DNA of 64,000 nucleotides, taken from Escherichia phage VEcB. The translations under genes were made by a program, and so were the position numbers. Numbering within the stretch: the first letter of the stretch is position 1; each line of letters opens with the position of its first letter. The notes under the pieces were generated by a model. It saw only the letters and a program-made list of their open reading frames with translations. It had not been told where the DNA came from and ran no database searches. The stretch is from sequence record NC_052663.1, one strand, 5' to 3'. Below, one piece after another: positions 1 through 64,000 of this stretch.

Positions 1-302
1 TCGCTCGTTTTACAGGAACAGAAAAAGAAACGATTAATACATACGTTGGATTAAATAAAACATTCGACGTATTCTTTTATAATTTGTGTCTACAATCCGA
101 TCAGGCAGTAGCACAGTTACTTAACGTTTTCCCGATCCTAAGTAGTTATCGCTTAGGTGCGAAAGCGGGTGCAGCCTTTGGTTTCACTTCCTATTATGCC
201 ACAACTCCACCTCATGGTATAGGTGGTTTAGGTTCTCTTTACACAGAGGCTGAAGGAGATGATACAGGGCGAATGACTATGCTGATAGCTCAAATAGAAT
301 AA
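1..302 (+). CDS. 3' end of an upstream gene entering the window (open frame from nt 3, no stop until 302); probably a structural/tail protein
   Basis: Frame of ORF 84..302 stays open back to the window edge; lies directly upstream of the tail fibre module. Confidence 0.35.
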   Translation, partial: ARFTGTEKETINTYVGLNKTFDVFFYNLCLQSDQAVAQLLNVFPILSSYRLGAKAGAAFGFTSYYATTPPHGIGGLGSLYTEAEGDDTGRMTMLIAQIE

Positions 303-315
303 GGAGTTACTCTTA

Positions 316-1299
316 ATGGCAAAGCCACAATACTACCCTGACTGGGCGACACAAACAGTAACCCTCCCAGGAACGGGAAACACAAACAAGATTAGACCAA
401 AAGAAACCATCCGTAATGTTGGTATGGACTTTGGTCAGATTATGACTTGTGAAGAAATGAACTGGATCTTAAACAATATTGGGTCTTGGATTCGCTATAT
501 GCAAGATGAATTCTTCCCAACATTGCCTACTACATATCTTCCTATAGTCGGTACTAAAATTACAATGGCAGGTGATGCTACAGGTGAAGTTACATGGAAT
601 GGTAATGCTGCTGTAACATTATCTATTCAAGTCGTAGATAACAGCCATAATCACTTATCAGCTAACATTACAGACGCAACATCAAACCAAGTTGTAGGGA
701 ACGTCCTTGTTAAGCGTGATAATGGTGGTGCTATCTATGCAGGTGATATTTACACTTGTGGTACAGGTGCTACAGATCCTGCAACATTATTCTTTAGAAA
801 CTACAACGGACAAACAGTAGGTAATATGTCCTCTGAACCAGGTGCAGGTGGTCAACTCTATATTTATAGAATGAATCCATCAACTGGGGGAACATCTTGT
901 GCAGTCCGTTTATATGATGCAGGTTATGTTTTAATAGACAATCCTCGTTCTAATTCTGGTCAAGATACTGGTAATGGTAATGCTCTTGTAAGATTAGACT
1001 ATCTTAACTCCAGACTAAACTCATTGCAAAGCACACTGCAAAATAATATTAACAACGTTAATAGTAACTTGCAAGGCCAAATTAATAGCATTAACAATAG
1101 AGTTTCTTCTGTTGTGTCTGCTATCCGTCTTGGAACACGTATCCAAGCTGGTGTGTCTGAGTCTCGTTTCTATGCTGGTCACGTGATCACAGGTTGGGGT
1201 TTTGGTGACAAGAAAGAACTTCGTGGTGCTTGGTATTGGTCAGCCCCGCTACAATATTATATTAATGGTAGCTGGATAACAGTAACCAACGTTTCGTAA
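316..1299 (+). CDS. Putative tail fibre / receptor-binding protein with central coiled coil
   Basis: AAGGAG RBS; heptad-like segment DYLNSRLNSLQSTLQNNINNVNSNLQGQINSINNRV; followed by a tail fibre assembly gene. Confidence 0.5.
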   Translation: MAKPQYYPDWATQTVTLPGTGNTNKIRPKETIRNVGMDFGQIMTCEEMNWILNNIGSWIRYMQDEFFPTLPTTYLPIVGTKITMAGDATGEVTWNGNAAVTLSIQVVDNSHNHLSANITDATSNQVVGNVLVKRDNGGAIYAGDIYTCGTGATDPATLFFRNYNGQTVGNMSSEPGAGGQLYIYRMNPSTGGTSCAVRLYDAGYVLIDNPRSNSGQDTGNGNALVRLDYLNSRLNSLQSTLQNNINNVNSNLQGQINSINNRVSSVVSAIRLGTRIQAGVSESRFYAGHVITGWGFGDKKELRGAWYWSAPLQYYINGSWITVTNVS

Positions 1300-1308
1300 G
1301 GAGAGTCT

Positions 1309-1860
1309 ATGAAAAAAGATGTTATTTTTACAGGTTTTGAATTGTATGAACCAGAATTAACAGAAGAAAATATTCTTTATCTTTCTGTTGGTGGTGGTTT
1401 TTTGCAAGACAAAGATGGTAACGACTGGTATCAGCTTCAAAAAACTTTGATGGTAGAATATCCCGACGCTTATTTTATTACCTTAGATGATAATAATATT
1501 GTACGTGGTGCTACTAAAGATGTTACTACCTATTTCCCTGCCGGACAATCTATTTTAGTTACATATAATGTACCAGATAAAATAGAAGATGAAAGTAACA
1601 TTGGCTCTTGGCAATATGTTGAAGGTAAGTTTGTTCCTCACAATAATCTTGCTATTGAAGATGCTACTCTTAAGTTAGAAAAGGAGCTAACTTGGGCTAC
1701 GAATCAAGTGTCTGCGATTCAAGATTTAGAGGAATTACAAGGTTTATCTGAAGAACAAAAAGATTGGTTAGGAAAAGTTAAACTCTATCGTGCAACATTA
1801 ATTCAAATTAACGTTGAAGATGCACCTAATATAACTTGGCCTACAAGACCTAAGAAATAG
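1309..1860 (+). CDS. Tail fibre assembly protein (Tfa-like chaperone)
   Basis: C-terminal region (KLYRATLIQINVEDAPNITWPTRP) resembles the conserved C-terminus of lambda-type Tfa proteins; sits between fibre genes. Confidence 0.5.
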   Translation: MKKDVIFTGFELYEPELTEENILYLSVGGGFLQDKDGNDWYQLQKTLMVEYPDAYFITLDDNNIVRGATKDVTTYFPAGQSILVTYNVPDKIEDESNIGSWQYVEGKFVPHNNLAIEDATLKLEKELTWATNQVSAIQDLEELQGLSEEQKDWLGKVKLYRATLIQINVEDAPNITWPTRPKK

Positions 1861-1869
1861 GGGCAATGT

Positions 1870-2211
1870 ATGGAGCTAACAGAAGTATGGGATATCGCTA
1901 AAGAGGCGATTATCCCTCTTATTGGCGTAATCTGGGTGGTCTTCAAACAGAAGATAGATGATATGGCAAGTGATTTGGATAAAATGGAAGACAAATACCG
2001 CGAACTAGAAAAGAAGTTGGTGTTTGTTGAATCCACTTATGCTACCAAAGCAGAACTTGCTCAAATGCTTAACCAGATCAACTCTACATTAATGGCAAAT
2101 AATACTGCCTTAGAACAGAAGATTGAAAAAATAATGGATTTAAAAAATGCTCCTGTTCAATTAATGCTAGAGGAGATTACAAAGCGCACACAAAGTAAGG
2201 ACAAAAATTAA
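1870..2211 (+). CDS. Small protein with N-terminal hydrophobic helix and coiled coil, function unknown
   Basis: ORF track; N-terminal IIPLIGVIWVVF segment then charged coiled-coil-like sequence. Confidence 0.3.
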   Translation: MELTEVWDIAKEAIIPLIGVIWVVFKQKIDDMASDLDKMEDKYRELEKKLVFVESTYATKAELAQMLNQINSTLMANNTALEQKIEKIMDLKNAPVQLMLEEITKRTQSKDKN

Positions 2212-4625
2212 TGGCGAATTTTCCAACATATCCTGCTACGACACTAGAACAAGGTGTTGATCTGGTTATATTCTCGTCTAACCAGATGCATGATGTTATT
2301 AATGGAGATGCTACAGCAACTGTAGAAACCGAAACAGGTTTAATACCTACACTGCGTAAAGCACTTGTTGATAACTTCTTCTTTAAGAGTCCTGTTGCTT
2401 GGTCAGCAGGATCAACTGAAACTGTATTTAACCAGTTACGTTATTTTGAAAACGGTATCTTGAGTGGGTACTATTATGCCCCATCTGCCACTACTGCGAA
2501 CCCTGTACCTATGCAGGGCACACCTGTAGGAGACAGTAACTGGACTCTGTACGCTCTTAAAACTGAACAGTTAGCTTCAGATGTGTATCCTTGGTATTTT
2601 AAAGGTGCTACAGGATATGAAACAGAAATCAGTCCTCCTTATATCTTTGATAATGCTATTGTCACCATTAACGGTGTAATTCAGATTCAAGGTGAAGCAT
2701 TTACTATCAGAGATAGTAAAATTATTCTGGCAGAACCATTAGGTTTAGATCCGTCTACTGGTCTACCTAACAAATTGTTTGCTTTTATTGGTAAAACAAC
2801 AGCCTCTACTTCTTACGTAGAGAAAAACCTTTTGTCATCTACCACTGGTGCAGCAATGGTTGGTCTTCCATCTGGAGGCAACCTGTTACAAGCTCAATAC
2901 TTTGTAACGCCTGAGCAGTTTGGTGCAATTGGTGATGGAGTTACCGATGATACTCAAGCAATTTTAAAAACTATTACTTTCGCTAACACGAATAACATTC
3001 AAGTACGTGCAGATAAGAATTATAGATTCACAAGCTCAATTGCTATGTCTGGTATTCGTTGGTATGGTGGTACATTCACTGGTAACGGTGGAACAATGAT
3101 TTCTACTGTGTCCTGTTGGATGGAAAACGTTCGCTTTGAAAAATGTTATGTTAAGATGTTAGGTGGTGATTGCCGATTCTATCGTAATATCTTCTCCAAC
3201 GCAACATCTACAGCAGCATTCTTAATGCAAGCAATGACAAGTGAAGGTACGTTGGACTTCAGTTACAACGAAATGTATGGTTGTAAATATGCGATCCTGC
3301 AACAAGGTACTGGAGAAGTAATGACCTATGGGCGTTACTCTAACAACTATATTCACGATATCAAAGGTGATGCTATTGAACTTAACGTAGTTCAAAAACA
3401 CTACACTGAAGGTTTGATTATCGAGAATAACCACATTGCTAACGTAGATGCTTCTGGACAAGGGGCAAACTGGGGTATTGGTATTGGTGTAGCAGGTAGT
3501 GGCCCATATGGTGTTGATGTTCCTGATTCACAATATGTACGTAATTTCAGTATCGTTGGGAATAGGGTTTACAATTGCCGTCAATGTTTACACGTTGAAA
3601 TGGGTAAAAACTTCACAATACGTGATAATGAAGTTTATCCTAACACAGCAGTTTCAACAGGTACAGGTTTAACTACTTGTGGTGTTGCATTATACGGATG
3701 CCAAGATTTTGAAGTTGATGGTTTAACTGGTTATCTGCTCAATGATCCTTCTGTTTCAACACGTATGGTCTTTATTGACTGGGGTGTTAACAGTGGAAGA
3801 TATGCGGGGCCACCAATTAACTTTACAATTAAGAATTTGGATATTCCAGAATCTTCAATTGAGATTGCAACATCTGGATCAGATGCCTGGGAAAACTCTA
3901 CAATTGTTAGTAATATCAATTGTAATGTTTTTAAATGGCGTGGGCTACCATCTAGCTCTACCTTTAATAATATTCGTTGCCGTAGTATTGACTTTATTGG
4001 TCAACACGGAAGCGGAGAAGGAAGTGGTGGCGGTTTCTATACTCGCAGCCAATTCACGTATATGAAGTGGGTAGGATGTACAGCACTTAGCGGAGATGAA
4101 ACAACAGTTTCTTTTGCTAAAATCTACACTGATCGTTGCGATCAGGTTGGAAATAACTTTGGTGTTCCAACTGCTGTTGATGGTACAGGTCATCGTGGGC
4201 CAGTTTTAACTACTATTTCTGAACAATATTTTACAACTTATGATGAATTCCCAGGTGGGCGTGAATTCCCTACTGGAACAGTTATTCATTGTGCAAGCGG
4301 TAAAAAACATGTTGTTACAGTAGGTGGTGCTTTCTTTAGTGCCAACGAGAAAATAAAAGCAACTGTTACAGGTCAAACCTATCTACAGTCTAATGCTTTA
4401 AACTGGGCTAGTAATGGCTACGCTAAAGCAGCAGGTACTAAAATTGTTATTCCAGGTGCAGGTGCAAATGGCGGCGATCTTGTGACAACTATAGCACGTG
4501 CTACATATGTGACAAATAGTTTGTACACAATAGATATTGCAGATCCAATTGTAACACCTACAGCAGAGAATACACAAATCAAAGCTCTGAACCCTGTTAC
4601 TTTTGTTACTGTCAATAATGCTTAA
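2211..4625 (+). CDS. Tailspike / depolymerase with right-handed beta-helix (pectate-lyase-like) domain
   Basis: 804 aa; motif QFGAIGDGVTDDTQAILK typical of the N-terminus of pectate-lyase-fold beta-helices; repetitive G/N/T-rich beta-strand-like sequence; hairpin terminator downstream. Confidence 0.65.
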   Translation: MANFPTYPATTLEQGVDLVIFSSNQMHDVINGDATATVETETGLIPTLRKALVDNFFFKSPVAWSAGSTETVFNQLRYFENGILSGYYYAPSATTANPVPMQGTPVGDSNWTLYALKTEQLASDVYPWYFKGATGYETEISPPYIFDNAIVTINGVIQIQGEAFTIRDSKIILAEPLGLDPSTGLPNKLFAFIGKTTASTSYVEKNLLSSTTGAAMVGLPSGGNLLQAQYFVTPEQFGAIGDGVTDDTQAILKTITFANTNNIQVRADKNYRFTSSIAMSGIRWYGGTFTGNGGTMISTVSCWMENVRFEKCYVKMLGGDCRFYRNIFSNATSTAAFLMQAMTSEGTLDFSYNEMYGCKYAILQQGTGEVMTYGRYSNNYIHDIKGDAIELNVVQKHYTEGLIIENNHIANVDASGQGANWGIGIGVAGSGPYGVDVPDSQYVRNFSIVGNRVYNCRQCLHVEMGKNFTIRDNEVYPNTAVSTGTGLTTCGVALYGCQDFEVDGLTGYLLNDPSVSTRMVFIDWGVNSGRYAGPPINFTIKNLDIPESSIEIATSGSDAWENSTIVSNINCNVFKWRGLPSSSTFNNIRCRSIDFIGQHGSGEGSGGGFYTRSQFTYMKWVGCTALSGDETTVSFAKIYTDRCDQVGNNFGVPTAVDGTGHRGPVLTTISEQYFTTYDEFPGGREFPTGTVIHCASGKKHVVTVGGAFFSANEKIKATVTGQTYLQSNALNWASNGYAKAAGTKIVIPGAGANGGDLVTTIARATYVTNSLYTIDIADPIVTPTAENTQIKALNPVTFVTVNNA

Positions 4626-4629
4626 TTAA

Positions 4630-4652
4630 AAAGGGGCGAAAGCCCCTTTATA
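4630..4652 (+). terminator. Rho-independent terminator after the tailspike gene
   Basis: GGGGC-GAAA-GCCCC hairpin then TTTA-rich tail. Confidence 0.5.
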
Positions 4653-4666
4653 AAAGGAGTAGTAAA

Positions 4667-6628
4667 GTGATTTTAACACGTCCAAATAGTGCCATTGCAG
4701 ACATGGTAGAGTCTCGCTATAGAAAGCGTAGAAGTTTTGCAAGTGGTTTTACCTTAAGAGATGCTCGTGAAGCATTGCTCTTTGAAACTGACGGTAACTA
4801 CTATCAGTGGAAAGGTTCTCTACCTAAAGTTGTACCTGCTAACTCTACTCCTACATCTACTGGAGGGATTTCAGATACAGCTTGGAAAAATGTGGGTAAT
4901 GCAGATGACATTGCTCAAATAGAATCAGAATTAGATGCTATTGAAGCTGAAATTGAAGATCTTAGAGAATCCATTCCAGAAGCTGGTAAATCAGCTTACC
5001 AGATTGCCGTAGACAATGGTTTCCAAGGTGCTGAGACAGACTGGTTGGCTTCTTTAAAAGGTGATCCAGGTGCTCCATTAAAGCTGCTAGGGACGCTATC
5101 TAATACCAACCAATTACCTACAACCGGAAACAATGCAGGAGATGCATGGATTGTAGGAGAAAATATGTATGCTTGGGATGGTACTGCTTGGAGAAAAGTA
5201 AACTCACAGGGGCCAGAAGGTAAATCAGCTTATCAAGTTTGGCTTGCAGCAGGAAACCAAGGTACAGAACTAGATTATCTTGCTTCAATTAAAGGTGATA
5301 AAGGGGAACCTGGCCCAGAGGGGCCACAAGGTGTACCAGGTAACAATGCTAATGGTTTTGATTACCAAGGTGCAGCTAATTCCGTTTCAGATCTTCCTTC
5401 TGCATCTCCTGGAAACACATCTCAAGCATGGAGTATTGGTACATATCTATACGTGTCAAACGGTGTAGAATGGATCAATATGGGCGCTATAGTGGGGCCA
5501 AAAGGAGATAAAGGCGACAAAGGAGATAAGGGTAACACTGGTGATTCAGCTTATCAAGTCTGGTTAAACGCTGGTAACGTTGGTACTATTGACGAATATA
5601 TTGCCTCTCTGAAAGGAGAAAAAGGTGATAAGGGAGACAAGGGTGATCAAGGTGAGCAGGGTATACAAGGCTTGACGGGGCCAACTGGTGCAGGGTTGAC
5701 CATTATTGATATTCTGACTGACACTTCTGAACTACCACAAACTGGAGAAGATGGTGATGGTTATCTGATCAATAATGAACTTTGGGTTTGGTTGCAAGGA
5801 GCCACACAGTGGACAAATGTTGGTCGTTTAGCTGGTACTCCAATCACTGCAAAAGGACACGTTGCGTCTGCAAGTGCACTTCCTCCTACATCCAATTACG
5901 GTGATGCTTATCTAACGGAAGACACAGGTCATCTTTACATTTACACCTATGATGAACAAACTCAAACTGCTGAATATGTAGATATGGGTAGTTTGAAAGG
6001 TGATAAGGGTGAGAAAGGTGACGCTGGTACTAACGGTACGGATGGTGCAACTTGGATTGTTAAAACAACAGATCCAATCTCTAGTGATGGTAAACAAGGT
6101 GATTATGCCTTTAATATCTCCACTGGCGAGGTGTTCTTAAAAACATCTGCAACTGTCTGGACTTCTCAAGGTACACTACCTAGCATCACAGATGCACCTA
6201 GTGACGGTAAGATCTATGCTCGTAAAGATGGAGCATGGGAAGAACTAACTAGTTCTGTAGATGGTCAAGATATAGTTCCAACAAAAGTAACAGCTAATTT
6301 TATAGAGGTTACAGCATACACCAACAACTCTGTTATAGGTGACTGGACACCTCCAGGAACACATAACATGAATGTGTTGAATCTTACTGGTAACGCTACT
6401 ATAAAAGCATGGCCTGGTGTCGAAGATAGCACAAAACCTAAACCATTCTCTGCAATAGTTTATCTTATCCAAGATGCCACTGGAGGTCGTACTGTTACTT
6501 TAGATCCATCTTACAAAGTAATTGGTTCTAGTGATATTAATACAGATCCTAACGGAGTAACAATACTACAACTAACATATTGTGGTGTTGGCAATTACGT
6601 GGATGCTATTGTTGCTAAACGCACATAA
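4667..6628 (+). CDS. Tail fibre protein with collagen-like Gly-X-Y tracts and three copies of a ~35-aa repeat
   Basis: GTG start with AAAGGAG RBS; GDKGDKGDKGNTGDS, GEKGDKGDKGDQGEQGIQGLTGPTG; repeat SAYQ(I/V)..G..GTE.DYLAS(L/I)KG(D/E) present three times. Confidence 0.6.
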   Translation: MILTRPNSAIADMVESRYRKRRSFASGFTLRDAREALLFETDGNYYQWKGSLPKVVPANSTPTSTGGISDTAWKNVGNADDIAQIESELDAIEAEIEDLRESIPEAGKSAYQIAVDNGFQGAETDWLASLKGDPGAPLKLLGTLSNTNQLPTTGNNAGDAWIVGENMYAWDGTAWRKVNSQGPEGKSAYQVWLAAGNQGTELDYLASIKGDKGEPGPEGPQGVPGNNANGFDYQGAANSVSDLPSASPGNTSQAWSIGTYLYVSNGVEWINMGAIVGPKGDKGDKGDKGNTGDSAYQVWLNAGNVGTIDEYIASLKGEKGDKGDKGDQGEQGIQGLTGPTGAGLTIIDILTDTSELPQTGEDGDGYLINNELWVWLQGATQWTNVGRLAGTPITAKGHVASASALPPTSNYGDAYLTEDTGHLYIYTYDEQTQTAEYVDMGSLKGDKGEKGDAGTNGTDGATWIVKTTDPISSDGKQGDYAFNISTGEVFLKTSATVWTSQGTLPSITDAPSDGKIYARKDGAWEELTSSVDGQDIVPTKVTANFIEVTAYTNNSVIGDWTPPGTHNMNVLNLTGNATIKAWPGVEDSTKPKPFSAIVYLIQDATGGRTVTLDPSYKVIGSSDINTDPNGVTILQLTYCGVGNYVDAIVAKRT

Positions 6629-6631
6629 TCA

Positions 6632-6657
6632 AAGCCCCTTCGGGGGCTTATTATTTA
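6632..6657 (+). terminator. Rho-independent terminator after the collagen-like fibre gene
   Basis: GCCCC-TTCG-GGGGC hairpin followed by TTATTATTT. Confidence 0.55.
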
Positions 6658-6667
6658 AGGAGATTAA

Positions 6668-8554
6668 ATGTATCCTATTCCTTTATTTATGTCAACAACA
6701 TCAGCTTCAGTAGTAACAGCTACATCTATAACCACTTCCTCTATTGGTATTGCAATAGTTGGTAGTAAAAAGCAACTGACATACACAGTTTCACCGGAAG
6801 ATGGTGCGTTATTTGATATAGCTTTTTCATCTTCAGATAATACCAAAATGGTTATAGATAATAGTGGTATGATGGAGTTTGTTGCCGAAGGTGGTTTTGA
6901 TGCAATAATGACAGCTAAAAATAATTTAGGTGCTGTCTTAACTGATCAATCTGGTGGTTATGCTTCAGAATTAAGCGTGTACACTGAAAGTCTATCCGCT
7001 ATGGATGTAGGCACTACTCAACAGTTGGTTGCTACAATCAGTCCAGAAGGTGCTAAAGACCTTCCAGATATGGTAATTACATACACCACAACAGATCCAG
7101 AAGTAGCTACTGTAAGCCCTACAGGATTAATAACTGCTCTTAAAGATGGCAATTGCCGTATAGGTTGTACTGCAACGTATCAAGGAACAGTTGTGGCCTC
7201 TGATAGTTCTTATTTAGGTGTTAATGCTATTCCTGTTATTTCTAATGTAACAGCCGTGGCAAACAGTTATGGAGACGTTCGTGTTGCTTGGGATGTAACT
7301 GATCCACTAGACGGTGATACTTATACTGTAGAAGTATTAGATTTAAGTGATAATAGTGTTCAGTGGACTACAACAACCACGAATACTTACGCTTACTTTG
7401 ATATCTCTGACTCTATTCCTCTTTATGGGTTTGCTCCAACATACCTTAAAATTAGCGTTAAGAGCACCAAAGCAGCAGCCGTTATCTTTAATAACTCAAT
7501 AGCTACAGATGATTCGTTCATTAAAGAAGTTATTGTCTTTGCTGGACAAGATAACGTAAATGCACACTTTACAGAATTATCTGGTGCAAATAAAGCAGTA
7601 ATGAGTAGCACAACAACCCGTAATGCATATGCTACGCAACGTGGTTTAGCAAATGCTGAAGTTCTTCCGTTAAATACAGCTTCTGGATCATCAGCAGCAG
7701 ATAAATATGCTGACGATAAAGCTGGAACAGGTACACCAGACAACTACTGGTATGATCTGGATAACACAGCAGATGGGCCATGCTTAACTAACTTTATCAC
7801 TAAAGTCACACCTTATGCAAGTAAGGTTAAAGCAATTATTTGGGGACAAGGTGAAAATGATGCTGTATCAGCATCTTCGACTGTTGCAGGTAGGTACAGT
7901 AACACTACACGTTACCATGATGCTACGATAGCTATCTTTGATAAGATGCGTACAATAGTTCCTGCTTCTCAAGCAAAAATTGTTTGGCAGATCCTAGGAC
8001 GTTCTTATTTATATGGTGTAGAAGTTAATGGTGTGGATTGGCAGAAGTACAGAAATGTACAAAGAACCATCTCTACAGCACGTGATGATGTTATCATTGG
8101 TTCTTGGGTAGATGGTGCTGAACGTTACAGTGGTTATGTTTATGAAGAAGGTATTGATGGTCGTATCCATTATATTTCTTCTGTATATCAAACAGCAGCT
8201 ACAAAACTTGCTAAATCAGCAGCAGACGGTACAGATTTAACATCAACACCACCTGTTTGGGTTGATATGTCTGTTCCAACAGGAGGAGCCGCTGTAAGAC
8301 AAGCTAACCAAGATGCAATTATTTCTTGGGAACCAGCAGGATATACCAAACATTACTTCCGAAATGTAAACGTCCTCACAGCAGCAATTCTTACAGAACA
8401 AACTCTTGATACTAACACTTACACATTTACTTATGCAGATCAGGTTGAACAATACGGGTTTGCAGCAGGTACAGCAGTGTTTGATGTTGCACACTATGAT
8501 GCTGATAATGACGTGTTATCACCTCTTGTCAGATTTACAGTCAATGTTACATAA
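6668..8554 (+). CDS. Tail fibre/spike protein with Ig-like (Big_2-type) region and C-terminal SASA/SGNH-like carbohydrate esterase-like domain
   Basis: Big_2-like segment (PEVATVSPTGLITALKDGNCRIGCTA); C-terminal IIWGQGENDA resembles the W-x-QGE-(S/N)-D motif of sialate O-acetylesterase-like domains; upstream FAGQDNVN where GQSN would be expected. Confidence 0.45.
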   Translation: MYPIPLFMSTTSASVVTATSITTSSIGIAIVGSKKQLTYTVSPEDGALFDIAFSSSDNTKMVIDNSGMMEFVAEGGFDAIMTAKNNLGAVLTDQSGGYASELSVYTESLSAMDVGTTQQLVATISPEGAKDLPDMVITYTTTDPEVATVSPTGLITALKDGNCRIGCTATYQGTVVASDSSYLGVNAIPVISNVTAVANSYGDVRVAWDVTDPLDGDTYTVEVLDLSDNSVQWTTTTTNTYAYFDISDSIPLYGFAPTYLKISVKSTKAAAVIFNNSIATDDSFIKEVIVFAGQDNVNAHFTELSGANKAVMSSTTTRNAYATQRGLANAEVLPLNTASGSSAADKYADDKAGTGTPDNYWYDLDNTADGPCLTNFITKVTPYASKVKAIIWGQGENDAVSASSTVAGRYSNTTRYHDATIAIFDKMRTIVPASQAKIVWQILGRSYLYGVEVNGVDWQKYRNVQRTISTARDDVIIGSWVDGAERYSGYVYEEGIDGRIHYISSVYQTAATKLAKSAADGTDLTSTPPVWVDMSVPTGGAAVRQANQDAIISWEPAGYTKHYFRNVNVLTAAILTEQTLDTNTYTFTYADQVEQYGFAAGTAVFDVAHYDADNDVLSPLVRFTVNVT

Positions 8555-8559
8555 ACAAA

Positions 8560-8588
8560 AAGGAGCCAATAGGCTCCTTTTCTTTTAT
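8560..8588. terminator. Bidirectional terminator at the convergence of the + strand tail block and the - strand block
   Basis: GGAGCC-AATA-GGCTCC hairpin with T-tracts on both sides. Confidence 0.6.
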
Positions 8589-8589
8589 C

Positions 8590-9021
8590 TTAATCAGTGA
8601 AAATTACGCTCACATCTTCTTTAGAGAAGAGTTTATGATCTTCACCTTTTGTCTCAAGAGTTTCATACAGGTTAAGAAGTTCTGAAACATCTTTCTCTAC
8701 TAGTTTCTTCAATGTTGCAATTTTCTGTTTGCGATTTTTAATACGTTCAGCTACAACCTTACGTTGGTATCCGGCAGTACGATAACCTGAGAAAGTTACA
8801 CCAGTGAGACTTGCAGTTACAGGATCGTAATGACGTTCAATCTGAAATTTATTAAAAGGTACAGCGTCATCACGAATAATCTTACCGCCATTACTTACTT
8901 GACGAAGACCAGTAACTTGTTCTAGTCGTGCCATAGAAATCTTTGGAGACAGACCAGAGTCCAGGTTCATACCGTTGTTAATCAGTGCTTTCAGGGTGAT
9001 TTTGCTGTTCAGTGTACTCAT
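8590..9021 (-). CDS. Hypothetical protein
   Basis: ORF track; GGAGGAA RBS 7 nt upstream of ATG; start overlaps the end of the methyltransferase gene. Confidence 0.35.
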   Translation of the reverse strand: MSTLNSKITLKALINNGMNLDSGLSPKISMARLEQVTGLRQVSNGGKIIRDDAVPFNKFQIERHYDPVTASLTGVTFSGYRTAGYQRKVVAERIKNRKQKIATLKKLVEKDVSELLNLYETLETKGEDHKLFSKEDVSVIFTD

Positions 9022-9709
9022 TTAGTCGTTCCTCCGCTTGCTTAAAAATATTTACATCGGCTTCACAGCCTAAGTATTCTCTACCTGTTAAAAGTGCCGC
9101 AACTTGTGTTGTTGCACTCCCAGAGAAGAAGTCTAAGACTACATCTCCTTCGTTGGTGTGTATATTAATAAGGTCACAAAACAAAGTCAAGTGTTTTTGT
9201 GTTGGATGAAAACGATCTGCTCCTTGATAGATAGGATACTCAAACACACCCTTATGGTAGGAAGCATTGAAGGTTGGCTTCGAACCTTTAACACAAACAA
9301 TAGCCATCTCTTTAGCGTTACTAAGATAGTTAACACCACTGTTGATGGGTACAGGGTTTGTTTTAATCCATTCGATAGTACGGAACATACGAAAACCAAG
9401 CGGTTCAAGGATTTCACGTAGCTCCTGGATCTTCCAGATATCATACCAAACTATGCAAGTACCACCTTTTCTAAGCACCCTGTAGGCTTCTTTGAATACT
9501 TCTTTAAAGTAAGGAATATCTACAACATCCCAATCACCAAAGTTGTAAGATACACGGAATCTATCCGTATCTTTTCCAGTAGGCTCTCCAGATTGAAAAT
9601 TTGTGTCACGAGAAATAGCATATGGTGGGTCAGTAAGAATCAAATCTACACTATTGCTTTCGAGGGTTTGCAGGTAGTTTAATGCGGTGTTGTTTACAAA
9701 TTCGCTCAT
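8978..9709 (-). CDS. DNA methyltransferase, beta-class (N6-adenine or N4-cytosine)
   Basis: N-terminal DPPY motif (LILTDPPYAISRD) and C-terminal AdoMet motif (VLDFFSGSATT): the circularly permuted order typical of beta-class amino-MTases. Confidence 0.7.
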   Translation of the reverse strand: MSEFVNNTALNYLQTLESNSVDLILTDPPYAISRDTNFQSGEPTGKDTDRFRVSYNFGDWDVVDIPYFKEVFKEAYRVLRKGGTCIVWYDIWKIQELREILEPLGFRMFRTIEWIKTNPVPINSGVNYLSNAKEMAIVCVKGSKPTFNASYHKGVFEYPIYQGADRFHPTQKHLTLFCDLINIHTNEGDVVLDFFSGSATTQVAALLTGREYLGCEADVNIFKQAEERLNEYTEQQNHPESTD

Positions 9710-9717
9710 TATATCTC

Positions 9718-9746
9718 CTTCAAAGAAAAGGAGCCGTTAGGCTCCT
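9718..9746 (-). terminator. Terminator downstream of the SSB-like gene
   Basis: GGAGCC-GTTA-GGCTCC hairpin followed on the minus strand by TTTTCTTT. Confidence 0.5.
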
Positions 9747-9769
9747 TATATTCACACAATATTTAACTA

Positions 9770-10717
9770 TTAGAAACAGTGCAGGAAGTTTCGACCATAC
9801 TGCAAACCAATAGGAGCAAATGGGATATCATCATCGAAATCTTGAACAACAGGTTCTGGTTCTTTCGGTGCTGGCTCTTTCTTCTCTACTTTTTTAGTTT
9901 CTTTCTTAACTTCTTGTACTGGGGTAGACATTCCACGGATAGCAGCAGCTACTTTATCAGACAAAGCAAGAACTTCACGAGCAGCTTCAATAATCTCTTC
10001 TGCCGTTACAGTTTTACCTGTATGATCACGACAAGCGTTAAGAATTGCGTGTCCAACTGAAGCACCAAGATCATAGTCAGTCACATCAACGCCACGATCT
10101 TTAGCAATTTCTGCTTTCAGAGTAACAGTTGCAGATTGTACCACACCAGCCAAGTCGAAAGCATCACCTTTCACACCAGCACGTAGAAGCTCCAGAGCGC
10201 CATTTACAGCGTGTCCTGTTTCAATCCCTACAGTATCACGTTTTTTGTAGTTAGGTTTGCTACCTTCGTTATTAGATGGCTTATTTCCACCTTTTGAAGA
10301 AGATTGTGCTTGCTGAACACCTTCTGTTGAAAGAACAGTGATTTTACCTTTAGAGGAGTTGTAGTATGTTTTGCCATTCCATTCGGAAGGTTTAACATCC
10401 ATAGTTACTTCTACACCTTTTTCGATAGTAATCCACTTATCACCATCTTTAACTTGCAGGTTTTCATGTTCTGGGTGCAGTTTAACTTCACCTAGGCTAA
10501 CCCAAACACCTTTATCATCAGCACCAGCACCTTTCTCTTTAATAAGCAGAGATGCTTTGTGAGTTGATTCAATTTTCTTATCTGGCTGACCTGCAACCTT
10601 AATATAAGAGACTTTCATTTCATCAAACTTATCCAGTTTGACATATTCAACGATACCTTCAGCCCAGAATGCTTCTTTTTTAGTACGACGGTCGATTTCA
10701 GAATTAATTACTGGCAT
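9770..10717 (-). CDS. Putative ssDNA-binding / recombination-associated protein carrying an SSB C-terminal-tip-like motif (DFDDDIPF)
   Basis: GAGGAG RBS; C-terminal region PVVQDFDDDIPF matches the E. coli SSB acidic tip but is followed by 14 more residues. Confidence 0.45.
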   Translation of the reverse strand: MPVINSEIDRRTKKEAFWAEGIVEYVKLDKFDEMKVSYIKVAGQPDKKIESTHKASLLIKEKGAGADDKGVWVSLGEVKLHPEHENLQVKDGDKWITIEKGVEVTMDVKPSEWNGKTYYNSSKGKITVLSTEGVQQAQSSSKGGNKPSNNEGSKPNYKKRDTVGIETGHAVNGALELLRAGVKGDAFDLAGVVQSATVTLKAEIAKDRGVDVTDYDLGASVGHAILNACRDHTGKTVTAEEIIEAAREVLALSDKVAAAIRGMSTPVQEVKKETKKVEKKEPAPKEPEPVVQDFDDDIPFAPIGLQYGRNFLHCF

Positions 10718-10733
10718 AAATTCTCCTCTATAA

Positions 10734-11132
10734 TTACATTACTTTAACACAAAACTCTCGTAAAAGAGTAGCGTCAGTTTCTTCCAACAGGTATTTACCA
10801 AGACCAATACCAAATCCTATTTCACCACTTTCGAAATGGAGGATTTGTATCTTTTCTCCACCAAGGTTAATTACTTTTGCTTTTCCAGGATTATCCAAAA
10901 CATCTCGTATTGTATCCTGTAGTAACATAAGTTCACGTTTTGTGATAGTGGTTTCAGATATCTCTTTGTTTTCTACTCTCACTGTTAAACGATTGTATCC
11001 ACCAAAGAGACATAGTATTTGAATAAAAAAGGTATTATCTTGAGGTTCAACATCTTTTTTAGTTAGCTCAAGACGATTAGTTTCTCTACTATAGAACGTC
11101 TCGACTAAGATTTTAGAACGATTATCTGTCAT
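10734..11132 (-). CDS. Hypothetical protein
   Basis: ORF track; GAGGA RBS. Confidence 0.35.
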   Translation of the reverse strand: MTDNRSKILVETFYSRETNRLELTKKDVEPQDNTFFIQILCLFGGYNRLTVRVENKEISETTITKRELMLLQDTIRDVLDNPGKAKVINLGGEKIQILHFESGEIGFGIGLGKYLLEETDATLLREFCVKVM

Positions 11133-11175
11133 TCAAGTCCTCATAATAACACATAATTATAATGTTTGTCAACAC

Positions 11176-11769
11176 TTAAATTTTAAATTCTTCGTTGTTA
11201 AATGAATCCAGTGTACGTACTTCTGGTTCTTTGGGAATGAAAACGTCTTTTACAAAGCGGAACATAGGGAAACGTTCTGCCATTTTACGGACGTGTGCTT
11301 CTTTACCTGTGTATCGGTGATTAATAGTACAAATATTAGTTTTCAGTGCAAATTCAAAATCTGGATGATATACATAATTTTGACCATCCCAGTAACACAA
11401 GCAAATAGCTACATCAAAGTTCCATACGATTTCACTGCGTACACCTTCTTCCATGATCATAAAGTTAAACTTAAGATCTTTATAGTATGCTTCAAATACC
11501 CATTTCAAATGTGGTAGTTCGGCATAAGTGTGTTCTGTTTGCTTAGTAATTTGTTTAACATTACGTGCACCAACACCCAACATCAAAAATTTCTCTACTA
11601 ATACAAGTGTATTGTGGTTAGGCATACGCAAGTAAATGTCAATATCTTGCGCAGGTTTCTCTAATCGCCAGTCACGTACAGCGCCGCCAGCTACAATTGC
11701 AAACGGATCTACCAGTTGGCACATACGTAATACTTCTAAAGCTCGTACTTTTTGATCTTCAATATTCAT
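11176..11769 (-). CDS. Putative nucleotidyltransferase (Pol-beta superfamily, CCA-adding/poly(A) polymerase head-domain-like)
   Basis: Motif VAGGAVRDWRLEKPAQDIDIYL (GGxVRD ... DxD); start moved to internal ATG (11769) with AGGAG RBS instead of the GTG at 11790. Confidence 0.4.
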   Translation of the reverse strand: MNIEDQKVRALEVLRMCQLVDPFAIVAGGAVRDWRLEKPAQDIDIYLRMPNHNTLVLVEKFLMLGVGARNVKQITKQTEHTYAELPHLKWVFEAYYKDLKFNFMIMEEGVRSEIVWNFDVAICLCYWDGQNYVYHPDFEFALKTNICTINHRYTGKEAHVRKMAERFPMFRFVKDVFIPKEPEVRTLDSFNNEEFKI

Positions 11770-11777
11770 ATTTTCTC

Positions 11778-12374
11778 CTATCGTGTCCACTCTTTGTGTT
11801 GTTCTACATGCTCAAGCATTTCATTATATAGTGCTTTAAGATGTGGAACAACTCTTTCATCTTCAGTTTCAAAGAATTTTGTAAGCTGTTCTGCCTTAGC
11901 CTTCAACCAACAAAGATGCGCTTCAATTTCAGTATTAAAACGTCCCAGTGTTATAACACGTCCATCACGTTGAATATGGGCTTTATACTTTTTACGATCT
12001 TTTTCGTAACTACATCCTACCATAGTCCCATGAGATCTTTTACTTACTCTATAAGCTAAGAACTTGTTAAGATCTCCTGTTACTAAAAGACAGGTATCGG
12101 GAGAGTAAACTCTCCCTCCTATAATATCTTTATCAAGTTCTAAGTTTTCCCAGTTATCCCAAGTTTGCAACCAAGAGTAGAAATTGGAGAACAGTTTCCA
12201 TTCTTCACAAACCGTCACCCCATTATAACAAGGATCACGTTCTTGTTGACAAGGGGAGTAACACCTCCCCAACATAGCCATCCATTTCATATAATGCGGC
12301 GTTAGTTTCTTACTACCAGGTAGCGTACTCTCGCCTTCCAAATCATTAATACCTTCACCATATACGGTAAGCAT
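11778..12374 (-). CDS. AP2-domain DNA-binding protein, possibly homing-endonuclease-like
   Basis: AP2-like segment KKYKAHIQRDGRVITLGRFNTEIEAHLCWLKAKA; Cys-rich N-terminal region; sits immediately downstream of the DNA polymerase gene. Confidence 0.35.
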   Translation of the reverse strand: MLTVYGEGINDLEGESTLPGSKKLTPHYMKWMAMLGRCYSPCQQERDPCYNGVTVCEEWKLFSNFYSWLQTWDNWENLELDKDIIGGRVYSPDTCLLVTGDLNKFLAYRVSKRSHGTMVGCSYEKDRKKYKAHIQRDGRVITLGRFNTEIEAHLCWLKAKAEQLTKFFETEDERVVPHLKALYNEMLEHVEQHKEWTR

Positions 12375-12401
12375 AAAAACTCCTTTAAAATCAAAGAGAT
12401 G

Positions 12402-14981
12402 TCAGTGACAAGTTGACCATGAACTACCAACATCGTAACCAGCAGTGAGAGGTACATTAAGATTGTAATACTCACCAGCTTTATTAACAGCGATAGATGC
12501 TAATTCTCCAGCACGACTGTAGGCTGTAAACCAACCACCTTTCGGAGATTCATGTACGTTAGCCCAAATCTTGCCAGTACGTTTCTCTTCCTCTTCTTTC
12601 CAGGCATTAACCTTATCCAAACATTCTTTATCAATTTTCTTTTGTTCTTCTGGATCATCAACTTGAGTCCAACCTAAAGATTCTTTAGAGAACCATTTAA
12701 AATGCACCAGATCACGAGTTACTTCAAGCTGTGCTTCATCGTGATATGCAATCATTTGTTGAACGAATGACTTATTTTTCCAGTCATCAACAAAAAAGTC
12801 AACAGCTAATCCTTCTTCTTCGATAAGATCGTCGTAGATAACCATTGCTCTTTTTGCACAAATAACACCACCACTCTGGAACAGAGAGTTAAGTATTGCG
12901 TGTGCAGATCGTGTAGGTACTTTCCTACCATCAATACCAAGAATGTATTTCTTACCTGTTTTAACCCAAAAATCATGCAGACGTTCTTTAAGAAGCGCAA
13001 GAGGTTTTGCAGCTTCCCAGAAAGCATCGTATACAAGCTGTCCTGTATACATATCACTACCTATAGTTTTTGCTACTTTTGCAGCTTGAGCACCATAAGT
13101 AATACCATACTTAACAGATTTAGCAGGGCTTCGTTCAAACTTACGACCAATAGTGTCAGAAATACGTCGAGCCATCATTGTATGAACATCATTAGGTTTT
13201 TCCAATAATAGAGCATTACAATATTCATGTGGTTCCTGCTCGTACCGCCAACAGTAGTGTGATTCTATTTTTGCCTCAAGAGAATCAAAGTCATAACCAA
13301 TTTGGAAGTATTTTGGAACTTCTACACCAAATAAGTTACGCATTTCATATCCGTACAGAGATGTTACACGTGGGATATTTGCTACTAACCTATGTTTCAT
13401 ACGAGACGTAGCTGCATCACACGTTGCAGCAGGAGTCGGTATACGACCATCAGCCCTTACTGCCGCCAGATAACCTTTATCGTAATCCTCTTCATCCTCT
13501 TCCCAATCAGCACCACCGCCTAGAATAGAGTTTCTACGATGTTTATACGTAAGATACTGCACAATCTGCGTAGCATAAGGAAACTTTTCACCTAGTGCTT
13601 CCAAGTTAGGACAAATATCCTTCTCTTGCCCTTTTGTAAAGGAAGGGTTAGTAAGCACCTTAACACCACGACCTTTAGCTTTAGCAATACGATCTCTTAG
13701 TTTCCATTCCAAAGTTTCTGGTGTGCACTCCAGATGATCACATCTATCCTGGCAGAAGTTAGATGCTAATGTTTGATCAACATAGTCACGAATAGCTTTC
13801 TCCATTTGTGCTTCATCTTTCTTAATCTTAGTGCCAGATTTAAGAGTGATATCTTTATCTTTATATTCAGATGGACTCCAACCTAAACCAACTAACCAAT
13901 TTTTAATATGTGTAGTGTCGTCTAAAGTAGCAGGTACTGTAGGATCACAAATAGGTTCTTCTGCTGGAATAGGCAGTTTAAACTCTTTACCTAATGCAAA
14001 TAACCACCAACCATCTTCTTTTTGTACAAGTTCACCAGAATGTTTCTCTGCAAACTTTATCATGTTACTTGAAGGTTCACCATTCTTTTTAAACTGTAGT
14101 TTAGGTGGAATGAATGATTTCAAATAACCTTTAGTAGCAGGTTTAGGAGGTAGCACAGGTTCTGCCTCTAAACGACATGCTTCCATTCGAGCATCCAGAT
14201 CACGAATATTATCTTCTGCTTGCTTCATATTGAAAGCAAAGCCACGGTGCTCTTGACGTGTAATAATATCAGCTACACGTTGTTCTAAGTTAAATGGTTC
14301 AGACCACTTATTATAATCACCCCACTCTTCCATCAAATAACGGAACACTGCGGTGTTAGCTTTGTTATCGTAAATACAGTAATACAGCATATCTGCTGCA
14401 AATGTTTTAAATCTTTCAGTTTCAGGGATGTTTTTTCTAAAATCAATTTTAACATCCCCTCCAGCTTTCTTAGATAACTCTGCCAGACTATGACCACCGA
14501 AGCGATCAGGGTTTAGTGTCTTACTTAAGATCATAGTATCACAAATTTCAATGTTACTATTACCCCAAGTATTGTACTTAATACTGTAGTTGAGTTTAAA
14601 AAATAATTTAATTGCCAGTAAGTCAAAGTTAATGATGTTATGTCCAACTACTTTGGTAATTTTATAGTTTGAATTACCTTTAAATTTACCTGTTCCATTT
14701 ACAAAATCAGGAAAATCTTTAAGAGGGAAATGGGTATATTCTAAATGCTCATATTCCTCCAGTCGGTATTCATACTTTCCGTCAGTCTCAATATACGGAC
14801 GACCATCGAAAAGATATTTATCACCATCATGGAAAGCAATAATCTCTCCAGTATCATGACTTTCGCACACAATACAGTGCATTGCAAAACTATCTTTTAA
14901 ACGATATGGACTTGCCAAGTAATCTACACTTTCGTCATTAAGCAAGTTGTTACTTTCAATGTCGAAAGTAAAAGCTCCCAT
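12402..14981 (-). CDS. DNA polymerase, family A, with N-terminal 3'-5' exonuclease domain
   Basis: 859 aa; exo motif FDIESNNL; motif B-like RSPAKSVKYGITYGAQ; motif C HDEAQLEV; AAGGAGGGAG RBS. Confidence 0.8.
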   Translation of the reverse strand: MGAFTFDIESNNLLNDESVDYLASPYRLKDSFAMHCIVCESHDTGEIIAFHDGDKYLFDGRPYIETDGKYEYRLEEYEHLEYTHFPLKDFPDFVNGTGKFKGNSNYKITKVVGHNIINFDLLAIKLFFKLNYSIKYNTWGNSNIEICDTMILSKTLNPDRFGGHSLAELSKKAGGDVKIDFRKNIPETERFKTFAADMLYYCIYDNKANTAVFRYLMEEWGDYNKWSEPFNLEQRVADIITRQEHRGFAFNMKQAEDNIRDLDARMEACRLEAEPVLPPKPATKGYLKSFIPPKLQFKKNGEPSSNMIKFAEKHSGELVQKEDGWWLFALGKEFKLPIPAEEPICDPTVPATLDDTTHIKNWLVGLGWSPSEYKDKDITLKSGTKIKKDEAQMEKAIRDYVDQTLASNFCQDRCDHLECTPETLEWKLRDRIAKAKGRGVKVLTNPSFTKGQEKDICPNLEALGEKFPYATQIVQYLTYKHRRNSILGGGADWEEDEEDYDKGYLAAVRADGRIPTPAATCDAATSRMKHRLVANIPRVTSLYGYEMRNLFGVEVPKYFQIGYDFDSLEAKIESHYCWRYEQEPHEYCNALLLEKPNDVHTMMARRISDTIGRKFERSPAKSVKYGITYGAQAAKVAKTIGSDMYTGQLVYDAFWEAAKPLALLKERLHDFWVKTGKKYILGIDGRKVPTRSAHAILNSLFQSGGVICAKRAMVIYDDLIEEEGLAVDFFVDDWKNKSFVQQMIAYHDEAQLEVTRDLVHFKWFSKESLGWTQVDDPEEQKKIDKECLDKVNAWKEEEEKRTGKIWANVHESPKGGWFTAYSRAGELASIAVNKAGEYYNLNVPLTAGYDVGSSWSTCH

Positions 14982-15047
14982 TCTCCCTCCTTAAAATATT
15001 TCTAAAGTCTTAATTTGTTAATACTGTACCACAAATTAATTGTTTTG

Positions 15048-15078
15048 TAAAGGGGCTTTCGCCCCTTCTTGTTATTTA
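15048..15078 (-). terminator. Hairpin terminator between 15072..15467 and the DNA polymerase gene
   Basis: GGGGC-TTTCG-GCCCC hairpin. Confidence 0.4.
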
Positions 15079-15467
15079 TTGTCAGCACTTAGTTGTACTT
15101 TAATAAGGCAATTAGGGACACCATTGGTATTTCTCAAGCCTACACGTTCAATTTTAACAGTGCCTGTCAAACCATTAAAAGTGGAAACAATGTTATTAAT
15201 GTTTTCATCCTTACTAGCGATATCAAGAACAACTTTATCACTAACATTTTTCAGCATACGATCTACAAGCTCTCCCACAAAACCACTGGTAGTTTGAATG
15301 AGAAGGTATAGGCAACCATCCTCAAACCACAAATGTTCACCATAAGCATAACCGTATGGTTCTAACTCCGATCCATCTTGAAATTTAAACTTAGCAACAG
15401 TTTTCGTATAATCATACCCTAACGCAGAAGGGGATACCCCATAAAGGATATTTTCGTTGTCTTTCAT
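15072..15467 (-). CDS. Hypothetical protein (start moved to internal ATG with AAGGAG RBS)
   Basis: Longest ORF would overlap the primase-helicase 3' end by ~120 nt; internal Met MKDNENILYG has a canonical RBS. Confidence 0.4.
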   Translation of the reverse strand: MKDNENILYGVSPSALGYDYTKTVAKFKFQDGSELEPYGYAYGEHLWFEDGCLYLLIQTTSGFVGELVDRMLKNVSDKVVLDIASKDENINNIVSTFNGLTGTVKIERVGLRNTNGVPNCLIKVQLSADNK

Positions 15468-15477
15468 ATTTCTCTCC

Positions 15478-17250
15478 TTAATAAGAACCATCAGGAATAT
15501 TCTCTGGGTTACTTGTGTATTGATCGTAATCGTGAAGTGTAGCTGTTTTAATCTCATAGAAGAAACTACCTGCTGCACCAGTCTCTGAGAACTCACGGTT
15601 CTTTAGAATGTAGCAATATGTGCGGTTACGTTCCATAGGATCTTCAGCTTGTTTATCACGCTCCAGCGCAATTGTGATACCAGCACCTTTAGCAAGGAAG
15701 CTACTACCCATTGCATCATCTTCTACAATATGTTCATTACTATTGTTAGAAGACTTTTTAACGTGTGAAATTACAACAATGGTTATTGCATACTCTTTCA
15801 TAATGCGTTTCAGCCACGTCGCAAGTTCCTCTTGTTGTGACACGTCCATACCAGAAAGCAAGTCAGAATAAGGGTCGATAACAAGAATGGTTACTCCGAA
15901 ATAAATAATCATTTCCAGAACCTTCTCTTTAATCACATCTACGTTAGCTCCACGATCATCACAAACATAGAAACGTGGTGTTCCATCTTCTCGTTCGTAA
16001 AAATCACGAATCTTTTCTTCATTATCTTTTAAAATCTTTTCCTTCTCTTCTTTCGTTTTACGGTGAAGAGGGATATGCAAGAATGAAGACAGTAAGTTAC
16101 GAGAATACTTCTTATACGTTGCCTCCAAAGATAAAATACCAAGAGTATGTTCTGGGTGTGCAAGAATAATGTGTTTCGTAATCTCGTTAACCAACAGTGT
16201 CTTACCGATACTTGTTTTTGCAAGTATAACAGTAATTTCTTCTTCTACCAAGCCTCCACCTAACATATTCGAAGCAACACGCATGAATGGAGGAAGGGTG
16301 ATCATTTTAGCTTCCAGGCATTCCAAGGCTGCTTCATATAGTACGTTAGAAGCGTAAACACCAGCAGGTGTGTACAGTTTAGCTTTGAAAAAGCGATCAA
16401 TAAAATGATCAATTTTTCCTTCTACTAGTGCCTGGTTAGGATCTTTAACATCCGTTAGTTCCATCACGTAAACTTTATTACGTGGTAAGATTTTAACACA
16501 TTTCTCAACTGCTGCACGTCCAGCTTCATCATTATCCATACATAGAACAATCTTTTTAAATTGATCTAAGAATTTATAACGATGTTGAAGCTGCTTATGC
16601 AGAGATGTTTCGCCACAAGTACCAGATACTACAGCAGGAACAGGATATTTACCACCCTTGTTATAATCTTTTAGCATCTGTGTTGCAGCCAGCATATCGT
16701 GTTCACCACCAACGATTAGAATAGTACCGCTGTGGTTACGATATTTAAACTCCCCAAAAAGATCACAATCCTTTCCTGTTTCACCGATAGGATGTGAGAA
16801 ATCTTTTGGATCGATACGTTGTTTATACCCAGCAATATTGTAATCTTTAGTTGTAGGGTATAGTGTTGAAATTACTTCGCCAGTAGCTTCATCGTACATA
16901 TAACGTACACCGAAAGGCTTAGAGATATCTTCACGAATACCGCGATAACCTTTTGGATTAGTTCCAGTGCTGGCTTTTAGTTTATCATGTACTTCTGGAT
17001 TAAACTCACTACCCAAGATATCCTCCTCTTCAATTTCTTCGCCGTGTGCATTTAACCATTTTTGATCAGGGATAGTAAAGCCACAAGAAAAACAATGTGC
17101 GCCTCGATGGTCTTCATCGGCATCTAAGCCATATACCATCAAATTGTTTTGTGATCGATCACGCCCTCCTTTCATACAACGAGGACACCCAGTATGTCCT
17201 TCTTGACTTAGATCAATGTTATACCCATATTTATTTACAACATAAGACAC
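15478..17250 (-). CDS. Bifunctional DNA primase-helicase (T7 gp4-like: zinc ribbon, TOPRIM primase, DnaB-like helicase)
   Basis: GTG start with AGGAG RBS; zinc ribbon CPRC...CFSCGF; TOPRIM-like IVLCMDNDEAGRAA; Walker A AKTSIGKT and Walker B-like VLVIDPYSDL. Confidence 0.75.
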   Translation of the reverse strand: MSYVVNKYGYNIDLSQEGHTGCPRCMKGGRDRSQNNLMVYGLDADEDHRGAHCFSCGFTIPDQKWLNAHGEEIEEEDILGSEFNPEVHDKLKASTGTNPKGYRGIREDISKPFGVRYMYDEATGEVISTLYPTTKDYNIAGYKQRIDPKDFSHPIGETGKDCDLFGEFKYRNHSGTILIVGGEHDMLAATQMLKDYNKGGKYPVPAVVSGTCGETSLHKQLQHRYKFLDQFKKIVLCMDNDEAGRAAVEKCVKILPRNKVYVMELTDVKDPNQALVEGKIDHFIDRFFKAKLYTPAGVYASNVLYEAALECLEAKMITLPPFMRVASNMLGGGLVEEEITVILAKTSIGKTLLVNEITKHIILAHPEHTLGILSLEATYKKYSRNLLSSFLHIPLHRKTKEEKEKILKDNEEKIRDFYEREDGTPRFYVCDDRGANVDVIKEKVLEMIIYFGVTILVIDPYSDLLSGMDVSQQEELATWLKRIMKEYAITIVVISHVKKSSNNSNEHIVEDDAMGSSFLAKGAGITIALERDKQAEDPMERNRTYCYILKNREFSETGAAGSFFYEIKTATLHDYDQYTSNPENIPDGSY

Positions 17251-17262
17251 AGGATTCTCCTA

Positions 17263-17532
17263 CTAAAATGATTCGTTTGTCTCCATAATATATTGCATTT
17301 CCAAATCTTCCATATGTTTCTTAAATTGGTAAACAATTTCCGATGGGGAAATATCTATATCAAAAAGGTCTTTTGTACCAGAATAAAACCTAATACCATC
17401 AACAATAAGACCACCATAATAATCCCAATCACTTTCTCGTGAGAAAGGGTTAGGTTCTTCATAATAGTAATCTACTTCAACAATAATAGGTTCTTTATTA
17501 TCTTGTTTATACTCAAAATCAAAAGTGTGCAT
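17263..17532 (-). CDS. Hypothetical protein
   Basis: ORF track; tightly packed between primase and glycosyltransferase-like gene. Confidence 0.35.
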   Translation of the reverse strand: MHTFDFEYKQDNKEPIIVEVDYYYEEPNPFSRESDWDYYGGLIVDGIRFYSGTKDLFDIDISPSEIVYQFKKHMEDLEMQYIMETNESF

Positions 17533-18476
17533 TATAAATCCTCGATAAGCAGTCTGCGGGTTTCATTTAAATCATCAATATTGTAGTTATCTCTTACATA
17601 CTTAGCAAGAGCCAATCCTTTCTCAATACAAACATCAGGGGATTCGATTAAGTATTCTACAATATCTTTCCACTCTTTAACTGAATCAGCAAAGAAGATT
17701 AGATCTTTAAATTCTTCAGTATAATAGTTCTCTCGTGGCGAACAAACGAGTGGCAAACCTTTAGCACCAGCTTCAAGAATTTTTAAATTACTTTTGGCAT
17801 TATTAAAATGATTATTTACTAATGGAGCTATGGAGATTTGATGACCATCGTATGCTTCCATATAACACTCATAAGGACGAATACCTTCATAAACACAATC
17901 TGGTTGAATATTTTCTTTAATTTGCAACCATTGAGCACTACTTAACTCTTCGTGATCTCTACGAAATCCACATAAAGTTAAATCTTTACCAAAATCAGGA
18001 AGAATTGCTAAATCATGTTTATGTGTTTCACTTCCCGCCCAAACCAGTGGACTTTTAGAATAACGATCTTTAGTAAGAACAAACTGTCCTTCATCAAAAG
18101 GTAGTCCGTTAGGCACAATATGTACATTATCATTGTATTGGCTTAATTCAACCTTTAATGCCGGAGTTGTTGTAGTTACAAGATCACTTCTTTCAAGGAA
18201 CCATTTTAGGTCATCTCGGATTTGATTTTCAAATAATCCTTCAAGCATATGCCCTTCAGGAATAATTAAAGAATCATCCAGATCCATTACCAATTTAAAC
18301 CCAAGTTGTTTAAGAGCCAGGAAACCTGGCTTTCCACGTGTTGGTACTCCATTGAACACAAAAATATTATGCTTAGGATTAATGGTCAGTTTGCGTTTAT
18401 ATGGCAAAATGATTCTATGAAAATCACATACACTATACTTTTCATTTCCGCGTGTGTCAAGAATAATATTAGGCAT
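17532..18476 (-). CDS. Glycosyltransferase-like protein, paralog 1 (GT-B-like)
   Basis: Clear paralogy with 18488..19462 (shared DLDD ... QF(V/T)LTKDRYS ... (I/V)WAG ... SIAPLV(N/D)N.FNN.KSNLKILEAGAKGLP); layout loosely recalls T4 beta-glucosyltransferase. Confidence 0.4.
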   Translation of the reverse strand: MPNIILDTRGNEKYSVCDFHRIILPYKRKLTINPKHNIFVFNGVPTRGKPGFLALKQLGFKLVMDLDDSLIIPEGHMLEGLFENQIRDDLKWFLERSDLVTTTTPALKVELSQYNDNVHIVPNGLPFDEGQFVLTKDRYSKSPLVWAGSETHKHDLAILPDFGKDLTLCGFRRDHEELSSAQWLQIKENIQPDCVYEGIRPYECYMEAYDGHQISIAPLVNNHFNNAKSNLKILEAGAKGLPLVCSPRENYYTEEFKDLIFFADSVKEWKDIVEYLIESPDVCIEKGLALAKYVRDNYNIDDLNETRRLLIEDL

Positions 18477-18487
18477 ATAGCTCCTTA

Positions 18488-19462
18488 TTAAAGACTTTCA
18501 ATAACTTGACGACGCAGTTCATTAGCATCTGCAAGATTATAATTAAGACGAACGTGTTCTGCAAGCATCATACCACGATCTTCTGTGTATCTAGGGTTCC
18601 TCATTAGCTTGACAACTTCATAATGCCAAGATGCTTTAGAGTCTGCATAGATAACAGCCTTTGCATCTACCGGATTGAAGTACGGCAGCACAGGAGAACA
18701 GATAATAGGAAGACCCTTTGCACCTGCTTCCAAAATCTTCAAATTGCTTTTACAGTTGTTGAAGTCATTATCTACCAGAGGAGCAATTGCAATACTGTGA
18801 CCGTCATACACAGACATATACTCACCTAAATTTTTAATAGCTGGTTTATACTGTGCATTTGGAATTTTACGTTTTACTTTAACCCACTCCGCAGTAGTTA
18901 GATACTGACTATTATTTCCAACAGGTGCAGAAGGATACACTTCATACCCTGCAATTGTCAATAGCGTATCATCAAATGTATTAGCTACAAGAGATAAATC
19001 AGGTTCATGGCTTGCTCCTCCCGCCCAAATAATAGGCGTGTCAGAATAACGGTCTTTTGTCAAAGTAAATTGACCTTCGTCGTAAGGTAGTGCGTTTCTA
19101 ATAACGACAACATTACGATTTAAATGACGAATTTTGTAAGCTAGGTATTCTGTTGTTACAGTAACCACATCTGCTAACTTAATCATCTCTACAATAGTCT
19201 TTGAGTGATTAGTAAATACGCCAGCCATATAATGTTCAGGATTAAGCGAATAAAAATCATCTAAATCAACAATAATCTTAACACCTTGTGCCTTCAGGCG
19301 TTTAACTTCGTCTGATCCACGAGAATACACTCTATTAAAAACTAAAACGTCTTTCTTAGGTTTAAACGTATTTCCAGCAAATGGCATTACAATACGATGG
19401 TAATCACAACCACTGCCTAACTTATTATCACACTTAAGTACAGGAGTATTAGGATTTACCAT
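18488..19462 (-). CDS. Glycosyltransferase-like protein, paralog 2
   Basis: Paralog of 17532..18476; start moved to internal ATG (MVNPNTP) with GAGGAGG RBS, matching the paralog N-terminus. Confidence 0.4.
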   Translation of the reverse strand: MVNPNTPVLKCDNKLGSGCDYHRIVMPFAGNTFKPKKDVLVFNRVYSRGSDEVKRLKAQGVKIIVDLDDFYSLNPEHYMAGVFTNHSKTIVEMIKLADVVTVTTEYLAYKIRHLNRNVVVIRNALPYDEGQFTLTKDRYSDTPIIWAGGASHEPDLSLVANTFDDTLLTIAGYEVYPSAPVGNNSQYLTTAEWVKVKRKIPNAQYKPAIKNLGEYMSVYDGHSIAIAPLVDNDFNNCKSNLKILEAGAKGLPIICSPVLPYFNPVDAKAVIYADSKASWHYEVVKLMRNPRYTEDRGMMLAEHVRLNYNLADANELRRQVIESL

Positions 19463-20135
19463 ATTTTTGAGCCTCCTCATAAGAGATAAAAGTTTTACCA
19501 TTGCGAAGATCCTCCAGGGATTGTTTATATTGTTCCCAGTTTACACCAATCCCCTGTTCTTTCTCTTCTTTTGACAGATTCGCAAAAGGTAAAGGATTGT
19601 CTCCAAATACATCATCAGGATGGATAAACGCCATAATTCGAATAGGACATGGTACGCCTTGAATACCTCGGTTCAAACCTGCCAGTGGGACGCGATGAAT
19701 CCACTCTGCATCTTCATACCCATAGCCGTGGGTGTATGAGCGGAAATAGCCAGCTTTCTCAATAACTGCACGGGAATACATACCAAACTGGCACATTCCT
19801 AGCTCCCAAATAACCACTTCCCCTTCAATACCTTTTACTTTATCTTTAAAGTATTCAGGCATACCAAAGAAATCCCAACCATTTTCCTTCGCCTGTTTTA
19901 CAAAATATGTTTCCCAACCTTGAACAACAGGATAGCAATCATCATCAAAAATAAACCAGTAATCATATCCTTCATCATAAAACTTTTTCATCAGTTCATT
20001 ACGAGCATATGCAACACCTTTTCGTTCCCGATCATACTGTACAACAAAAGTAGCACTAGGATCAGTCACAAGATAATCTTTAAGAGGACGCTTACCTACA
20101 GTAATAACACCAACACCAATTTTTGTATTTTCCAA
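19449..20135 (-). CDS. Putative GT-A-fold glycosyltransferase (DxD-type)
   Basis: TTG start with AAGGAG RBS; YWFIFDDDCYP (DxD-like acidic motif) after an N-terminal nucleotide-binding-like region. Confidence 0.4.
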   Translation of the reverse strand: MENTKIGVGVITVGKRPLKDYLVTDPSATFVVQYDRERKGVAYARNELMKKFYDEGYDYWFIFDDDCYPVVQGWETYFVKQAKENGWDFFGMPEYFKDKVKGIEGEVVIWELGMCQFGMYSRAVIEKAGYFRSYTHGYGYEDAEWIHRVPLAGLNRGIQGVPCPIRIMAFIHPDDVFGDNPLPFANLSKEEKEQGIGVNWEQYKQSLEDLRNGKTFISYEEAQKYGKS

Positions 20136-20144
20136 AATAACTCC

Positions 20145-20708
20145 TTAAATAATTTTATTCATGTCTTGACAATGTAAAAGGTGTGAAACAGCTTTTCTAG
20201 GATCATCATTACCTAAACGGTATGTGTGAAATAAATATAACCCACGTAGTAAACCTAGCCTTTTATTGTTAGCGTGCAATGCTTTAGAGAAAATTATATC
20301 AAACTGTATTGATCTTTCCTCAAAAGGAATTTCATTCCACAGACTCTTACGAAAGAGAAGAAAGAATCCTGCTAAGATAGCATCTGTAGGTACTTCCTCT
20401 ATTGAGTTTCCCCATTCTAGATGTGCTCTTTTTGCAATCTCAATGTGGTGTAATATATTCGGATCTTCACTTCTTTCATTATTAAATAATTGATATGTTG
20501 ATCCCAATCTGTTACAAGATGCACCAAGAACATCAAAATCAGGATTTGAACGGACAATTGATTCCAGCCAAGCAGGTTGTTCTGGAAGAAGAAACATTGT
20601 ATCAATGTCTCTTAGGCAAATCCAACTATCTTCTGGTAAGACACTTATTGTGTCATTGATACCTTTTCCAATATCTCCAGAAAGATAGGGAGTTATGTGA
20701 AATATCAT
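20145..20708 (-). CDS. Hypothetical protein, possibly nucleotide-sugar transferase-like
   Basis: GGAGGGAG RBS; ICLRDIDTMF acidic motif; clustered with glycosyltransferase-like genes. Confidence 0.3.
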   Translation of the reverse strand: MIFHITPYLSGDIGKGINDTISVLPEDSWICLRDIDTMFLLPEQPAWLESIVRSNPDFDVLGASCNRLGSTYQLFNNERSEDPNILHHIEIAKRAHLEWGNSIEEVPTDAILAGFFLLFRKSLWNEIPFEERSIQFDIIFSKALHANNKRLGLLRGLYLFHTYRLGNDDPRKAVSHLLHCQDMNKII

Positions 20709-20765
20709 ACTCCCTCCGTATTATTACTTTAGCATTTTTAGACTAAAAAGTCCAAATGGTTTTAC

Positions 20766-20960
20766 CTATTGATTACGTTTTGCGAGTTCCATTTGGATAG
20801 CTAAACTGTGATCTCGTGCTTCCATATACTCTTTATATGTTTCATTAAGATGATCACGACAAACATCACGCAGTTTAATCAGCTTATCTGTAGGGATACC
20901 ACTAAGATCATCCCAAGATTTTACAACTTCACCAGTATCATTGATCCCAATGGTTTTCAT
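20766..20960 (-). CDS. Hypothetical small protein
   Basis: ORF track. Confidence 0.3.
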   Translation of the reverse strand: MKTIGINDTGEVVKSWDDLSGIPTDKLIKLRDVCRDHLNETYKEYMEARDHSLAIQMELAKRNQ

Positions 20961-21216
20961 CTACAACCTCCTTAATTGCTACAGCACAGTTTTTGCAGAT
21001 ACACTGCCCTTTACCTTTAGAAATCTGGATGTAAGGTTCATTTTCATTTTCGCCCTTACGTGAGTCATATATTACAGAATTGAAGCACACAACGCAAATA
21101 TTTTTTAAGATTGTATACTTATCAACTTTCTTTTTTGTTTTAAAGTTAACCTCAATAACATCAGCCATCAGTGTAACACTCCCAGTATGTTGTTTTGTGA
21201 CATAACCATAGAACAT
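20938..21216 (-). CDS. Hypothetical small Zn-ribbon protein (true start probably an internal Met)
   Basis: CVVC ... CICKNC cysteine pairs. Confidence 0.3.
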   Translation of the reverse strand: MFYGYVTKQHTGSVTLMADVIEVNFKTKKKVDKYTILKNICVVCFNSVIYDSRKGENENEPYIQISKGKGQCICKNCAVAIKEVVDENHWDQ

Positions 21217-21446
21217 TCAACATTATCGTGACTACGTGAAAAACGTTCCCAAACATCTTCATCGACTCGTAAAGCTATACAAGGATAGACGTTATCATTG
21301 ATCATTTCAATTGAATAAACATCCATATTGTCTTCGTCTTCGATGAACATCATTGCAAACTGTTCTAAATGTTTCCTAATGTAATGTACATCCTCTTCTG
21401 TAAGACCAATAACAAGATAACTTGCAACGATAACGCCATCTTTCAT
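21168..21446 (-). CDS. Hypothetical small acidic protein
   Basis: ORF track. Confidence 0.3.
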   Translation of the reverse strand: MKDGVIVASYLVIGLTEEDVHYIRKHLEQFAMMFIEDEDNMDVYSIEMINDNVYPCIALRVDEDVWERFSRSHDNVECSMVMSQNNILGVLH

Positions 21447-21456
21447 CTATATCTCC

Positions 21457-21966
21457 TTAGCGATAGAATTGATGTTCTTTGTAGCGGTACACTAGAACCA
21501 TATCTTTTTCCCAGTGTGCTCTTATTGTAGATTTTTTAAAGTATAATGCTCCTTTTGTAATATCTAATGCAATTCGTAATTCTGGAAAATGCGTATCGAG
21601 ATAAAGCAGACGTTCTGCTATAGCCTTAGCTTCCTTCCACTTATCACGTTCCATAACGTTGAATGTCTTTGTGTAAGAGAATTGTCCTTTTTGAAACAAA
21701 ACTTCTTTTATAGTATCAGGGAAATATGAATCTCTAGCCCTATTTAATACTACATTACCAACAGCAGACATACCGCGCTTTCCTTGATTACGACTTTCTG
21801 CATAGATTGCACAAGCTAATAGATTTTCTTTACTATCACGCTTTGTACACTTGTGAACTACTTTAGCAGTTTTTACGTTTGCAGCTTCGGCTTGCGCCAC
21901 GACAGGTGTAAATGTAAAAGCAGTTAAGGATAGTAACGCAATTGCGACAAAGGTTTTTATTGACAA
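21457..21966 (-). CDS. Secreted cell-wall hydrolase, SleB/CwlJ-like (candidate endolysin or lysis accessory)
   Basis: N-terminal signal peptide (AIALLSLTAFTFTPVVAQAEA); motif AIYAESRNQGKRGMSAVGNVVLNRARDSYFPDTIKEVLFQKGQFS resembles the Hydrolase_2 family. Confidence 0.5.
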   Translation of the reverse strand: MSIKTFVAIALLSLTAFTFTPVVAQAEAANVKTAKVVHKCTKRDSKENLLACAIYAESRNQGKRGMSAVGNVVLNRARDSYFPDTIKEVLFQKGQFSYTKTFNVMERDKWKEAKAIAERLLYLDTHFPELRIALDITKGALYFKKSTIRAHWEKDMVLVYRYKEHQFYR

Positions 21967-22058
21967 ACTTGCCTCCTATTTTGTTAAACGAACTTTTATT
22001 GTAACACAGAAGAGGCTGTTTTGCAAGTTGAGGGGGATTATCCCCCTCTTACACCCTG

Positions 22059-22661
22059 TTAGATGTTGTAGACCTTCGTATGAGTTACTACACCATCTTC
22101 TACAAAATCAATACGTTCTTGATCCGTAATTAGTGCAGACAATACTTTAAATTTAATTGTTACACGTTCAAAAGCTGGTTGACCATCTTTAAGATAATTA
22201 TGTTCAGTTGTTACTGTCTTGTTTACAAAATCAACTTTTGCTTTACCGTTTTCGCGCAAGTGGAATGTTTTTCCTGCTTTATACACAATTTCAACATTAC
22301 CTTCGAGAGTAATTCCTTCAAAAAGTTCACCCTCTTCTTCATTTTCTTCATTTTTGAACAGACGACGAAACTCTTCCATATCAAGATAAACAACATCTTC
22401 AGAATAACTATCAGTAAGGTATGTCTTACCATCCATTAACCCGAAATATTGCCAGATTGCCGAATAAACATCACTAGTTGATCCAAGGGTATCTCTGAGT
22501 TTAGTTCCACGGATTACTTCATAAACTTCAAAATTGAAACCAGACTGCAAAGCATTAAACAGTACATCACTAACTTCTAAAGCATAATCTTCATTGTTGT
22601 CAATATCCACAAGAAAATTACCGCTACGAATAAGTTTTTGACCTTCTAAAGTAATACCCAT
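22059..22661 (-). CDS. Hypothetical protein
   Basis: ORF track; RBS present; hairpin downstream. Confidence 0.4.
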   Translation of the reverse strand: MGITLEGQKLIRSGNFLVDIDNNEDYALEVSDVLFNALQSGFNFEVYEVIRGTKLRDTLGSTSDVYSAIWQYFGLMDGKTYLTDSYSEDVVYLDMEEFRRLFKNEENEEEGELFEGITLEGNVEIVYKAGKTFHLRENGKAKVDFVNKTVTTEHNYLKDGQPAFERVTIKFKVLSALITDQERIDFVEDGVVTHTKVYNI

Positions 22662-22679
22662 TGTTTTCTCCTCTTCTAT

Positions 22680-22706
22680 TTAAAATATGCGCCCCGAAGG
22701 GCGCTA
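22680..22706 (-). terminator. Terminator downstream of the TerD gene
   Basis: GCGCCC-GAAG-GGCGC hairpin followed on the minus strand by ATATTTTAAAT. Confidence 0.5.
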
Positions 22707-22713
22707 TGATTTA

Positions 22714-23310
22714 TTACTCGAACCAATCGTCGCCAGCGCCAAACGCTTTAACTACATCATAAATGTCAAGTCCAGCTTTACCTACACCATATGCTTTCAG
22801 TTTCCATTCGCTATCTTCCCGTACCAGGGAGGCAACGTGGCAAATGGTATTACCTGCAAGTTCTGGAGCCAAGAAGTCAAAATCCAGCAGTTCAACGTTA
22901 CGTTCATCATCGAAGATTTTAAGGAAACCTTCGGTAGCGTGACCAAGGCGTTTCTTACCCGTTTCGTCATCAATAGTGATTACGAATGCAATTTCCTGTG
23001 CTTCAGCAGAGATATTACCCAGTGTAACATCAATCTGCTCCATCTGTCCTACACCATCACGAACATCTTCACCTGCAAAAGTAGAACGTTCAGGATCAAA
23101 TTTCTGTGCGTAGCATACCAGGTGGCGAGGAGACAACAGTTCCGGCAGACCAGATGCATTGTGTCGGCAAATCAGAGCACTAACATCCAGATCCAGTTTT
23201 TCGTTAGATTTCCAAGAGAATTCCAGACGAATGCGTTTCAGTGCTGGTGCAATCTTTTTCAGAGAAACTTTTTCGCTAGAACCTTTTTTCAGGGAAATTT
23301 TCTGAGTCAT
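22714..23310 (-). CDS. TerD-family protein
   Basis: Colinear similarity to E. coli TerD: KISLKKGSSEKVSLKK (cf. VSLSKGGNVSLSK), DLDVSALIC (cf. DLDASAFLL), EIAFVITIDD (cf. KIIFVVTIHD), SEWKLKAYGVGKAGL (cf. GEWKFRAVGQGYAGG). Confidence 0.8.
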   Translation of the reverse strand: MTQKISLKKGSSEKVSLKKIAPALKRIRLEFSWKSNEKLDLDVSALICRHNASGLPELLSPRHLVCYAQKFDPERSTFAGEDVRDGVGQMEQIDVTLGNISAEAQEIAFVITIDDETGKKRLGHATEGFLKIFDDERNVELLDFDFLAPELAGNTICHVASLVREDSEWKLKAYGVGKAGLDIYDVVKAFGAGDDWFE

Positions 23311-23382
23311 AATTTATTATCTCCTTTGTTGTTAATTTACGTTATCTATTTTACTAATCTTTTCTACAAAGTCAAGCGTTTT

Positions 23383-24177
23383 TTACGCTTTTGCTCCGAA
23401 TTTTTTAACCCACTCGCCAAACTCTTCGGATAGCAGTTTATCGTAAAGTTCTTCGTCAGACAAGGACAAATCTGCAATACCGATAAAGTCAACGTTATCG
23501 TATTCTTTTGCCAAGTCTTTCAGGAATTTAAAGTTTGCATTACCTACACCAACCATAAACCAGTAAACAGGAGTGTTGCGGTGTTTGTTCAGCAAACTAC
23601 GTACTGCTGAAGTATCCATGTTCTCCCCGTCAGTTTGGAAGAAAATCATTGCAGGAGTACGATCAACTTGTGCATCAGTATCTACAACCTGTTCTACAAC
23701 AGTACGTGTAACTTCTACAAGTTCTTTTTTACCAGTCAGTTTAGCAAGGAAACCCTTAGCCGGAACTTCTTCATACTCAACGACTTCGCGTGTAATATTT
23801 TTCATAGGTACACTACCGAAGTATGTATCATAGATCTCTTGCATTACTGGAGCATAAGCTGTACCACCATTGATGCAAATGTTAGACATGCAAGAGCCGA
23901 CATAATCATCATATACATCAGCCGTTGCAGGAGGCAGTTCAAAAGAAGAACTATTGAAAGCCCACATGTCAATCTGTGCATTATCATCAAACTTCATACC
24001 AAACGGCAGCAGTTTACCTACAAAATCACTAACAGTGCCATCACGATATAGCTCACACATACTACCCGAAATATCTAAGGCGCTACCGACACGAAGAACA
24101 ACATCGTTAATCTTTTTCTTACGCAGAGATACAGTAAGAGTTTCTTGACGTTTTTTAAGACTGATTTTATTGGACAT
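23383..24177 (-). CDS. von Willebrand factor A domain protein (TerY/TerF-like) with short TerD-like N-terminal motif
   Basis: MIDAS motif DISGSM; N-terminus KISLKK...VSLRKK; adjacent to TerD. Confidence 0.6.
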   Translation of the reverse strand: MSNKISLKKRQETLTVSLRKKKINDVVLRVGSALDISGSMCELYRDGTVSDFVGKLLPFGMKFDDNAQIDMWAFNSSSFELPPATADVYDDYVGSCMSNICINGGTAYAPVMQEIYDTYFGSVPMKNITREVVEYEEVPAKGFLAKLTGKKELVEVTRTVVEQVVDTDAQVDRTPAMIFFQTDGENMDTSAVRSLLNKHRNTPVYWFMVGVGNANFKFLKDLAKEYDNVDFIGIADLSLSDEELYDKLLSEEFGEWVKKFGAKA

Positions 24178-24178
24178 A

Positions 24179-24448
24179 TTATTTCTCCTTTCTGACTGTA
24201 ATGTTAGTAACTTCTAAATCCACTTCTACCACTTCTGTATCATATAAAATACAGTTAAGTTGACCTCTTTGTGAACCGTTCAGACACATTGCTTGGTTTG
24301 TATTAACCTTAATAAACACTAAGTTTCTGAACGTATCTAAACCAGCATCTTGATAGGCAACATAATATACAAATGTATCACCTGCGTCAAGTTCTCCAAA
24401 ACATTTAGGTTCATCTGATTCGTCGTCTTTGATATTAAATTTAAGCAC
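24179..24448 (-). CDS. Hypothetical small protein
   Basis: ORF track. Confidence 0.3.
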   Translation of the reverse strand: MLKFNIKDDESDEPKCFGELDAGDTFVYYVAYQDAGLDTFRNLVFIKVNTNQAMCLNGSQRGQLNCILYDTEVVEVDLEVTNITVRKEK

Positions 24449-25004
24449 TATCTTCTCCTTTACCTACTTTCAAGCCTAAATAGAAAGCCTCTCTAGTGAT
24501 TTTTTGCAACTCGTTTAAAGAGATAGTTACAACTAAATCATCTTCAATTTCTAGCTTTGAGTCTTCTTCTGTCTCAATGCAAGTATTATGCACTTTGTGG
24601 TAAGGATTGTCAACACGTTTAAATTTATTATTTTCAGTGCTGAAGAAGCAATCTGGATCTTCCTCCCCATCACCCCAACCCTGGTTAGGATCTTCTTCAG
24701 ATCTTTCTGTTGGGATCTCGCCTGTAAAGTGCTCTTCTAATACCAGAGCAATCCCATCTCCAAGATCGGAAGAGAACATCAAATTACAAACTTCTTCCCA
24801 AGGCATAGACCACTTAAATCTTTTACGATTGCCATGTTTATCTTCTTCGTTAGAGAAAACACTACCATAACTATCATAATTCCCATACATCTCTTCGACA
24901 ACCTTACCACCTTTCAAAAGAAATAGGTAGCAAGGAGAGCCATCGAAAGAGGTAGAAAGAGCAGCATTACCAGACTCTTTGCACAAGAAACTAAAACACC
25001 CCAT
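24441..25004 (-). CDS. Hypothetical acidic protein
   Basis: ORF track. Confidence 0.35.
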   Translation of the reverse strand: MGCFSFLCKESGNAALSTSFDGSPCYLFLLKGGKVVEEMYGNYDSYGSVFSNEEDKHGNRKRFKWSMPWEEVCNLMFSSDLGDGIALVLEEHFTGEIPTERSEEDPNQGWGDGEEDPDCFFSTENNKFKRVDNPYHKVHNTCIETEEDSKLEIEDDLVVTISLNELQKITREAFYLGLKVGKGEDSA

Positions 25005-25204
25005 TATACACCAGCCTTAAGATCAATTAAAGCCAAAGTTGTTTCAGAGTGTGTTTGCTCGTCTACAGGTGCAGTCATATGATAATACAAAAAATCTTCA
25101 GCATCATACCAATCTGATTCTTGACCTTGTTTCCAACCATCAATGAAAGCATCTTCCATAATGGTTTGCAATTCTTCACGAGTTAAGTGAATATCTTTAC
25201 TCAT
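25004..25204 (-). CDS. Hypothetical small protein
   Basis: ORF track. Confidence 0.3.
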   Translation of the reverse strand: MSKDIHLTREELQTIMEDAFIDGWKQGQESDWYDAEDFLYYHMTAPVDEQTHSETTLALIDLKAGV

Positions 25205-25437
25205 TACACATTCTCCTCTTTTACCAATTCCATCGTTGAATTGTCAAAACCATCTTTAGAAGAATAGGTATAGACAGAACGTAGTTCTCGCAGGACAGTG
25301 AATACATTAGGATCATCTAACCAAGCATCCTGGAGGAGAACATAACGATCTTCATTGTCATACTGAACAGCAATCATAGAACCAGACAGTTTGTAAATTT
25401 TAATATTCATAATATATTTCTCCTTAAAGTAGACCAC
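25204..25437 (-). CDS. Hypothetical small protein
   Basis: ORF track. Confidence 0.3.
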   Translation of the reverse strand: MVYFKEKYIMNIKIYKLSGSMIAVQYDNEDRYVLLQDAWLDDPNVFTVLRELRSVYTYSSKDGFDNSTMELVKEENV

Positions 25438-26527
25438 GTTTAACAGTTTGAATCATACCATCTTCAAGAGATTGCACTTCTTGAATGTAATCAATACGAG
25501 CAGCACGGGCTTCAGTGTTGATTCGGTTAGTTTCTTCCAACATTTTAACTAAGTTTTCTTGATCGCGACGTAATGTTTCAATATCCAATACTTGACGATT
25601 AGCAAGTTTTGTAGCTTCAATTTGGTTTTGTGCAGCCAGATCACTACCCATTGCAATAGCAGCATTAAATTCATTCAGTACATTGTTCTGTGTATCGGCT
25701 GCTTTCTTCTGGCGTAAACTTTCAATATACATAGAAAAGTTTGCAGAGTAAGCAGGAATAACATTATTCACAATATTACGGGCTGATCGCATCAAACTTG
25801 CAGATACTTTCTGCATACTTTGTACACGTGGCCCCATCTGAACACACAGTAAACGCAAGGCTTTCAGGTCTGCAATACGAATTTCAAGCAGATCCATAGT
25901 ATCACGAGTACGTTGACGCTCTTCTACTTCATTTTCAGGTAGTGTATTAAGGCGAACTTCTTCTTTTTCATAAGTAGCTGTTAGAAGCTCTATATCCCTG
26001 TTTAAGCTAAGAGCATATTTTGCAATAGCCTCCTCTAAACGTTGCAGATATCGTAAAGAATCTTCTTCTTTTTTCAAATCTGTTTGGAGTGTCTTTACCA
26101 AACCTTCAATACGGTTATTGATGGTGTCAAATTCTCCAAACAAATCTTCTTTCATACCTAAAACTTTCTTAACTAGTTTACCTAAACCTTTAGATTGTTT
26201 AATAGAGTTAGGATCAAGTTGCTTTGCTTGCTTAATAAGTGCAGTTAAACGTTCACTCATTTCATCTCCCTGAGATGAACGCTGGTGTTTAAGCACTTCA
26301 GCATTAAGGTTACGAAGAGTAAGTCCTGCATCAGCACCAACCTGTTCAATCTCTTCACGAGACATTGGAGGCAGCATTTGTACAGGGCGTGCAACAGCAG
26401 GGGCATATACAGGGCTTGCATCCATAGCACTTGGAGCAAACAAAGACTTACTTTTTTCTGTTGTTGCCGTGAATACACTCATTTCAGACGGTTTGCTTTT
26501 TACGGCACTGATAAAAGGACTGGACAT
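25424..26527 (-). CDS. TelA-like (toxic anion resistance family) protein, tentative
   Basis: 367 aa, predominantly alpha-helical/coiled-coil; size and position within a TerC/TerD/vWA cluster fit TelA; not verified by profile. Confidence 0.4.
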   Translation of the reverse strand: MSSPFISAVKSKPSEMSVFTATTEKSKSLFAPSAMDASPVYAPAVARPVQMLPPMSREEIEQVGADAGLTLRNLNAEVLKHQRSSQGDEMSERLTALIKQAKQLDPNSIKQSKGLGKLVKKVLGMKEDLFGEFDTINNRIEGLVKTLQTDLKKEEDSLRYLQRLEEAIAKYALSLNRDIELLTATYEKEEVRLNTLPENEVEERQRTRDTMDLLEIRIADLKALRLLCVQMGPRVQSMQKVSASLMRSARNIVNNVIPAYSANFSMYIESLRQKKAADTQNNVLNEFNAAIAMGSDLAAQNQIEATKLANRQVLDIETLRRDQENLVKMLEETNRINTEARAARIDYIQEVQSLEDGMIQTVKRGLL

Positions 26528-26595
26528 TCAATTTCCTCCATATTCTTTAGTAAATGGTGATACCTCTGTACCACCATAATAACACAAGTTAAGTA

Positions 26596-27447
26596 TTAAA
26601 CAAACATATCTAAATAATTTGTAGTAATAAATGCTCCATCTGCTTCCAGATTAACATAACCCGTGGTATTAGCAGTTAAGAAATCTAGATCGAAGGACTC
26701 TTTAACACCCCGTACCTCAACACGAGAGATATCGAATACAGGTAGTGTAACAGCCTCTTCGTGCAATACCGTACCTTTGTAGGTTGCCTTAATGATAAAC
26801 TTGATATTACCTGTTCCAGCATCATATAAAACACTTTCAAACCCTTTGAGAGTATATTTATCACCAGAAGTGAAGTGCAAAGTTGCTTTGTTTACAGTAC
26901 GTTTCTTACGAGGAGTTCCTTTCACACGTTTATGATCACTACGTTTTTTGTATTTAGGAATGAATACAAACGATACACTCTCAAGAAAGGTATCAACATC
27001 AAGGATTTTAATATCCTCTGTTGCAGCAAATTTTGAAGTCGTTGCATCAAAATGCTTTTCCCTGCGATCATACATAAAGATATCAAACCGATCTTCTAAA
27101 TCAAACAAATTATGTATTTTAATTTCAGAATGCTTGCGCATTGCAGCAACCTTGAACTCTTCAAAACGTGGGTGTTCTACAAGTTCTTCAAGTTTTACAC
27201 CAAAGACAGTATATGGCTTCGAAGTCTTTTCTGGTGTTGGCATTACAGAAGCATAGTCCCCGATTGCGCTCTTAAAGCAAAATTGTTCTTGACCTGTATT
27301 TTTACCAACGAATTTACAGTATTCATCATCGTGCATACTTTCCTTGGTAGTACCAACAAACTCAAAACCATCTTTATTCTTCTCAAGGATTTCTTGATTA
27401 AAGATCCAACCTTCCAGGCGATATACTTTACCAACTTCTAGTTTCAT
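26596..27447 (-). CDS. Hypothetical protein within the Ter-like cluster
   Basis: ORF track; GAAGGAG RBS. Confidence 0.4.
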   Translation of the reverse strand: MKLEVGKVYRLEGWIFNQEILEKNKDGFEFVGTTKESMHDDEYCKFVGKNTGQEQFCFKSAIGDYASVMPTPEKTSKPYTVFGVKLEELVEHPRFEEFKVAAMRKHSEIKIHNLFDLEDRFDIFMYDRREKHFDATTSKFAATEDIKILDVDTFLESVSFVFIPKYKKRSDHKRVKGTPRKKRTVNKATLHFTSGDKYTLKGFESVLYDAGTGNIKFIIKATYKGTVLHEEAVTLPVFDISRVEVRGVKESFDLDFLTANTTGYVNLEADGAFITTNYLDMFV

Positions 27448-27482
27448 CTGTTTCTCCTTCTTATTTAATCTGTATTAAATTA

Positions 27483-28073
27483 TTAACGACGACGTGAGCT
27501 ACTAAAACTACGTTTCGACGAAGAATAACTTTTCGAAGACTTACTATAAGAACTAATAGGGCTTGAGTAAGACTTACGAGCAGAGTAATCACTATTCACT
27601 TTTGTTGTTGACGGGCGTGAATACGTTTGTACACTTTGCTGCTTAATTGTGTTTTGTTTAGTGGTTGTATATGTATTTCCTTGTTTATCATAAAAACTAT
27701 GCTTTTGTGTTGTATATGCTTTACTGTTAGTTGTAGGAGCAGCGTTGTTATTAATAATTGTTGTGCTGCTACCACCATCTCTATAACCGCCACCGCCACT
27801 ATTACCACTCAACATATGACCAAGAAGCATACCTGTAGCAAACTCACCTACACCAGAAGAACCACTGCCGCCTCCTTGCACAACAACTGTTGAAGGTTGT
27901 GCAGGTGCTGCTTGAACAACTTGAGGTGCAGGCTGATTTACATATTGTTCATCTACCATCTGATTTGGTGTTTGTTGGTAACGTTGATTTTGTACATTTT
28001 CAGAATCATCACAACCTACCAGCAATGCACTACCTAATACAACTGCAACAATAAAAGATTTAATGTTTTTCAT
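27483..28073 (-). CDS. Predicted lipoprotein with low-complexity Q/S/Y/G-rich body and basic Ser-rich tail
   Basis: Signal peptide plus lipobox (LLVGC); GGGSGSSG and SYSKSSKSYSSSKRSFSSSRRR tracts; start taken at internal Met MKNIKSF. Confidence 0.45.
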   Translation of the reverse strand: MKNIKSFIVAVVLGSALLVGCDDSENVQNQRYQQTPNQMVDEQYVNQPAPQVVQAAPAQPSTVVVQGGGSGSSGVGEFATGMLLGHMLSGNSGGGGYRDGGSSTTIINNNAAPTTNSKAYTTQKHSFYDKQGNTYTTTKQNTIKQQSVQTYSRPSTTKVNSDYSARKSYSSPISSYSKSSKSYSSSKRSFSSSRRR

Positions 28074-28269
28074 TTGTAACCCTCTCATTTAAAGTCTCAA
28101 CACAATTTTTAAAATCCCTAGAGAAACAATACATCTGTTCTCCGTTCCTGTTGATAGTAATTGTATGGTTATCAATATATGTTGTCAAGATAAAAATCAA
28201 ACAAAACAACCCTAGAGCAAAACAAATATTTTCAAACAGAATCCAAAGAACACGTAAAACCACCATCAG

Positions 28270-28300
28270 ATCACCTCAACAAAGCCCCCGAAGGGGCTTA
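28270..28300 (-). terminator. Terminator downstream of the TerC gene
   Basis: AGCCCC-CGAA-GGGGCT hairpin followed on the minus strand by TTTGTT. Confidence 0.5.
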
Positions 28301-28317
28301 ATGAATTAAGCAACAGT

Positions 28318-29283
28318 CTAGTCTTCTTTTTCAGGGAAGATTAAACTTGCAATAACACCCAGCCCAAGAGTACCTAACACAATATACATACTGATCGTCG
28401 GATCAATGTGTGCTGGCAGGAAACTCACTTTTGCGTGCAGAGTTTCTGCAAACGGGTGATACATCAGTTTTACACCCACAAATACCAGGACTACGATAAC
28501 TGCTTTCTCCAGATGAACCAAATACTTCAGTGCAACACTAAGAACAAAGAACAGAGCACGTAAACCTAAGATTGCACAGAGCATCGAAGAGAACACCAGC
28601 AGAGGTTCTTGTGTCACCGCAATTACCGCTGGAACAGAGTCTACTGCAAAGATTACGTCAACCATTTCCATTACAAACACACAAACCAGAGCCGGAGTTG
28701 CTACACGAACACCATTTTTGATTGTGAAGAACTTCTCACCATCCATCTGATCAGATACAGGGAACAGCTTACGAACAATGCGAGTAGCCCAGTGTTTAGA
28801 GTAATCAACTTCTGCATCATTATCCCCAGCGAATACCATTTTAGCCGCACAGAAAAGGATGACAGCACCGAAGAAGATATTAACATACCAGCCCAAACTC
28901 AACAAGTAAGTGCCTACTGCTACAAACACACCTCGGAAGACAATCGCACCTGCAATACCCCAAAGTAGAATTTTGTGCTGCAAGTGTGTGCTTTTAATAC
29001 CAAAACTTGCGAAGACTGCCACAAATACTACTAAGTTATCTACAGAAAGAGATTTCTCCAACACATACCCACTCAAGAACAAGCTCGCAAAATCAGCACC
29101 GTGTTGGAAGTATACAAAACCATAGTAGGCTAATGATACCCCAATCCAGAAAATTGACCAGCCAATTGCAGATTTAAATGAAATTTCTTTGTTTTCTCTG
29201 TGTCCAAAGAAGTCAATACAAATCGACAAGACTAAAATACCCACTAAAACAACCACATCAATAATTGGGAAACCCAGTTGCAT
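28318..29283 (-). CDS. TerC-family integral membrane protein
   Basis: Multiple TM helices; signature YVLEKSLSVDNLVVFV and second repeat DVIFAVDSVPAVIAV typical of TerC/Alx. Confidence 0.75.
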   Translation of the reverse strand: MQLGFPIIDVVVLVGILVLSICIDFFGHRENKEISFKSAIGWSIFWIGVSLAYYGFVYFQHGADFASLFLSGYVLEKSLSVDNLVVFVAVFASFGIKSTHLQHKILLWGIAGAIVFRGVFVAVGTYLLSLGWYVNIFFGAVILFCAAKMVFAGDNDAEVDYSKHWATRIVRKLFPVSDQMDGEKFFTIKNGVRVATPALVCVFVMEMVDVIFAVDSVPAVIAVTQEPLLVFSSMLCAILGLRALFFVLSVALKYLVHLEKAVIVVLVFVGVKLMYHPFAETLHAKVSFLPAHIDPTISMYIVLGTLGLGVIASLIFPEKED

Positions 29284-29360
29284 TCTTTTCTCCTCTTTAA
29301 TGCGGAGGACAATCCTCCGCTCTATGTCTTATACTATAAACTGTTTTTAAAGAAAGTCAA

Positions 29361-29609
29361 CTAGTTCAGTTCTGTAATTTTAAGTTTATCTTCTTTGTTA
29401 ATGATAGGGAAAGCTACAGCATCACCTACGTCATCAATAAAGCAAATAGCAAGACCACCTTCCACTTTGCTAATCTGACCATTAAAGGCGTGATACGGGG
29501 CAGGAACTTGATCTCCATCTTCAAGGAGAATAGCCTCGTAAACCTTGCCGATAGTACAATCACGAGTGTTTTTAAATTTTTCAAGCACTTCAACATTTAC
29601 TTTACGCAT
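29361..29609 (-). CDS. Hypothetical small protein
   Basis: ORF track. Confidence 0.3.
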   Translation of the reverse strand: MRKVNVEVLEKFKNTRDCTIGKVYEAILLEDGDQVPAPYHAFNGQISKVEGGLAICFIDDVGDAVAFPIINKEDKLKITELN

Positions 29610-29623
29610 ATAAAGATCCTCTC

Positions 29624-29830
29624 TTATTTGTTAGATTGAAAGATACCACGAAGTACCGCAAGAATGAACGTCACACAGACTACACTCCAAAACGTTACAG
29701 GAACATGATGCCAGTCTAAACCGATAATGTCAATCATATAGTTGTATGCTAAAAGCAGTAGCCAACTAGGGATTAACACAATCAAGAACACAACAATAAA
29801 ACAACCTAATACTGCTAAAACACCTGCCAT
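29624..29830 (-). CDS. Small membrane protein (two hydrophobic helices)
   Basis: ORF track; hydrophobic composition. Confidence 0.35.
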   Translation of the reverse strand: MAGVLAVLGCFIVVFLIVLIPSWLLLLAYNYMIDIIGLDWHHVPVTFWSVVCVTFILAVLRGIFQSNK

Positions 29831-29839
29831 ACTTTCTCC

Positions 29840-30556
29840 TTATTTCAGTTTGTAAACAATTACATTTAAACCTTTGTTCACTAGAGTTTCTTCGATCATA
29901 AGTTTTACAATATTCCAAGAACCTCCAGCCAAACCACAACCAAGCATTGGTAAACCTACAATTTTACCGCCTGAAGATACAACATCGTCTCCCATACTAT
30001 CTAACGCATTGTAGATAGCTTCATAATTCAGGTCACGCTTACCTTCCTCACGACGACTATAACCATATTGTCCATATAAATTATAAATTGTCAAATTGTT
30101 TTCTGCATACTTAGTAAACGTACCTAATTTTTTATAATCACCACGTTTAGTGGCACAATCTGCTTTAAACGCACCAGGCCACTTGCTTTTAATTTTTGGT
30201 GCAATACCACTACCCATAGTGCAAAAACAGTTACAGCAGTGTGCTATAGCGTCTATATCGCCTCTCTCGGCTGCTGCTAAAAGATCACCGTACACCTCAA
30301 TGATACCTGCTGGATAACTTGTTACAATTTCATCTTCCCAGTACATTTTCTCTACACCACCGATCAGTGCAAAGTTTTGTGTAATACGATCATCAATGTA
30401 ATTAAGACCTGAGACATACACAGCGTATTCATCACGTGCTGTGATACCTTGTACACGAATTCTTAAGACACCATCTTTATCTGTTGCTACACGCCCAAAA
30501 TCTTTTTCTGTAATATTGGTGATAGGATCTCCGAAAGTCATTACTTTATTAGACAT
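29840..30556 (-). CDS. Macro-domain-like protein (putative ADP-ribose binding/processing)
   Basis: DAIAHCCNCFCTMGSGIA aligns in pattern with the macro motif (AIVNAAN..LLGGGGVDGAI); second glycine-rich motif GLPMLGCGLAGGSW; ATG overlaps the PRTase stop (AGGGGA RBS). Confidence 0.4.
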   Translation of the reverse strand: MSNKVMTFGDPITNITEKDFGRVATDKDGVLRIRVQGITARDEYAVYVSGLNYIDDRITQNFALIGGVEKMYWEDEIVTSYPAGIIEVYGDLLAAAERGDIDAIAHCCNCFCTMGSGIAPKIKSKWPGAFKADCATKRGDYKKLGTFTKYAENNLTIYNLYGQYGYSRREEGKRDLNYEAIYNALDSMGDDVVSSGGKIVGLPMLGCGLAGGSWNIVKLMIEETLVNKGLNVIVYKLK

Positions 30557-31406
30557 AATAATCCCCTTTAACATTAGGTTTGTTGATAATGTTGCTTTCA
30601 AAAAATTGACGTAGGAAATCAAAGTTCTCTTTGTATTTTTCAATGTTATTGTAACCTTCTGCAAGGCAACCAAAGAACAGTTGTTCTACATAATACAAAG
30701 GAAGTTGTGAAAGTGCAATTTTAAAGTCAACTTCGCTTTGACTCATTAGATACTTAATAGGACGAACCAAACATTTAGCATCAGCTTCTTGCTTAATCAT
30801 TTTAATAAAAGCTGCCAGATTATTGATATAGTTGAAGTTAAGTGCAGCTTCGGTGTTGGCTTCTGTACCTTCATACTTTGCAAAGTACAGGAAAAACGTA
30901 TTGTTTTCAACACCTTCTTTGTCTAAAATTTCAATAAGTTTTTCTTCGTGTGTACCTGTAATATTAACATCATCAATGAAAATCAGATTTTTATCGCCCC
31001 AAAAATCACGATTGATAGAGAAAGTATCACCATCGATCAAAGCCTTACGATCTTCTTTGCTAAGAAATCCATAATCATTGATATAGCTTACTTTACGATG
31101 AACGATATCCCACTCTACTGCTTTACCTCCTTTGATAGAGATTAGGTAGTTGAGGTGATCTACAAAATGTTCAGATAACACTGTAGCTGCATTTTTAACA
31201 TAGTTATACGGAGATGGAATAACAACAGAACTTTCATTTACCAGTCGTTCTTCATATTTAGAAAAGAAACTTTCAGCCAGAATGCGTCCCATTCTTTTTG
31301 CTGCCTGGTTACTACCAAACTTTAGTTTGGAATAATCTGCAATGTTAAATTTTGCTTCCTTCAGGTTAGTAAAAGTATTAGCAAAATGTTGAATTTGATT
31401 ACGCAT
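30549..31406 (-). CDS. Phosphoribosyltransferase-like (PRTase) protein
   Basis: PRPP-binding-type motif NLIFIDDVNITGTHEEKL; 8-nt overlaps with both neighbouring genes. Confidence 0.55.
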   Translation of the reverse strand: MRNQIQHFANTFTNLKEAKFNIADYSKLKFGSNQAAKRMGRILAESFFSKYEERLVNESSVVIPSPYNYVKNAATVLSEHFVDHLNYLISIKGGKAVEWDIVHRKVSYINDYGFLSKEDRKALIDGDTFSINRDFWGDKNLIFIDDVNITGTHEEKLIEILDKEGVENNTFFLYFAKYEGTEANTEAALNFNYINNLAAFIKMIKQEADAKCLVRPIKYLMSQSEVDFKIALSQLPLYYVEQLFFGCLAEGYNNIEKYKENFDFLRQFFESNIINKPNVKGDYYV

Positions 31407-32055
31407 TAATAAGTTCCTCTTTTTTAAGTTTAGCCAACAAGTCTTCTGGATTAATAATATGACAGAACTTCATCCCTATGTCAACAGCTTTTCCATCATA
31501 AATCAAACTATCTCCAACGTGTAAAATCTCCTCTGGTGCGAGATCAAACGTCACCATTTCATCAAAAGAGAGTTTAAAAAACCTAGGATCTGGTTTACAC
31601 AAGCAAAACTCGTCAGAAAAATGCATAAAGTCGAATGGTAATTTTGTTAAGCCAGAATATACAGCTAAGAAACTACCTGGTACAAAATTAGTATTGCTCT
31701 TAATACTCAAAGAGTAGGTTGAACTTAACTCTTCCAACTTCTTGCAAAGTTCAGGATTCAATGTTGGAGGATGTTTTATAAACATTGCTAAACAGTCTCT
31801 TTTTAACCCATCCACTTTATCAAGATCAATGTTCAAACGAGTAGAAAGTGTTACCCAAGCATCCTTAGACGTTCCACAAATGCCTTTTTCTGCTTTTAAA
31901 TCCAAGAGAGTTTTTACCTCTTTATATACGGTAGCTGCTTCTACCTCAGAACAAGAGGCATACTCGGCAATAACCTTGTTGCGCTCTTCTGCATACAAAG
32001 GGTTAGCAGTAATAAGAGTATTCCATACATCAAAAGAAATATGCTTAACAGTCAT
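31399..32055 (-). CDS. HAD-superfamily hydrolase (phosphatase/dehalogenase-like)
   Basis: Motif I ISFDVWNTL, KPDPR, motif IV HVGDSLIYDG; start set at Met with GGAGG RBS. Confidence 0.6.
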   Translation of the reverse strand: MTVKHISFDVWNTLITANPLYAEERNKVIAEYASCSEVEAATVYKEVKTLLDLKAEKGICGTSKDAWVTLSTRLNIDLDKVDGLKRDCLAMFIKHPPTLNPELCKKLEELSSTYSLSIKSNTNFVPGSFLAVYSGLTKLPFDFMHFSDEFCLCKPDPRFFKLSFDEMVTFDLAPEEILHVGDSLIYDGKAVDIGMKFCHIINPEDLLAKLKKEELINA

Positions 32056-32225
32056 TTTTAATCCTCCGTCCAAAAGAATATCATCTGCTTAATTTTATTG
32101 ATCTCTTGATGTAGTAACTTTCCAGCATGTGATTGATCTTTAATATTGACAGCAAGAATTTCAAGCTCCGTTAGTTTTTCCTGGATAGCTTTATATTCAT
32201 CATCTGTAAGCATTTTCTTCCCCCT

Positions 32226-32429
32226 TTAGAATGGTAATCTTTGTATGTCACTTATCCCCACACCAAGAAGTCTAGCAATATCCTTATCTAAAAGCAACTC
32301 TTTTTGTTCTAAAATGTTAATCAGATCTCCTAATACTTCTTTAATGTCACGATCATTTTTAGCAACGTGACCACCTGCCGTATCAACTTTATCTTTAAAA
32401 ACAAAGTAATGATCCATAATACCCTCCAT
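32226..32429 (-). CDS. Hypothetical small protein
   Basis: ORF track. Confidence 0.3.
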   Translation of the reverse strand: MEGIMDHYFVFKDKVDTAGGHVAKNDRDIKEVLGDLINILEQKELLLDKDIARLLGVGISDIQRLPF

Positions 32430-32435
32430 ATAAAT

Positions 32436-32458
32436 AAAGGAGGCTTTCGCCTCCTTTT
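32436..32458. terminator. Hairpin terminator between the ATPase paralog A gene and 32226..32429
   Basis: GGAGGC-TTTC-GCCTCC hairpin with T-rich flanks. Confidence 0.45.
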
Positions 32459-32463
32459 ATCAC

Positions 32464-33624
32464 TTAGTAAGAACGACCACCAAACACATACTCTGTGTAG
32501 TTTTTACGTTCTTTGTTTTTAATAACAACTTCAATGTTGTTACCTTTATCATCGGTGAACACAAAGTGATAACCGTCACCACCCATTGTACGGATGTGTT
32601 TTTCATCATACGTCAGCAAGATACGGTCTACACCCCAGTAGTAGTCACCTTCTTCATCTTTGTCTTCTACTGTAACGACCCCTTCCATTTCAGGAAGATG
32701 TTCTTCTCCTAGCTTATGGTCTACAGCTACAACATAACGATTACCGCTAAACAAACCCTGTGCTGTCATACCGTCAATATCGGTATCTGCCGAAACATCT
32801 CCTGTACGATCTACACCGTTGACTTTCAGAAGTTTAACTTCTTTTGCAGCATAGCGGTGTTCAGTAATACTGATACCCATTAATGCAAGTGCATCAGAGA
32901 ATTTGTCATTAGGGTAACGGTTAAGTTCTTCTACTAATGACTGAACAATATCAAAGTTCAAGTCCACGGACAGATTATAAAGCGTTTCAAAATCTGGTAA
33001 AAAGGCTTTGTTCTCCAGATTTTTAGCCAGATAATCATCCATAGTAGCTTTAGGTAGTTTCTTATAGCTAAAACTGTAGAAAATACGGCTAGGACGATTA
33101 CGCAAAAATTCTGATACATAACCATCATTTTTAGTCAATACAAACAGCTTGTCATAACCACCAACACCATCCAGCAGGGTAAGCAAACCATCTTGTGCAT
33201 CTTTTTCAGCATACAGTTTATCAAATTCATCGATCATAATCATCACAGGTTGTGTGATTTTAGACATAAAGTTGATAAAGCCTTCACCATTAAAAGCACT
33301 ACCGATAGAAATAGTAGGAATACCCATTTCACGAAGAGCAGAAGACAGCATTTTAGCTTGCAAAGTTTTACCGCTACCTTTCGTACCCTCAAGGAGAACA
33401 CCTGTGTTTTTACCTTTGCGGCTAAGGAACGTCTTGATAATACGTTCTGATTTATCATCAGTATCACCGTATGTTACTGAAGGGACTTCCATATCGTTTT
33501 TAGGATACAGGAAGAACTCGCCACTTTGAGTAACACCTACACCAAAAGTTCCTGCTGGAATTTCTTCAATATCTGTACCAGACTTCTGACGCAGGAAGAT
33601 TTGATTGCCGAATACTGTAAACAT
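32464..33624 (-). CDS. P-loop NTPase (AAA-like), paralog A
   Basis: Walker A GTKGSGKT, Walker B MIMIDEFDK; colinear paralog of 49159..50286 on the + strand. Confidence 0.55.
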   Translation of the reverse strand: MFTVFGNQIFLRQKSGTDIEEIPAGTFGVGVTQSGEFFLYPKNDMEVPSVTYGDTDDKSERIIKTFLSRKGKNTGVLLEGTKGSGKTLQAKMLSSALREMGIPTISIGSAFNGEGFINFMSKITQPVMIMIDEFDKLYAEKDAQDGLLTLLDGVGGYDKLFVLTKNDGYVSEFLRNRPSRIFYSFSYKKLPKATMDDYLAKNLENKAFLPDFETLYNLSVDLNFDIVQSLVEELNRYPNDKFSDALALMGISITEHRYAAKEVKLLKVNGVDRTGDVSADTDIDGMTAQGLFSGNRYVVAVDHKLGEEHLPEMEGVVTVEDKDEEGDYYWGVDRILLTYDEKHIRTMGGDGYHFVFTDDKGNNIEVVIKNKERKNYTEYVFGGRSY

Positions 33625-33644
33625 AGTTTTCTCCTCTATTTAAT

Positions 33645-34115
33645 TTAGTCAGATTCCCAAATGTTGTCTTTCTTAACCCACATTCGTTGATTATCTGAAC
33701 CTCTATAACGTTTCGTTGTTGGTTGAGTCATATCATACTTACCATCTATTACTATGTCAACCAGTTTTTTAATTTTCTCTGGAATTTCTTCAAAAAGATA
33801 TCCTGTATATAAGACAATATCTTTTTTGTTTCCAAAACAATCTCTTACCTTCTCAAGAACATACTCTACAGTGTCAATGTTCTCTTTGTCAAGAGGTTCA
33901 CCACCTAAAACTGTTAATCCTTTAATGAAAGGTCGAGATAAATCTTCCAAGATAAGATCTAATGTTTCAGTAGTGAACTCTTGTCCGTAGTTATACGACC
34001 AGGCTTTCTGGTTGAAGCAGCCACGGCAACCGTGGCTACAACCGCTCACCCACAAAGAGCATCTTACACCGTCACCGTTGAGCATGTCAACAGGTTCATA
34101 TCCGGCGTAATTCAA
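33645..34115 (-). CDS. nrdG: Anaerobic ribonucleotide reductase activating protein (radical SAM)
   Basis: Cys cluster CSHGCRGC near N-terminus; 156 aa; directly downstream of nrdD; TTG start with RBS. Confidence 0.65.
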   Translation of the reverse strand: MNYAGYEPVDMLNGDGVRCSLWVSGCSHGCRGCFNQKAWSYNYGQEFTTETLDLILEDLSRPFIKGLTVLGGEPLDKENIDTVEYVLEKVRDCFGNKKDIVLYTGYLFEEIPEKIKKLVDIVIDGKYDMTQPTTKRYRGSDNQRMWVKKDNIWESD

Positions 34116-35050
34116 AAATGTTTCTCCCTTTCTAATACTTCTTGCATTTTACCTTTATTATAAGGGCGAGAGTTAGGGGCAGAAAGGTATCCTGACACTC
34201 TTCTGATCACAGATATGGATTCTTCTTCATGATTACCGCAACTTGGACACTCGAAGCCTTTAGCCGTTGCTTTAAATTCACCATGAAAACCACATTTGAA
34301 ACACTGATCTACAGGTTGGTTCACGCCAAAATAAGGAATTTTGTTGTAGGCATAATCTACAAGAGTTTCCAGTGCTTGCAAGTTATTTTTAAGGTTTGGT
34401 GTTTCTACATAACCTATGTTCCCACCATTACTAATTTGTGCAAAACCTTCCTCATAATCCCACTTTTGGAACGGGGTAGTGTGCATCCACACAGGTTGAT
34501 GGAAAGAGTTTGTCAAGTAGTCACGATCAATAGAACCAGGATAGCGATCATTTAATGCTTTGGCAAATTTATAGCACAAGGATTCTGCTGGTGTTCCATA
34601 CAAACTAAAAGCTAAACCAGAACGTTCTTTAAATGTGCCACAGATATCCTTCATATATTGAAGGATGTTTTTACCCATTGCTTTTGGATTGGTGTTACCT
34701 GGGTATAAAATCTCCATAGCTTCTGCTAAACCTACATAACCGATACTAATAGAGGCATAACCACCTTCGAATAGTTTACCAATCTCTTCATTAGCTTCTA
34801 GTCGAGCTAAAGCCCCTTCCATAAACAATGTAGGGTTTTGAGATGCTTTGGTATGTCTAATACGGTTAACACGTAGCATATGTGCCTTATACGCCATCTC
34901 CATATGTTGTTCCAACAGTTCAGTAAATAAGATGCCCTTTTCACGGGACTCTGCTGCAATGATAGGTAAGTTTAAAGAAACTACGCCTAAGTTGAAACGA
35001 CCATCATATTTTTCACCTTGCTCTGTTGCATAGTATGACAAGAAACTTCT
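34112..35050 (-). CDS. nrdD: Anaerobic ribonucleoside-triphosphate reductase, 3' exon (C-terminal half); upstream boundary is the intron 3' splice site, not mapped
   Basis: C-terminal Zn ribbon CFKCG...CPSCG and glycyl-radical motif RRVSGYL; the first residues of the track ORF are intron sequence. Confidence 0.7.
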   Translation of the reverse strand, partial: RSFLSYYATEQGEKYDGRFNLGVVSLNLPIIAAESREKGILFTELLEQHMEMAYKAHMLRVNRIRHTKASQNPTLFMEGALARLEANEEIGKLFEGGYASISIGYVGLAEAMEILYPGNTNPKAMGKNILQYMKDICGTFKERSGLAFSLYGTPAESLCYKFAKALNDRYPGSIDRDYLTNSFHQPVWMHTTPFQKWDYEEGFAQISNGGNIGYVETPNLKNNLQALETLVDYAYNKIPYFGVNQPVDQCFKCGFHGEFKATAKGFECPSCGNHEEESISVIRRVSGYLSAPNSRPYNKGKMQEVLEREKHF

Positions 35051-35083
35051 ACACATTATGTTCAAAGTGGCTCGCAAGGCCAC

Positions 35084-35814
35084 TCCCGCACCATTACGTG
35101 CTGCTGCATGTCACCATGCAGATCAGACTATATCTTCATGCTTAAAGCATGTCTACCATTTGGGGTGTCATAGGCTTACACCCTACGCTGCTACATTCAT
35201 CACAGCTAGTCGTTAGGCATTTCGTAACAGAACTCATAATCATAATTATTTGGTGCTCCGCGCTTTAAGATTGCAGATATTCTTTTTCTGTCCAACCCTA
35301 AAGCGTCAGCACAACATCTCAGACTTTTAAAGTAAAAAACTTCACCAGTAGCCTTATGAGTAGCTTTTACACTGTGACACCTTGTGTAGAAAGCATAACA
35401 GTTATTATCGTAACCCTCTTGCGTGTTGTCTGGACAAGATCCCCACTCAAGATTGTATACACTGTTGTCTTTCCTATTGTCACCTTTATGCTTCACATAA
35501 GGTAAATTGTCTGGATTGGGTAAAAACGCTTCAGCTACAAGTCTGTGCACCCGAAAGCAAACAGTTTTCTTGTTTTTACGTATTCTGACAAGTTGGTATC
35601 CTGTGTTTATTTCTTCCCACGAGCGAAGGATTCTTTCATCCTTATACCTGGTACAATAAACATTTCCAAGCTCGTCAATTTCATACCCTTCAAAATCACG
35701 AATTTGTTTTCTCATATCAGTACCCCCCTTCTTCTGTGTTGGGAGTTCTGTTACGTTTAGCACGGGATTGTCTCGTTGAGAGTTCCCCCGTTTAGGCAGA
35801 TTTTACATGAGCAG
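35084..35814 (-). mobile_element. Group I self-splicing intron interrupting nrdD, carrying an HNH endonuclease ORF
   Basis: nrdD is split into two same-strand ORFs; intervening RNA (minus strand) begins ...CUGCCUAAACGGGGGAACUCUCAACGAGACAAUCCCGUGCUAAACG, closely resembling the conserved core of T4-type group I introns; boundaries approximate. Confidence 0.6.
35206..35715 (-). CDS. Intron-encoded HNH homing endonuclease
   Basis: HNH-type motif HRLVAEAFLPNP...HKGDNRKDNSVYNLEWGS; start at internal ATG with AAGGGGGG RBS; lies within the nrdD intron. Confidence 0.6.
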   Translation of the reverse strand: MRKQIRDFEGYEIDELGNVYCTRYKDERILRSWEEINTGYQLVRIRKNKKTVCFRVHRLVAEAFLPNPDNLPYVKHKGDNRKDNSVYNLEWGSCPDNTQEGYDNNCYAFYTRCHSVKATHKATGEVFYFKSLRCCADALGLDRKRISAILKRGAPNNYDYEFCYEMPND

Positions 35815-36681
35815 TTATAGTTTACCCATGCTTGTGACGCGACCATCTGAAGATCCTGTAACTTCTTTGTTTAAAGGTACAGAGATAAAATCAGGATAAA
35901 TGCGTTCAGCACAACACTCCATTGCCAGTTGCTTCAAATCATAATTTGGATCGCCAGCTTTCATGTTAACACCATCTTCCAAGAAGAAGATAACTTTAGG
36001 AAACACAGGAGTTACCCTATCTTTTCCTAATCCTTGTTTGTGCACCATTAGGTAGTTTTTAGTGATCATTCTACCAAAAGCAGAGGTATCCAAACCTAAA
36101 CTAATTGTTATAAAAGGTGACTGACCATTTACACTCATTAGGGTGTTCACCTGGTAGATTAAAGTTTGCATTGCATCATAGACCTGTTTATCTACCATAC
36201 GCATAGCAATATCATAATCGCCAACATCGGCATATATTTTATTAAAACTTGCTTTAACGTATTGACTAAGCCCAGTATCAACATGTGCACAAGTTTGTCC
36301 ACCATATTGGCTAGAAGCTACTGCTTGAATAATTTGAGTTAGGACAGTAGTTGCTACACCAATAGATTTTGGTTTTTCAATATGTGCATTACCAATACGG
36401 AAACCGTTCTCAAGCATATCTTGGTAATTTACCAGGCAACAATTAGTTAAAGGTGAGAGTAAATAATCTAAATCGTGGATGTGACCATACCCACTTTTAT
36501 GCCATTCTGCTAAATCTTCAGGCAAAATATGGGTCATTGCCATGTGCTTGCTTAGGATACCTGCTAGTAAATCTCGGTGAGTATTAACAATCATTGCAGG
36601 TTTGTTTGCATTTTCACGAGTAAATTCTTCGGATGTTTGTTCGAGGAATCCGATTACATCCTCATATAGTTTTTGGGTCAT
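35815..36681 (-). CDS. nrdD: Anaerobic ribonucleoside-triphosphate reductase, 5' exon (N-terminal half); true exon end is the 5' splice site a little upstream of the in-frame stop
   Basis: Start at ATG with GGAGG RBS (MTQKLYEDV...); exon 1 plus exon 2 total about 600 aa. Confidence 0.65.
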   Translation of the reverse strand: MTQKLYEDVIGFLEQTSEEFTRENANKPAMIVNTHRDLLAGILSKHMAMTHILPEDLAEWHKSGYGHIHDLDYLLSPLTNCCLVNYQDMLENGFRIGNAHIEKPKSIGVATTVLTQIIQAVASSQYGGQTCAHVDTGLSQYVKASFNKIYADVGDYDIAMRMVDKQVYDAMQTLIYQVNTLMSVNGQSPFITISLGLDTSAFGRMITKNYLMVHKQGLGKDRVTPVFPKVIFFLEDGVNMKAGDPNYDLKQLAMECCAERIYPDFISVPLNKEVTGSSDGRVTSMGKL

Positions 36682-36699
36682 TAATCCTCCGTGGAAAAT

Positions 36700-36724
36700 A
36701 AAAGCCAGCATTAAGCTGGCTTTA
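36700..36724 (-). terminator. Terminator upstream of nrdD
   Basis: GCCAGC-ATTAA-GCTGGC hairpin followed on the minus strand by TTTTATTTT. Confidence 0.5.
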
Positions 36725-36770
36725 GGGTGGATCTTTATTTTAAATCTTTTTCGTAAGATTGTCCTTGATC

Positions 36771-37721
36771 TTAGTCAAGGTTTTTGGTAATACGTGTACA
36801 ACCGTCAGAAGTCAAACCGTCAACTTGAGTTTCCCAAGTGCCATGAATATTTCGGAACAATGTTGTTACACCTTTTGGTTCATTAATAATGATTGCCATA
36901 ACAAGTTTAGGATCGATAACAGACATAATCTTTTCCTCAATACCCTCTGTAATAACATTATTACGCACAATATTAATTACATCTTCTTGTACAGTAAGAG
37001 TGCTTACGTTCTTAAGAGTATATACCTGCTGCGTAGTGTAAATGATACGAACATAGCTTACAGAACGAGTAGGCACAGGTTTACGCGGTCGGCGAAAACG
37101 TGGTTTTGGTGAAGATTCAGTCTTACTTTCATTTTTTGAATAATACTCCTCAAACAGTTTAGTAAATGTTTTTACATCAACTACAAACCGATCTTTCCTA
37201 TATGGAGAATACTTATGTGCACCATTAATTCCACTGTTTTCATCAAAGAAAGTAATATTTTCTTCAGTTGAATATGTTAGATAATGGTCTGCATCTTTCC
37301 AATGTGGTTGTGGACAATGCGGATTACAAACGGAAAGCAGATAACTAATATCTTCTTCCGTTGCACTAGTATCCAGGAAACATGTATTATGCACAGACAG
37401 TTCTACTTTTTCAACCATATCCTTTTCTTTATCCTCTTTGGCAAGATACTCAGTACGAATAATATCCAGAAAATCTTTAGGTGTTACTTCCATAAATGTA
37501 TATTCAGGGTGAAGTTCCATATATTCAAATCCACAACCATCTAATTGCTGTAGGAAGTTAGGATAGAAGAACAAGTCATTAACACTATGAATCAGATCAT
37601 TGATTTCTGCTTCAGATGTGTAACCAAAACTCTTGTGAATTGCTTCATTAAGAATATGCAGGATACCCATCTCTTCTGCTGCTTTTTTAACTTCCAGTTT
37701 ATTAGCGTAAAATGCAATCAT
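36771..37721 (-). CDS. Hypothetical protein
   Basis: ORF track; AAGGAG RBS. Confidence 0.4.
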   Translation of the reverse strand: MIAFYANKLEVKKAAEEMGILHILNEAIHKSFGYTSEAEINDLIHSVNDLFFYPNFLQQLDGCGFEYMELHPEYTFMEVTPKDFLDIIRTEYLAKEDKEKDMVEKVELSVHNTCFLDTSATEEDISYLLSVCNPHCPQPHWKDADHYLTYSTEENITFFDENSGINGAHKYSPYRKDRFVVDVKTFTKLFEEYYSKNESKTESSPKPRFRRPRKPVPTRSVSYVRIIYTTQQVYTLKNVSTLTVQEDVINIVRNNVITEGIEEKIMSVIDPKLVMAIIINEPKGVTTLFRNIHGTWETQVDGLTSDGCTRITKNLD

Positions 37722-37738
37722 TATGTTCTCCTTCTAAA

Positions 37739-38173
37739 TTAGTTTAAAATTTCTTTGGCAATGGTAGAAGCAAGTTTTCCATCATATTGATTAGGATACT
37801 CTGCTTTAAGGTGTTTCATCATATCTGGCATTTTCTTGCCTGTCAAGGCAAATTCTTCAGCAATCGCTCGAAGGTCATCTTCAGATAGCATTTCTGGTAA
37901 ATATTTTTCCAGAGTGGTGATATCACGCATAGCTCGCTCACATTTGCTAATGGAAGCATTAACTTTCTTAAGTGAGTCTAGCTCCTCTTTAGCGTGTGCA
38001 ATACCAATCTTAACAATGTTAATCATAATATCATCTTCTGATTTATTTAGATTTGCCTTTTGAGTACGAGCAAGGTCAAACTCACCAATAATATTAGTTA
38101 ACAAAGCAAAAGCACCTTTATCGGTTGTACGTGCTAAGATACGATCTGCTTTCATTTGTGTCACAATAGACAT
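37739..38173 (-). CDS. GatB/YqeY-domain protein
   Basis: C-terminal MMKHLKAEYPNQYDGKLASTIAKEIL resembles the YqeY/GatB C-terminal domain; 144 aa. Confidence 0.5.
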   Translation of the reverse strand: MSIVTQMKADRILARTTDKGAFALLTNIIGEFDLARTQKANLNKSEDDIMINIVKIGIAHAKEELDSLKKVNASISKCERAMRDITTLEKYLPEMLSEDDLRAIAEEFALTGKKMPDMMKHLKAEYPNQYDGKLASTIAKEILN

Positions 38174-38185
38174 TCTATTCTCCTC

Positions 38186-38758
38186 TTATTTGCTAATGCT
38201 TTGAATCTTATTTACAACACGGTTTATTGCCAGTGAAGCCCTAGGCTCCGCAATACCTGTTGCATAGATATAAGGATGACCTTTTGGAGACTCCCTCATA
38301 CCGAATGAACCTAATTCTAAACCATATTCATCCTCTACGTCAACCCCAATATTAGTGGGTACTAAATATGTTTTAACTCCATAGTAAGTAGAGAAGAAAC
38401 AGCGCATAGAGTTAGCATACTCTTCAATTGTAGCATCAGGGTAGAACTCAATCAACTCCAATTTCAAGAAAATATTGAAATGAGTGTCATCTAAATTTTC
38501 TTCTGTACGGTAACATGGTGTTAGTGCCATATAAGGATTACCTGCTGCAAATTCAAAACCATCCTTCTCCATTTGCAGGAAAGATTGTTCTGCACTGGCT
38601 ACATAGTATTTACCGTTAGGATGCCCTAATGGGCGATCCTCTTTATTTTCTGGTAGTGTGTACGCCAGTATATCAGCATCCACGAGATATGGAACTTCCA
38701 ACATTTGTGCAAACCGACCATAGTAATCAATAGCTTGAGCTATTACTTCAACATTCAT
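38186..38758 (-). CDS. Hypothetical protein
   Basis: ORF track. Confidence 0.35.
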   Translation of the reverse strand: MNVEVIAQAIDYYGRFAQMLEVPYLVDADILAYTLPENKEDRPLGHPNGKYYVASAEQSFLQMEKDGFEFAAGNPYMALTPCYRTEENLDDTHFNIFLKLELIEFYPDATIEEYANSMRCFFSTYYGVKTYLVPTNIGVDVEDEYGLELGSFGMRESPKGHPYIYATGIAEPRASLAINRVVNKIQSISK

Positions 38759-39006
38759 GAGCGACCTCCATTGCGGAATGCACGTTTAGTAATGTTCGAC
38801 ATAGTGATCAAATCTTGAAGCGTCATATCAGGAAAATGCTGTTCAAGAACACCTTCAACAGCGCCTACAATATCTGATAACTCAATAAGTTGCATCAGCT
38901 TGCAATCTTGATCAATAGCATCCTGAAGTTCATAAAGCTCTTCCTGAATTTTAGCAATAGAACCATATTCCTCTTTGCTAATCTCCTTCAAATGATACCC
39001 TGCCAC
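38755..39006 (-). CDS. Hypothetical small protein
   Basis: ORF track; overlapping stop/start with neighbour. Confidence 0.3.
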   Translation of the reverse strand: MAGYHLKEISKEEYGSIAKIQEELYELQDAIDQDCKLMQLIELSDIVGAVEGVLEQHFPDMTLQDLITMSNITKRAFRNGGRS

Positions 39007-39016
39007 TTTAACCCCC

Positions 39017-41791
39017 TTAGTTTACCAGTTTATTTATATCTGGTAAAAGATTTATTTCACCTAAAAAATCACCTTCACCTTCCTCTAACCAACTCTCATA
39101 TGCTTGTGCATGATTATAGTTACCATCAAAAGAATCTGCAACAAATTTTTCTACAGCTTTTCGAGATGTGCCAGCGCCAAATACACCAAGTTTAATACCA
39201 TTGATCGGTAAAGTGGTGCTTGTTGGTACTTTCTCTGTTGCAACACGGTTGATATCTATAATCTCCTGTACGGTTGTGTTCCATTGTAAGCATTTAACAC
39301 AACGGGTATGCGCTACATACAGTAGGTTTCGCTCTGCCTCTTCCAGTCCTACCCATTCACCAGTCTTTTTATCATAGTTGGAAGGAAAATCATTAGCAAC
39401 AATAACCTGATCCCACTCCAAACCTTTAGACTTGTGTGCTGTAGTAAGTGTGACTTTTGCTGTAGGAGAATTTCTGTGCGTTCTAAGTGTATGTGCTATG
39501 GTGTTCGCCTTACCAGAAACTACGATGTTTAACAAGCGTTTAGCATCTGGATCAGCCTCTGCACACTCAACAAATTCATCCCAGTCTGCGTAAGGTAATA
39601 CAGTTTCATGTTTTACTTTCTCAATATCTCCTCTCCGAAGAGCATTAACACTATCTACCATAGAGATAAAATCCCTGGTATCTACGTTAATAATAATTTC
39701 TTCCCCATCTGCAATACGATCCATTGCCTCCATAAGCAAGGTTAAATTCTTGCGAAAGATGATAGTGTAAGGTTTTGTATAGTCTACAACATCTGATTTG
39801 TAGCTACCTACTACAGTATCAAAGCCTTTACCAACCAAAGGATGACGCAAAGGTTCTTTATCGCTTAAAATCATATTGGCAATGTTTGCCACTTTGGGGC
39901 CAAAACGGAAGCAAGCAGTTAATGGAAGCTCTGCCCCATACTTAGCTGTTTCAATCATCATATTAGAGCTACCTCTAAATTGATAAATGCAGTTGTGGCT
40001 AAGAATTTCATTGCCAAAGAAGTTAGCAGTATCCTCTACTTCAATATCATAATAGATACCCTCACTATCTACAATGTCCACAATCTCTTCTGCCGTTACA
40101 GTATCACCATCTTTTACCAACACAGACATGCCTTTAAACAAACCCGCTGCCGGAATTAAGTTATATTTGGCACTGTTCACAGAGGACATGCATTCTTTTA
40201 AAGATGCAAACGGAACTATTTCAAGGATCTTTTGTGCAAAACTCAATGCTTCACGATAAGAATTGAAATATTTACGTACACGGTAACGACCTTCCAATTT
40301 AGCAGCACTTACGCTTACACCTGCTTTAATCAGTGAAGAATAGATCGGCATTTCACTTTCTGTCCACTCAAAACTAACTTGTGTTCCTTTACAACCTTGT
40401 GCTCGCAAAGTCACTGTTAGCATTTTTCTTTCATCTACTGCACAATTGATGCTGTGCCAGTGTGGATAAGCAAAATGATAATCTTTATCCTCTAAAAGTT
40501 TAAAACCATTTTGTCCGAATTGTTCAAAGATGTTATTGATCCTTTCTTGATTAATGCCGCGTGAACTTGCTTCAAATACACAAGTAGGAATGCCATATTG
40601 TAAACTGTATGCCATTTCTTTTTCCATAGCAGCTTCACGGTTTTCAACAATATCCAACACCCATAATTTCTGTGCTTTTTCAGAACGTGTACGTTGCCCC
40701 AGTTTAGAAAAACCTTCTTTATCATCGAATTTGTTAGTGATCCCTACTCGGAAACCTAAATCTTTCCTCCACATTAGGTATACCACCATCTGATCATCTT
40801 TCAGAACATAGGATGAAGCCCAAATACGATGGTTATGTGTCATATCTAAAGTTTTACCTGTGGCAGTAATAATATTCCTACCTTTTGTACGTGTAGATAA
40901 AGTCTTATTTGTTACTTTTCTAAATGTAATTTTACCATTAGAATAAGACTCTACCTTATCACCGATTTGTAGGTCTTTCATTGTAACCTGACCATTCTCG
41001 GTATTAAGTACCGTGTTTTCCGACACACATTGGAATTCATCGCCCACTACCACAATTTGTTTTGCAGATTTAGCATTTCGCAGAATAGACAAGAATGCAG
41101 GGTTAACATCCTGGAATTCATCACCAAAAATAATGTCATAACCAAGGTCAGCACCTGATAATTCAAACAATTTTACATAGGTGTCATGCGTCATCAAAGT
41201 ATCTGTGTTAGGATCGATGCGCTCTCGCCACAATTGTTTTGCATACTTAACCACTTCTGTAATTAGTTTGTGTTCGTTAATACCTTTTCTTTTAATATCT
41301 GCAAGATGTACACTAGGAAAATGTTTACGGCTGATAAAAGGATCATCCGAAAATTCAAACTTACCTACGGTTTGCTTGATCATTAAACCGATCATAGCAC
41401 GAGTTAAAAGTGTTTTACCTCGTTTATCAATAAGATTATTAATCTTAAATTTCTTTGCTATCTCGCTACCTGTACCTGCAACGTTAACATACTGTCCTTC
41501 TGGTCGTGACAGTTTTGCGCGTAAACGATGATCCAGGAATTGATAGCAAATAGAATGCAATGTACGGCATTCTACATTTAGTGGCATCTTACGTCGTGCT
41601 TCTTCTGCCATGCTTTTATTGAAAGCTAAGTAAAGAATGCGATCTTCTGTACTGTTAGCCAGCAAATAAAGTGTTGACGTTTTGCCTGATCCAGATTTAG
41701 CTTGGATAGTTAAAAAGCGATGGTCTGGAAAAGCCTCCTTAATAGCTGTTTGCTCTTCTGTTGGAGTGAAGCTCAACTCTTTCTTAGCCAT
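39017..41791 (-). CDS. SF1 (UvrD/PcrA-like) DNA helicase interrupted by an intein
   Basis: Motif I AKSGSGKT, motif II GDEFQD, motif III split as VVVGDEFQ / [intein] / CIYQFRGSS; start at MAKKELS with AGAGG RBS. Confidence 0.7.
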   Translation of the reverse strand: MAKKELSFTPTEEQTAIKEAFPDHRFLTIQAKSGSGKTSTLYLLANSTEDRILYLAFNKSMAEEARRKMPLNVECRTLHSICYQFLDHRLRAKLSRPEGQYVNVAGTGSEIAKKFKINNLIDKRGKTLLTRAMIGLMIKQTVGKFEFSDDPFISRKHFPSVHLADIKRKGINEHKLITEVVKYAKQLWRERIDPNTDTLMTHDTYVKLFELSGADLGYDIIFGDEFQDVNPAFLSILRNAKSAKQIVVVGDEFQCVSENTVLNTENGQVTMKDLQIGDKVESYSNGKITFRKVTNKTLSTRTKGRNIITATGKTLDMTHNHRIWASSYVLKDDQMVVYLMWRKDLGFRVGITNKFDDKEGFSKLGQRTRSEKAQKLWVLDIVENREAAMEKEMAYSLQYGIPTCVFEASSRGINQERINNIFEQFGQNGFKLLEDKDYHFAYPHWHSINCAVDERKMLTVTLRAQGCKGTQVSFEWTESEMPIYSSLIKAGVSVSAAKLEGRYRVRKYFNSYREALSFAQKILEIVPFASLKECMSSVNSAKYNLIPAAGLFKGMSVLVKDGDTVTAEEIVDIVDSEGIYYDIEVEDTANFFGNEILSHNCIYQFRGSSNMMIETAKYGAELPLTACFRFGPKVANIANMILSDKEPLRHPLVGKGFDTVVGSYKSDVVDYTKPYTIIFRKNLTLLMEAMDRIADGEEIIINVDTRDFISMVDSVNALRRGDIEKVKHETVLPYADWDEFVECAEADPDAKRLLNIVVSGKANTIAHTLRTHRNSPTAKVTLTTAHKSKGLEWDQVIVANDFPSNYDKKTGEWVGLEEAERNLLYVAHTRCVKCLQWNTTVQEIIDINRVATEKVPTSTTLPINGIKLGVFGAGTSRKAVEKFVADSFDGNYNHAQAYESWLEEGEGDFLGEINLLPDINKLVN
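39992..41029 (-). mobile_element. Intein (about 346 aa) in helicase motif III
   Basis: Begins with Cys (CVSENTVLNTENGQ), block B TLDMTHNHRIW, block F/G DIEVEDTANFFGNEILSHN followed by extein Cys; extein junction reconstitutes GDEFQ-CIYQFRG. Confidence 0.6.
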
Positions 41792-41792
41792 T

Positions 41793-42269
41793 TCAACCTC
41801 TCTTAATTTGTTTAACAAGCATAGGAACAAAATCTCGTTTTAAAATTTGTTCAATAATATGATCAGGTAGCTGTTGGAAATTATAATTAAAAGCTACTGT
41901 CTCACCTTTAGGTGTTTCTACCCGCACATATAACATGTTACGAAGTTTATCCACTTGTGCTGTATATTCTAAACCATGTAATTGATGCATTGCAAACATC
42001 AAATCATCAGTTTCAGTTTGGAATCTATCATTTGCTTGCATTAAGGATAAGGTAAAAGGTAGATTTTCCCTAAGAGCCACCTTCTTAGGAACTAGTGAAG
42101 GAAAATACTCACCAATAACTTCCTGTGTAAGCTGGATACACTCTTTTTCAAGTTGGTTTTGTTCCTTAAGTTCACAAACACTTTTTTGTAAAGTGTTAAC
42201 CTCTTTTTGCAAAGCTGCTAGTTGAGCACTTAACTTTCTTTTTTGATTACGACCAAAACGTTTAGACAT
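41793..42269 (-). CDS. Hypothetical coiled-coil protein
   Basis: ORF track. Confidence 0.35.
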   Translation of the reverse strand: MSKRFGRNQKRKLSAQLAALQKEVNTLQKSVCELKEQNQLEKECIQLTQEVIGEYFPSLVPKKVALRENLPFTLSLMQANDRFQTETDDLMFAMHQLHGLEYTAQVDKLRNMLYVRVETPKGETVAFNYNFQQLPDHIIEQILKRDFVPMLVKQIKRG

Positions 42270-42277
42270 ATTTCCCC

Positions 42278-42793
42278 CTAGTAAAACCCTTTAACAATCT
42301 GTATTAACTCGGCACAACGGTTGACCAACTTTTCCTCATACAATACACGTTGTGGCATATGTTGTATAATATACTCCATTTGCTCATGCCATGTCCACTT
42401 TTCTTTTTTGTCTGGGATAACATCACTAGCACGAGAATTATCTTTTAATGTTTGTATAATCCAATTGCTTGGAAAGTGCTCTCCACCTTTCTTAAATGGT
42501 TTATAGTGGCCTAGAGTAAATTGAGAATCTCCTGTTAGAGCACCCAATTTATTTAGATGAATAATCAAACTACGAAACACGTAGTATTCATAGATGTTAT
42601 CCACCGTATAGCAAGCATAATATTTCAAGATGCCCTTATCTCGCGGATACTTACCAACATCCAGATTGCACCAGTTGACATTTTCTGGATCATAGTGGTG
42701 TTCCTTAAGCCATATTTCTCTTTCATCAAAGTCTGGATATATTACCGCCCTGCTTACAGAGTCAACAAGTGGAGATTGAGCATCAAAAAACAT
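42278..42793 (-). CDS. Hypothetical protein
   Basis: ORF track. Confidence 0.35.
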   Translation of the reverse strand: MFFDAQSPLVDSVSRAVIYPDFDEREIWLKEHHYDPENVNWCNLDVGKYPRDKGILKYYACYTVDNIYEYYVFRSLIIHLNKLGALTGDSQFTLGHYKPFKKGGEHFPSNWIIQTLKDNSRASDVIPDKKEKWTWHEQMEYIIQHMPQRVLYEEKLVNRCAELIQIVKGFY

Positions 42794-42814
42794 TATATTT
42801 TCCTTATTGGTTTG

Positions 42815-43180
42815 TTAAACGTTTTCTAAATCTTTTAAGGCATTACCCAACGTTAGAACAATAACATCGTTTGCTGCCTCTTCCCCATTGATATTGGTGA
42901 AATTTGGTGTGACAAAAGTAACCATATAAAACTCGTCTACCTGGAAGACAGCAATAACACCATCCATCTTAACATCTTGACGAAAGGAAAAACCAATCAT
43001 CTTCTCTTGCAAAGGCATATCCCCTTCCTTCATTACCGCTAGGGAGTTTTCAGGAATGTTATATTTATCTGCTCCGATGTAGATGTACGTAATGTTATCT
43101 TTATCGTGATGATACAGGGTTGCTTTTTCCATATCTAAACCTGACAGATCAAATACGTTAATTTCTTGTGTAGTCTTCAT
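42815..43180 (-). CDS. Hypothetical protein (start at internal Met with GGAGG RBS)
   Basis: ORF track; the longer form would overlap the upstream gene by ~100 nt. Confidence 0.35.
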   Translation of the reverse strand: MKTTQEINVFDLSGLDMEKATLYHHDKDNITYIYIGADKYNIPENSLAVMKEGDMPLQEKMIGFSFRQDVKMDGVIAVFQVDEFYMVTFVTPNFTNINGEEAANDVIVLTLGNALKDLENV

Positions 43181-43544
43181 AAATATCCTCCCAAATCCAA
43201 TAATCATCTGTGTAAGTAGGATGCCTTTTATCCCACTCTGTTCTAGCCCAAGCAACCGCTGCTACCAACACATCACCATGACAAGGTTGAGGTGCGCAGA
43301 AGCAAACTAAGTCTTTCCCTTCTAATTCTAACAAATCCTCAAGAGTGATTTTACCACAACGAATTTGTTCCCACAACCACTCTTTATATCTTTGTATAGT
43401 TGATCCTCGTGGTTCATCATCCTTTAACTTAAAAGGATTTGCAAACTTTGAGGCTTTTAACCCCATATGAGGCATAGCTCTGCCAATGTACACTGCACCT
43501 TCAGGTATTACTTTACCTAAGTGGTAAAAATTTAATACTTTCAT
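43158..43544 (-). CDS. Hypothetical protein with Cys/His motif (VCFCAPQPCHGDVL)
   Basis: ORF track; start at internal Met MKVLNF. Confidence 0.35.
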   Translation of the reverse strand: MKVLNFYHLGKVIPEGAVYIGRAMPHMGLKASKFANPFKLKDDEPRGSTIQRYKEWLWEQIRCGKITLEDLLELEGKDLVCFCAPQPCHGDVLVAAVAWARTEWDKRHPTYTDDYWIWEDIYEDYTRN

Positions 43545-43545
43545 A

Positions 43546-43896
43546 TTAACCCAAACACATCTGTGCAATCAAGCCCTGTATAAATTTATTAGCTTCTTTA
43601 CTGTCGTAATCAGTCTCTTCTGGATATCCATCTTCATCGTACACAACTGTACCTTCAATATACCCTGCCTCAATTAAGGCGCGGATCATATCAAATTGCC
43701 GGCATGAGTTACCAAATGGACGTTTACCATTAAAACACTCTTCTTCTCTCCATAACGTAGAGAGTAGTTGTCGGAAATATTCCCGTACAGTGACAGTACC
43801 AAGATCTGAATCCTCAAACATAACATCCAAGGCATCAGGATTGCTTTTCTCTACATAAGGAATATATTTAACACCATTAATAGTTACATCAAGCAT
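43546..43896 (-). CDS. Hypothetical protein
   Basis: ORF track. Confidence 0.35.
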   Translation of the reverse strand: MLDVTINGVKYIPYVEKSNPDALDVMFEDSDLGTVTVREYFRQLLSTLWREEECFNGKRPFGNSCRQFDMIRALIEAGYIEGTVVYDEDGYPEETDYDSKEANKFIQGLIAQMCLG

Positions 43897-44259
43897 TTAT
43901 TTCTCCTTATCATCATATTCTAGGAACATATCTGCACGATATGCTTTACGCTCTTCAAACTTAGCAGGATCTACAACAATAAGCAATACAAGGTTAACAT
44001 CTAAATACTTTTTAACAAATAGAAATAAATCTTTTCCACAGTTAAAACCTACACCAGTATAGGCATCCCCATATTGATCTACTGATTTAATCTTCTTACT
44101 AACCGTACATTCTATGCTATTCTTTTCTTCTTGGTATAAGGCTTTTCCACCCCAATATGTAAAGAATTTAGTACCGTCAGCACCAAGTTTAAAACCTTCT
44201 GTTGCATGTCCAGCAAATGAAAGTAAACATAACCAAGTAATCATCAGGTACTTTAGCAT
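43897..44259 (-). CDS. Predicted secreted protein
   Basis: Signal peptide MLKYLMITWLCLLSFAGHA at the internal Met. Confidence 0.35.
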   Translation of the reverse strand: MLKYLMITWLCLLSFAGHATEGFKLGADGTKFFTYWGGKALYQEEKNSIECTVSKKIKSVDQYGDAYTGVGFNCGKDLFLFVKKYLDVNLVLLIVVDPAKFEERKAYRADMFLEYDDKEK

Positions 44260-44260
44260 T

Positions 44261-44743
44261 TTAACCACCCAATTGCAAATGTTTAGAAAGAACAATATCC
44301 CATTGATCACCACAACCGTTATCTATGCGGAACATAATGTACGTATCATCTTCTTCTACAACATACCGTACCTCATAGGAGTTACAACAGCCTTCCCAAT
44401 TTTTAACAGCTTCTGGTGTATCATGTGTAAAAATTTCATTACCATCATATGACCAAAACAAAGGGGTAAGGTTTTCGAAGGTCAGTGAAGTAGGGTTTAC
44501 TTCATCTTTAACTGCTTCCTCATATTCTTTATGCGTTTGTACTGCTTTAGTTAGTGTACTCATGTCTATCTCCTTTTCTCCTTCTTGACTATGGAGGATA
44601 GCAAACTCTCTAAACTCCACTTCACGCCATGTTTTCAGGTAGTGCTTTATAATTTTATCAACATCTGCCTGTTCAACATTACTTTTCAAGCAATAGTAAT
44701 CATGGTCTTCGCCCATTCTACCCCATATGCTATACATTGTCAT
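44261..44743 (-). CDS. Hypothetical protein
   Basis: ORF track. Confidence 0.35.
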   Translation of the reverse strand: MTMYSIWGRMGEDHDYYCLKSNVEQADVDKIIKHYLKTWREVEFREFAILHSQEGEKEIDMSTLTKAVQTHKEYEEAVKDEVNPTSLTFENLTPLFWSYDGNEIFTHDTPEAVKNWEGCCNSYEVRYVVEEDDTYIMFRIDNGCGDQWDIVLSKHLQLGG

Positions 44744-45011
44744 CTGATTGATCCTTTACATTGTTCTTGGCATACACAGGAATAACATCGTCGTGATCTT
44801 TATTACTTTCATCTGTTAAAGCCCAAAACAATTTACCTGCTGGATGTTTAAAGATGTAAGCAATAGGTTCCTCTTCCTGGGCTTCTTTGCTACGGATACC
44901 ATCCCGCCAGGCAAGCCAAGTGTAGATCATCACTTCTTGACGTTCTTCTTCGTTAGGCCACATATGTGGTGGAAAGTTTTTATCAAACCATTGCTTAAAT
45001 TCTTCAGTCAT
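44730..45011 (-). CDS. Hypothetical small protein
   Basis: ORF track. Confidence 0.3.
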   Translation of the reverse strand: MTEEFKQWFDKNFPPHMWPNEEERQEVMIYTWLAWRDGIRSKEAQEEEPIAYIFKHPAGKLFWALTDESNKDHDDVIPVYAKNNVKDQSDDNV

Positions 45012-45021
45012 AGTCTACTCC

Positions 45022-45186
45022 TTAACGTACAAAGTTAATCTCTGCTTCTTTCAGCTTTGACACTTCTACATAACCACCATGATCATCTTTAATCCATTCT
45101 TTTCCTTTACGGATGATAACAGGATATGTAGAGTGAGTAAGTTTAGGTACAGATCTTTTTGTTTTAGTGATAGAAATGTTTTGCAT
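45022..45186 (-). CDS. Small ORF (54 aa), not in the ORF track
   Basis: ATG preceded by AAGGAG at ideal spacing; fills an otherwise empty gap. Confidence 0.3.
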   Translation of the reverse strand: MQNISITKTKRSVPKLTHSTYPVIIRKGKEWIKDDHGGYVEVSKLKEAEINFVR

Positions 45187-45246
45187 AGTAGTCTCCTTAG
45201 TAAATTTTACATAGAGTCTAGATTATTTAGTAGATAGAGTCAATAA

Positions 45247-45513
45247 CTAATTACTGTTAGATCTGTATTCTGTCTTCCATTCACAATGGTAAACTTCAAC
45301 AGGTTCTAACTTCCAATGTTCAGGAACTAATTCAGGACAATATCTACAAAAGAGAAATAGATAGATAACTAAGACAGGTATTAAATAGTAAAATGGTATA
45401 CGATCATAACCATACTTACGAGATAACATGTAGACATATAGATAGGGTATAACAATTAATCCTATAACTATAAGTAAGAAGAGAAGTATAAACCTTAGTG
45501 TAGTAACATCCAT
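45247..45513 (-). CDS. Small membrane protein
   Basis: Two hydrophobic helices; nested inverted repeat directly upstream. Confidence 0.35.
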   Translation of the reverse strand: MDVTTLRFILLFLLIVIGLIVIPYLYVYMLSRKYGYDRIPFYYLIPVLVIYLFLFCRYCPELVPEHWKLEPVEVYHCEWKTEYRSNSN

Positions 45514-45600
45514 AGTATTCTCTTATACAGTAATATACTCTGTTCCTGCCCCTCCATGAGTGACAGGAACAATATCTATAGAGAATACTAACTCGCTTCG
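45513..45600. repeat. Nested inverted repeats upstream of the membrane-protein gene 45247..45513
   Basis: Outer perfect 11-bp arms TAGTATTCTCT / AGAGAATACTA enclosing inner perfect 7-bp arms GTTCCTG / CAGGAAC. Confidence 0.5.
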
Positions 45601-45677
45601 CTCGTCACCTTTCAGGTTTAGGGTAGCATGTTTTTCTGAAAAAGTCAATACTCTCCACAAAACTTTACAAAATACTT

Positions 45678-45950
45678 TTACATAGGTACAACAGAGTCTG
45701 TTTTGAAGTCGTACATATGATTTACACCTGTGATTTTTGACATAGAGATTGCACGTTTAGCACCTGCAATTACCTGGTCTGTCTTCTTAATCTCTTCACG
45801 GAACTTACGTACAGTTAAAGAGAAGAAACGATGATCCATCCATTGACGATTCACACGATCACGCTTGAAGTGACGGAAATCTTCAATCTGTTTATTGCGC
45901 AATCGGCGCAGTACATGTAACAGTTTATAGTAAGGGTGTTTATTTTTCAT
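45678..45950 (-). CDS. Hypothetical small basic protein
   Basis: ORF track. Confidence 0.3.
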   Translation of the reverse strand: MKNKHPYYKLLHVLRRLRNKQIEDFRHFKRDRVNRQWMDHRFFSLTVRKFREEIKKTDQVIAGAKRAISMSKITGVNHMYDFKTDSVVPM

Positions 45951-45953
45951 AAT

Positions 45954-46382
45954 TTATTCTCCAAATCGAAAATCGTCAATATCATCAAACCATACACAAT
46001 GGCGAGTCCTTTCTTTTTCTGTTGCAGACATTGTTTCAACAGCTTTAGGACTAAGCACAACAGGAATGTAACGAACAGGTCGTTCATAATAGTAGCCATA
46101 CTTTTCTGTATTAGCTGCCTCAAAGACTTTACGGCGTTCTTCAAGATCTTCTATGGTGAATCCTACCATATAACCATCATGTTTGCTACCCCATCCTTCC
46201 TCACTTTCAACAATCGGGATATAAAAGCCGTTACGCGTCCCTGACGCTGGTTCTTCTTGAGCCTGACGGCAAGCCTCCCATCCTGCTTTAAAGACGTTAT
46301 AGAGCGATTTACGCACGTTATGAGTGCCGCTTTCGCTTGCTGGATAGAGTTCATTAAATTTATCTTGGATTTGTTGTGTCAT
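45954..46382 (-). CDS. Hypothetical protein
   Basis: ORF track. Confidence 0.35.
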   Translation of the reverse strand: MTQQIQDKFNELYPASESGTHNVRKSLYNVFKAGWEACRQAQEEPASGTRNGFYIPIVESEEGWGSKHDGYMVGFTIEDLEERRKVFEAANTEKYGYYYERPVRYIPVVLSPKAVETMSATEKERTRHCVWFDDIDDFRFGE

Positions 46383-46525
46383 ACTCGCCCCTTAGTGATT
46401 ATTTGACCAGCTAAACAAATAGCTTGTAGTACAATAAAGAAGTAGCCTAATTTTACACTACCCAATACCCAGAATGCAATGTTTGCAAACAAACAAAAAG
46501 CAATATTAAGTTTAAAGAATAACAT

Positions 46526-46726
46526 TTAATCCCCTTCATATTTAGGTAAAGGCATATATGCCACAATAGGAGGGTAATCAAAGTGAAAATGATGGTTCAC
46601 CACAATAATCTTACCAGACATACTTTTATGCACTTCACAATACCCTTTTTCACCATCTTCCATTACCACCACATACTCACCTAGTGGAATATCGTATGGA
46701 TCTTCTACTTTTACCCATTCTGTCAT
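46526..46726 (-). CDS. Hypothetical small protein
   Basis: ORF track. Confidence 0.3.
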   Translation of the reverse strand: MTEWVKVEDPYDIPLGEYVVVMEDGEKGYCEVHKSMSGKIIVVNHHFHFDYPPIVAYMPLPKYEGD

Positions 46727-46858
46727 TTTGTAAACTCCTCATAGTAAGGTAAAGCCTTGATCAGTTGTTCTGAAGTGCCATTTTGCACCCACGTAACACC
46801 ATTGTCAACAGAAACATACCCCTTTTTGTTAATAAATTTACGCAGACAACCAGTGAAC

Positions 46859-47038
46859 TTATTTTTGTAGATCATTTCTTCTTTCCTTTTTGATTACAGC
46901 CCCGTCACTTCCTTGCCAAACTTCCGCTCTGAATTCCATCTCAAACCACTCACCACCGCAAAAACGGCTGTGTTCAACACGTCTATCTTCCTTCATTGCT
47001 TCTTTAGCTTCGATAGAAGTTAGTTCGATGTTTTGCAT
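46859..47038 (-). CDS. Hypothetical small protein, first gene of the minus-strand block (start at internal ATG with AAGGAG RBS)
   Basis: The longer track ORF would run into the divergent promoter region. Confidence 0.3.
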   Translation of the reverse strand: MQNIELTSIEAKEAMKEDRRVEHSRFCGGEWFEMEFRAEVWQGSDGAVIKKERRNDLQK

Positions 47039-47156
47039 TTGCTTTTCTCCTTTCATTTGGTATGCGCTAATCTTAACAAAATAAAAATGTATGTCAATAC
47101 TTGATTTGAAATTAGTTTCTGGTACTCTGTGTGTATCGTAACAAAAGAGGTTAGAT

Positions 47157-47447
47157 ATGAACATCACACTAGCAACTAAGAATATTACAGAAACTTTCGA
47201 TGGTTTTGGCATTATTATTGCTGTTCATGGGCATAACGAAAAATGGTTAGCCTCTTTTGAAGAGGACAAAGAACGCAATGTACGTTTGAATGCACCAATC
47301 AAAGTTTTACACCAGGTAGGTGAGAATAAGAAACAATGGAGATCATACAAAGAGTGGAACATTACAAACGAATTAATACACAAACTTGACAAAGTGATAA
47401 ACATGTTCGACAATGCACCAAGCAGTGCAAAACGTGTTTTACTATAA
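47157..47447 (+). CDS. Hypothetical small protein
   Basis: ORF track; first + strand gene after the strand switch. Confidence 0.35.
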   Translation: MNITLATKNITETFDGFGIIIAVHGHNEKWLASFEEDKERNVRLNAPIKVLHQVGENKKQWRSYKEWNITNELIHKLDKVINMFDNAPSSAKRVLL

Positions 47448-47458
47448 AGGAGAGTGAT

Positions 47459-47812
47459 ATGAAAATTGTACACGATGAAATTCAATTTGAAGAGAGTGAT
47501 CTTCTTGATCTGGATGTGACACTAAGTAAACTGATCTACAACGCACTTTCTGCATATCGTGCAAAAGTGATAGCCACAAACAATGTTAAAATTCCTAGCG
47601 GGTTACTTCGTCGGATGTACCCACACGCTAAAGGTGACTATCTACCTTATATGGAAGAACGAGCAGCAGAACACTGGTTAGAAATTCTTGAAAAAATGGA
47701 GTCCTCTTTTAAGGATTCAACCCCACCTGAAGAAGTTAATGAAAAACAACGGCAAGAGCGTTTAGAAGGTCGTATTTTGTTTGCTAAGTATTTCCATAAT
47801 TTGTGGAGCTAA
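47459..47812 (+). CDS. Hypothetical protein
   Basis: ORF track; RBS AAGGAGAG. Confidence 0.4.
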   Translation: MKIVHDEIQFEESDLLDLDVTLSKLIYNALSAYRAKVIATNNVKIPSGLLRRMYPHAKGDYLPYMEERAAEHWLEILEKMESSFKDSTPPEEVNEKQRQERLEGRILFAKYFHNLWS

Positions 47813-47910
47813 ACATAGCTGGTAAAATCACTTATATGTTCTTAGTATACTTGTGTAAAGAAGTTATCTAACAGGTGTTGAGTGGACTATTAAATTAGGA
47901 GGGCTTTAAT

Positions 47911-48249
47911 ATGTTTAGTAAAGAAATGAGAGAAGTAATTGCCACTTTGGTAGTTGATCATGGTGTTGAAGTTGAGCGTCACGTTTGGAACGATGAACCT
48001 CCTTTCTTCGATTTGGCATCACGAGCTAAAAGTCATATGCACCTGCTGGAAGACGGTAATGAGTTTGTTCTCCGTATGCGTTATGATCGAGAGTTTCGAA
48101 TTCCGCTTGACACTGAACCAGATGGTGTAGTAATGTGGTTGGCAGAACATTTCGCATACGATGCACTACATGGAAGAAGTTTTGGTAATGAGCGTTGGGA
48201 TGCCATTTGTCGTAAGCATAATATTGAACCAGAGTACGGAGTTTTATAA
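47911..48249 (+). CDS. Hypothetical protein
   Basis: ORF track; RBS AGGAGGG. Confidence 0.4.
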   Translation: MFSKEMREVIATLVVDHGVEVERHVWNDEPPFFDLASRAKSHMHLLEDGNEFVLRMRYDREFRIPLDTEPDGVVMWLAEHFAYDALHGRSFGNERWDAICRKHNIEPEYGVL

Positions 48250-48500
48250 TGTTAAGTATCAAACCTAAAATGATAACAGCAGATGAAGCAGACTTTATTT
48301 TCAAATGTGGACGTGTATGGAGAGAGTTCACAAAAGGGAATGAAGTGGTTGTTGTTGTCGAACACAAGATATCTATTCAGGATCTGTTTGGACAATATGT
48401 TGATGTTATTAAATTAGGTATTGACAAGGGTTTAGTTGAGGTGTTAACATTAGATCAAGTTGAAGCAGAGCACCTCGACAAAGTAGTGGTTGAATTTTAA
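48249..48500 (+). CDS. Hypothetical small protein
   Basis: ORF track; overlapping stop/start. Confidence 0.35.
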   Translation: MLSIKPKMITADEADFIFKCGRVWREFTKGNEVVVVVEHKISIQDLFGQYVDVIKLGIDKGLVEVLTLDQVEAEHLDKVVVEF

Positions 48501-48520
48501 AATACAGACGGGAGAAAGGT

Positions 48521-48694
48521 ATGAGTTTCTTTGTTACAGTATTTATGGCTATCTGGATTGTAGTCTCACTCGTTCTTTTCCTGGTGGGTTGTCTGGAAGA
48601 GATTAAGAAAGCGGTTATTTGCGGTTTCTTTGGCTTTATTATCTCTCCTGCCTGGATGTGGTTCTTCATTATGATTGGTTTCCTTAAAAGGTAA
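48521..48694 (+). CDS. Small membrane protein (57 aa, two hydrophobic helices), not in the ORF track
   Basis: ATG with GGGAGAAAGG RBS; strongly hydrophobic. Confidence 0.35.
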   Translation: MSFFVTVFMAIWIVVSLVLFLVGCLEEIKKAVICGFFGFIISPAWMWFFIMIGFLKR

Positions 48695-48708
48695 GTGAGG
48701 AATAAAGA

Positions 48709-49146
48709 ATGAGTAAAACAAACGCAATCGCAGATAAAGCAACGGATGTACTTCTGAACATGGTTAACGTCACTATTCAAACAATGAGTGATGTTGTGGA
48801 GTTTGGAAAACAACAAATTCCAGAAGTAATCCATCAATTGTTAGTGTGGAAAGCAGTATCCGCAGGTTTATGGCAACTTTTTAGTATTTGCTTTATGTTT
48901 ATTACTTTTATTGCTGTACGGAACCTCGTAAAAGCAATTAAAGATAAAGAATGCCTGTGGTCACGAGATCGCTATGGTGAAGTATCTGCTTTACCTATTG
49001 TTGGCCTTGTTGTCTGTGCTTTCTTTTTCTTTTTAGGATTTGTTATTTTCTTTTCGAATTTTGATTGGCTAAAAATCATTATTGCACCAAAAGTGTATCT
49101 GATTGAATTTGCTGCTGATTTAATTCGTTCATCTCAACAAAGATAA
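48709..49146 (+). CDS. Membrane protein
   Basis: Several hydrophobic segments; RBS GTGAGGAA. Confidence 0.4.
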   Translation: MSKTNAIADKATDVLLNMVNVTIQTMSDVVEFGKQQIPEVIHQLLVWKAVSAGLWQLFSICFMFITFIAVRNLVKAIKDKECLWSRDRYGEVSALPIVGLVVCAFFFFLGFVIFFSNFDWLKIIIAPKVYLIEFAADLIRSSQQR

Positions 49147-49158
49147 AAGGGGTTTAAA

Positions 49159-50286
49159 ATGAAATACACGATTTATGGTGATATTGTAAGTGTAAATAAA
49201 GATATGGGCGTGGAATCTAACTATCTTCCACCTGGATTCTATACTGTTAGTCGTGATCCCCTTGGCAATTATTTTTTAAGCCGTGGTAATCTGACAGGTG
49301 TACCGGATGTTCTGTATGGTGAAACAGAAAAACGAGCAAATCACGTTATTCGTACATTCCATCGCCGGAGTGCACAAGGTAAAAATACAGGCTTGCTTCT
49401 GACAGGAACTAAGGGCAGTGGTAAAACTATGTTAGCCAAACTCATTAGTCGTGACCTTGTAGAAGAAGGTATTCCAACTATTATGGTTACTCAAGCCTAC
49501 AGCGATGCTAATTTCATTGAACTTATTAGCAAGATCACCGACAAAGCAGTGATTATTTTTGACGAGTTTGATAAAGTATATGAGAAGAAACAAGATCAAG
49601 AAGCACTTCTCACTTTGTTAGATGGTACTGGCAGTGGTAATAAACTGTTTATTCTGACTAAAAACAGTGGTTTTATCTCTGAATTCTTTTTAAATCGTCC
49701 TAGTCGTGTGTTTTATAATTTTAATTATGATAAAATCTCACTAGAAACTATGATTGACTATTTAGATAAAAACCTGGATAACAAAGCACACTTTGATAAT
49801 TTCCAAAGACTTTGGGATGTAAGTTTAGAGTTGTCCTTTGATGTGATCCAAGGTATAGTAGAAGAACTTAATTTCTACCCTGATTTGTCCTTTAAAGAAT
49901 GCATCTCTATGATGGGCGTTTCTTTGGGTGGTGGTAATAAATGGGATATCAGCAGCGTTGTTATTAATGGGAAACTTCAGAAAGTTAGCTGGGTATCTAG
50001 TTGGCATAACTTTACACCTGCAATCTTTTTAGGTGGTTCGTGCACACTAGACGTGTATTTGTCATCTCCAAGTGATGCAGACTCTAAAGAAGCCCTTGCT
50101 AATAGCTCTTACGTGGTTTTTGATGATGAAGGCGATGCTCGAATTCCATTGAATGCGACAAAAATGAAAGCAGATCTTATCACAGGCGGTAAAATCGTTG
50201 TGTTTAGTGATGATCCAGAAGATTCTTTCCGTATTGTTCTGGAACCAACTATCACCAATGGTGCAACTTTGGCAAGTGTGTTTTAA
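49159..50286 (+). CDS. P-loop NTPase (AAA-like), paralog B
   Basis: Walker A GTKGSGKT, Walker B IIFDEFDK; colinear with 32464..33624; hairpin terminator downstream. Confidence 0.55.
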   Translation: MKYTIYGDIVSVNKDMGVESNYLPPGFYTVSRDPLGNYFLSRGNLTGVPDVLYGETEKRANHVIRTFHRRSAQGKNTGLLLTGTKGSGKTMLAKLISRDLVEEGIPTIMVTQAYSDANFIELISKITDKAVIIFDEFDKVYEKKQDQEALLTLLDGTGSGNKLFILTKNSGFISEFFLNRPSRVFYNFNYDKISLETMIDYLDKNLDNKAHFDNFQRLWDVSLELSFDVIQGIVEELNFYPDLSFKECISMMGVSLGGGNKWDISSVVINGKLQKVSWVSSWHNFTPAIFLGGSCTLDVYLSSPSDADSKEALANSSYVVFDDEGDARIPLNATKMKADLITGGKIVVFSDDPEDSFRIVLEPTITNGATLASVF

Positions 50287-50299
50287 GTAAGCCAGCAAA

Positions 50300-50326
50300 T
50301 AAAAACCCGCTTCGGCGGGTTTTCTT
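50300..50326 (+). terminator. Rho-independent terminator after ATPase paralog B
   Basis: AAAACCCGC-TTCG-GCGGGTTTTCTT. Confidence 0.6.
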
Positions 50327-50360
50327 GCATTAATGCCAGATTTAATAAGAGGAGTAGTAG

Positions 50361-51350
50361 ATGGCAGCACCAAAATCATGGGAACAATATAAAGAAGAGT
50401 GTATACCAATAGCAGAGAGTAAGCAAATCCAAATCTTAGGATGGACGGGACAATGGAAAGGGGTCCACACAAAACTTGATTTGTTGTGCCATTGTGGTTA
50501 TAAATGGGATACTACAAGTATTAACAGTTTTAAATGTGGTAGCGGTTGTCCACAATGTAGGAGGAAGAATATAAGGAAGTCACAAACAATGTCCGACGAT
50601 CAACATATTGCAGATTTCTTTTCTACAGGGGAATTTAAGGAAGGCACTATCTTCACTAACACAGGAACACGGGGTAAAGGATGTAGGAATATTATCTGGA
50701 TGGTTGAATGTCCTGTTTGCTCTCATGATGAATATGTTCAAGCAGGTGTTTGTGATGGTAAATTTTACTCTGAAGGAGATAACCTTAAACGAGGGTATAT
50801 TCCGTGTCGTTGTGGGAACTATCGGTATACAGAAGACCAGATCACCTATAGGGTAAAAAAGGAAGTAGAAGGGAAAGGGTATGTCTGGGTAGATTGGATT
50901 ACCAAACCCTCTTCTATAGGTAAGTTTAAATATCTTTGTCTTGTGCATGGTGAGCAGATAGGGAGTGCTCATAATTTATTAAGCCTCGGTCGAGGTTGTC
51001 CTATGTGTGCTGGTCATAGTCAGCAGCAGTTATATATTAATATTGTTAAGGATGATAATATTATAGTTGCTCTTAAGTTTGGTATAGCTAAAGATAGTGA
51101 TAGACGATTAAAAATTCAAAATAGCCGTAATATGTTTCCTATGGAGCGTATTTGTTTATATGATTTTAGCACAGTAAAACAATGTAAGGCTGCTGAAAGA
51201 GCTATAAAGAAAAAATTAAAAACTGGTATTTTAACGGAAAGAGAGTTGAAAGACGGTTATACAGAAACAGTAAGTGTTTCTGATTTGGAAAATCTTCAAA
51301 AAATTATTACACAATATGGTGGCAAATTAGTATACAGTAAGGAGATGTAA
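50361..51350 (+). CDS. Zinc-ribbon-rich protein, possibly nuclease/homing-endonuclease-like
   Basis: Several CxxC pairs (CGSGCPQC, CPVCSHDE, CPMC); RBS AAGAGGAG. Confidence 0.3.
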   Translation: MAAPKSWEQYKEECIPIAESKQIQILGWTGQWKGVHTKLDLLCHCGYKWDTTSINSFKCGSGCPQCRRKNIRKSQTMSDDQHIADFFSTGEFKEGTIFTNTGTRGKGCRNIIWMVECPVCSHDEYVQAGVCDGKFYSEGDNLKRGYIPCRCGNYRYTEDQITYRVKKEVEGKGYVWVDWITKPSSIGKFKYLCLVHGEQIGSAHNLLSLGRGCPMCAGHSQQQLYINIVKDDNIIVALKFGIAKDSDRRLKIQNSRNMFPMERICLYDFSTVKQCKAAERAIKKKLKTGILTERELKDGYTETVSVSDLENLQKIITQYGGKLVYSKEM

Positions 51351-51902
51351 ATGCGGATTACTGATAAGTATGTGTTCTTCTTTTCAGCAAAAGATGAATT
51401 TAGCAACTGGTATCTATCATCTTTTATTGAACCTTTAGCACCCAAGTATAATAATTCTATTACAAGTTCTGTTGAATTTACTTGTGTGGAACAATATATG
51501 ATGTGGAGAAAAGCATGTTTGTTTTATGATTACAGTATTGCATCTTCTATTTTAACCGGAGATCTAAGATATACAGGAGAAAAAGAACAAGCATATTATA
51601 AGCGACTAGGCAGATTAGTTAAAGATTATGATGAAGATACCTGGACTTCTTTACGGGAGAAGATTGTCAAACGTGGTTTGTATCTTAAATACACACAAAA
51701 TGAAGATCTCAAAAATAAACTTATAACCTACGCAGATAAGGAGTTCGTAGAGGCAAGCCCTTATGATTCTATTTATGGTATCAAAATGGGGATGTGGGAT
51801 CGTGACGTGGAAAATAAGGACTGTTGGAAAGGACAAAATCTTTTAGGAAAATGGCATACAGACCTTGCTGTTTATCTAAAAGCACAATCTGATATTTCCT
51901 GA
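51351..51902 (+). CDS. NADAR-domain (YbiA-like) protein
   Basis: Motifs FFFSAKDEFSNWYLSSF and W..G.NLLGKWHTDL match the NADAR/DUF1768 family pattern; ATG overlaps the upstream stop. Confidence 0.55.
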   Translation: MRITDKYVFFFSAKDEFSNWYLSSFIEPLAPKYNNSITSSVEFTCVEQYMMWRKACLFYDYSIASSILTGDLRYTGEKEQAYYKRLGRLVKDYDEDTWTSLREKIVKRGLYLKYTQNEDLKNKLITYADKEFVEASPYDSIYGIKMGMWDRDVENKDCWKGQNLLGKWHTDLAVYLKAQSDIS

Positions 51903-52099
51903 TATTTTGAAAATTTTTATTTTTATAAAAAGGGGTGTGGGTTTCATGTACGGAAATTCACCCTCTGAATAATATATTCAGAGTAAATATTATTTTGTAC
52001 TCTGTTAATAAATTATTTAATTTGTTTGTTGGATTATGATATCTGGTTTTTAAAAGGCATACTATCTCTTAACTACTATTTATAACAGAACAGTAAAAT

Positions 52100-52330
52100 C
52101 ATTTTTATAAAAAGGACAAAATTATTTAAAGTTTTTACAGATTTTTGGATACAAATTTTGAAAATGAAAAGTTCAAGTTTGGTCAAAATTATTTAAAGTT
52201 TTTGTATGTATTTCTATCCATATTTTGAAAATGAAAACTTCAATTTTTTAAAAATTCCCCAGTTTATTTAAAGTTTTTTTGCCTTTTTCCGTAGAAAAAT
52301 GAAAAATGAAAAGTTCAATTTCGTGTTTTT
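52100..52330. repeat. Three tandem ~65-70-bp direct repeats in an AT-rich non-coding region
   Basis: Each unit carries AAATTATTTAAAGTTTTT and TTTTGAAAATGAAAAGTTCAA; TTTTTATAAAAAGG also occurs twice upstream. Confidence 0.6.
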
Positions 52331-52339
52331 ATAGGTGTG

Positions 52340-52455
52340 CTAATGAGAATCATTTTCGTTTGTAAATGAGAATCATTATCATTTAACTATGTAAGTGATA
52401 ATCATTCTCAGTAAGAGAATGAGAATCATTAGCAAATGAGAATTTTATCATTTAG
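52340..52455. promoter_or_regulatory. Cluster of five 13-bp palindromes AATGAGAATCATT (and variants) resembling the Fur-box core
   Basis: Copies at ~52342, 52365, 52397 (inverted), 52430, 52434; the 52362-52380 copy matches 16/19 positions of GATAATGATAATCATTATC. Confidence 0.5.
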
Positions 52456-52714
52456 AGAATAACGCGCAGGGGTGGTGTTTGTCTCGCGCTCCCGTGTCCC
52501 CTCGCCATACAATAAGAATAGCATAACCAACAACAAAAGCAAGCGATTATTTTTATCTTTACATTTCTTTACAAATTTATTTTAGACGAGCTACCGGCGA
52601 TCAACCTTCCAACCAGTGCCCCCTGGTATGTTAGCCCCGCCTTTACGCCGTGGGGGTGGCGCTTCCTCTTCTGTATGTAAAACAGTATAAGCCCGATCCC
52701 TGGGCTTGTCAAGA

Positions 52715-53062
52715 TTATTTTTTGTTTTCTTGCCAGGATAGGACACCTAACCAAAAATACATGTCGCCCCGCGCCCCTGGTGGGATCTTGCTTTCCCCGC
52801 CGCCACTGCAAGCCCATAGATAACCATTTGCGAACGTATCAAAATGATCTATTTCTTCCACCTTATGATCGCCCAGGTTGAGAACGGTTTCAACCTTTAA
52901 GCCCGTTGCGCTTGCTACCTGGTGCACCGTGCCGCCTTGCCAGCCCAATGAGTGCATGAGGTGTAAAGTAGTATTTGTCATGGTATCGCCCTTTCTTTGA
53001 TGTGCGCCCTGGTTGGCGCGGTAGAAAGATAATAGCCCCTTTCCTTTATAGATAGCAAGCAA
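52715..53062 (-). CDS. Hypothetical protein inside a GC-rich island (true start possibly the internal Met MTNTT)
   Basis: ORF track; local GC clearly above the window average. Confidence 0.3.
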   Translation of the reverse strand: MLAIYKGKGLLSFYRANQGAHQRKGDTMTNTTLHLMHSLGWQGGTVHQVASATGLKVETVLNLGDHKVEEIDHFDTFANGYLWACSGGGESKIPPGARGDMYFWLGVLSWQENKK

Positions 53063-53248
53063 AAAAGAAATGAAAAAAGATTAAAAAAGGGGTTGACGTT
53101 CCTCACCTGGTAGCGTATTATTCATCTTGTCGAGGGGGGCGAGGCACAACGACAATAAACAAAAGGAGGGCGCAATGTAGGACGGGCAAAGGTGAGGATC
53201 TCCACAATCCACCGTCACAATAACATTACTTATAAAAGGTTGATAACG

Positions 53249-53344
53249 ATGGTCAAGAAAGAAAACAGCTTGACGGTTGGAACGATTAACGCTATCATTC
53301 TCGCCGTTCCATTTTGGATTGTAGTTGCGGTTATTATTTTCTAA
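53249..53344 (+). CDS. Small hydrophobic peptide (31 aa), not in the ORF track
   Basis: ATG downstream of TTGACG-N17-TATTAT promoter-like sequence; single TM-like helix. Confidence 0.25.
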   Translation: MVKKENSLTVGTINAIILAVPFWIVVAVIIF

Positions 53345-53353
53345 AAAATATTC

Positions 53354-53413
53354 TTGACAACGTTTTTTAATCTGATAAGATGTATCACATAGGGCGGGAA
53401 ATGGTTTCCCGCC
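53354..53413 (+). promoter_or_regulatory. Sigma70-type promoter (TTGACA ... TAAGAT) plus conserved leader hairpin GGCGGGAAA-TGG-TTTCCCGCC
   Basis: -35 TTGACA, 16-nt spacer, -10 TAAGAT; perfect 9-bp stem with 3-nt loop starting near the predicted +1. Confidence 0.6.
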
Positions 53414-53435
53414 AAATCAAAGAAAGGGTAATGCA

Positions 53436-53798
53436 ATGAGCAAGCAAATCAATACTATCATGTTAAACCTGGTATCTTTCCGCGACGACGTGAAAAATCT
53501 TCCACGTGATGCAGTGGATGCACGGATCGAAAGCTATCGCTCACAGATCGCAACGCTACCGCTAAAACGTGATCAACATGCCGCTAATATGATGCTTAAT
53601 GCTATGCTTAAAAAGATGATTCAATGTGATCTTACCCTGGCTTATGAATATGCTGGCGATCTCTTTGTAACATATAGCAAGCCCGTACCAGGTATGAGCA
53701 CAACCGAAGAATTGCATGCCTTAAATCTGCGACAAGATGCATGGGATAACATGCGCCGTGTTATGGTATGGGTAGAAAGCGGTAAAATTTACGAATAA
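53436..53798 (+). CDS. Hypothetical early protein
   Basis: ORF track; preceded by sigma70 promoter plus conserved leader hairpin. Confidence 0.5.
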   Translation: MSKQINTIMLNLVSFRDDVKNLPRDAVDARIESYRSQIATLPLKRDQHAANMMLNAMLKKMIQCDLTLAYEYAGDLFVTYSKPVPGMSTTEELHALNLRQDAWDNMRRVMVWVESGKIYE

Positions 53799-53804
53799 AA
53801 ACGG

Positions 53805-53856
53805 TTGACATTGCACTAAAACCTGATAAACTATCTTAAAGCGGGAATAGTTCCCG
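53805..53856 (+). promoter_or_regulatory. Sigma70-type promoter (TTGACA ... TAAACT) plus hairpin variant AGCGGGAA-TA-GTTCCCGCT
   Basis: Same architecture as 53354-53413. Confidence 0.5.
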
Positions 53857-53875
53857 CTTACATAGGATAAAACTT

Positions 53876-54023
53876 TATGAAACAATATGTAATGAGTATT
53901 CACACCAAAAACGGCGCTACTGTTACGACTCCGGCACGGTTTGCACTTGTAAACCGTTGCAAGAGACTAAAACGAGAGCTAAAAAACAACCGTGCAACGG
54001 GCTTTAAACGCTGGGGAGGATAA
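53876..54023 (+). CDS. Candidate mini-ORF region (two overlapping ~43-aa frames, one Cys-rich, one basic); which is translated is unresolved
   Basis: Follows promoter plus hairpin at 53805-53856; weak RBS. Confidence 0.2.
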
Positions 54024-54025
54024 TC

Positions 54026-54286
54026 TTGTTTTTTCTAAAAGTTTTTGATAATGTGATCGCTTTTGAACATGCTACAACGTTCGACCTGGCGAGATACGCT
54101 ATCAGGTTTAAAGATAATGTTTATCCCCGTGCTGGCGGCGGTTACACTATTTTTAATCATCGTAATTCCCAACTAACGGATATAACTAATCCAGATCCGG
54201 GCGTGTATCGCATAGGCTGGCTACCGTCAAAAGACGCGGCAAGCATGTTTAAGGTATGTAAACTACTAACAGAAGAGGCGAACTAA
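54026..54286 (+). CDS. Hypothetical early protein (TTG start)
   Basis: GGGGAGGA RBS 5 nt upstream of TTG. Confidence 0.4.
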   Translation: MFFLKVFDNVIAFEHATTFDLARYAIRFKDNVYPRAGGGYTIFNHRNSQLTDITNPDPGVYRIGWLPSKDAASMFKVCKLLTEEAN

Positions 54287-54287
54287 C

Positions 54288-54842
54288 ATGGGGCGTGAGT
54301 ATGTGATCCAGTCCTGGGTAAAGCATGACGCTAATGATCCGCGCATAATACCAGATGACATGATCGATCACATGGTAGGGTATAGCGGGGAGCAGATAGG
54401 AAATCGAGCGGCAAAGAGCAACGGCAACACAAAGGCGCGATCCGTTCGCCCTGGTTGGCTGGCAAATGGTAACGCTGACATTGCAAGCGCCGCAGATCCA
54501 AGCGATGACGCTAAAAATAATCCCTTATACAGTATTGATCCGGCTTTTAAGGTGTTGGAAGAGTATCCCGCTAAATTAGCCGCACTAGATAAAGCATACG
54601 AAGAAAAACGGGTGGCATGGACGGTATACAACACCGCTAAAATGGTGCTAGATGCAAAATTGATTAAAGCCCAGGAGAAGATCAATAAACTTGTTGCAGT
54701 AGCGCAAGAGGAAGACCAGGACGACCAGGAGGAAGAGGAAGAAATCATGCCTACCCTGGAAGAGGAAGAGATCCAGCCATACATGCCGACGGAAGAGGAA
54801 AAAAGACAAGCCCTAAAAAATTATGAAAATTGTATTGTGTAA
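54288..54842 (+). CDS. Hypothetical early protein with strongly acidic C-terminal tail
   Basis: C-terminal EEDQDDQEEEEEIMPTLEEEEIQ. Confidence 0.45.
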   Translation: MGREYVIQSWVKHDANDPRIIPDDMIDHMVGYSGEQIGNRAAKSNGNTKARSVRPGWLANGNADIASAADPSDDAKNNPLYSIDPAFKVLEEYPAKLAALDKAYEEKRVAWTVYNTAKMVLDAKLIKAQEKINKLVAVAQEEDQDDQEEEEEIMPTLEEEEIQPYMPTEEEKRQALKNYENCIV

Positions 54843-54845
54843 GGC

Positions 54846-54951
54846 TTGACATATGCAAACAAGCCCCGTAATATGTACCACATAAAGCGGGGCAACGCCC
54901 CATAAGGTGAAATAAAAAATCACTTGACACCTGAAATCAGTAAGCTATAAT
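54846..54951 (+). promoter_or_regulatory. Tandem promoters: TTGACA-N17-TAATAT with hairpin variant (GCGGGGC-AAC-GCCCC), then consensus TTGACA-N16-TATAAT
   Basis: Two consensus -35 hexamers 78 bp apart, both upstream of the 59-aa ORF at 54989. Confidence 0.55.
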
Positions 54952-54988
54952 GCTTATATAGATTGAAACATTACTAAGGAATAAAAGC

Positions 54989-55168
54989 ATGGCTATTATT
55001 GCAAAGACTGAGATCGTAGGTTTAGATTCTATCATCCTGGCATATGAGGAAGCTATAGAAATGTATGTGGTTTCCTATGGTGATTATATCCGTGAATATA
55101 AATCTATTGATCTAGCTTTTGAATGCTATATTCGCCAGGTCAATAAAGCCTATGATGATTATCGTTAA
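54989..55168 (+). CDS. Small early protein (59 aa), not in the ORF track
   Basis: ATG with AAGGA RBS; tandem promoters upstream. Confidence 0.4.
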   Translation: MAIIAKTEIVGLDSIILAYEEAIEMYVVSYGDYIREYKSIDLAFECYIRQVNKAYDDYR

Positions 55169-55187
55169 AAGTTTTAGTCTTGTGCTA

Positions 55188-55216
55188 TTGACAACGAACG
55201 ATAGTACAAGCATAAT
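55188..55216 (+). promoter_or_regulatory. Sigma70-type promoter (TTGACA-N17-CATAAT)
   Basis: Consensus -35; upstream of 55264..55629. Confidence 0.5.
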
Positions 55217-55263
55217 AACTTTTATCGGGAATACTCCTAACTAATCAAAAGAGATTAAAGACT

Positions 55264-55629
55264 ATGGCTAAAAATATCAATGTTTCTGCTTATGCTACCC
55301 TGGCTAACACTGCTAAAATTGAACTATCCAGCATTGAAGCGGTACATATTAGCGCCCGTCGCTGGTTTCAAAAGTCTTATGGTAACACTTATTTCTCTTT
55401 GATGGTTGACGTTGAGATCGGCGGTAAACTGATTGAAGTCGTTAACGTTCCGTTTCAATATGGCTACGGGGATCATTTTGATACCGTTGCCCTAGAAGAG
55501 TTTAGCAAGGTTATCAACCTGGAAGGTAAAGAATTTTCAAATTATGCCTACCTTTCCCGTTTTTGCCGTGACAATGGGATCACTGTATACAGTCATGCAA
55601 GCGATGTTAAACGTAAAAAAGATTTATAA
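55264..55629 (+). CDS. Hypothetical early protein
   Basis: ORF track; own promoter (TTGACA ... CATAAT). Confidence 0.45.
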   Translation: MAKNINVSAYATLANTAKIELSSIEAVHISARRWFQKSYGNTYFSLMVDVEIGGKLIEVVNVPFQYGYGDHFDTVALEEFSKVINLEGKEFSNYAYLSRFCRDNGITVYSHASDVKRKKDL

Positions 55630-55635
55630 AAAGCA

Positions 55636-55696
55636 TTGACAGCACGAATAAAAAGCATATAATACTTATATCGAGAGCGGGAATAGTTCCCGCCTC
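55636..55696 (+). promoter_or_regulatory. Consensus sigma70 promoter (TTGACA-N16-TATAAT) plus hairpin GAGCGGGAA-TA-GTTCCCGCCTC
   Basis: Perfect -35 and -10 hexamers; hairpin near +1. Confidence 0.6.
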
Positions 55697-55717
55697 ACTG
55701 AAAAAGAGATTAACATC

Positions 55718-55957
55718 ATGGCTAAATCTAAAATGTTCTTAGGTCACAAAAACAAAACTCATTGGAATGTAAGCCTTTGGATCAACAACGATGAAGGTTT
55801 TTATAATCTTGCGCGTGAATTTATCGCAGCTAACACCAATAAGAATGACGCAGCGCGTGATATGATGTTATTTCTTGAAAGTATGGATCAAGATAAAACG
55901 CCAGACGGTTACAAGTTCAGTAAAACCGCGATCCGTGCCGCTATGGTTGGAATGTAA
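55718..55957 (+). CDS. Hypothetical early protein
   Basis: ORF track; promoter TTGACA-N16-TATAAT plus hairpin upstream. Confidence 0.45.
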   Translation: MAKSKMFLGHKNKTHWNVSLWINNDEGFYNLAREFIAANTNKNDAARDMMLFLESMDQDKTPDGYKFSKTAIRAAMVGM

Positions 55958-56052
55958 AGGAGACATAAAAATGAAACATCGTTCGACCTATCTCACAAAA
56001 CGTTTTAGCTTAGATCATAAATTGGGCTATTACGGAAGAAATAGAAAATAAT

Positions 56053-56112
56053 TTGACAACGTTTTAAATTAGTGTAAGATATATCACATAGGGCGGGAAA
56101 TGGTTTCCCGCC
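56053..56112 (+). promoter_or_regulatory. Sigma70-type promoter plus canonical leader hairpin; near-identical copy of the 53354-53430 element
   Basis: About 45 bp (ATCACATAGGGCGGGAAATGGTTTCCCGCCAAATCAAAGAAAGG) identical to the leader of 53436..53798. Confidence 0.6.
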
Positions 56113-56134
56113 AAATCAAAGAAAGGTTATCATT

Positions 56135-56362
56135 ATGGCTATCGTTATTGTTCGCGTATCCGGTACGGTTGGAATCTCTCAGGTAGTAGCAGTTATCACA
56201 GAGAAGAAAGGGGATGATCTTCACTCCTCCTTGAATAGCTGGGCGGTCGCTAACTTTGGGCAATGGTCGAGCGTTGAGTACATCGAAGCCTACCAGGTGC
56301 CGACGATTAGCCTAACCGATCTAAATGTTGATCGCTTGTTGTGCCTGGATGGATTAAACTAA
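56135..56362 (+). CDS. Hypothetical early protein
   Basis: ORF track; promoter/leader nearly identical to that of 53436..53798. Confidence 0.45.
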   Translation: MAIVIVRVSGTVGISQVVAVITEKKGDDLHSSLNSWAVANFGQWSSVEYIEAYQVPTISLTDLNVDRLLCLDGLN

Positions 56363-56370
56363 AAATAATC

Positions 56371-56427
56371 TTGACAAGATAACTAAAATCAGTAAAATGT
56401 AATGCATAGGGCGGCAATAGTGCCGCT
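56371..56427 (+). promoter_or_regulatory. Sigma70-type promoter (TTGACA-N16-TAAAAT) plus hairpin GGGCGGCA-ATA-GTGCCGCTC
   Basis: Same architecture; hairpin variant shared with 60181-60237. Confidence 0.55.
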
Positions 56428-56449
56428 CATAGTAAGAGAGATTATCAAA

Positions 56450-56665
56450 ATGGCTAATATCCGCACACTGTTAAAAAATGCAAGTCAAGTTTTATTTTCA
56501 GATGACGAGTATTTCAACAAAGACATTACAGGCGTGAAAAATTTAAAAGACGTGAAGGATGTTATCGGTATCCGTGGATCTTTACGTAAAGGTGACATAT
56601 ACGGTAACAAGGTGCAATATAAACTGTCAAAAGATTATGATTTTACTTTGACATTTATTTCATAA
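56450..56665 (+). CDS. Hypothetical early protein (start at internal ATG after the leader hairpin)
   Basis: Track ORF N-terminus is the translated hairpin; ATG with AGAGAG RBS. Confidence 0.45.
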   Translation: MANIRTLLKNASQVLFSDDEYFNKDITGVKNLKDVKDVIGIRGSLRKGDIYGNKVQYKLSKDYDFTLTFIS

Positions 56666-56671
56666 AACCGC

Positions 56672-56732
56672 TTGCAATACTGCAAAAATAAAGTAAACTG
56701 TATTCATCAAGGCGGTGGAATAGCTCACCGCC
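56672..56732 (+). promoter_or_regulatory. Sigma70-type promoter (TTGCAA-N16-TAAACT) plus hairpin GGCGGTG-GAATAGCT-CACCGCC
   Basis: Same architecture with a divergent loop. Confidence 0.5.
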
Positions 56733-56756
56733 TAACAAAGAGAAGAGGAAAACATC

Positions 56757-56927
56757 ATGATCACTTTCGCCACCCGTGAAGCCGCTCGCAACGTTGCACG
56801 TAAAGTTAATGCCGCCAACCTGGGCGCTACGCTTAAAGCCCCGGTAAAAGATGAATCAGGAAAATGGATCTTCCCTGGTCTGCGTCACGCTGATAAGCTG
56901 GGAACATTAACGTTAAAAAATAAATAA
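56757..56927 (+). CDS. Small early protein (56 aa), not in the ORF track
   Basis: ATG with AAGAGGAAAA RBS; promoter plus hairpin upstream. Confidence 0.4.
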   Translation: MITFATREAARNVARKVNAANLGATLKAPVKDESGKWIFPGLRHADKLGTLTLKNK

Positions 56928-56934
56928 TATCCGC

Positions 56935-56993
56935 TTGACAGTAGCATGATTTATAAGTAAAGTAACAACAACGGCGGGAAATGGTTTCCCGCC
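56935..56993 (+). promoter_or_regulatory. Sigma70-type promoter (TTGACA-N17-TAAAGT) plus canonical hairpin GGCGGGAAA-TGG-TTTCCCGCC
   Basis: Canonical hairpin identical to the 53392 and 61294 copies. Confidence 0.55.
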
Positions 56994-57013
56994 ATCAATA
57001 AAGAGATAAGATT

Positions 57014-57373
57014 ATGAAATCAGCAAAAGCAATTAAAACTTACATTGTGTCGGCTATTTCTTTTGAAGGTACTACAACAGAAAAAGAAAAGATCACCGAA
57101 CTGATGCGCCGTTTTAACTCTGAATACTGGTATCCCGATAATCAAAAACGTTACAATTATAACGTGATCAAGGCGATAGCCTCATGGTTACAAGGTTTAC
57201 CGTCAGACATTAACATCGCCTTTGATTATAACGAGATTGATCATTTATTAATTGAATGGAAGTACATAAAAGAAACAAGCAAAGAAACAACCGTTACCCG
57301 TGAGCGGGAAAATTATTGGTTATATATTGCAAGCATGATCGTAATCCTGGCAAAACAGCATAACGTGGCGTAA
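57014..57373 (+). CDS. Hypothetical early protein
   Basis: ORF track; promoter plus canonical hairpin upstream. Confidence 0.45.
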   Translation: MKSAKAIKTYIVSAISFEGTTTEKEKITELMRRFNSEYWYPDNQKRYNYNVIKAIASWLQGLPSDINIAFDYNEIDHLLIEWKYIKETSKETTVTRERENYWLYIASMIVILAKQHNVA

Positions 57374-57388
57374 TTAAGAGGAAGAAAC

Positions 57389-57526
57389 ATGAACGCATCA
57401 CAGCAGATCGAAAAATTCAACCGCAGCAAGGCGCGTAAAGATTGGAACGAAGAGATCACCAAAAAAGGCGACAAGCGGAACAAAACAAAAAGAGATCGCA
57501 GCACAAAAAGATACTGGAACGAATAA
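57389..57526 (+). CDS. Small highly basic protein (45 aa), not in the ORF track
   Basis: ATG with AAGAGGAAG RBS; K/R-rich; immediately followed by a rho-independent terminator. Confidence 0.4.
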   Translation: MNASQQIEKFNRSKARKDWNEEITKKGDKRNKTKRDRSTKRYWNE

Positions 57527-57530
57527 CAAA

Positions 57531-57556
57531 AAAGGGCGCAATAAGCGCCCTTTTAG
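57531..57556 (+). terminator. Rho-independent terminator
   Basis: GGGCGC-AATAA-GCGCCC followed by TTTT. Confidence 0.6.
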
Positions 57557-57644
57557 CTTATATAGAGGCTTGTTACCCATAGGCAATGGTAACGCCAGGA
57601 TAAGCCTATAAACCACGTTAGACAGCTTTACAGGAGCTTTAAAA

Positions 57645-57827
57645 ATGAAATTAGACGAAATAAGCAAGGCACTAGCCCAGGGGCAAAGGTTATGCGCCCG
57701 ATATCGTGATCAATATGGCTTCATAACCAGCGGCGTGATCCTGGGGATTGAAGGCAATAAGATTTTTATTGACACGTTGAAAAACGTTGTATATAGTGAC
57801 AATATAATCTCAATAAAACATATATGA
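57645..57827 (+). CDS. Hypothetical small protein
   Basis: ORF track. Confidence 0.4.
   Translation: MKLDEISKALAQGQRLCARYRDQYGFITSGVILGIEGNKIFIDTLKNVVYSDNIISIKHI
57769..57797 (+). promoter_or_regulatory. Sigma70-type promoter (TTGACA-N17-TATAGT) embedded in the 3' end of ORF 57645..57827
   Basis: Consensus hexamers; drives the signal-peptide gene at 57836. Confidence 0.45.
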
Positions 57828-57835
57828 GGCAAGAA

Positions 57836-58237
57836 ATGAAAAAATTATTGATCGCTGGTTTAATCTCTTTTGGCATGGTTGGAACATCTAGCGCGGCGAT
57901 ATCCTCCACAGTAGCAGAATTAAGCGCCGTTGATGCAATGGAAAACGTCATGCTTATTAATAATGCGATCCCCGATGAAATCATGGAGGATTCACACATG
58001 ATCGCTTATGGTGCTGTTACACAACTAACGGCAAAAATAGATAAATCTATTGTTAACGGCTTAAATGAAGATGTGCCATGTGAAATTATTACCAGTGTGC
58101 TGACTACTCAAAATTTTACGCCGTGGTTAAAAAGTATTCAAAAAGTACACAGTACAGCCGCAGATCGTAGTAATGAAAAACTAGTGTCAGCACTTGCAAC
58201 GTATACCCTAGCAAAATGCACCGAGATAAAAGATTGA
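57836..58237 (+). CDS. Predicted secreted/periplasmic protein
   Basis: Signal peptide MKKLLIAGLISFGMVGTSSA; promoter TTGACA-N17-TATAGT inside the 3' end of the upstream ORF. Confidence 0.45.
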   Translation: MKKLLIAGLISFGMVGTSSAAISSTVAELSAVDAMENVMLINNAIPDEIMEDSHMIAYGAVTQLTAKIDKSIVNGLNEDVPCEIITSVLTTQNFTPWLKSIQKVHSTAADRSNEKLVSALATYTLAKCTEIKD

Positions 58238-58262
58238 CAACATAGAAAGCACGTTATAAGAT
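58234..58262 (+). promoter_or_regulatory. Sigma70-type promoter (TTGACA-N17-TAAGAT), no hairpin
   Basis: Consensus -35; upstream of 58285..58587. Confidence 0.5.
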
Positions 58263-58284
58263 ACACACAACAAAGGAGAACTAC

Positions 58285-58587
58285 ATGAACGGCATAGCTA
58301 AAACGTTTTTTCTTTTTTCTGGTGTAAATGATCCATCAATAAAAGTCGATAGTGTAAAAGAAAACAATACTATCACCGCTAAATTGTTTCAAGATGAAAC
58401 AAATAACGTGCTAATCATTAATCTTAAAGAAATAACGAAAGGTTATTATACTATTGCTTACCATGCAATCTATCATGCTGGTACTAGTGAGGAAGTGCAA
58501 ACAAGCAACAACGAAAGCGCGGCGCTACCTGGTGATCTGGTGCTGGGCGTTATCAGTTTAATTGTCAATGATTTTTTTAAGGAGTAA
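58285..58587 (+). CDS. Hypothetical protein
   Basis: ORF track; promoter TTGACA ... TAAGAT upstream; RBS AAAGGAG. Confidence 0.45.
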   Translation: MNGIAKTFFLFSGVNDPSIKVDSVKENNTITAKLFQDETNNVLIINLKEITKGYYTIAYHAIYHAGTSEEVQTSNNESAALPGDLVLGVISLIVNDFFKE

Positions 58588-58591
58588 AACC

Positions 58592-58687
58592 ATGCCCTAT
58601 TTACATTTATTTTTCGGGATCTTATTGTCAGGATCTTTTTTCTTCTGTATACTTGTTTCTATTGTAAACCACGTTTTAAGACATTAA
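58592..58687 (+). CDS. Small hydrophobic peptide (31 aa), not in the ORF track
   Basis: ATG 4 nt after the upstream stop; RBS AAGGAG embedded in the upstream gene end. Confidence 0.3.
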   Translation: MPYLHLFFGILLSGSFFFCILVSIVNHVLRH

Positions 58688-58696
58688 GGAAACAAC

Positions 58697-58816
58697 ATGA
58701 AAATTATTCCCGTACAGTATAGCGTAATAAATCCAGCATATGAGGAAGGAAGGAAAACAAGCATGGTTTTATGTTATATTGCTACTATAGCCATGTTGTT
58801 ATATATTGTGTTTTAA
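58697..58816 (+). CDS. Small peptide with C-terminal hydrophobic helix (39 aa), not in the ORF track
   Basis: ATG with AAGGAAAC RBS. Confidence 0.3.
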   Translation: MKIIPVQYSVINPAYEEGRKTSMVLCYIATIAMLLYIVF

Positions 58817-58845
58817 TAGGTTTTATAGTTGTACGCTTTAAAGGC

Positions 58846-58880
58846 TTGACAATTTTTTGTTATGCTTTAAACTATATCTT
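58846..58880 (+). promoter_or_regulatory. Sigma70-type promoter (TTGACA ... TAAACT)
   Basis: Consensus -35; upstream of 58917..59240. Confidence 0.45.
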
Positions 58881-58916
58881 GAAAACGGCAAAGGCCGCAA
58901 ACAAAAGGGTAAAATT

Positions 58917-59240
58917 ATGAAATCTGTGATCGGTGTTTATTTGGATAACTCTGATTTTTTCTATCATCGCGCTCGTTTCCTTGATGCGATTGAAATGATA
59001 GAATCAGGCTTTAAAGAGTATCGCCTTGCACATGATGACCTGGAAGCATTACAGGGCAATAGTGTTTTTACATTGCAAGCTAAAGCACTATGCAAAAGCC
59101 GAATCGACATTGCGAGCAAAAAGATAGAACGCGGCATGTCCTGGTTGCGCACCGCAGAAATCAACATGGGGCAATGGTACGGCGAAAACTTAGAAAATAA
59201 ACATGCTTTTGTCAATGTAGAAAATATTGAAGATTATTGA
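58917..59240 (+). CDS. Hypothetical early protein (start at internal ATG)
   Basis: Promoter TTGACA at ~58846; RBS AAAGGGTAAAA. Confidence 0.45.
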   Translation: MKSVIGVYLDNSDFFYHRARFLDAIEMIESGFKEYRLAHDDLEALQGNSVFTLQAKALCKSRIDIASKKIERGMSWLRTAEINMGQWYGENLENKHAFVNVENIEDY

Positions 59241-59302
59241 TTGACAGCACACTGAACGGGTAGTATATTGTATCTCATAGAGCGGGGAAATGGTTTCCCC
59301 GC
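59241..59302 (+). promoter_or_regulatory. Sigma70-type promoter (TTGACA-N17-TATATT) plus hairpin GCGGGGAAA-TGG-TTTCCCCGC
   Basis: Same architecture. Confidence 0.55.
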
Positions 59303-59322
59303 CTTAAAAGAAGAGATAAGCT

Positions 59323-59607
59323 ATGAAGATCACAAAAGCACTTTCCAACTATGCAGCACGTCGCGGCTTATGTTTAACCGTTGAAAACCTGGGGAAAGAA
59401 GATTTTTTGTGCTTTTGGGAGCTTGAGAATGATAATGAGTGGATCTTCTCTTATTCTATCTGCGAAGATCAAAACGGTTGTTTATTAACCTGGCGCGGTA
59501 ATATCTATCTACCGGAAGAAATCAAAGAAGAATTGCCAGGCACGATCATGACTGAGAAACAGCTTAAGGAAGTGATTAATTTTGTAGGGCAAAACATTAA
59601 AAAATAA
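59323..59607 (+). CDS. Hypothetical early protein
   Basis: ORF track; promoter plus hairpin upstream. Confidence 0.45.
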   Translation: MKITKALSNYAARRGLCLTVENLGKEDFLCFWELENDNEWIFSYSICEDQNGCLLTWRGNIYLPEEIKEELPGTIMTEKQLKEVINFVGQNIKK

Positions 59608-59608
59608 T

Positions 59609-59668
59609 TTGACACTAGGCAAACAACGTAGTAAAGTTTATCACATAGGGCGGGAAATGGTTTCCCGC
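59609..59668 (+). promoter_or_regulatory. Sigma70-type promoter (TTGACA-N17-TAAAGT) plus hairpin GGGCGGGAAA-TGG-TTTCCCGC
   Basis: Same architecture. Confidence 0.55.
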
Positions 59669-59691
59669 TCACAACAGAAGAGAAACACATC

Positions 59692-59862
59692 ATGATCCCG
59701 ACTATGTTTTACGTATCGCGCAAAGGTCACAATATTTTTTGGTCTGAAGATTTAAATGAAGCCATGACGTTTGCCCGTGATCGTGTTGCTATCGGTGGCG
59801 TTAACATTACTGTAACCGATGAAAACGGCATTGAATACTATAACGGCGACGATGAAGAGTAA
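59692..59862 (+). CDS. Small early protein (56 aa), not in the ORF track
   Basis: ATG with AGAAGAGAAA RBS after promoter plus hairpin. Confidence 0.4.
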   Translation: MIPTMFYVSRKGHNIFWSEDLNEAMTFARDRVAIGGVNITVTDENGIEYYNGDDEE

Positions 59863-59869
59863 TTAATAA

Positions 59870-59890
59870 GGCGGGGGAGTATTCCCCGCC
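59870..59890 (+). promoter_or_regulatory. Leader-type hairpin (GGCGGGGGA-GTA-TTCCCCGCC) without an adjacent consensus promoter
   Basis: Occurs between a stop codon and the RBS of 59910..60179. Confidence 0.4.
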
Positions 59891-59909
59891 GTCAATAAAG
59901 AGGTAAATC

Positions 59910-60179
59910 ATGAAAATATCTTTGGACGTTGCAATCAAGGCCATCGAATCCGGTTACACCCTGGTTAAAGATGATAAGGCTAAAACCGTGCACCACGTTA
60001 ACAAGGAAACAGGCGAAAGCATGATCACATATAAAGCCGCCTACTTTCTCCAATCAGTAGCAGATCCGCGCGTACAACGCCAGGTTACGGCGGCTATTGC
60101 TAAAAAATTATGTGCTTTACAGGGTATAAGTTTTAACGAGATCGCCCCGTGTTTTGACTGGTCGAGCTTGAAAAAATAG
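59910..60179 (+). CDS. Hypothetical early protein
   Basis: ORF track; preceded by a leader-type hairpin without an obvious promoter. Confidence 0.45.
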   Translation: MKISLDVAIKAIESGYTLVKDDKAKTVHHVNKETGESMITYKAAYFLQSVADPRVQRQVTAAIAKKLCALQGISFNEIAPCFDWSSLKK

Positions 60180-60180
60180 T

Positions 60181-60237
60181 TTGACAACAATTATAAATCG
60201 GGTAGAATGTATTTCGTAGGGCGGCAATAGTGCCGCT
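60181..60237 (+). promoter_or_regulatory. Sigma70-type promoter (TTGACA-N16-TAGAAT) plus hairpin GGGCGGCA-ATA-GTGCCGCTC
   Basis: Hairpin identical to the 56408-56427 copy. Confidence 0.55.
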
Positions 60238-60259
60238 CATAACTAAAAGAGAAATCAGC

Positions 60260-60454
60260 ATGGCGCTTAAAAAACTAACAAGCAATACTCGTTGGGATGA
60301 AATCGACGGAGAAGTTTACATTTTCGCCCGTAAACCAGGTGATCAAAAATGGTCAAAGGCTTTTACTTGCCACCCTGCAACAATAGATCTAATAAAAAGT
60401 AAAGGTTTACGTGAAGCGGTAGCAAGAAGTTTACTGATCCCTTATAAAAAATAG
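60260..60454 (+). CDS. Hypothetical small protein (start at internal ATG)
   Basis: Promoter TTGACA-N16-TAGAAT plus hairpin upstream. Confidence 0.4.
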   Translation: MALKKLTSNTRWDEIDGEVYIFARKPGDQKWSKAFTCHPATIDLIKSKGLREAVARSLLIPYKK

Positions 60455-60455
60455 T

Positions 60456-60517
60456 TTGACAATACGCGGTTATCTGGTAAAGTGTACGACATAGGGCGGG
60501 GCAATAAGGCAACGCCC
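60456..60517 (+). promoter_or_regulatory. Sigma70-type promoter (TTGACA-N16-TAAAGT) plus degenerate GC-rich hairpin
   Basis: Same architecture. Confidence 0.45.
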
Positions 60518-60535
60518 ATTAATGAGGGTAGAATC

Positions 60536-60640
60536 ATGTTAGAGAAAATTTTCACGGTTGTAGTAGTTGGCCTGGCGTTATCGGTTGGATTGGTTGCAAC
60601 TATGGCTAACATGATCCTATCTTCCCACGGTATTGGATAA
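60536..60640 (+). CDS. Small hydrophobic peptide (34 aa), not in the ORF track
   Basis: ATG with GAGGG RBS; single TM-like helix. Confidence 0.3.
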   Translation: MLEKIFTVVVVGLALSVGLVATMANMILSSHGIG

Positions 60641-60650
60641 GGTGAATCAA

Positions 60651-60866
60651 ATGATCACGAATAAGACAGGTAAAACAGAATTTTTACGCGGCTTGCAAAT
60701 AGGTAAGCCTGAGATCTGGCATTGCACTAAATCCGCGCATAATGAAATGAAAGATTTTACCGCTACTTTACAACGTGTTAAAATATCTATCACACAGAAA
60801 AAAGCCTTGTTAGTAGTAGAAAACGAGATACCGCAAACCATTATTATTGTCGAGCGTACAGCATGA
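60651..60866 (+). CDS. Hypothetical small protein (start at internal ATG)
   Basis: RBS AAGGTGA. Confidence 0.4.
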   Translation: MITNKTGKTEFLRGLQIGKPEIWHCTKSAHNEMKDFTATLQRVKISITQKKALLVVENEIPQTIIIVERTA

Positions 60867-61249
60867 AAACAGAAATCATTATTGAAATCATCAACGGTTA
60901 TAAAGAAGCCTTTATTTTTGCTGAATCAGCCAGGGATCATGAAGGTAATTTTATTGATAACTTAGACGATTATGATTTTTCAGATCAAGCCCACCAGCGG
61001 ATCATTCATGACGTAGCGGCTTATTGTGATGCCAATGATGCTGCTATCTCTGAGGCAATGAGCGACGGCGCAACAGCAAACCAGATCGGGAATGATTTAC
61101 ATTTTACCCGTAACGGTCACGGCGTAGGCTTTTGGGATCGCCCTGAAATATACACTACTAACACCGCCAACCGCCTAACAAATGCAGCTAAATTAATGCC
61201 ATCGGTGCATGCTTACATTGGTGAAGATAATTTGATTTATATCGAATAA
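60863..61249 (+). CDS. Hypothetical acidic protein
   Basis: ORF track; overlapping stop/start; D/E-rich. Confidence 0.4.
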   Translation: MKTEIIIEIINGYKEAFIFAESARDHEGNFIDNLDDYDFSDQAHQRIIHDVAAYCDANDAAISEAMSDGATANQIGNDLHFTRNGHGVGFWDRPEIYTTNTANRLTNAAKLMPSVHAYIGEDNLIYIE

Positions 61250-61255
61250 AAAGTA

Positions 61256-61314
61256 TTGACACCGATCCCCAATATGGTATTATTTACCACGTAGGCGGGA
61301 AATGGTTTCCCGCC
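61256..61314 (+). promoter_or_regulatory. Sigma70-type promoter (TTGACA-N16-TATTAT) plus canonical hairpin
   Basis: Canonical GGCGGGAAA-TGG-TTTCCCGCC. Confidence 0.6.
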
Positions 61315-61337
61315 AGGTAATCAAAAAGGTAAATACT

Positions 61338-61727
61338 ATGCGCAACCTGGTTTCTGTTTCTAACGTTGAAAAATTTCAATCTTTACAGGGTATCGTTAAC
61401 AACGTAGCGCCTTTTTTAGTCAACGGCTTGATTGCAAAGATGAAAAATAAACATCATGCGGCATGGTCTGCTTACTGCTTTGATAATGATGAAAAAGCGG
61501 CTGAAATGATGTTAAATATGCTGTTAGACAGTGTAGAATCATCTTTACCGGAAAACATCGCAGAAGAGATCACCTATCGTTATAATATGGCGATCACTTA
61601 CCAGGAGGTTGCGCAATTTAATATGATGGACGATGACGAACAACAGGATCAGGAAATGTTTTGGGAGTATGCAGATCGTCAATCGGCTTTTGATGAAAAG
61701 TTAGCAATGTATTATAACGAATATTAA
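61338..61727 (+). CDS. Hypothetical acidic protein (start at internal ATG after the leader hairpin)
   Basis: Promoter TTGACA-N16-TATTAT plus canonical hairpin; acidic tract MMDDDEQQDQEMFWEY; terminator downstream. Confidence 0.45.
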   Translation: MRNLVSVSNVEKFQSLQGIVNNVAPFLVNGLIAKMKNKHHAAWSAYCFDNDEKAAEMMLNMLLDSVESSLPENIAEEITYRYNMAITYQEVAQFNMMDDDEQQDQEMFWEYADRQSAFDEKLAMYYNEY

Positions 61728-61740
61728 TACACGGTAAAAG

Positions 61741-61770
61741 AAAGGGGCGCACTAAGCGCCCTTTTTTTTT
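61741..61770 (+). terminator. Rho-independent terminator
   Basis: GGGGCGC-ACTAA-GCGCCC followed by a T9 run. Confidence 0.7.
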
Positions 61771-62115
61771 GTATTCTTTTTTCACGATGGAAGTAACACG
61801 TAAAGAATAGGCGTAAAGGTGGCGTAAAACAGCCTAAAACCGATTATAACCGCTTAAACAAGGTAGGAATGATTAATCACCTTACCAGGATGAAAAAGCT
61901 GTTATAAAGCTATCTAGGGCGTTTAAAGAACATAGGAAATAATTTGCTTTTTATCTTGCCTTTTATCCTGCTTTTGATTATTATTATGGAACGGGCGGCA
62001 CCTGGGGACAGGGGAAGATAATCACCGGAAGATCCCGCTATATATTGATAGCTAACATCTATCAAACAACAAAACATCAAAGGAATAAACTATCAAATCT
62101 TTACAATCTTATCTA

Positions 62116-62144
62116 TTGACCGATAAATCATAACCGTTTAATAT
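62116..62144 (+). promoter_or_regulatory. Sigma70-type promoter (TTGACC-N17-TAATAT)
   Basis: Near-consensus hexamers upstream of 62193..62429. Confidence 0.45.
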
Positions 62145-62192
62145 TGTTTTTAGAGGGTAGAACATACCCAAAACGAAAACAGGAAAAAGAAA

Positions 62193-62429
62193 ATGAAAGA
62201 AGTCATGATCCTCAAAAAATCACCTATTTTACGTGGTGGCTTTATCGCTTACTCTGATGATCTGTTAATTGCAACGGTTGCAAAAATACTAAAATCAGAA
62301 GAGGATAGTAAAAACGGCGTTTATCGTATCTGTTTCACCCGTGGGAAATTGCAAGGCAAGATCGCCTATGCTTTTGATTTACAAGATGTAAATGATAAAA
62401 TCTGCGCTGTTATTGATTATGCAAAATAA
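62193..62429 (+). CDS. Hypothetical small protein
   Basis: Promoter TTGACC-N17-TAATAT upstream. Confidence 0.4.
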   Translation: MKEVMILKKSPILRGGFIAYSDDLLIATVAKILKSEEDSKNGVYRICFTRGKLQGKIAYAFDLQDVNDKICAVIDYAK

Positions 62430-62441
62430 TTAACTTTCTTA

Positions 62442-62470
62442 TTGACACCGGATCACGCTTACATTATTAT
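62442..62470 (+). promoter_or_regulatory. Sigma70-type promoter (TTGACA-N17-TATTAT) with degenerate leader (CACGTAGGGCAAATCATTTT)
   Basis: Consensus -35; leader keeps the CAC-TAGGGC start but lost the stem. Confidence 0.5.
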
Positions 62471-62516
62471 TTATCACGTAGGGCAAATCATTTTAAACGG
62501 TAAACGAGGAATCACC

Positions 62517-62900
62517 ATGAGCAATATCATCAACCTGGCGGCTACTGTAAACGGTAAAGACTTTAACGGCGCTGTAGATCGTGATCCTATGTGGTGCTTG
62601 TCAGTATTTAAAGGTGATTTAGTTGAAGTTAGAACAACCGAAGGGTATAGCGATGATTATAAATGCGAGATCCATTTACATAACTGGTACACGGGTAAAA
62701 CTTATGCGCTGAATCACGCGTTTATCGGGAAAATTGAATATCGTGAGATGATCGACGAAGAAACGGGGCAAGATTTTAGCCAGCATGTTTATATTCGTTC
62801 CGAAACATTAGCCGAACGTTTGATCGAGAAAATGAAAGCAAAAAATAAAATTAATTTATCTCATTGGATTGATATAACAAACGATCCTGCTTATCAGTAA
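62517..62900 (+). CDS. Hypothetical protein (start at internal ATG)
   Basis: Promoter TTGACA-N17-TATTAT upstream; terminator downstream. Confidence 0.45.
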   Translation: MSNIINLAATVNGKDFNGAVDRDPMWCLSVFKGDLVEVRTTEGYSDDYKCEIHLHNWYTGKTYALNHAFIGKIEYREMIDEETGQDFSQHVYIRSETLAERLIEKMKAKNKINLSHWIDITNDPAYQ

Positions 62901-62912
62901 ATAACATTTCAT

Positions 62913-62945
62913 ACCAGGGCGCACAAAGCGCCCTTTCTTTTTACC
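62913..62945 (+). terminator. Rho-independent terminator closing the small-gene array
   Basis: AGGGCGC-ACAAA-GCGCCCT followed by TTCTTTTT. Confidence 0.6.
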
Positions 62946-63149
62946 TAAATAAAGATGATAGCTTTTACCTATCAAAAACGTTCACCGAAAAAAGTGAATA
63001 GATCGCGGTATCGAGCTAATCAAGGAGCAGATGAATAACCATACCATGAAGATCATAAGGCGTTTACAACGTGTTTTAGACCGCTTGTTTTTAATTTCTT
63101 CATGCAACTATCTGGCAAAAACAGCCTTTTTCTTGTCTTTCCTCTTAAA

Positions 63150-63222
63150 TAATAATCATTCTCATTTATAGCTGATTATTTATGCAATAAACTGAATAAT
63201 GTAATAATGATAATCATTCTTA
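63150..63222. promoter_or_regulatory. Two further Fur-box-like palindromes
   Basis: AATAATCATTCTCATT at ~63151 and TAATAATGATAATCATTCT at ~63202 (16/19 to the Fur-box consensus, core AATGATAATCATT exact). Confidence 0.45.
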
Positions 63223-64000
63223 ACTTAAGGCCATCTAACCTATAAAATAATAAGCTATCTAACTAAATTAAAGCTAATTATCTCACCTTTATTTATAACT
63301 TACTGTTACTATCTCATTGATAACCTTATATTAAACAACAATAACTAATATAAATCATTACCAAGCTAAATATAATCTATCTAACCTTTAAAACTATAAC
63401 TATAATCTATTGAATTATTGCACAAAGTAACTATTAAATCGTTAGTAACATTACTAAATAATTCATATCCTATCTATTTATGATCTAACCTTTACCTTCT
63501 TATCTATTACCTAAGTAATCATTTCATACAATAACTATAACAAGAAATATAATTCGCAAGCGTATCATTAGCAGCCTATGCCGGACACATAGGCGGCTAA
63601 TAATAACGCAACTACACACCCCACATAATAACCATCACCGATAGTTATTATTTGTGCTTATGTAGCTTGCAACAATTGCAAGCGCAACAATATACATGGT
63701 ATATTGTATTCCCTTACATTGTTGCGGTGCGTTATTATTAGCTAATGTTTAGAACATTGGCTATAATATAAGCTATCCAATAATAAACATAATGAATAAT
63801 GATACTGAAATGAATAATGACACTGATGATCATAATGCGCCACCTTCCAGGGGGCGCTATGTGAACACAAAGAAATCTTTCTTGTCAAGAAAAATATTAC
63901 CACTATTGCGCAAAATTATTTTTATCTGAATAGATGATTTTTCATACTATTGCCCCCTTGATTATTACTATTTGTTGAGTATAGTTATCCCTATTTGTTG

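Follow-up and report, generated by a model that had tools for sequence, protein, structure and literature searches.

The stretch between positions 316 and 8554 of the window (the 64,000 nucleotides of DNA analysed) is, by sequence comparison, the distal half of a phi92-like multivalent adsorption gene cluster. The module is already known; its sole undescribed detail lies in the last protein, so far uncharacterised, which has an esterase-fold domain related to the N4 receptor-binding protein (RBP) in which aspartate takes the place of the catalytic serine. With slightly better than even confidence, we read the cluster as a phi92-like multivalent adsorption module in which this SGNH domain is a non-hydrolytic pseudo-esterase, glycan-binding or structural, on a dispensable accessory RBP.

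The DNA of the window belongs to a Justusliebigvirus, a phi92-like myophage, and has 99.2% nucleotide identity to Escherichia phage outra. The 316-8554 stretch is matched at 97-99% identity across 100% of its length in more than 50 annotated Justusliebigvirus genomes, thus the open reading frames (ORFs) there are real genes. The large ORFs lie on the + strand at 316-1299 (327 aa), 2211-4625 (804 aa), 4667-6628 (653 aa) and 6668-8554 (628 aa), where the preliminary description had placed four large fibre or spike genes in succession; the first two are, however, separated by two small genes (1309-1860, 183 aa; 1870-2211, 113 aa). The Paula annotation maps the window genes to phi92 gp147-gp151, and the stretch holds homologues of gp147, gp148, gp149, gp150 and gp151 plus the 628-aa protein, which is broken in phi92. 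The five mapped genes keep their order in phi92 and other Justusliebigvirus and encode near-identical proteins there (PMC13450770; PMC8594841). The flanks are also those of the phi92 apparatus, with gp146 upstream and gp154/gp155 downstream on the opposite strand. The upstream half (gp141-gp146, including the gp141/gp142-type fibres) falls before the window start, which truncates the baseplate wedge gene homologous to gp146 to its 3′ end (1-302, +). An ORF fragment (84-302) matches phrog_4056 ‘baseplate protein’ at positions 141-218 of 219, and the placement of the gene agrees with the gp146 homologue in the Paula annotation. Schwarzer et al. reportedly described the ‘Swiss army knife’ adsorption apparatus of phi92 in 2012. 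Models of phi92-like adsorption apparatuses are already published (PMC13450770, PMC11984140, PMC11990801), and the branched adhesin apparatus targeting several polysaccharides that had been proposed for this DNA matches them.

The first gene (316-1299, +) encodes a short tail fibre homologous to phi92 gp147 (phrog_4465, E 2e-108; named Phi92_gp147 in Paula). At its N-terminus the protein aligns with 9cuy_c, a short tail fibre chain, and gp147 was identified as fiber III by cryo-EM (PMC13450770). Heptad-like spacing is found at about aa 243-272, in a Leu/Ile/Val-rich stretch (about aa 224-270), by a crude count of a/d positions and not a calibrated coiled-coil predictor. The earlier label of coiled-coil fibre is thus only partly apt, the protein being a gp147-type short tail fibre. 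The fibre is of the Mu-gpS type and is believed to target the LPS core and not a polysaccharide capsule (PMC8594841). Judged by its characterised homologues, this fibre, which has its own chaperone, would carry out the final binding to the cell surface. The tail fibre assembly chaperone, a gp148 homologue, follows (1309-1860, +; Pfam Caudo_TAP, 39.6 bits against a cut-off of 22.1; phrog_136, E 2e-39). The small gp149 homologue (1870-2211, +) matches phrog_15210 ‘lipoprotein’ (E 2e-70) and, weakly, Rz-like spanins; its translation has a hydrophobic N-terminal stretch and heptad-like spacing. The stop codon of this gene overlaps the start codon of the colanidase gene (TAATG).

The colanidase tailspike (2211-4625, +) is homologous to gp150 and matches phrog_6117 ‘colanic acid degradation’ (E 1.7e-269). 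Residues 180-804 align with the crystal structure PDB 6E0V, ‘Bacteriophage Phi92 gp150’ (E=0, 1428 bits). The protein comprises an N-terminal particle-binding part, a beta-helix enzyme and a C-terminal Ig-like domain (Pfam TSP_Ig-like, E 2e-14). Pectate-lyase-like matches in Pfam are weak, and the pectate-lyase fold ascribed to the tailspike is that of a beta-helix homologue already solved. As judged from this characterised homologue, the tailspike would cut colanic acid. The next gene (4667-6628, +) encodes a collagen-like fibre, the gp151 homologue (Pfam Tail_spike_N, E 3.6e-21; phrog_15437, E=0), whose Pfam Collagen score (32.5 bits) is above the cut-off of 27.2. Four G-X-Y runs (aa 210-227, 277-294, 317-343 and 445-462) are present. 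The thrice-repeated unit of about 35 aa noticed earlier was found again: the repeat ‘G(K/D)SAYQ...(L/I)AS(L/I)KG(D/E)xG’, about 30-35 aa in length, starts at aa 109, 187 and 294, and the three SAYQ...KGDxG units are identical at up to 15-17 of 25 residues. The N-terminal domain recurs in CBA120-type tailspikes of known structure in the PDB, and comparison with characterised proteins makes it an anchor domain of the CBA120/G7C type.

The last gene (6668-8554, +) encodes an accessory tail protein of 628 aa, the intact form of phi92 gp152 and gp153. A 226-bp deletion together with a 2-bp insertion splits the gene into these two in phi92, so the intact protein was out of reach of structural work on that phage. 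It matches phrog_32204 (E=0) and phrog_15324 ‘tail sheath and receptor binding protein’ (E 2e-40). The full-length AF2 model (pLDDT 92.0, pTM 0.73) predicts, in order, a disordered N-terminus, two Ig-like domains, an FN3 domain, the SGNH fold and a further FN3 domain. The N-terminal 189 aa (6668-7234, +) contain a probable attachment peptide and the two Ig-like domains (Big_2, E 2.3e-12), which the model shows as beta-sandwiches (aa 16-100 and 103-186). Over the first ~190 aa, 27-30% of the query, identity is 54-73% to proteins that have RCC1-type or other C-terminal domains instead. The first FN3-like domain (aa 190-270; 7235-7477, +) corresponds to N4 gp65 aa 619-716 by BLASTP, coincides with hmmsearch domain P0003/189-269 and is modelled as a beta-sandwich. 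The SGNH/SASA-fold esterase-like domain (aa ~285-526; 7520-8245, +) is modelled with pLDDT 94.4 and pTM 0.90. Its best Foldseek match, and nearest relative of solved structure, is the central region of N4 gp65 (E 6e-26, TM 0.77-0.78); carbohydrate esterases come next (XAC1771 acetylesterase, the sialate esterase of dog, PatB, CE2 and GDSL esterases). The Pfam SASA score of the protein is 15.1 bits, under the 24.8 threshold, yet the model is an SGNH fold. The C-terminal FN3-like domain (aa 538-628; 8279-8551, +) has Foldseek FN3 matches and repeatedly matches gp65 aa 1082-1171 and 1206-1276. Structure comparison thus bears out the two folds named in the preliminary description, the esterase fold being predicted confidently and the pectate-lyase-type beta-helix being solved. 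The Ig-like and SASA/SGNH-like domains assigned to the last protein stand, but the word fibre fits less well, since a monomer-like string of Ig, FN3 and SGNH domains is not an obvious trimeric fibre.

Two terminator-like hairpins frame the last gene. The first, between the gp151 homologue and the last gene (6632-6649, +), was found by a consensus scan and has a 7-bp stem with 5 GC pairs followed by ATTATTT; a function as terminator is inferred only. The second (8558-8581), found on both strands with 10-11 bp stems, appears to be a bidirectional terminator ending the fibre cluster; it is kept in Paula and phi92 and is annotated as a terminator in Paula. Past it, the genes are on the - strand.

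The block I motif FAGQDNVN, in place of the expected GQSN, is located at aa 291-298 (7538-7561, +), with Asp295 (GAT, 7550-7552) at the nucleophile position where homologues have the Ser of GQSN. In the AF2 model Asp295 sits at the beta1/alpha1 junction (strand 287-293, helix 295-301). By translation and alignment the block III motif GQGEND is kept (aa 393-398; 7844-7861, +), and in alignment A2 the conservation of G395 and D398 is 90% or more. At block V the position of the catalytic His is likewise kept, as His501 (8168-8170, +). Both features are retained in all Justusliebigvirus alleles. The predicted fold is that of SGNH/SASA acetylesterases (XAC1771/CE20, 7KMM; sialate O-acetylesterase, 8F9P; At4g34215, 2APJ) and phage esterase tailspikes (G7C gp63.1). 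The window protein shares block III (WxQGExD) and the His of block V with these enzymes, and the family homologues have canonical GQSN; it differs in having Asp295 at the position of the nucleophile Ser and no Asp three residues ahead of the His.

We surveyed the family in 75 cluster representatives, which gave 66 homologous domains. Of these, 53/66 have Ser at the block I position and 55/66 have His at that of block V. The profile consensus of block I, ‘vfaGqSnaeaHF’, is printed opposite the GQSN of the SASA-type esterase 2APJ, a segment that is non-significant alone; the sole marginal match of the profile to 2APJ is in block III (E 0.026). With 31.9 bits, one homologue (P0116) lies above the Pfam SASA threshold of 24.8. 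Among the surveyed domains, Asp in block I is confined to Justusliebigvirus and the sister clade Avunavirus, all of whose representatives have it (36/36 for the two clades together). The His is also lost in 8/13 of the non-Ser domains but in only 3/53 Ser domains (Fisher p=2.9e-5). From these comparisons we infer that a carbohydrate acetylesterase of the GQSN type was the ancestor of the SGNH-fold domain, which has since lost its serine nucleophile (Ser to Asp295). Of the earlier suggestions for the domain, ‘catalytically altered or binding-only’ is the reading favoured by the comparative analysis. We note that Asp295, Asn296, block III (GENDA) and His501 are all kept in the window's clade, an observation against a pseudo-enzyme; a fully dead site might drift, so the retained residues may reflect an altered chemistry or contact with a specific ligand.

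The last gene exists as two alleles, short (628 aa, as in the window) and long (939 aa, with a 311-aa C-terminal extension). The C-terminal FN3 region in the window is a diverged allele (dS against Paula of 1.14 for aa 529-628 and 0.03-0.09 upstream), and the gene stops without the extension. Compared with the long allele, dN/dS is 0.17-0.24 for the gene and 0.17 for the SGNH domain, values that point to maintenance under purifying selection. The protein is dispensable: phi92, in which the gene is disrupted, shows that at least some hosts can be infected in its absence. One alternative, possible but in our view doubtful, is that the SGNH-like and FN3 domains serve purely as scaffold or spacer, like those of the N4 sheath wall, with receptor contact made by the Ig-like domains or the long-allele extension; in that case the short allele would be an accessory gene that lacks its tip and is reduced in function or decaying. 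The distal extension is shared across phage groups (~62% identity in Phapecoctavirus; distant in Kagunavirus, RcapMu and cyanophage tail proteins), as is typical of a swappable receptor-binding tip. The phi92 disruption, the split extension in ALITA and the central SGNH-like domain of E. coli N4 gp65, which is without Ser, block III or His, are likewise consistent with a scaffold. Against this, the short allele stops cleanly just before the shared terminator (DNA alignment to Paula) and occurs, under purifying selection, in about 26 database records. The homologues in Avunavirus (Vequintavirinae; Av-05 Av05_00106, phage 18-1-2 peg.55) also lack the extension, thus the short architecture is old and stable. 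These proteins (645-647 aa) have the same domain order, are also encoded by the last gene of the fibre cluster and have the same nucleophile-position Asp, in GGDN. They share 42-46% full-length identity with the window protein (~49% over the C-terminal module) and differ in block III (SLGEQDA) and in the replacement of His by Gln in 2/4 representatives.

The relation to N4 gp65, a non-contractile tail sheath protein and RBP (PDB 9LC0, 9YF4), extends over the FN3/SGNH-like/FN3 module, which aligns over ~420-460 residues (E 2e-16 to 2e-25, TM 0.77); phmmer against 9lc0_I gives E 2e-25 and BLASTP aligns aa 192-613 to gp65 aa 619-1062. Identity to gp65 and to phiAxp-3 ORF69 is just 21-24%. Unlike gp65, the 628-aa protein has N-terminal Ig-like domains in place of NCTSP_N and the TIM barrel, which in these myophages are on a separate gp142-type protein. 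It keeps block III and the His, whereas the gp65 central domain has lost all catalytic residues. As the phage has a contractile tail, the protein cannot build an N4-type sheath. It is unlikely, though conceivable, that it is a second RBP for the receptor of N4, the gp65-like module binding NfrA or the NGR (N4 glycan receptor) glycan and the N4 RBP being split in Justusliebigvirus across the gp142-like and 628-aa proteins. Matches to the C-terminal module are confined to Justusliebigvirus, Avunavirus and the N4-like gp65 proteins of phages of E. coli, Achromobacter, Delftia and Pseudomonas, the gp142 homologue bears the other gp65/gp64 domains, NCTSP_N and TIM barrel (E 8e-82), and the N4 and Justusliebigvirus groups both need nfrA/nfrB/wecB (PMC8669472; PMC11990801). 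Vequintavirus phages, however, also need NGR, yet are absent from the homologue matches. NGR recognition has been assigned to the gp142-type protein, in which the NGR-linked motif GMSHY sits (bioRxiv 10.64898/2026.04.02.716166). The phi92-type disruption and the poor use of NGR by phage Eryne (PMC11984140), despite its intact short allele, also argue against an essential NGR role.

The least probable reading, which we regard as improbable, is that the domain is still an enzyme, a deacetylase or esterase of non-canonical chemistry modifying a surface glycan like the G7C-type esterase tailspikes, with Asp295 as nucleophile or as general base activating water with His501. Asp nucleophiles pair with His in other hydrolase folds (haloalkane dehalogenases, epoxide hydrolases), Asp295 and Asn296 are invariant in 36 representatives diverging to 42-46% full-length identity, and the kept GQGEND and His501 and the purifying selection on the domain agree with activity; but no SGNH-fold enzyme that uses Asp as nucleophile is known to us, Ser loss tracks His loss across the family, and in the sister clade the Asp coexists with Gln for His and an altered block III, so that the Asp is independent of the catalytic His.

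We return to the pseudo-esterase. A carbohydrate-binding role may be drawn by analogy from phiAxp-3, where a fragment of the gp65 homologue (ORF69), residues 795-1195, is enough to bind LPS and to compete against adsorption of the phage (PMC5862860). Residues 281-627 of the window protein align to ORF69 residues 728-1088, overlapping this fragment, but the analogy is weakened by an identity of 24% and by truncations in phiAxp-3 that cut through a domain. The disruption in phi92, the published assignment of NGR recognition to the gp142-type protein and the poor NGR use of Eryne also count against the favoured reading. The 628-aa protein is predicted to be built like beads on a string, its N-terminal peptide and two Ig-like domains forming the attachment and stalk; these N-terminal parts recur in other phages with different distal domains. 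The SGNH-fold domain would hold a surface glycan without removing acetyl groups, or would be structural.

The stretch at 316–8554 (+ strand) is the published phi92-type multivalent adsorption module. By nucleotide comparison, it has 99.2% identity over the full length to Escherichia phage outra, and more than 50 other genomes of Justusliebigvirus (phi92-like myophages, Stephanstirmvirinae) are 97–99% identical over the whole 8.2 kb. The annotation of the related phage Paula pairs the cluster genes singly with phi92 gp147, gp148, gp149, gp150 and gp151, and synteny and homology with phi92 include the flanking genes as well. After the gp151 homologue Paula carries a ‘putative tail component protein’, which is matched best by a protein of phage PHB05 rather than of phi92. 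The window start cuts the baseplate gene gp146, which leaves the cluster’s gp141/gp142-type fibres outside the window. Multivalent adsorption has its textbook case in the phi92-like phages, which express several tailspikes and fibres together (PMC11984140; PMC11990801); the whole module, and the cluster as such, is therefore already known, and GenBank already holds proteins 97–100% identical to those encoded here. The preliminary description placed four large ORFs in this stretch, all with correct coordinates, and its ‘branched adhesin apparatus’ matches the view published in the same two papers; both its description and its interpretation are supported. In this region ‘Campylobacter phage’ A150, C3 and A110a and ‘Serratia phage KKP_3264’, as the records are titled, share 98–99% identity with E. 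coli Justusliebigvirus genomes, which points to host labels of very wide scope or to carry-over or mislabelling of the records.

Downstream of the cluster coding switches to the minus strand. The sign of the GC skew changes at ~8.5 kb (region 8000–10000), where the fibre cluster ends and the coding strand switches, and again at ~47–48 kb (region 46000–50000). The tRNA and Rfam scans found no tRNA genes or Rfam families across the 64-kb window, and promoter-like sites were no more frequent than in shuffled controls (28 vs 25.2 ± 5.3).

The first large ORF (327 aa) is a short tail fibre (phrog_4465, E 2e-108); our own rough heptad count gave coiled-coil-like spacing within about residues 224–270. 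A Caudo_TAP chaperone gene follows directly (Pfam 39.6 bits against a cut-off of 22.1; phrog_136, E 2e-39), giving the fibre-then-chaperone order of the Mu gpS/gpU type. This fibre–chaperone pair is related to Mu gpS/gpU, and its proposed target is the outer core of LPS (PMC8594841); in the cryo-EM study of phi92, gp147 is displayed on the baseplate as ‘fiber III’, the proposed mediator of irreversible binding (PMC13450770). The chaperone and a 113-aa protein, both unlisted in the preliminary description, lie between the first and second large ORFs. The 113-aa protein, the gp149 homologue (1870–2211, + strand), has PHROG matches named ‘lipoprotein’ and, weakly, ‘Rz-like spanin’; its N-terminus includes a hydrophobic stretch, its sequence shows heptad-like spacing, and its stop codon overlaps the start of the next gene (TAATG). 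That gene, the second large ORF (804 aa), encodes a colanidase; residues 180–804 match the crystal structure of phi92 gp150 (6E0V, E=0, 1428 bits), which bears out the pectate-lyase-fold tailspike proposed for it. The third large ORF (653 aa) is of the gp151 type, with a Tail_spike_N anchor (PF18668, E 3.6e-21, 75.5 bits vs 25) at its N-terminus and four G-X-Y runs. It passes the Pfam Collagen threshold (32.5 bits vs 27.2) and contains three copies of a SAYQ...KGDxG unit starting at residues 109, 187 and 294, confirming the collagen-like fibre with a thrice-repeated unit.

The last gene (6668–8554) encodes a protein of 628 residues. The full-length AF2 model (pLDDT 92.0, pTM 0.73) consists of a disordered N-terminal peptide, beta-sandwiches at residues ~16–100, 103–186 and 190–277, an alpha/beta domain at ~285–526 and a final beta-sandwich at ~538–628; residues 270–628 modelled separately gave pLDDT 94.4 and pTM 0.90. 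The predicted alpha/beta domain has the three-layer alpha/beta/alpha SGNH fold. The top Foldseek match in the PDB is the tail protein gp65 of phage N4 (9lc0, E 6e-26, TM 0.77–0.78), followed by the SGNH-fold carbohydrate esterases XAC1771 (CE20), dog sialate O-acetylesterase (SIAE), PatB, CE2 and GDSL (E 6e-10 to 1e-4); the C-terminal part matches FN3 domains. Pfam identifies Big_2 Ig-like domains and leaves SASA (PF03629) below its gathering score (15.1 vs 24.8 bits). The earlier assignment of an Ig-like fibre with a SASA/SGNH-like esterase fold thus holds; Pfam alone is insufficient for it, and the esterase-like domain is assigned from its predicted structure, the fold search and its homologues. 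Residues ~1–190 (window 6668–7234) are 54–73% identical to proteins with other distal domains, a pattern as expected if, judging from sequence, domain swapping places exchangeable tips on a conserved attachment stalk. The stalk-sharing proteins (380–900 aa) come from large (~140–155 kb) contigs and carry an RCC1-type beta-propeller or a DUF285-type domain in place of the SGNH fold.

Approximately half of the database genomes carry the 628-aa allele, outra and muut among them; the other half, including EmilieFrey, carry an allele of 936–939 aa with an extra distal domain of 311 residues. This extension has ~62% identity to sequences in Phapecoctavirus and is found distantly in siphophage and cyanophage tail proteins, with Kagunavirus and RcapMu among the carriers; in ALITA it is split off as a separate ORF. 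One of two Justusliebigvirus papers (PMC12695924 / PMC12210895) noted a 939-aa tail fibre as absent from phi92; the esterase domain is unmentioned in both. Comparison of the short and long alleles (window 8250–8554 vs Paula 16940–18172) gave a dS of 1.14 beyond residue ~528 and 0.03–0.09 upstream; this indicates a mosaic 3′ end of the gene instead of a deletion. Simple loss of the distal part of the long allele was considered as the origin of the short one and rejected, since its diverged end marks a different allele that stops cleanly immediately before the shared terminator. In phi92 (FR775895.2, positions 1501–3163) two changes disrupt the equivalent gene: a 226-bp deletion that takes most of the FN3-like domain (window ~7260–7485) and a 2-bp insertion further downstream; the remnants of the gene are annotated gp152 and gp153. 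It follows that structural studies of phi92 were made without this protein, and its assignment as the phi92 ‘fiber II’ was rejected on the same ground. Homologues in Avunavirus are likewise last in their fibre clusters. Terminator-like hairpins lie on both sides of the gene (6632–6649 and 8558–8581), and it has its own ribosome-binding site, AAGGAG (6657–6662); from these elements it looks like a self-contained cassette. Taken together, the two alleles, the break in phi92, the position in Avunavirus and the flanking hairpins indicate that the last gene behaves as an old, dispensable accessory cassette.

The relation to N4 gp65, the known N4 receptor-binding protein (PMC13434306), is also evident in sequence: phmmer matches the last protein to 9lc0_I (E 2e-25), phrog_15324 (‘tail sheath and receptor binding protein’) matches with E 2e-40, and BLASTP aligns residues 192–613 with gp65 619–1062 and residues 277–451 with gp65 428–603. 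The two proteins have in common a central FN3 / SGNH-like / FN3 module. Proteins of the N4 gp65 type form, with gp64, a sheath around the tail tube of a podovirus and bind NfrA; the phage of the window is a myovirus, and its region studied here yielded no partner resembling gp64. The last protein differs from gp65 in having no Pfam match to NCTSP_N or TIM-barrel_NCTSP (PF23844 and PF23845). These two domains, N-terminal in the gp65/gp64 sheath of N4, occur in the Paula gp142 homologue (Paula 4536–6611, upstream of the window start), which has Calx-beta, NCTSP_N and a complete TIM-barrel_NCTSP (E 8e-82); the N4 sheath repertoire is thus divided between two Justusliebigvirus proteins. In N4 itself (EF056009.1, 1344–6778), gp65 residues 374–416 match only positions 4–46 of the TIM-barrel_NCTSP model and gp64 residues 109–407 match positions 60–347, while SGNH blocks I–III (GESQ, GQGDQDA) match gp65 residues 431–605 and the block V part (GQIHF) matches gp64 residues 11–76. 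These matches suggest that domains are split between the two proteins of the N4 sheath heterodimer. We found no discussion of the gp65 homology of the last protein in searchable papers; in a few GenBank records it is annotated as ‘tail carbohydrate esterase’ or ‘non-contractile tail sheath’.

Among database matches, the C-terminal module was restricted to Justusliebigvirus, Avunavirus and the N4-like phages that infect E. coli, Achromobacter, Delftia and Pseudomonas. In the Achromobacter phage phiAxp-3, residues 795–1195 of the homologous sheath protein suffice for LPS binding and adsorption competition (PMC5862860), and residues 281–627 of the last protein are 24% identical to residues 728–1088 of that protein (E 5e-23). 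By analogy, we lean towards the last protein being an accessory receptor-binding protein whose esterase-derived domain would bind a surface glycan without hydrolysing it. It is possible, if doubtful, that the protein is instead a purely structural module and that binding is made elsewhere. The protein might also be a second binder directed at the N4 glycan receptor (NGR) or NfrA, which we regard as unlikely; the nfrA/nfrB/wecB pathway of NGR is needed by both Justusliebigvirus phages and N4 (PMC8669472; PMC11990801), and NGR recognition has been linked to the gp142-type protein (bioRxiv 10.64898/2026.04.02.716166).

The motif FAGQDNVN, reported in the preliminary description in place of GQSN, is present at residues 291–298, with Asp295 where the block I serine (GQSN / GDS) is expected. 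In the AF2 model Asp295 sits between strand 287–293 and helix 295–301, the usual place of an SGNH nucleophile. An exhaustive search gave 75 cluster representatives with the C-terminal module; 66 domains span both block I and block V in the profile alignment. At the nucleophile position 53 of these have Ser, as the preliminary description expected, 5 have Asp and 8 another residue; at block V, 55/66 have His. The family consensus at block I is ‘vfaGqSnaeaHF’, which the printed alignment pairs with GQSN in the SASA-type esterase 2APJ, a short segment non-significant alone; the block III segment gave a marginal match to 2APJ (E 0.026). One homologue of the module, P0116, exceeds the Pfam SASA threshold (31.9 vs 24.8 bits), so the SASA link of the last protein is transitive and, with the consensus alignment, indicates descent of the family from GQSN-type esterases.

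Aspartate at the nucleophile position is confined to the Justusliebigvirus clade (GQDN) and its sister clade in Avunavirus (GGDN), where it is found in 36/36 representatives. As the codon GAT is also at least two bases from any Ser codon, a sequencing error or strain-specific mutation was rejected. His is lost in 8/13 non-Ser domains vs 3/53 Ser domains (Fisher p=2.9e-5); in the Avunavirus clade Gln replaces His in 2/4 representatives and block III is altered; and in the central SGNH-like domain of E. coli N4 gp65 the Ser, block III and His are all gone. Repeated active-site decay therefore appears, on these alignments, to be common in this phage tail protein family. The clade of the window, by contrast, keeps Asn296, block III (IIWGQGENDA, residues 390–399, containing GQGEND, for the pattern WxQGExD/N) and the block V His501, and its SGNH-fold domain is under purifying selection (dN/dS 0.17); an acidic residue at His-3 is absent from the last protein and from most family members. 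That the domain is a working non-canonical Asp-His enzyme we consider improbable, and slimmer still is the chance that Asp295 would serve, Asp-His for Ser-His, in a previously undescribed catalytic variant of the SGNH fold on a phage receptor-binding protein, conserved in Justusliebigvirus and Avunavirus, that hydrolyses or transfers a substituent on a conserved enterobacterial glycan. The alternatives overlap with the favoured reading and with each other, thus their probabilities do not add to one.

The useful point is the last protein itself, which is missing intact from the type phage phi92 and so was missed by all structural work on that phage. It combines a large module in common with N4 gp65 and a conserved replacement of the esterase nucleophile Ser by Asp, and could help dissect the ligand of the central region of gp65. 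Should it turn out to be a lectin-like pseudo-esterase, it would clearly exemplify the reuse of an enzyme domain for binding in phage host recognition and would bear on the prediction of receptors from genomes and on host-range engineering.

What the first reader, a model, noticed from the sequence alone, without database searches (positions are those of the whole stretch)
9770..10717. Internal SSB-tip mimic (DFDDDIPF) in a putative ssDNA-binding protein
The sequence DFDDDIPF, identical to the E. coli SSB C-terminal tip that recruits many host replication and repair proteins, occurs near the C-terminus but is followed by 14 more residues (APIGLQYGRNFLHCF). An embedded tip could hijack or compete for host SSB-interacting proteins, or the extension could regulate tip accessibility.
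Basis: partly seen in the sequence, partly recalled or inferred. Interest (0 to 1): 0.45.

Follow-up and report, generated by a model that had tools for sequence, protein, structure and literature searches.

The report
Capped SSB docking tip, phage protein
This phage's single-strand-DNA-binding-like protein carries the host SSB docking tip (DFDDDIPF) followed by 15 more residues, and that cap is a conserved, horizontally mobile add-on shared by many phage and plasmid SSBs; no paper in the searched library describes it and its binding partner is unknown.

Summary
ORF 9770..10717 (-) encodes 315 aa, with DFDDDIPF at residues 293-300 followed by APIGLQYGRNFLHCF (15 residues, not 14). It is not a frameshift: at least 40 independent phage genomes carry the full ORF.

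The window is a phi92-like E. coli myophage (Justusliebigvirus). The protein is predicted to have an OB fold, a four-helix bundle, a disordered linker and the tip. It is a homologue of Bas52_0087, the published DRT10 trigger.

The new point is that the extension is itself a conserved module:
- Its form is IPF + [A][P]ΦG[L]x[Y] ... Φ[H/Y/N]xΦ-COOH, and it is always 14-17 residues long.
- It sits on at least 8 unrelated scaffolds: canonical SSBs, three other PHROG SSB families, a DnaB-type primase/helicase and plasmid SSBs.
- All genuine bacterial-genome hits were in gammaproteobacteria.
- It is under protein-level purifying selection.
- It was gained or lost at least 15 times within this one family, with the recombination junction at the Phe codon.
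- In some phages an HNH homing endonuclease gene overlaps it.

Canonical partner pockets need the free carboxylate of the terminal Phe. The capped tip therefore most likely re-specifies partner binding rather than simply mimicking host SSB. The partner is not identified.

The parts
9770..10717 (-). Gene for the 315-aa SSB-like protein (phrog_4477 family; identical to muut_211 of phage muut)
   Evidence: It is 100% identical in phages muut, Nernie, EmilieFrey and others.
10322..10717 (-). Residues 1-132: predicted OB-fold beta-barrel, the presumed ssDNA-binding domain
10232..10321 (-). Residues 133-162: low-confidence interdomain linker
   Evidence: pLDDT is below 50 for residues 138-154.
9938..10231 (-). 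Residues 163-260: four-helix bundle, preceded by the nearly invariant D161-x-x-G-x-E-T-G-H segment
   Evidence: D161 aligns with D252 of Bas52_0087, a DRT10 escape position placed by those authors at an oligomerisation interface.
9842..9937 (-). Residues 261-292: Lys/Glu/Pro-rich disordered linker
   Evidence: pLDDT is about 50-60 and no secondary structure is predicted.
9818..9841 (-). Residues 293-300, DFDDDIPF: the SSB-Ct-like acidic tip, here internal
   Evidence: It is identical to the last 8 residues of E. coli SSB as found in PDB chains.
9773..9817 (-). Residues 301-315, APIGLQYGRNFLHCF: the conserved C-terminal cap of the tip
   Evidence: All 100 distinct variants are 14-17 aa long. 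The cap is under protein-level purifying selection and occurs on at least 8 unrelated scaffolds.
9728..9747 (-). Terminator-like hairpin AAGGAGCC-TAAC-GGCTCCTT plus a T run, 22 nt after the stop codon. Phage G1 shares it together with the extension.
10734..11132 (-). Upstream 132-aa ORF (phrog_16560, unknown function). It lies between the promoter-like site and the SSB-like gene and is probably co-transcribed; the gene order is syntenic in G1 and ESCO13.
11143..11172 (-). Promoter-like site (TTGACA, 18 nt spacer, TG-TATTAT; 11 of 12 matches) upstream of the two-gene unit
   Evidence: This is a consensus match only.

Best explanation
The gene encodes the phage's SSB-like protein: an OB fold, a four-helix oligomerisation bundle, a disordered linker and a host-type acidic tip. 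Its last 23 residues form a composite short linear motif that I call a capped tip. The motif consists of the DFDDDIPF tip joined to a conserved 14-17-residue cap. The cap has a first hydrophobic anchor (A-P-Φ-G-L-x-Y), a short Gly/Pro plus basic turn, and a second anchor at the very C-terminus (Φ-[H/Y/N]-x-Φ-COOH).

Shown:
- The module is real and conserved at the protein level.
- It is always C-terminal and of fixed length.
- It sits on many unrelated ssDNA-binding or replisome proteins of phages, prophages and plasmids of gammaproteobacteria.
- It moves between genes by recombination whose junction is the tip-coding DNA.
- In some phages an HNH homing endonuclease gene overlaps it.

Inferred:
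- The cap removes the free alpha-carboxylate that canonical SSB-partner pockets require and adds two new hydrophobic contacts. It therefore changes which partner the tail binds.
- The tail would no longer broadly recruit host tip binders. It would instead dock, through both anchors, onto one partner that is conserved across Enterobacterales, Vibrionales, Aeromonadales and Alteromonadales.
- That partner is therefore most probably a host protein.
- Exonuclease I (SbcB) is the leading but weak candidate. It could be sequestered, or simply not recruited to phage ssDNA.

Capped and uncapped alleles coexist in near-identical phages. The cap is therefore an accessory, host-interaction trait rather than part of the core replication function.
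For: Reality and selection:
- The full ORF is present in all 40 best phage records.
- The cap is conserved at about 35% overall identity.
- Window and G1 differ by 7 synonymous and 0 non-synonymous changes in the cap.
- In 43 distinct 15-codon caps, positions the search pattern did not fix are conserved through several codons: I at position 12 in 41 of 43, Y/N/H at 13, hydrophobic at 15.
- All 100 distinct caps are 14-17 aa long.
- All 120 IMG/VR pattern hits are in frame; 119 of them end 14-16 aa after PF and one stops at 8 aa, which I did not check further.

Portability:
- Canonical PF00436-type SSBs: Vibrio phage BT-1011, mEp235, K288.
- phrog_44 gp2.5-like SSBs: phiEB49, morffagbaw.
- Also phrog_7364, phrog_2544 and phrog_3284 proteins, a DnaB-type primase/helicase of Klebsiella phage P8734, and the IncT plasmid Rts1 SSB with other plasmid SSBs.

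Mobility:
- At least 15 gains or losses for 20 capped members among 74 family members.
- G1 and ESCO13 are identical up to the Phe codon and unrelated after it.
- Bas50 (capped, with homing endonuclease) versus Bas52 (uncapped) shows junctions at the Phe codon and at the old stop codon.

No single mobile-element partner:
- Upstream neighbours include ERF, Sak4-like AAA_24, RecT, Rad52, YqaJ and RdgC.
- Downstream neighbours are heterogeneous.

Host range: 18 of 20 hits in one genome per species are genuine; 17 lie in gammaproteobacterial genomes and one in a MAG labelled Parasphingorhabdus.

Carboxylate requirement of canonical pockets: PMC10164576 and PMC3152348.

SbcB link: an uncapped homologue is the DRT10 trigger, and SbcB dosage modulates that system.
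Against: - No partner was identified and nothing here tests binding.
- AlphaFold2 leaves the tail disordered (pLDDT about 50). That is expected for a linear motif but gives no positive support.
- Capped and uncapped alleles are interchangeable in nearly identical phages, so the effect on fitness may be small.
- DRT10 restricts both Vequintavirinae and Stephanstirmvirinae, so capping does not obviously abolish that sensing.
- The gammaproteobacterial restriction rests on one strict DNA pattern (DIPFAPxGLxY) and may partly reflect the pattern.
- The same cap variant (GRN[FL]LH[CV][FI]) occurs in both E. coli and Vibrio phages. The partner surface would then have to be highly conserved, or not host-encoded.
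- The homing-endonuclease association offers a selfish-element reason for part of the spread.
Confidence: 0.5

Rival explanations
1. Insulating lid only. The cap exists simply to block the terminal carboxylate, so that host tip-dependent enzymes (ExoI, RecJ, RecQ, UDG) or tip-sensing defence systems are not recruited to phage-coated ssDNA. The cap has no partner of its own.
For: Canonical pockets need the free carboxylate. The module is specific to mobile elements. Its patchy, arms-race-like distribution, with both alleles viable, fits an evasion trait. Many capped SSBs sit in recombination modules, whose 3' ssDNA ends ExoI would destroy.
Against: A lid needs only one or a few arbitrary residues. 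It does not need a 14-17-residue peptide with near-invariant G, L, Y and a fixed hydrophobic C-terminus kept through many synonymous changes. If the tip were merely silenced, DFDDDIPF itself should decay in capped lineages, yet it stays conserved.
Confidence: 0.17
2. Degradation or remodelling tag. The exposed basic-plus-hydrophobic C-terminal peptide is a degron or chaperone-binding site (ClpXP, ClpAP, Lon or DnaK) that limits the lifetime of mobile-element SSBs or lets host unfoldases strip them from DNA.
For: The cap always ends in a non-polar pentapeptide on a disordered tail: AIYVI, FLHCF, LLNCM, AIHAI, and variants such as LYALA and YAIS that recall ssrA YALAA. A basic residue precedes the hydrophobic core, as in the DnaK-type and MuA-type signals I recall from the literature. 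That resemblance is a lead from memory and was not tested.
Against: Degrons tolerate wide sequence variation. The conserved A-P-Φ-G-L-x-Y half and the strict spacing to IPF are not explained. There is no evident reason why virulent myophages, temperate phages and conjugative plasmids should all need a short-lived SSB.
Confidence: 0.13
3. Selfish-element footprint. The extension is the 5' end of a homing-endonuclease cassette that targets the conserved tip-coding end of ssb genes, read in the SSB frame. It has no function for the protein, and caps without an endonuclease gene are relics.
For: In Vequintavirus every annotated capped allele listed has an endonuclease gene under or next to the match, while Bas52, which has no endonuclease gene there, is uncapped. 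The insertion sits exactly between the Phe codon and the old stop codon. The endonuclease ATG is formed by the Tyr-Gly codons of the cap, with a 29-nt overlap, in both Bas50 and morffagbaw, which have unrelated SSB scaffolds. phiEB49 has a truncated endonuclease gene.
Against: None of the 86 distinct downstream ORFs of capped ssb genes in IMG/VR matches an HNH family. The window itself has a terminator 22 nt after the stop and no endonuclease gene there. Lineages without an endonuclease gene still show purifying selection on the peptide and constant length. Many caps (LPYP, LMYP) contain no ATG at that place. A relic should accumulate premature stops, and none is seen.
Confidence: 0.1
4. Private channel to a phage-encoded partner. 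The capped tail is recognised by a protein of the mobile element, such as its polymerase, annealase or helicase, in the way T7 gp2.5 and gp4 tails bind T7 DNA polymerase.
For: In Klebsiella phage P8734 the primase/helicase carries the same tail, and related Mydovirus-type phages show two places with the motif, one of them their SSB-like protein. This echoes the T7 arrangement. The HK620 SSB tail is needed for its cognate Sak4 (PMC5928155).
Against: The module occurs in elements that share no replication or recombination protein: lambdoid prophages without a polymerase, a 40-kb Vibrio podophage, a 146-kb myophage and the IncT plasmid Rts1. The neighbouring annealases belong to four different families. 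The primase/helicase of this phage lacks the tail.
Confidence: 0.08
5. Artefact: a sequencing error or frameshift removed the true stop codon after IPF.
For: None, beyond the unusual position of the motif.
Against: The ORF is identical or nearly identical in dozens of independently sequenced phages. The peptide is conserved in distant homologues and on unrelated proteins.
Confidence: 0.01

Closest known systems
E. coli SSB C-terminal tip (SSB-Ct, DFDDDIPF-COOH) as a hub for SSB-interacting proteins
   Same: It has the identical 8-residue sequence, preceded by a disordered linker on an OB-fold ssDNA-binding protein.
   Different: In SSB the Phe is the last residue, and its alpha-carboxylate is a main contact in partner pockets. 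Here Phe300 is followed by 15 conserved residues, so that contact cannot form.
Bas52_0087 of phage RudolfGeigy (Vequintavirus), the published SSB-like trigger of the DRT10/UG17 defence system (bioRxiv 10.64898/2026.04.29.721553)
   Same: It is a homologue (BLASTP E = 2e-15 and 1e-14 for two segments). It shares the four-helix bundle, the tip, and the conserved Asp at the escape position D252, which aligns with D161 here.
   Different: Bas52_0087 has two OB folds, is 408 aa long and ends at ...FDDDIPF, so it is uncapped. The window protein has one OB fold and the cap. No experiment has been done on a capped member.
Acidic C-terminal tails of T7 gp2.5 and gp4, and the NDYPPF tail of HK620 SSB
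   Same: These are phage SSB tails used as docking peptides. In T7 the SSB and the helicase-primase share one type of tail. Likewise, the capped tail occurs both on SSB-like proteins and on a primase/helicase in Mydovirus-type Klebsiella phages.
   Different: Those tails end with the aromatic residue and use its free carboxylate (established knowledge for T7). The capped tip does not.
Free-standing HNH homing endonuclease genes inserted next to conserved phage genes
   Same: In Bas50, morffagbaw and phiEB49 an HNH gene sits directly behind or overlapping the cap. The insertion junctions lie at the end of the ssb gene, and the distribution is patchy.
   Different: The window has no endonuclease gene at this place. 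The cap persists and is selected without one.

Membership tests
Bacterial-type SSB (Pfam PF00436) | Sequence match to the SSB OB-domain profile | tested here: not met
   No Pfam family matched at E <= 1. No PDB sequence matched at E <= 10.
Bacterial-type SSB (Pfam PF00436) | OB-fold core | tested here: met
Bacterial-type SSB (Pfam PF00436) | Binds ssDNA and forms homo-oligomers | not testable with these tools
   Inferred only from the fold, from the position of the gene among the DNA polymerase, nucleotidyltransferase and primase/helicase genes, and from the published model of the homologue.
SSB-Ct docking motif | Acidic stretch followed by I-P-F after a disordered linker | tested here: met
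   DFDDDIPF at residues 293-300, preceded by a low-pLDDT K/E/P-rich segment.
SSB-Ct docking motif | Phe is the C-terminal residue, with a free alpha-carboxylate bound by the basic lip of partner pockets | tested here: not met
   Fifteen residues follow Phe300. The requirement is taken from PMC10164576 and PMC3152348.
phrog_4477 / Bas52_0087 family of phage SSB-like proteins | Profile match, plus an architecture of OB fold, four-helix bundle and acidic tip | tested here: met
   phrog_4477 matched at E = 1.9e-101, and the profile ends at residue 300. There are 98 homologous clusters. Architecture; BLASTP to Bas52_0087.
Capped-tip module (defined here) | [D/E]-rich stretch + [I/V/T]PF, then 14-17 residues to the C-terminus with Φ-G-[L]-x-[Y/F] near the start and Φ-[H/Y/N/W]-x-Φ at the end | tested here: met
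   APIGLQYGRNFLHCF fits every position. The pattern was derived from 100 distinct variants. The identical peptide occurs in Phapecoctavirus G1 and a near-identical one in Vibrio phage BT-1011.
Homing-endonuclease-linked cap cassette (Bas50 / morffagbaw type) | HNH endonuclease gene starting inside the cap codons or directly behind them | tested here: not met
   The window has a terminator 22 nt after the stop codon, followed by a DNA methyltransferase gene. The only nearby HNH gene, at 11778..12374, is upstream and belongs to another family, phrog_953.

The most novel reading that the evidence does not exclude
The capped tip is a device specific to mobile genetic elements that turns the universal SSB docking peptide into a selective, high-affinity ligand for one host tip-binding enzyme. 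Exonuclease I is the most plausible target. Binding would inhibit or sequester that enzyme and so protect phage or plasmid ssDNA and recombination intermediates. The module would spread as a cassette, partly driven by an HNH homing endonuclease that uses the conserved tip-coding DNA of any ssb gene as its landing site. That would explain how one 45-nt coding segment reached at least 8 unrelated protein families.
Probability: 0.15. Interest if true: 0.8.

Novelty: new variant of a known kind. Interest (0 to 1): 0.6.

Why it matters
The accepted rule for bacterial SSBs is that the acidic tip must be the extreme C-terminus, because partner pockets grip the terminal carboxylate. Here a large, coherent class of phage, prophage and plasmid replication proteins keeps the tip perfectly conserved but buries it under a conserved 14-17-residue cap.

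If the cap redirects binding, it is a new way for mobile elements to tap into, or insulate themselves from, the host genome-maintenance hub. That bears directly on how defence systems sense phage SSBs; DRT10 is triggered by an uncapped homologue.

The question is cheap to test, because capped and uncapped alleles already exist in BASEL phages (DrSchubert, EmilieFrey, JohannJBalmer and PaulScherrer are capped; RudolfGeigy is uncapped). The link to a homing endonuclease also suggests a mechanism by which a peptide module moves between non-homologous genes using only a 20-nt conserved coding sequence.

Tried and rejected
- Frameshift or sequencing error: rejected.
- Literature search for the motif strings PIGLQY, IPFAPIG, DIPFAP and others in 8 million papers: no hits. 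Searches on phage, plasmid or prophage SSB with SSB-Ct found nothing relevant.
- PDB sequence search with the tail profile: only terminal tips, none with a cap.
- Tail-profile search of the 5.8-billion-protein set: returned mostly short SSB fragments. It was useful for cap variants but not for scaffolds.
- Cap-only search, using a triple-repeat profile to look for host proteins carrying a cap-like C-terminus without the tip: only 22 candidates, all SSB fragments at E of 3 or more. It was uninformative and had low sensitivity.
- Search for a constant neighbouring gene as a candidate partner: upstream and downstream ORFs of about 86-88 distinct contexts are heterogeneous.
- A second copy of the motif elsewhere in the window, or on this phage's primase/helicase: none.
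- Beta-clamp-binding motif (QL[SD]LF or QLxLxL): considered from memory. Only a minority of caps (such as PQLLWCM) fit, and most have H, N or Y where a hydrophobic residue is required. Not pursued.
- Membrane-targeting amphipathic helix: rejected, because many caps contain 2-3 prolines.
- Intramolecular docking of the cap on the protein's own domains: AlphaFold2 shows none, and the scaffolds are unrelated.
- Per-phage DRT10 sensitivity of capped versus uncapped BASEL phages: the data exist only as a figure and are not in the held text or supplements.
- Complex prediction with host proteins: not possible with the tools, which predict single chains only and restrict the input.

Full report
**Observation.** The minus-strand ORF 10717..9770 encodes a 315-aa protein. 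DFDDDIPF occupies residues 293-300 (window 9841..9818). It is followed by APIGLQYGRNFLHCF, residues 301-315 (9817..9773), and a TAA stop. The extension is 15 residues, not 14. A regular-expression scan of all six frames finds no second copy of the motif in the window.

**Identity of the window and exclusion of an artefact.** tblastn against 50,697 phage records finds 343 records with a match. The best are 100% identical over all 315 residues: phages muut, Nernie, EmilieFrey, ZYD and cardinal. All 40 listed records cover residues 1-315 at 98.4% identity or more. The window therefore comes from a Justusliebigvirus (Stephanstirmvirinae, phi92-like) E. coli myophage; the gene is muut_211. So many independent assemblies exclude a sequencing error.

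**What the protein is.** It matches no Pfam family and no PDB sequence. It does match phrog_4477, of unknown function, at E = 1.9e-101, and that profile ends exactly at residue 300.
- An AlphaFold2 model built on 74 homologues gives a confident beta-barrel (residues 1-132), a disordered linker, a confident four-helix bundle (163-260) and a disordered tail (261-315).
- The gene lies downstream of a family-A DNA polymerase gene, an HNH endonuclease gene, a nucleotidyltransferase gene and a small ORF. It has a promoter-like site upstream of that ORF and a terminator-like hairpin 22 nt after its stop.
- A 2026 preprint describes the Vequintavirus protein Bas52_0087 as an SSB-like protein with two OB folds, a four-helix bundle and a C-tip, and identifies it as the trigger of the DRT10 defence system, which host exonuclease SbcB modulates.
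- Bas52_0087 is a homologue of the window protein (BLASTP 2e-15 and 1e-14). The escape position D252 aligns with the nearly invariant D161 here.

**The extension is conserved, not an accident of this gene.** Homologues with about 35% identity carry APVGLQYGKSRIHAL (rV5-like DrSchubert) and APIGLPYGRNFIHCI (Mydovirus BIS47) after the same tip. Among 98 family clusters about 20 are capped and the rest end at IPF.
- On a neighbour-joining tree of the core domains, Fitch parsimony needs at least 15 gains or losses for the 20 capped members among 74.
- Phapecoctaviruses G1 and ESCO13 are identical in DNA up to the Phe codon and unrelated after it. G1 shares the cap and the terminator hairpin with the window.
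- Within the 15 cap codons, window and G1 differ by 7 synonymous and 0 non-synonymous changes.

**The same tip plus cap sits on unrelated proteins.**
- A 21-aa tblastn query finds 229 phage records.
- Canonical SSBs carry it: Vibrio phage BT-1011 (...NEPPMSFDDDIPFAPIGLQYGRNLLHVI), K288, mEp235 and mEp013.
- gp2.5-like phrog_44 SSBs carry it: phiEB49, Vibrio 511E55-1 and morffagbaw.
- So do a phrog_7364 SSB (P0098), an Aeromonas protein, and the DnaB-type primase/helicase of Klebsiella phage P8734, which ends ...GPDDDTPFAPIGLQYAKHAIYVI.
- Plasmid SSBs carry it too, including IncT Rts1.
- An exhaustive HMMER search of 1.84 billion representatives with a tail profile gives 56 hits, each at or within a few residues of the C-terminus. 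It adds phrog_2544 and phrog_3284 proteins and a TraI_2-like fragment.
All are in frame, and 119 end 14-16 residues after PF; one stops at 8 residues and was not checked further. About 100 of them are canonical SSBs.
- In one genome per species (185,579 species) the pattern gives 20 hits. Eighteen are genuine SSB paralogues: 17 lie in Proteus, Providencia, Moellerella, Sodalis, Vibrio, Oceanisphaera, Pseudoalteromonas or Glaciecola, and one lies in a MAG labelled Parasphingorhabdus.
- Pooling all sources gives 100 distinct caps, all 14-17 residues long.
- Positions my pattern did not fix are conserved through several codons: I at position 12 in 41 of 43, Y/N/H at 13, hydrophobic at 15.
- A second sequence class, [L/I/M]G[H/F/Y]GYG[V/I]CRKAIYAIS, shares the length and the C-terminal Φ-[H/Y]-A-Φ.
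- No paper in the searchable library contains the motif strings, and no PDB chain contains a capped tip.

**Link to a homing endonuclease.** Bas52_0087 ends at ...FDDDIPF and is uncapped. DrSchubert (Bas50) is capped and has an HNH/endonuclease VII-like gene (phrog_1035) whose start overlaps the last 29 nt of the cap.
- Aligning the two genomes places the insertion between the Phe codon and the old stop codon.
- The endonuclease ATG is formed by the Tyr-Gly codons (TATGG) of the cap.
- The same arrangement, again with a 29-nt overlap, occurs in morffagbaw, whose SSB scaffold is unrelated.
- phiEB49 has a truncated copy of the endonuclease gene.
- Every annotated capped Vequintavirus allele listed has an endonuclease annotation at the match. 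A homing endonuclease is therefore one vehicle for the cap.
- It is not the whole story. None of 86 distinct downstream ORFs of capped ssb genes in IMG/VR matches an HNH family, the window has no endonuclease gene at this position, and selection on the peptide is seen in lineages without one.

**Mechanism.** Typical SSB-Ct pockets have a hydrophobic pocket for the terminal Phe, a basic lip that anchors its alpha-carboxyl group, and a basic ridge for the Asp residues. Removing the contact to the carboxylate abolishes binding (PMC10164576, PMC3152348). An internal Phe300 cannot make that contact, so simple mimicry of host SSB is unlikely.
- The tip itself stays conserved in capped proteins.
- The cap has two conserved hydrophobic anchors at a fixed distance from IPF and from the C-terminus.
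- The module works on scaffolds that share nothing but ssDNA or replisome function.
- The elements carrying it share no common replication or recombination protein. Neighbouring annealases include ERF, Sak4-like, RecT and Rad52 types.

The most economical reading is a composite docking peptide for a partner conserved among these gammaproteobacterial hosts. In this reading the cap switches the tail from broad recruitment of tip binders to a selective interaction, or at least insulates phage ssDNA from tip-dependent nucleases. Exonuclease I is a candidate for two reasons: the SbcB link to DRT10 and its uncapped trigger, and the frequent location of capped SSBs in recombination modules. This last step is inference only.

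**Rivals.** They are a pure lid, a degron or unfoldase tag, a passive homing-endonuclease footprint, and a private channel to a phage protein. All are listed with tests. The coexistence of capped and uncapped alleles in near-identical phages shows the cap is accessory rather than essential.

**Verdict.** The protein family is known but poorly characterised. The cap appears to be an undescribed variant of the SSB tip motif that is widespread in mobile elements. Its function remains to be shown.

Noticed in passing
window 11778..12374 (-): A 198-aa ORF between the DNA polymerase gene and the nucleotidyltransferase gene is an HNH homing endonuclease (phrog_953, E = 8.5e-74). It has no Pfam hit, and muut annotates it as hypothetical.
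   Followed up: partly
window 8978..9709 (-) and 8590..9021 (-): An N6/N4 DNA methyltransferase gene (PF01555) lies directly downstream of the SSB-like gene, followed by an overlapping 143-aa ORF (phrog_20244). Phapecoctavirus G1 and ESCO13 lack both genes at this position, where a convergent tail-protein gene follows instead. DNA methyltransferases (MT-A70 x5, C5 x2, N6_N4 x1) also recur downstream of capped ssb genes in IMG/VR.
   Followed up: partly
L005:503-2566 (Klebsiella phage P8734): A DnaB-type primase/helicase ends with ...GPDDDTPFAPIGLQYAKHAIYVI. Helicase and SSB-like protein thus share one tail type in Mydovirus-type phages, as T7 gp4 and gp2.5 do. SalP219, VIK251 and Mydo each show two places with the motif.
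   Followed up: partly
L003:2581-3223 compared with L158:7130-7330 (Bas50 DrSchubert vs Bas52 RudolfGeigy): An HNH endonuclease cassette is inserted exactly between the last Phe codon and the stop codon of the SSB-like gene. The endonuclease start codon is created by the Tyr-Gly codons of the cap. The same layout occurs in morffagbaw (L159:1838), which has an unrelated SSB.
   Followed up: yes
phage records MG065639, MG065645, MG065656, MG065689 and others: About 20 GenBank records named 'Campylobacter phage' with host C. jejuni encode proteins 100% identical to those of these E. coli phages and have similar genome sizes. They are probably mislabelled or contaminant assemblies.
   Followed up: no
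P0153, P0161, P0181, P0202, P0203, P0208, P0166, P0152; L013 (Rts1): A second sequence class of cap follows the tip: IPF-[L/I/M]G[H/F/Y]GYG[V/I]CRKAIYAIS. Rts1 has a degenerate form, AGLGASFGKHTIHAIC. These have the same length and C-terminal pattern but lack the A-P-Φ-G-L-x-Y half.
   Followed up: partly
P0258 (170 aa): A protein with an N-terminal TraI_2 ('putative helicase', ICE relaxase-type) segment ends in ...GEWDDDIPFLGHGYGMAKHASSSL. The tail may therefore also occur on conjugation proteins.
   Followed up: no
window 12402..14981 (-); muut_208: The family-A DNA polymerase is annotated 'part I' in muut, and the Bas52 polymerase is joined from two pieces. Together with the adjacent HNH gene, this hints at a split or invaded polymerase gene in these phages.
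   Followed up: no
window 11143..11172 (-): A near-consensus sigma-70-type promoter-like site (TTGACA, 18 nt spacer, extended -10 TG-TATTAT) lies upstream of the 132-aa ORF and the SSB-like gene.
   Followed up: no

Follow-up and report, generated by a model that had tools for sequence, protein, structure and literature searches.

The virulent Escherichia coli phage vB_EcoM_ESCO9, a phi92-like Justusliebigvirus, was found to encode four soluble glycosyltransferases next to its replication genes and, elsewhere in its genome, a complete pathway for dTDP-L-rhamnose. The acceptor of these enzymes is, with good probability, not the phage DNA. We tentatively propose that the four proteins form a rhamnose-using glycan assembly line for a non-DNA acceptor, for which virion proteins are the most likely candidates. 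The cluster has already been annotated in public records and discussed in the literature, and experimental characterisation is absent to date.

The window that was analyzed is a stretch of 64,000 nt (NC_052663.1), and all coordinates refer to it unless stated otherwise. ORF calling placed four tightly packed ORFs on the minus strand exactly at 17532-20708, directly upstream of the genes for the primase-helicase and the DNA polymerase. The ORF positions thus bore out the placement beside these two genes that a previous sequence-only reading had described. The genes of the cluster and a small neighbouring ORF are as follows.

Gene D, 20145-20708, minus strand: 187 aa, first gene of the cluster, minimal GT-A (GT2-like)
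Gene C, 19449-20135, minus strand: 228 aa, soluble GT-A glycosyltransferase
Gene B, 18488-19501, minus strand: 337 aa, GT-B (GT4-like), paralog of A
Gene A, 17532-18476, minus strand: 314 aa, GT-B (GT4-like) glycosyltransferase
Small acidic ORF, 17263-17532, minus strand: 89 aa, pI 4.1, between gene A and the primase-helicase gene

Gene C starts with a TTG codon; it has an AAGGAG ribosome-binding site, and the N-terminus of its product is conserved. For gene B, an alternative start at 19462, which is used by the GenBank record, would yield a protein of 324 aa, and Shine-Dalgarno sequences are present at both candidate starts. The start codon of the 89-aa ORF overlaps the stop codon of gene A (ATGA). 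The ORF matched PHROG 4240 (E = 3.9e-34), five relatives have an ORF of 83-92 aa at its position, and it is possibly an accessory gene. A consensus-pattern scan of the interval from 22689 to 15067 revealed no hairpin resembling a terminator, which weakly suggests that genes A-D may belong to one transcription unit; the matches of a promoter scan of the locus were at chance level. None of the four proteins contains a hydrophobic segment (the maximal Kyte-Doolittle average over 19 residues was 1.21 or lower). A, C, and D are acidic, and D, with a pI of 5.6, has no transmembrane segment.

The assignment of all four genes to glycosyltransferase-like functions held. Each protein matched a PHROG family labelled glycosyltransferase far beyond chance, and the folds that had been guessed were upheld. 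A and B had been described as tandem GT-B-like paralogs, and they were indeed 41% identical over their full length (BLASTP, E = 5e-83). Both matched phrog_7162 (E = 1e-145 for A and 3.7e-149 for B), and the paired Rossmann-like domains separated by a cleft that are typical for the GT-B fold were found, which supports two GT4-like GT-B enzymes. In the Pfam test for Glyco_trans_1_2 / group 1, A reached 26.8 bits at a cut-off of 25; B stayed below the Pfam cut-offs (14.7 bits for Glyco_trans_1_2 and 18.1 bits for Glyco_trans_1_4) and retains all of the 15 residues that the 39 family members have in common. Among the candidates for donor-binding residues of the C-terminal domain (Lys and Glu of the E-x7-E region), K228, S229, K232, and E235 are invariant in these 39 sequences, both paralogs included. 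The first Glu of the E-x7-E motif is missing from the list of invariant residues of the family, as judged by alignment. Searches of PDB sequences with the single proteins and with family profiles yielded only weak GT4 matches for A and no useful match for C and D, and no NCBIfam model matched any of the four proteins.

The remaining two genes had been read as a DxD-type GT-A gene and a further putative nucleotide-sugar transferase, and both descriptions proved adequate. C matched phrog_2456 (E = 3.5e-79), and its AlphaFold model (pLDDT 89.5) has a GT-A fold, for which Foldseek retrieved the GT-A enzymes STIV A197, COLGALT1, WrtF, and TarP from the PDB. Invariant in C are F61, the FDDD motif F63-D64-D65-D66, and Y138-G139-x-E141-D142 (YG(Y/F)ED). 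Against the Pfam family TAGT (PF20691), C scored 22.1 bits (E = 1.6e-4) at a gathering threshold of 27.5, and the match spans just 54 residues (26-79) in the DxD region; membership of C in TAGT was rejected because of this score and because no TET was detected in the proteins scanned. D matched phrog_14179 (E = 5.5e-113) and was assigned to the GT-A fold by sequence; D34-x-D36 (DxD) and H161 do not vary among 27 homologs. In one relative, the D domain reached 42.9 bits for Glyco_tranf_2_3, above the cut-off of 27, and further members of the family match GT2 families as well. The D family comprises 1203 cluster representatives, which are often fused to TOD1/MUCI70, GT2, or Methyltransf_24 domains. 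An hhalign comparison of the D and C families gave no significant relatedness. One bacterial homolog of the transferases, in Burkholderia dolosa, adjoins an intimin/invasin-like gene, which is a single and uninformative case.

Outside the window, the ESCO9 genome contains the complete dTDP-L-rhamnose pathway RmlBACD (8470-11731 of the record), about 67 kb from the cluster. RmlB and RmlA of ESCO9 scored 442 bits (cut-off 365) and 471 bits (cut-off 361), respectively, and RmlC and RmlD were above the equivalog cut-offs in the relative Eryne. Because of the distance of 67 kb, the link between the Rml genes and the cluster is solely one of co-occurrence. Among phage records, 140 carry genes similar to A and 166 carry RmlC, and the counts per genus are almost the same. 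Klebsiella phage KP13-26 has kept RmlC and, of the cluster, only D and one GT-B gene. In more distant relatives, i.e., Streptomyces phage Zuko and two of the five relatives with the small ORF, a gene for an NDP-hexose 4,6-dehydratase lies within or beside the cluster. That rhamnose is the sugar transferred by A-D is somewhat more likely than not.

Sugar modification of phage DNA as a protection against restriction, which the sequence-only reading had considered together with modification of a host envelope component, was not supported. On the suggested check of restriction sensitivity, published data are available for relatives, and they speak against resistance. The BASEL phages Bas60 and Bas61, the clusters of which are 98.5-98.6% identical to that of ESCO9, formed zero plaques on hosts with EcoRI, EcoRV, or EcoP1 (raw data, PMC8594841); the DNA of these relatives is fully restricted. 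For the Durham phage phiPau, which is probably phage Paula, BREX, a system that targets unmodified DNA, reduced plating by about 7 logs. The same phage is absent from the list of phages sensitive to BrxU, an enzyme that cleaves modified DNA, and BrxU reportedly failed to cleave the DNAs of insensitive phages in vitro. A profile of only two seed sequences, T4 gp42 and E. coli ThyA, was run against every ORF of 50 aa or more in the six frames of the complete ESCO9 genome and detected no ThyA/gp42-family enzyme; the best match had an E of about 1-2 at 3 bits, compared with about 1e-140 for the positive controls. Eleven further loci with homologous transferases likewise had no ThyA-family ORF at a distance of up to 10 kb from these genes, whereas such a gene is adjacent in all known glycosylated-pyrimidine systems. 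The annotated 'thymidylate synthase' is ThyX-like and divergent. The annotations of Eryne and ESCO9 list no TET/JBP domain, and none was detected when about 30 additional proteins, among which part of the small ORFs, were scanned with Pfam. The loose resemblance to T4 beta-glucosyltransferase that had been noted from the sequence stands at the level of the fold; a sequence or close structural relationship does not. At the sequence level the cluster is not similar to T4 BGT or AGT, and membership in these families was rejected.

Two arguments against a DNA acceptor were dropped. The top structural neighbours found here, BshA (3mbo), SPS (6kih), PimA (2gej), and 7qsg, are also those of the proven DNA arabinosyl- and glucosyltransferases of RB69, DLP3, and RL38J1 (PMC13326640). 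The UDP-galactopyranose mutase, methyltransferases, and aminotransferases of relatives were likewise no longer counted as evidence for a non-DNA glycan, because RL38J1 uses UDP-galactopyranose mutase for DNA glycosylation. Since the DNA glycosyltransferases of these three phages share the structural neighbours, fold and sugar-gene context cannot settle the question of DNA as acceptor. As a general caution, DNA glycosyltransferases cannot be told apart from the other transferases of phages by fold, paralogy, and sugar-gene context; the restriction phenotype and the presence or lack of a base-activating enzyme allow the distinction.

We hypothesize that A-D, two GT4-like GT-B and two DxD GT-A enzymes, are made from the early/middle transcription unit of the replication proteins and operate in the cytoplasm. 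RmlBACD of the phage would supply dTDP-L-rhamnose and the host would supply UDP-sugars, and the four enzymes would act in succession to generate a short rhamnose-containing glycan on a non-DNA acceptor. One or more virion proteins, which would be assembled and glycosylated in the cytoplasm, may be this acceptor, an assignment that is made with low confidence. It is weakly suggested by the gene order in three unrelated phages, including Zuko, in which homologous GT-A and GT-B pairs, or D-like genes, adjoin the packaging and head genes. According to PMC13326640, however, a position next to terminase genes would likewise be expected of enzymes whose substrate is DNA about to be packaged. The cluster is not accompanied by genes for a flippase, a polymerase, or a membrane transferase, and the searchable literature contains no report of a glycosylated virion protein in phi92-like phages. 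The proposal resembles the situation in mycobacteriophages and in giant algal and amoebal viruses, which combine virus-encoded enzymes with rhamnose made by the virus. Virus-encoded glycosylation of virions is known from the mycobacteriophages Che8, Corndog, and Myrna, the chlorovirus PBCV-1, and mimivirus.

Three other acceptors have to be weighed against virion proteins. The soluble enzymes could work on the cytoplasmic side of the inner membrane and glycosylate nascent LPS core or undecaprenyl-linked intermediates of ECA or O-antigen with rhamnose or other sugars. The result would be masking of receptors, by which superinfection would be excluded or progeny spared adsorption to debris, or a diversion of the flux of dTDP-sugars. 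Enzymes of this type are peripheral and lack transmembrane segments, as do A-D, and rhamnose is a typical sugar of O-antigens. Nevertheless, we regard remodelling of the envelope as rather unlikely. The phage is strictly virulent, and new LPS should not be able to replace the existing LPS of the outer membrane within one latent period, and therefore receptor masking would be inefficient. The known seroconversion systems of phages belong to temperate phages and consist of membrane-embedded Gtr proteins or of acetylases; no seroconversion gene of either type is present. In addition, homologous transferases occur in phages of Gram-positive Streptomyces, the envelope of which is different. Also unlikely, and to a higher degree, is a target among soluble compounds, either a free glycoside (a disaccharide, or a glycosylated nucleoside-like metabolite from the neighbouring Ter/PRTase/HAD/macro module) or a host cytoplasmic protein that is glycosylated for takeover, by analogy to EarP, which rhamnosylates EF-P, or to glucosylating toxins. 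The early/middle operon position would fit a takeover function, relatives share the gene order TerC-TelA-vWA/TerF-TerD-...-D-C-GT-B-primase, and a PRTase_3 gene lies nearby. However, the conserved order may simply reflect inherited genome architecture, and the homologous transferases of unrelated phages do not adjoin Ter genes; a link of the transferases to the adjacent Ter/PRTase module was considered and found to be unsupported beyond this phage lineage. Four transferases also exceed the need of a disaccharide, and no candidate host target is known.

The third possibility is that DNA is glycosylated after all, with rhamnose or other sugars on minority bases or motifs, after activation of the base without a ThyA homolog or TET and as an evasion of a particular defence, not of the classical restriction enzymes. 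Glycosylation of DNA has been proposed earlier by others (PMC7552041). Several features can be listed in its favour: several GT4-like GT-B enzymes including tandem paralogs and a sugar-nucleotide pathway of the phage, as in RB69, DLP3, and RL38J1; the location beside primase-helicase and polymerase genes, which is paralleled by T4 b-gt next to gene 42 and the polymerase gene 43; the weak TAGT match of C; and a C5-cytosine methyltransferase encoded in the genome along with the divergent ThyX-like protein. The restriction and BREX/BrxU phenotypes of the relatives, the lack of a ThyA-family ORF, the failure to detect TET/JBP in the scanned proteins, the subthreshold TAGT score confined to the DxD region, the lack of similarity to T4 BGT and AGT, and the acidic nature of A, C, and D all speak against it, and DNA glycosylation is thus judged to be improbable. 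A very improbable special case is that the cluster and the rhamnose pathway sugar a subset of bases or motifs in such a way that EcoRI, EcoRV, EcoP1, and BREX still act and another defence is evaded; sugars on DNA that are added without a ThyA homolog or TET would represent a new class of DNA modification.

The phi92-like phages and the phapecoctaviruses are among the coliphages with the broadest host ranges and are used in therapeutic cocktails. The four transferases and the complete rhamnose pathway cost them about 6 kb, though their DNA behaves as unmodified. Should the glycan assembly line act on the virion, ESCO9 would be the first enterobacterial phage with self-encoded glycosylation of its particles, which would matter for how stable the particles are, how antibodies recognize them, and how they behave pharmacokinetically in phage therapy. 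A new takeover function would result if the glycan went to the host envelope or to a metabolite instead.

With RB69, DLP3, RL38J1, and the AGT/BGT system of T4, ESCO9 has in common several phage transferases including tandem GT4-like GT-B paralogs, a sugar-nucleotide pathway, and a site among genes of DNA metabolism. However, these systems poly-glycosylate 5-hydroxycytosine or 5-hydroxymethylcytosine, whereas ESCO9 lacks a ThyA-family hydroxylase/hydroxymethylase; the product of the ESCO9 sugar pathway is dTDP-L-rhamnose instead of UDP-arabinose or UDP-galactofuranose; and the DNA of near-identical relatives is open to restriction and, in phiPau, to BREX. C and TAGT share the GT-A core and the DxD region, but TAGT systems are paired with a TET/JBP dioxygenase, none of which was detected in the ESCO9 annotation or the proteins scanned. 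The Gtr seroconversion systems consist of membrane proteins, the flippase GtrA, the bactoprenol transferase GtrB, and GtrC, unlike the four proteins without hydrophobic segments described here, and none of the three genes occurs in the neighbourhood of the cluster. The bacterial GT4 enzymes PglA, WlaC, PimA, WaaG, BshA, MshA, and sucrose-phosphate synthase are only 9-16% identical to A and have 360-400 aa, whereas A is more compact, and the first Glu of their canonical E-x7-E motif is not evident among the invariant residues of the A/B family. For virion glycosylation as in mycobacteriophages, no sequence relationship of the transferases to A was detected (no mycobacteriophage genome in tblastn with A at E <= 1e-5). 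The host of ESCO9 is a Gram-negative enterobacterium, and a system of the mycobacteriophage type would be new for phages of such hosts.

The cluster was confirmed; it is conserved, and public records already annotate it. The four glycosyltransferase genes proposed by the sequence-only reading for 17532–20708 were recovered as four minus-strand ORFs, and all four proteins match glycosyltransferase families of PHROG (E = 1e-79 to 1e-149):

20145–20708, minus strand, gene D, glycosyltransferase PHROG match
19449–20135, minus strand, gene C, glycosyltransferase PHROG match
18488–19501, minus strand, gene B, glycosyltransferase PHROG match
17532–18476, minus strand, gene A, glycosyltransferase PHROG match

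The genes are spaced by 9–11 nt or overlap, and each is preceded by a Shine-Dalgarno sequence. A conserved 89-aa acidic ORF, a primase-helicase, and DNA polymerase A follow downstream, confirming the placement in the replication module. A consensus pattern scan revealed no terminator-like hairpin from 22689 to 15067, and the genes from the cluster through the replication genes may thus form one transcription unit. Over positions 17000–21000, the sequence matches Escherichia phage vB_EcoM_ESCO9 (OM386654.1) at 100% identity; this phage belongs to the phi92-like phages (genus Justusliebigvirus, subfamily Stephanstirmvirinae). Of the 55 phage records that match, 54 are 95–100% identical to this stretch, and one is 90–95% identical. 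Among these records are phi92, muut, alia, Paula, and Bas60–62 from the BASEL collection. Several of them already label the genes as glycosyltransferases, and the BASEL records name A and B "putative disaccharide synthase". A possible role in DNA glycosylation has also been both raised and doubted in print, and the remaining interest lies in the acceptor question in a therapeutically used phage group.

The tandem GT-B paralogs A and B are 41% identical, so that the predicted pair was verified. A exceeds the Pfam threshold for Glyco_trans_1_2, and B retains 15 of the 15 residues that are invariant across 39 family members; judged from these residues, both paralogs look catalytically competent. 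The predicted structure of C has a GT-A fold (pLDDT 89.5) with structural matches to STIV A197, COLGALT1, WrtF, and TarP, and the motifs FDDD and YGxED are invariant, which bears out its assignment as a DxD-type GT-A enzyme. The D protein itself had no Pfam match, but the D domain exceeds GT2 Pfam thresholds in some members of its family, which comprises 1203 cluster representatives, many of them fused to TOD1/MUCI70, GT2, or Methyltransf_24 domains. D34-x-D36 and H161 are invariant in the D homologs. None of the four proteins has a membrane segment, and A, C, and D are acidic.

Just upstream of the cluster, a Ter-type module (22714–32073, minus strand) and a cell-wall hydrolase gene are encoded:

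31399–32073, minus strand, HAD hydrolase, Ter-type module
30549–31406, minus strand, ComF-like PRTase_3, Ter-type module
29840–30673, minus strand, macro-domain protein, Ter-type module
28318–29283, minus strand, TerC, Ter-type module
25424–26527, minus strand, TelA, Ter-type module
23383–24177, minus strand, vWA/TerF-like, Ter-type module
22714–23310, minus strand, TerD, Ter-type module
21457–21966, minus strand, Hydrolase_2 (SleB-like cell-wall hydrolase)

The order of the Ter genes is shared with two distant relatives (L018 and L019). In the Stephanstirmvirinae-like lineage, the order is TerC, TelA, vWA/TerF, TerD, cell-wall hydrolase, D, C, GT-B gene(s), small ORF, primase-helicase, and PolA, with a dehydratase gene inserted among the cluster genes in some relatives. 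The record of phage Eryne labels its TerD and vWA genes "HNH endonuclease" and its PRTase gene "Zot-like toxin"; these look like mis-annotations. The position of the Hydrolase_2 gene between module and cluster is conserved in relatives, and the hydrophobic N-terminus of its product looks like a putative secretion signal. Eryne labels this gene "endolysin", although its genome carries an endolysin annotation at a different locus as well.

Further observations concern other parts of the window and the records:

35815–36711, minus strand, nrdD N-terminal half (Pfam NRDD positions 1–263)
35206–35763, minus strand, HNH/NUMOD endonuclease ORF between the nrdD halves
34112–35083, minus strand, nrdD C-terminal half (Pfam NRDD positions 263–562)
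49159–50286, plus strand, AAA/STAND-like ATPase
50361–51350, plus strand, CapR homology domain protein with a weak T5orf172 match, just before the NADAR gene
51351–51902, plus strand, NADAR-domain gene (Pfam E = 5.8e-36)

The ESCO9 gene for anaerobic ribonucleotide reductase, nrdD, is split (34112–36711, minus strand), whereas that of Eryne is a single gene of 1800 nt; the split appears to stem from insertion of an intron or a homing endonuclease, as in T4 nrdD. The NADAR gene corresponds to NADAR(Bas60), which was experimentally shown to counter the DarTG1 defense by stripping ADP-ribose from DNA (PMC11257639), and the two genes before it (49159–51350) may be another counter-defense or regulatory pair. 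The "Campylobacter phage" records A145, A150, and B15 (MG065645.1, MG065639.1, and MG065650.1) contain genes that are 99–100% identical (B15: 77%) to those of E. coli Justusliebigvirus and Phapecoctavirus phages; a wrongly assigned host or contaminated preparations could explain this.

A possible sugar source is the dTDP-L-rhamnose pathway. ESCO9 encodes RmlB, RmlA, RmlC, and RmlD at record positions 8470–11731, outside the window and about 67 kb from the cluster. RmlB and RmlA of ESCO9 score above the NCBIfam equivalog cut-offs, as do RmlC and RmlD in the relative Eryne. The genus distribution of A-like genes (140 phage records) is nearly identical to that of RmlC (166 records), Klebsiella phage KP13-26 retains RmlC together with only D and one GT-B, and an NDP-hexose 4,6-dehydratase gene lies within or adjoins the cluster of more distant relatives. 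This co-occurrence would tie the pathway to the cluster. In Eryne (L005: 3717–5027), an apparent deletion has left only the C-terminal 130 residues of RmlA, which are fused to RmlB, whereas both proteins are separate and full-length in ESCO9, and ESCO37 was reported to lack RmlB and RmlA. Therefore, the first two steps seem dispensable, and presumably the host supplies them. The pathway had already been noted by Olsen et al. (PMC7552041), who speculated about rhamnosylation of hydroxymethylated nucleotides.

Sugar modification of phage DNA for anti-restriction, one of the two options named by the sequence-only reading, was not supported. Three independent lines, the first two from close relatives of ESCO9, indicate that the acceptor is not DNA, at least for bulk modification. 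In the BASEL raw data (PMC8594841), Bas61 formed zero plaques on EcoRI, EcoRV, and EcoP1 hosts and had an efficiency of plating of 0.11 on EcoKI, and Bas60 had the same pattern; their clusters are 98.5–98.6% identical to the window. The BASEL authors themselves remarked on the exceptional sensitivity of this group to restriction-modification systems "despite a putative dTDP glycosylation machinery". Plating of the Durham phage phiPau, which we infer to be GenBank phage Paula (98.6% identical to the window in the cluster region), is lowered about seven logs by BREX, which targets unmodified DNA, and phiPau is absent from the list of phages sensitive to BrxU, the substrate of which is DNA with 5mC, 5hmC, or glucosyl-5hmC. 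Lastly, all known glycosylated-pyrimidine systems, including that of PMC13326640, begin with an enzyme of the thymidylate synthase family, the gene of which adjoins those of the transferases. A gp42/ThyA profile with two seed sequences found no match among the six-frame ORFs of the whole assembled ESCO9 genome (best E about 1, controls about 1e-140), nor within 10 kb of homologous transferases at 11 other loci. The protein annotated as thymidylate synthase is of a divergent ThyX type, and no TET/JBP domain was seen in the part of the proteome checked.

Homologs occur in widely differing phages and contexts. In an unrelated phage of roughly 36 kb (L010), a C-like GT-A and an A-like GT-B gene are located directly upstream of those for terminase, portal, and capsid, and in Streptomyces phage Zuko a dehydratase and an A-like transferase gene precede the terminase. 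Another unrelated phage (L008) carries a D-like gene, a GT2, a deacetylase, two methyltransferases, and a galactopyranose mutase between terminase and portal, and two further loci (L012 and L013) have large clusters of transferase and sugar-tailoring genes near replication genes. In Burkholderia dolosa (L006: 3025–8440), the bacterial homolog most similar to A (35% identical, 411 aa) directly follows the genes for an intimin/invasin-like adhesin and a 571-aa uncharacterized protein, a hint that this bacterium may glycosylate proteins.

Some viruses make their own rhamnose to decorate their virions. We tentatively commit to the possibility that A–D would glycosylate phage proteins directly in the cytoplasm, which fits the soluble enzymes, the lack of a flippase, polymerase, or initiating transferase with the cluster, the strictly lytic phage, and the viral rhamnose precedent. 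Remodeling of the host envelope, the second acceptor proposed from the sequence, is less likely, and a soluble or host-protein target less likely still. The searchable literature yielded no experimental study of what A–D do.

Neither the GT4-like fold nor the presence of sugar-modifying genes beside homologs in other phages argues against DNA, given a 2026 report of glycosylated 5-hydroxycytosine in phage DNA (PMC13326640). The DNA arabinosyl- and glucosyltransferases described there share their top structural neighbors (3mbo, 6kih, 2gej, and 7qsg) with the GT4-like enzymes of the cluster, include tandem paralogs like A and B, and are accompanied by phage-encoded sugar-nucleotide genes, including UDP-galactopyranose mutase. 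The model for the proposed glycosylation of phage proteins by A–D is the direct cytoplasmic protein glycosylation of mycobacteriophages and giant viruses.
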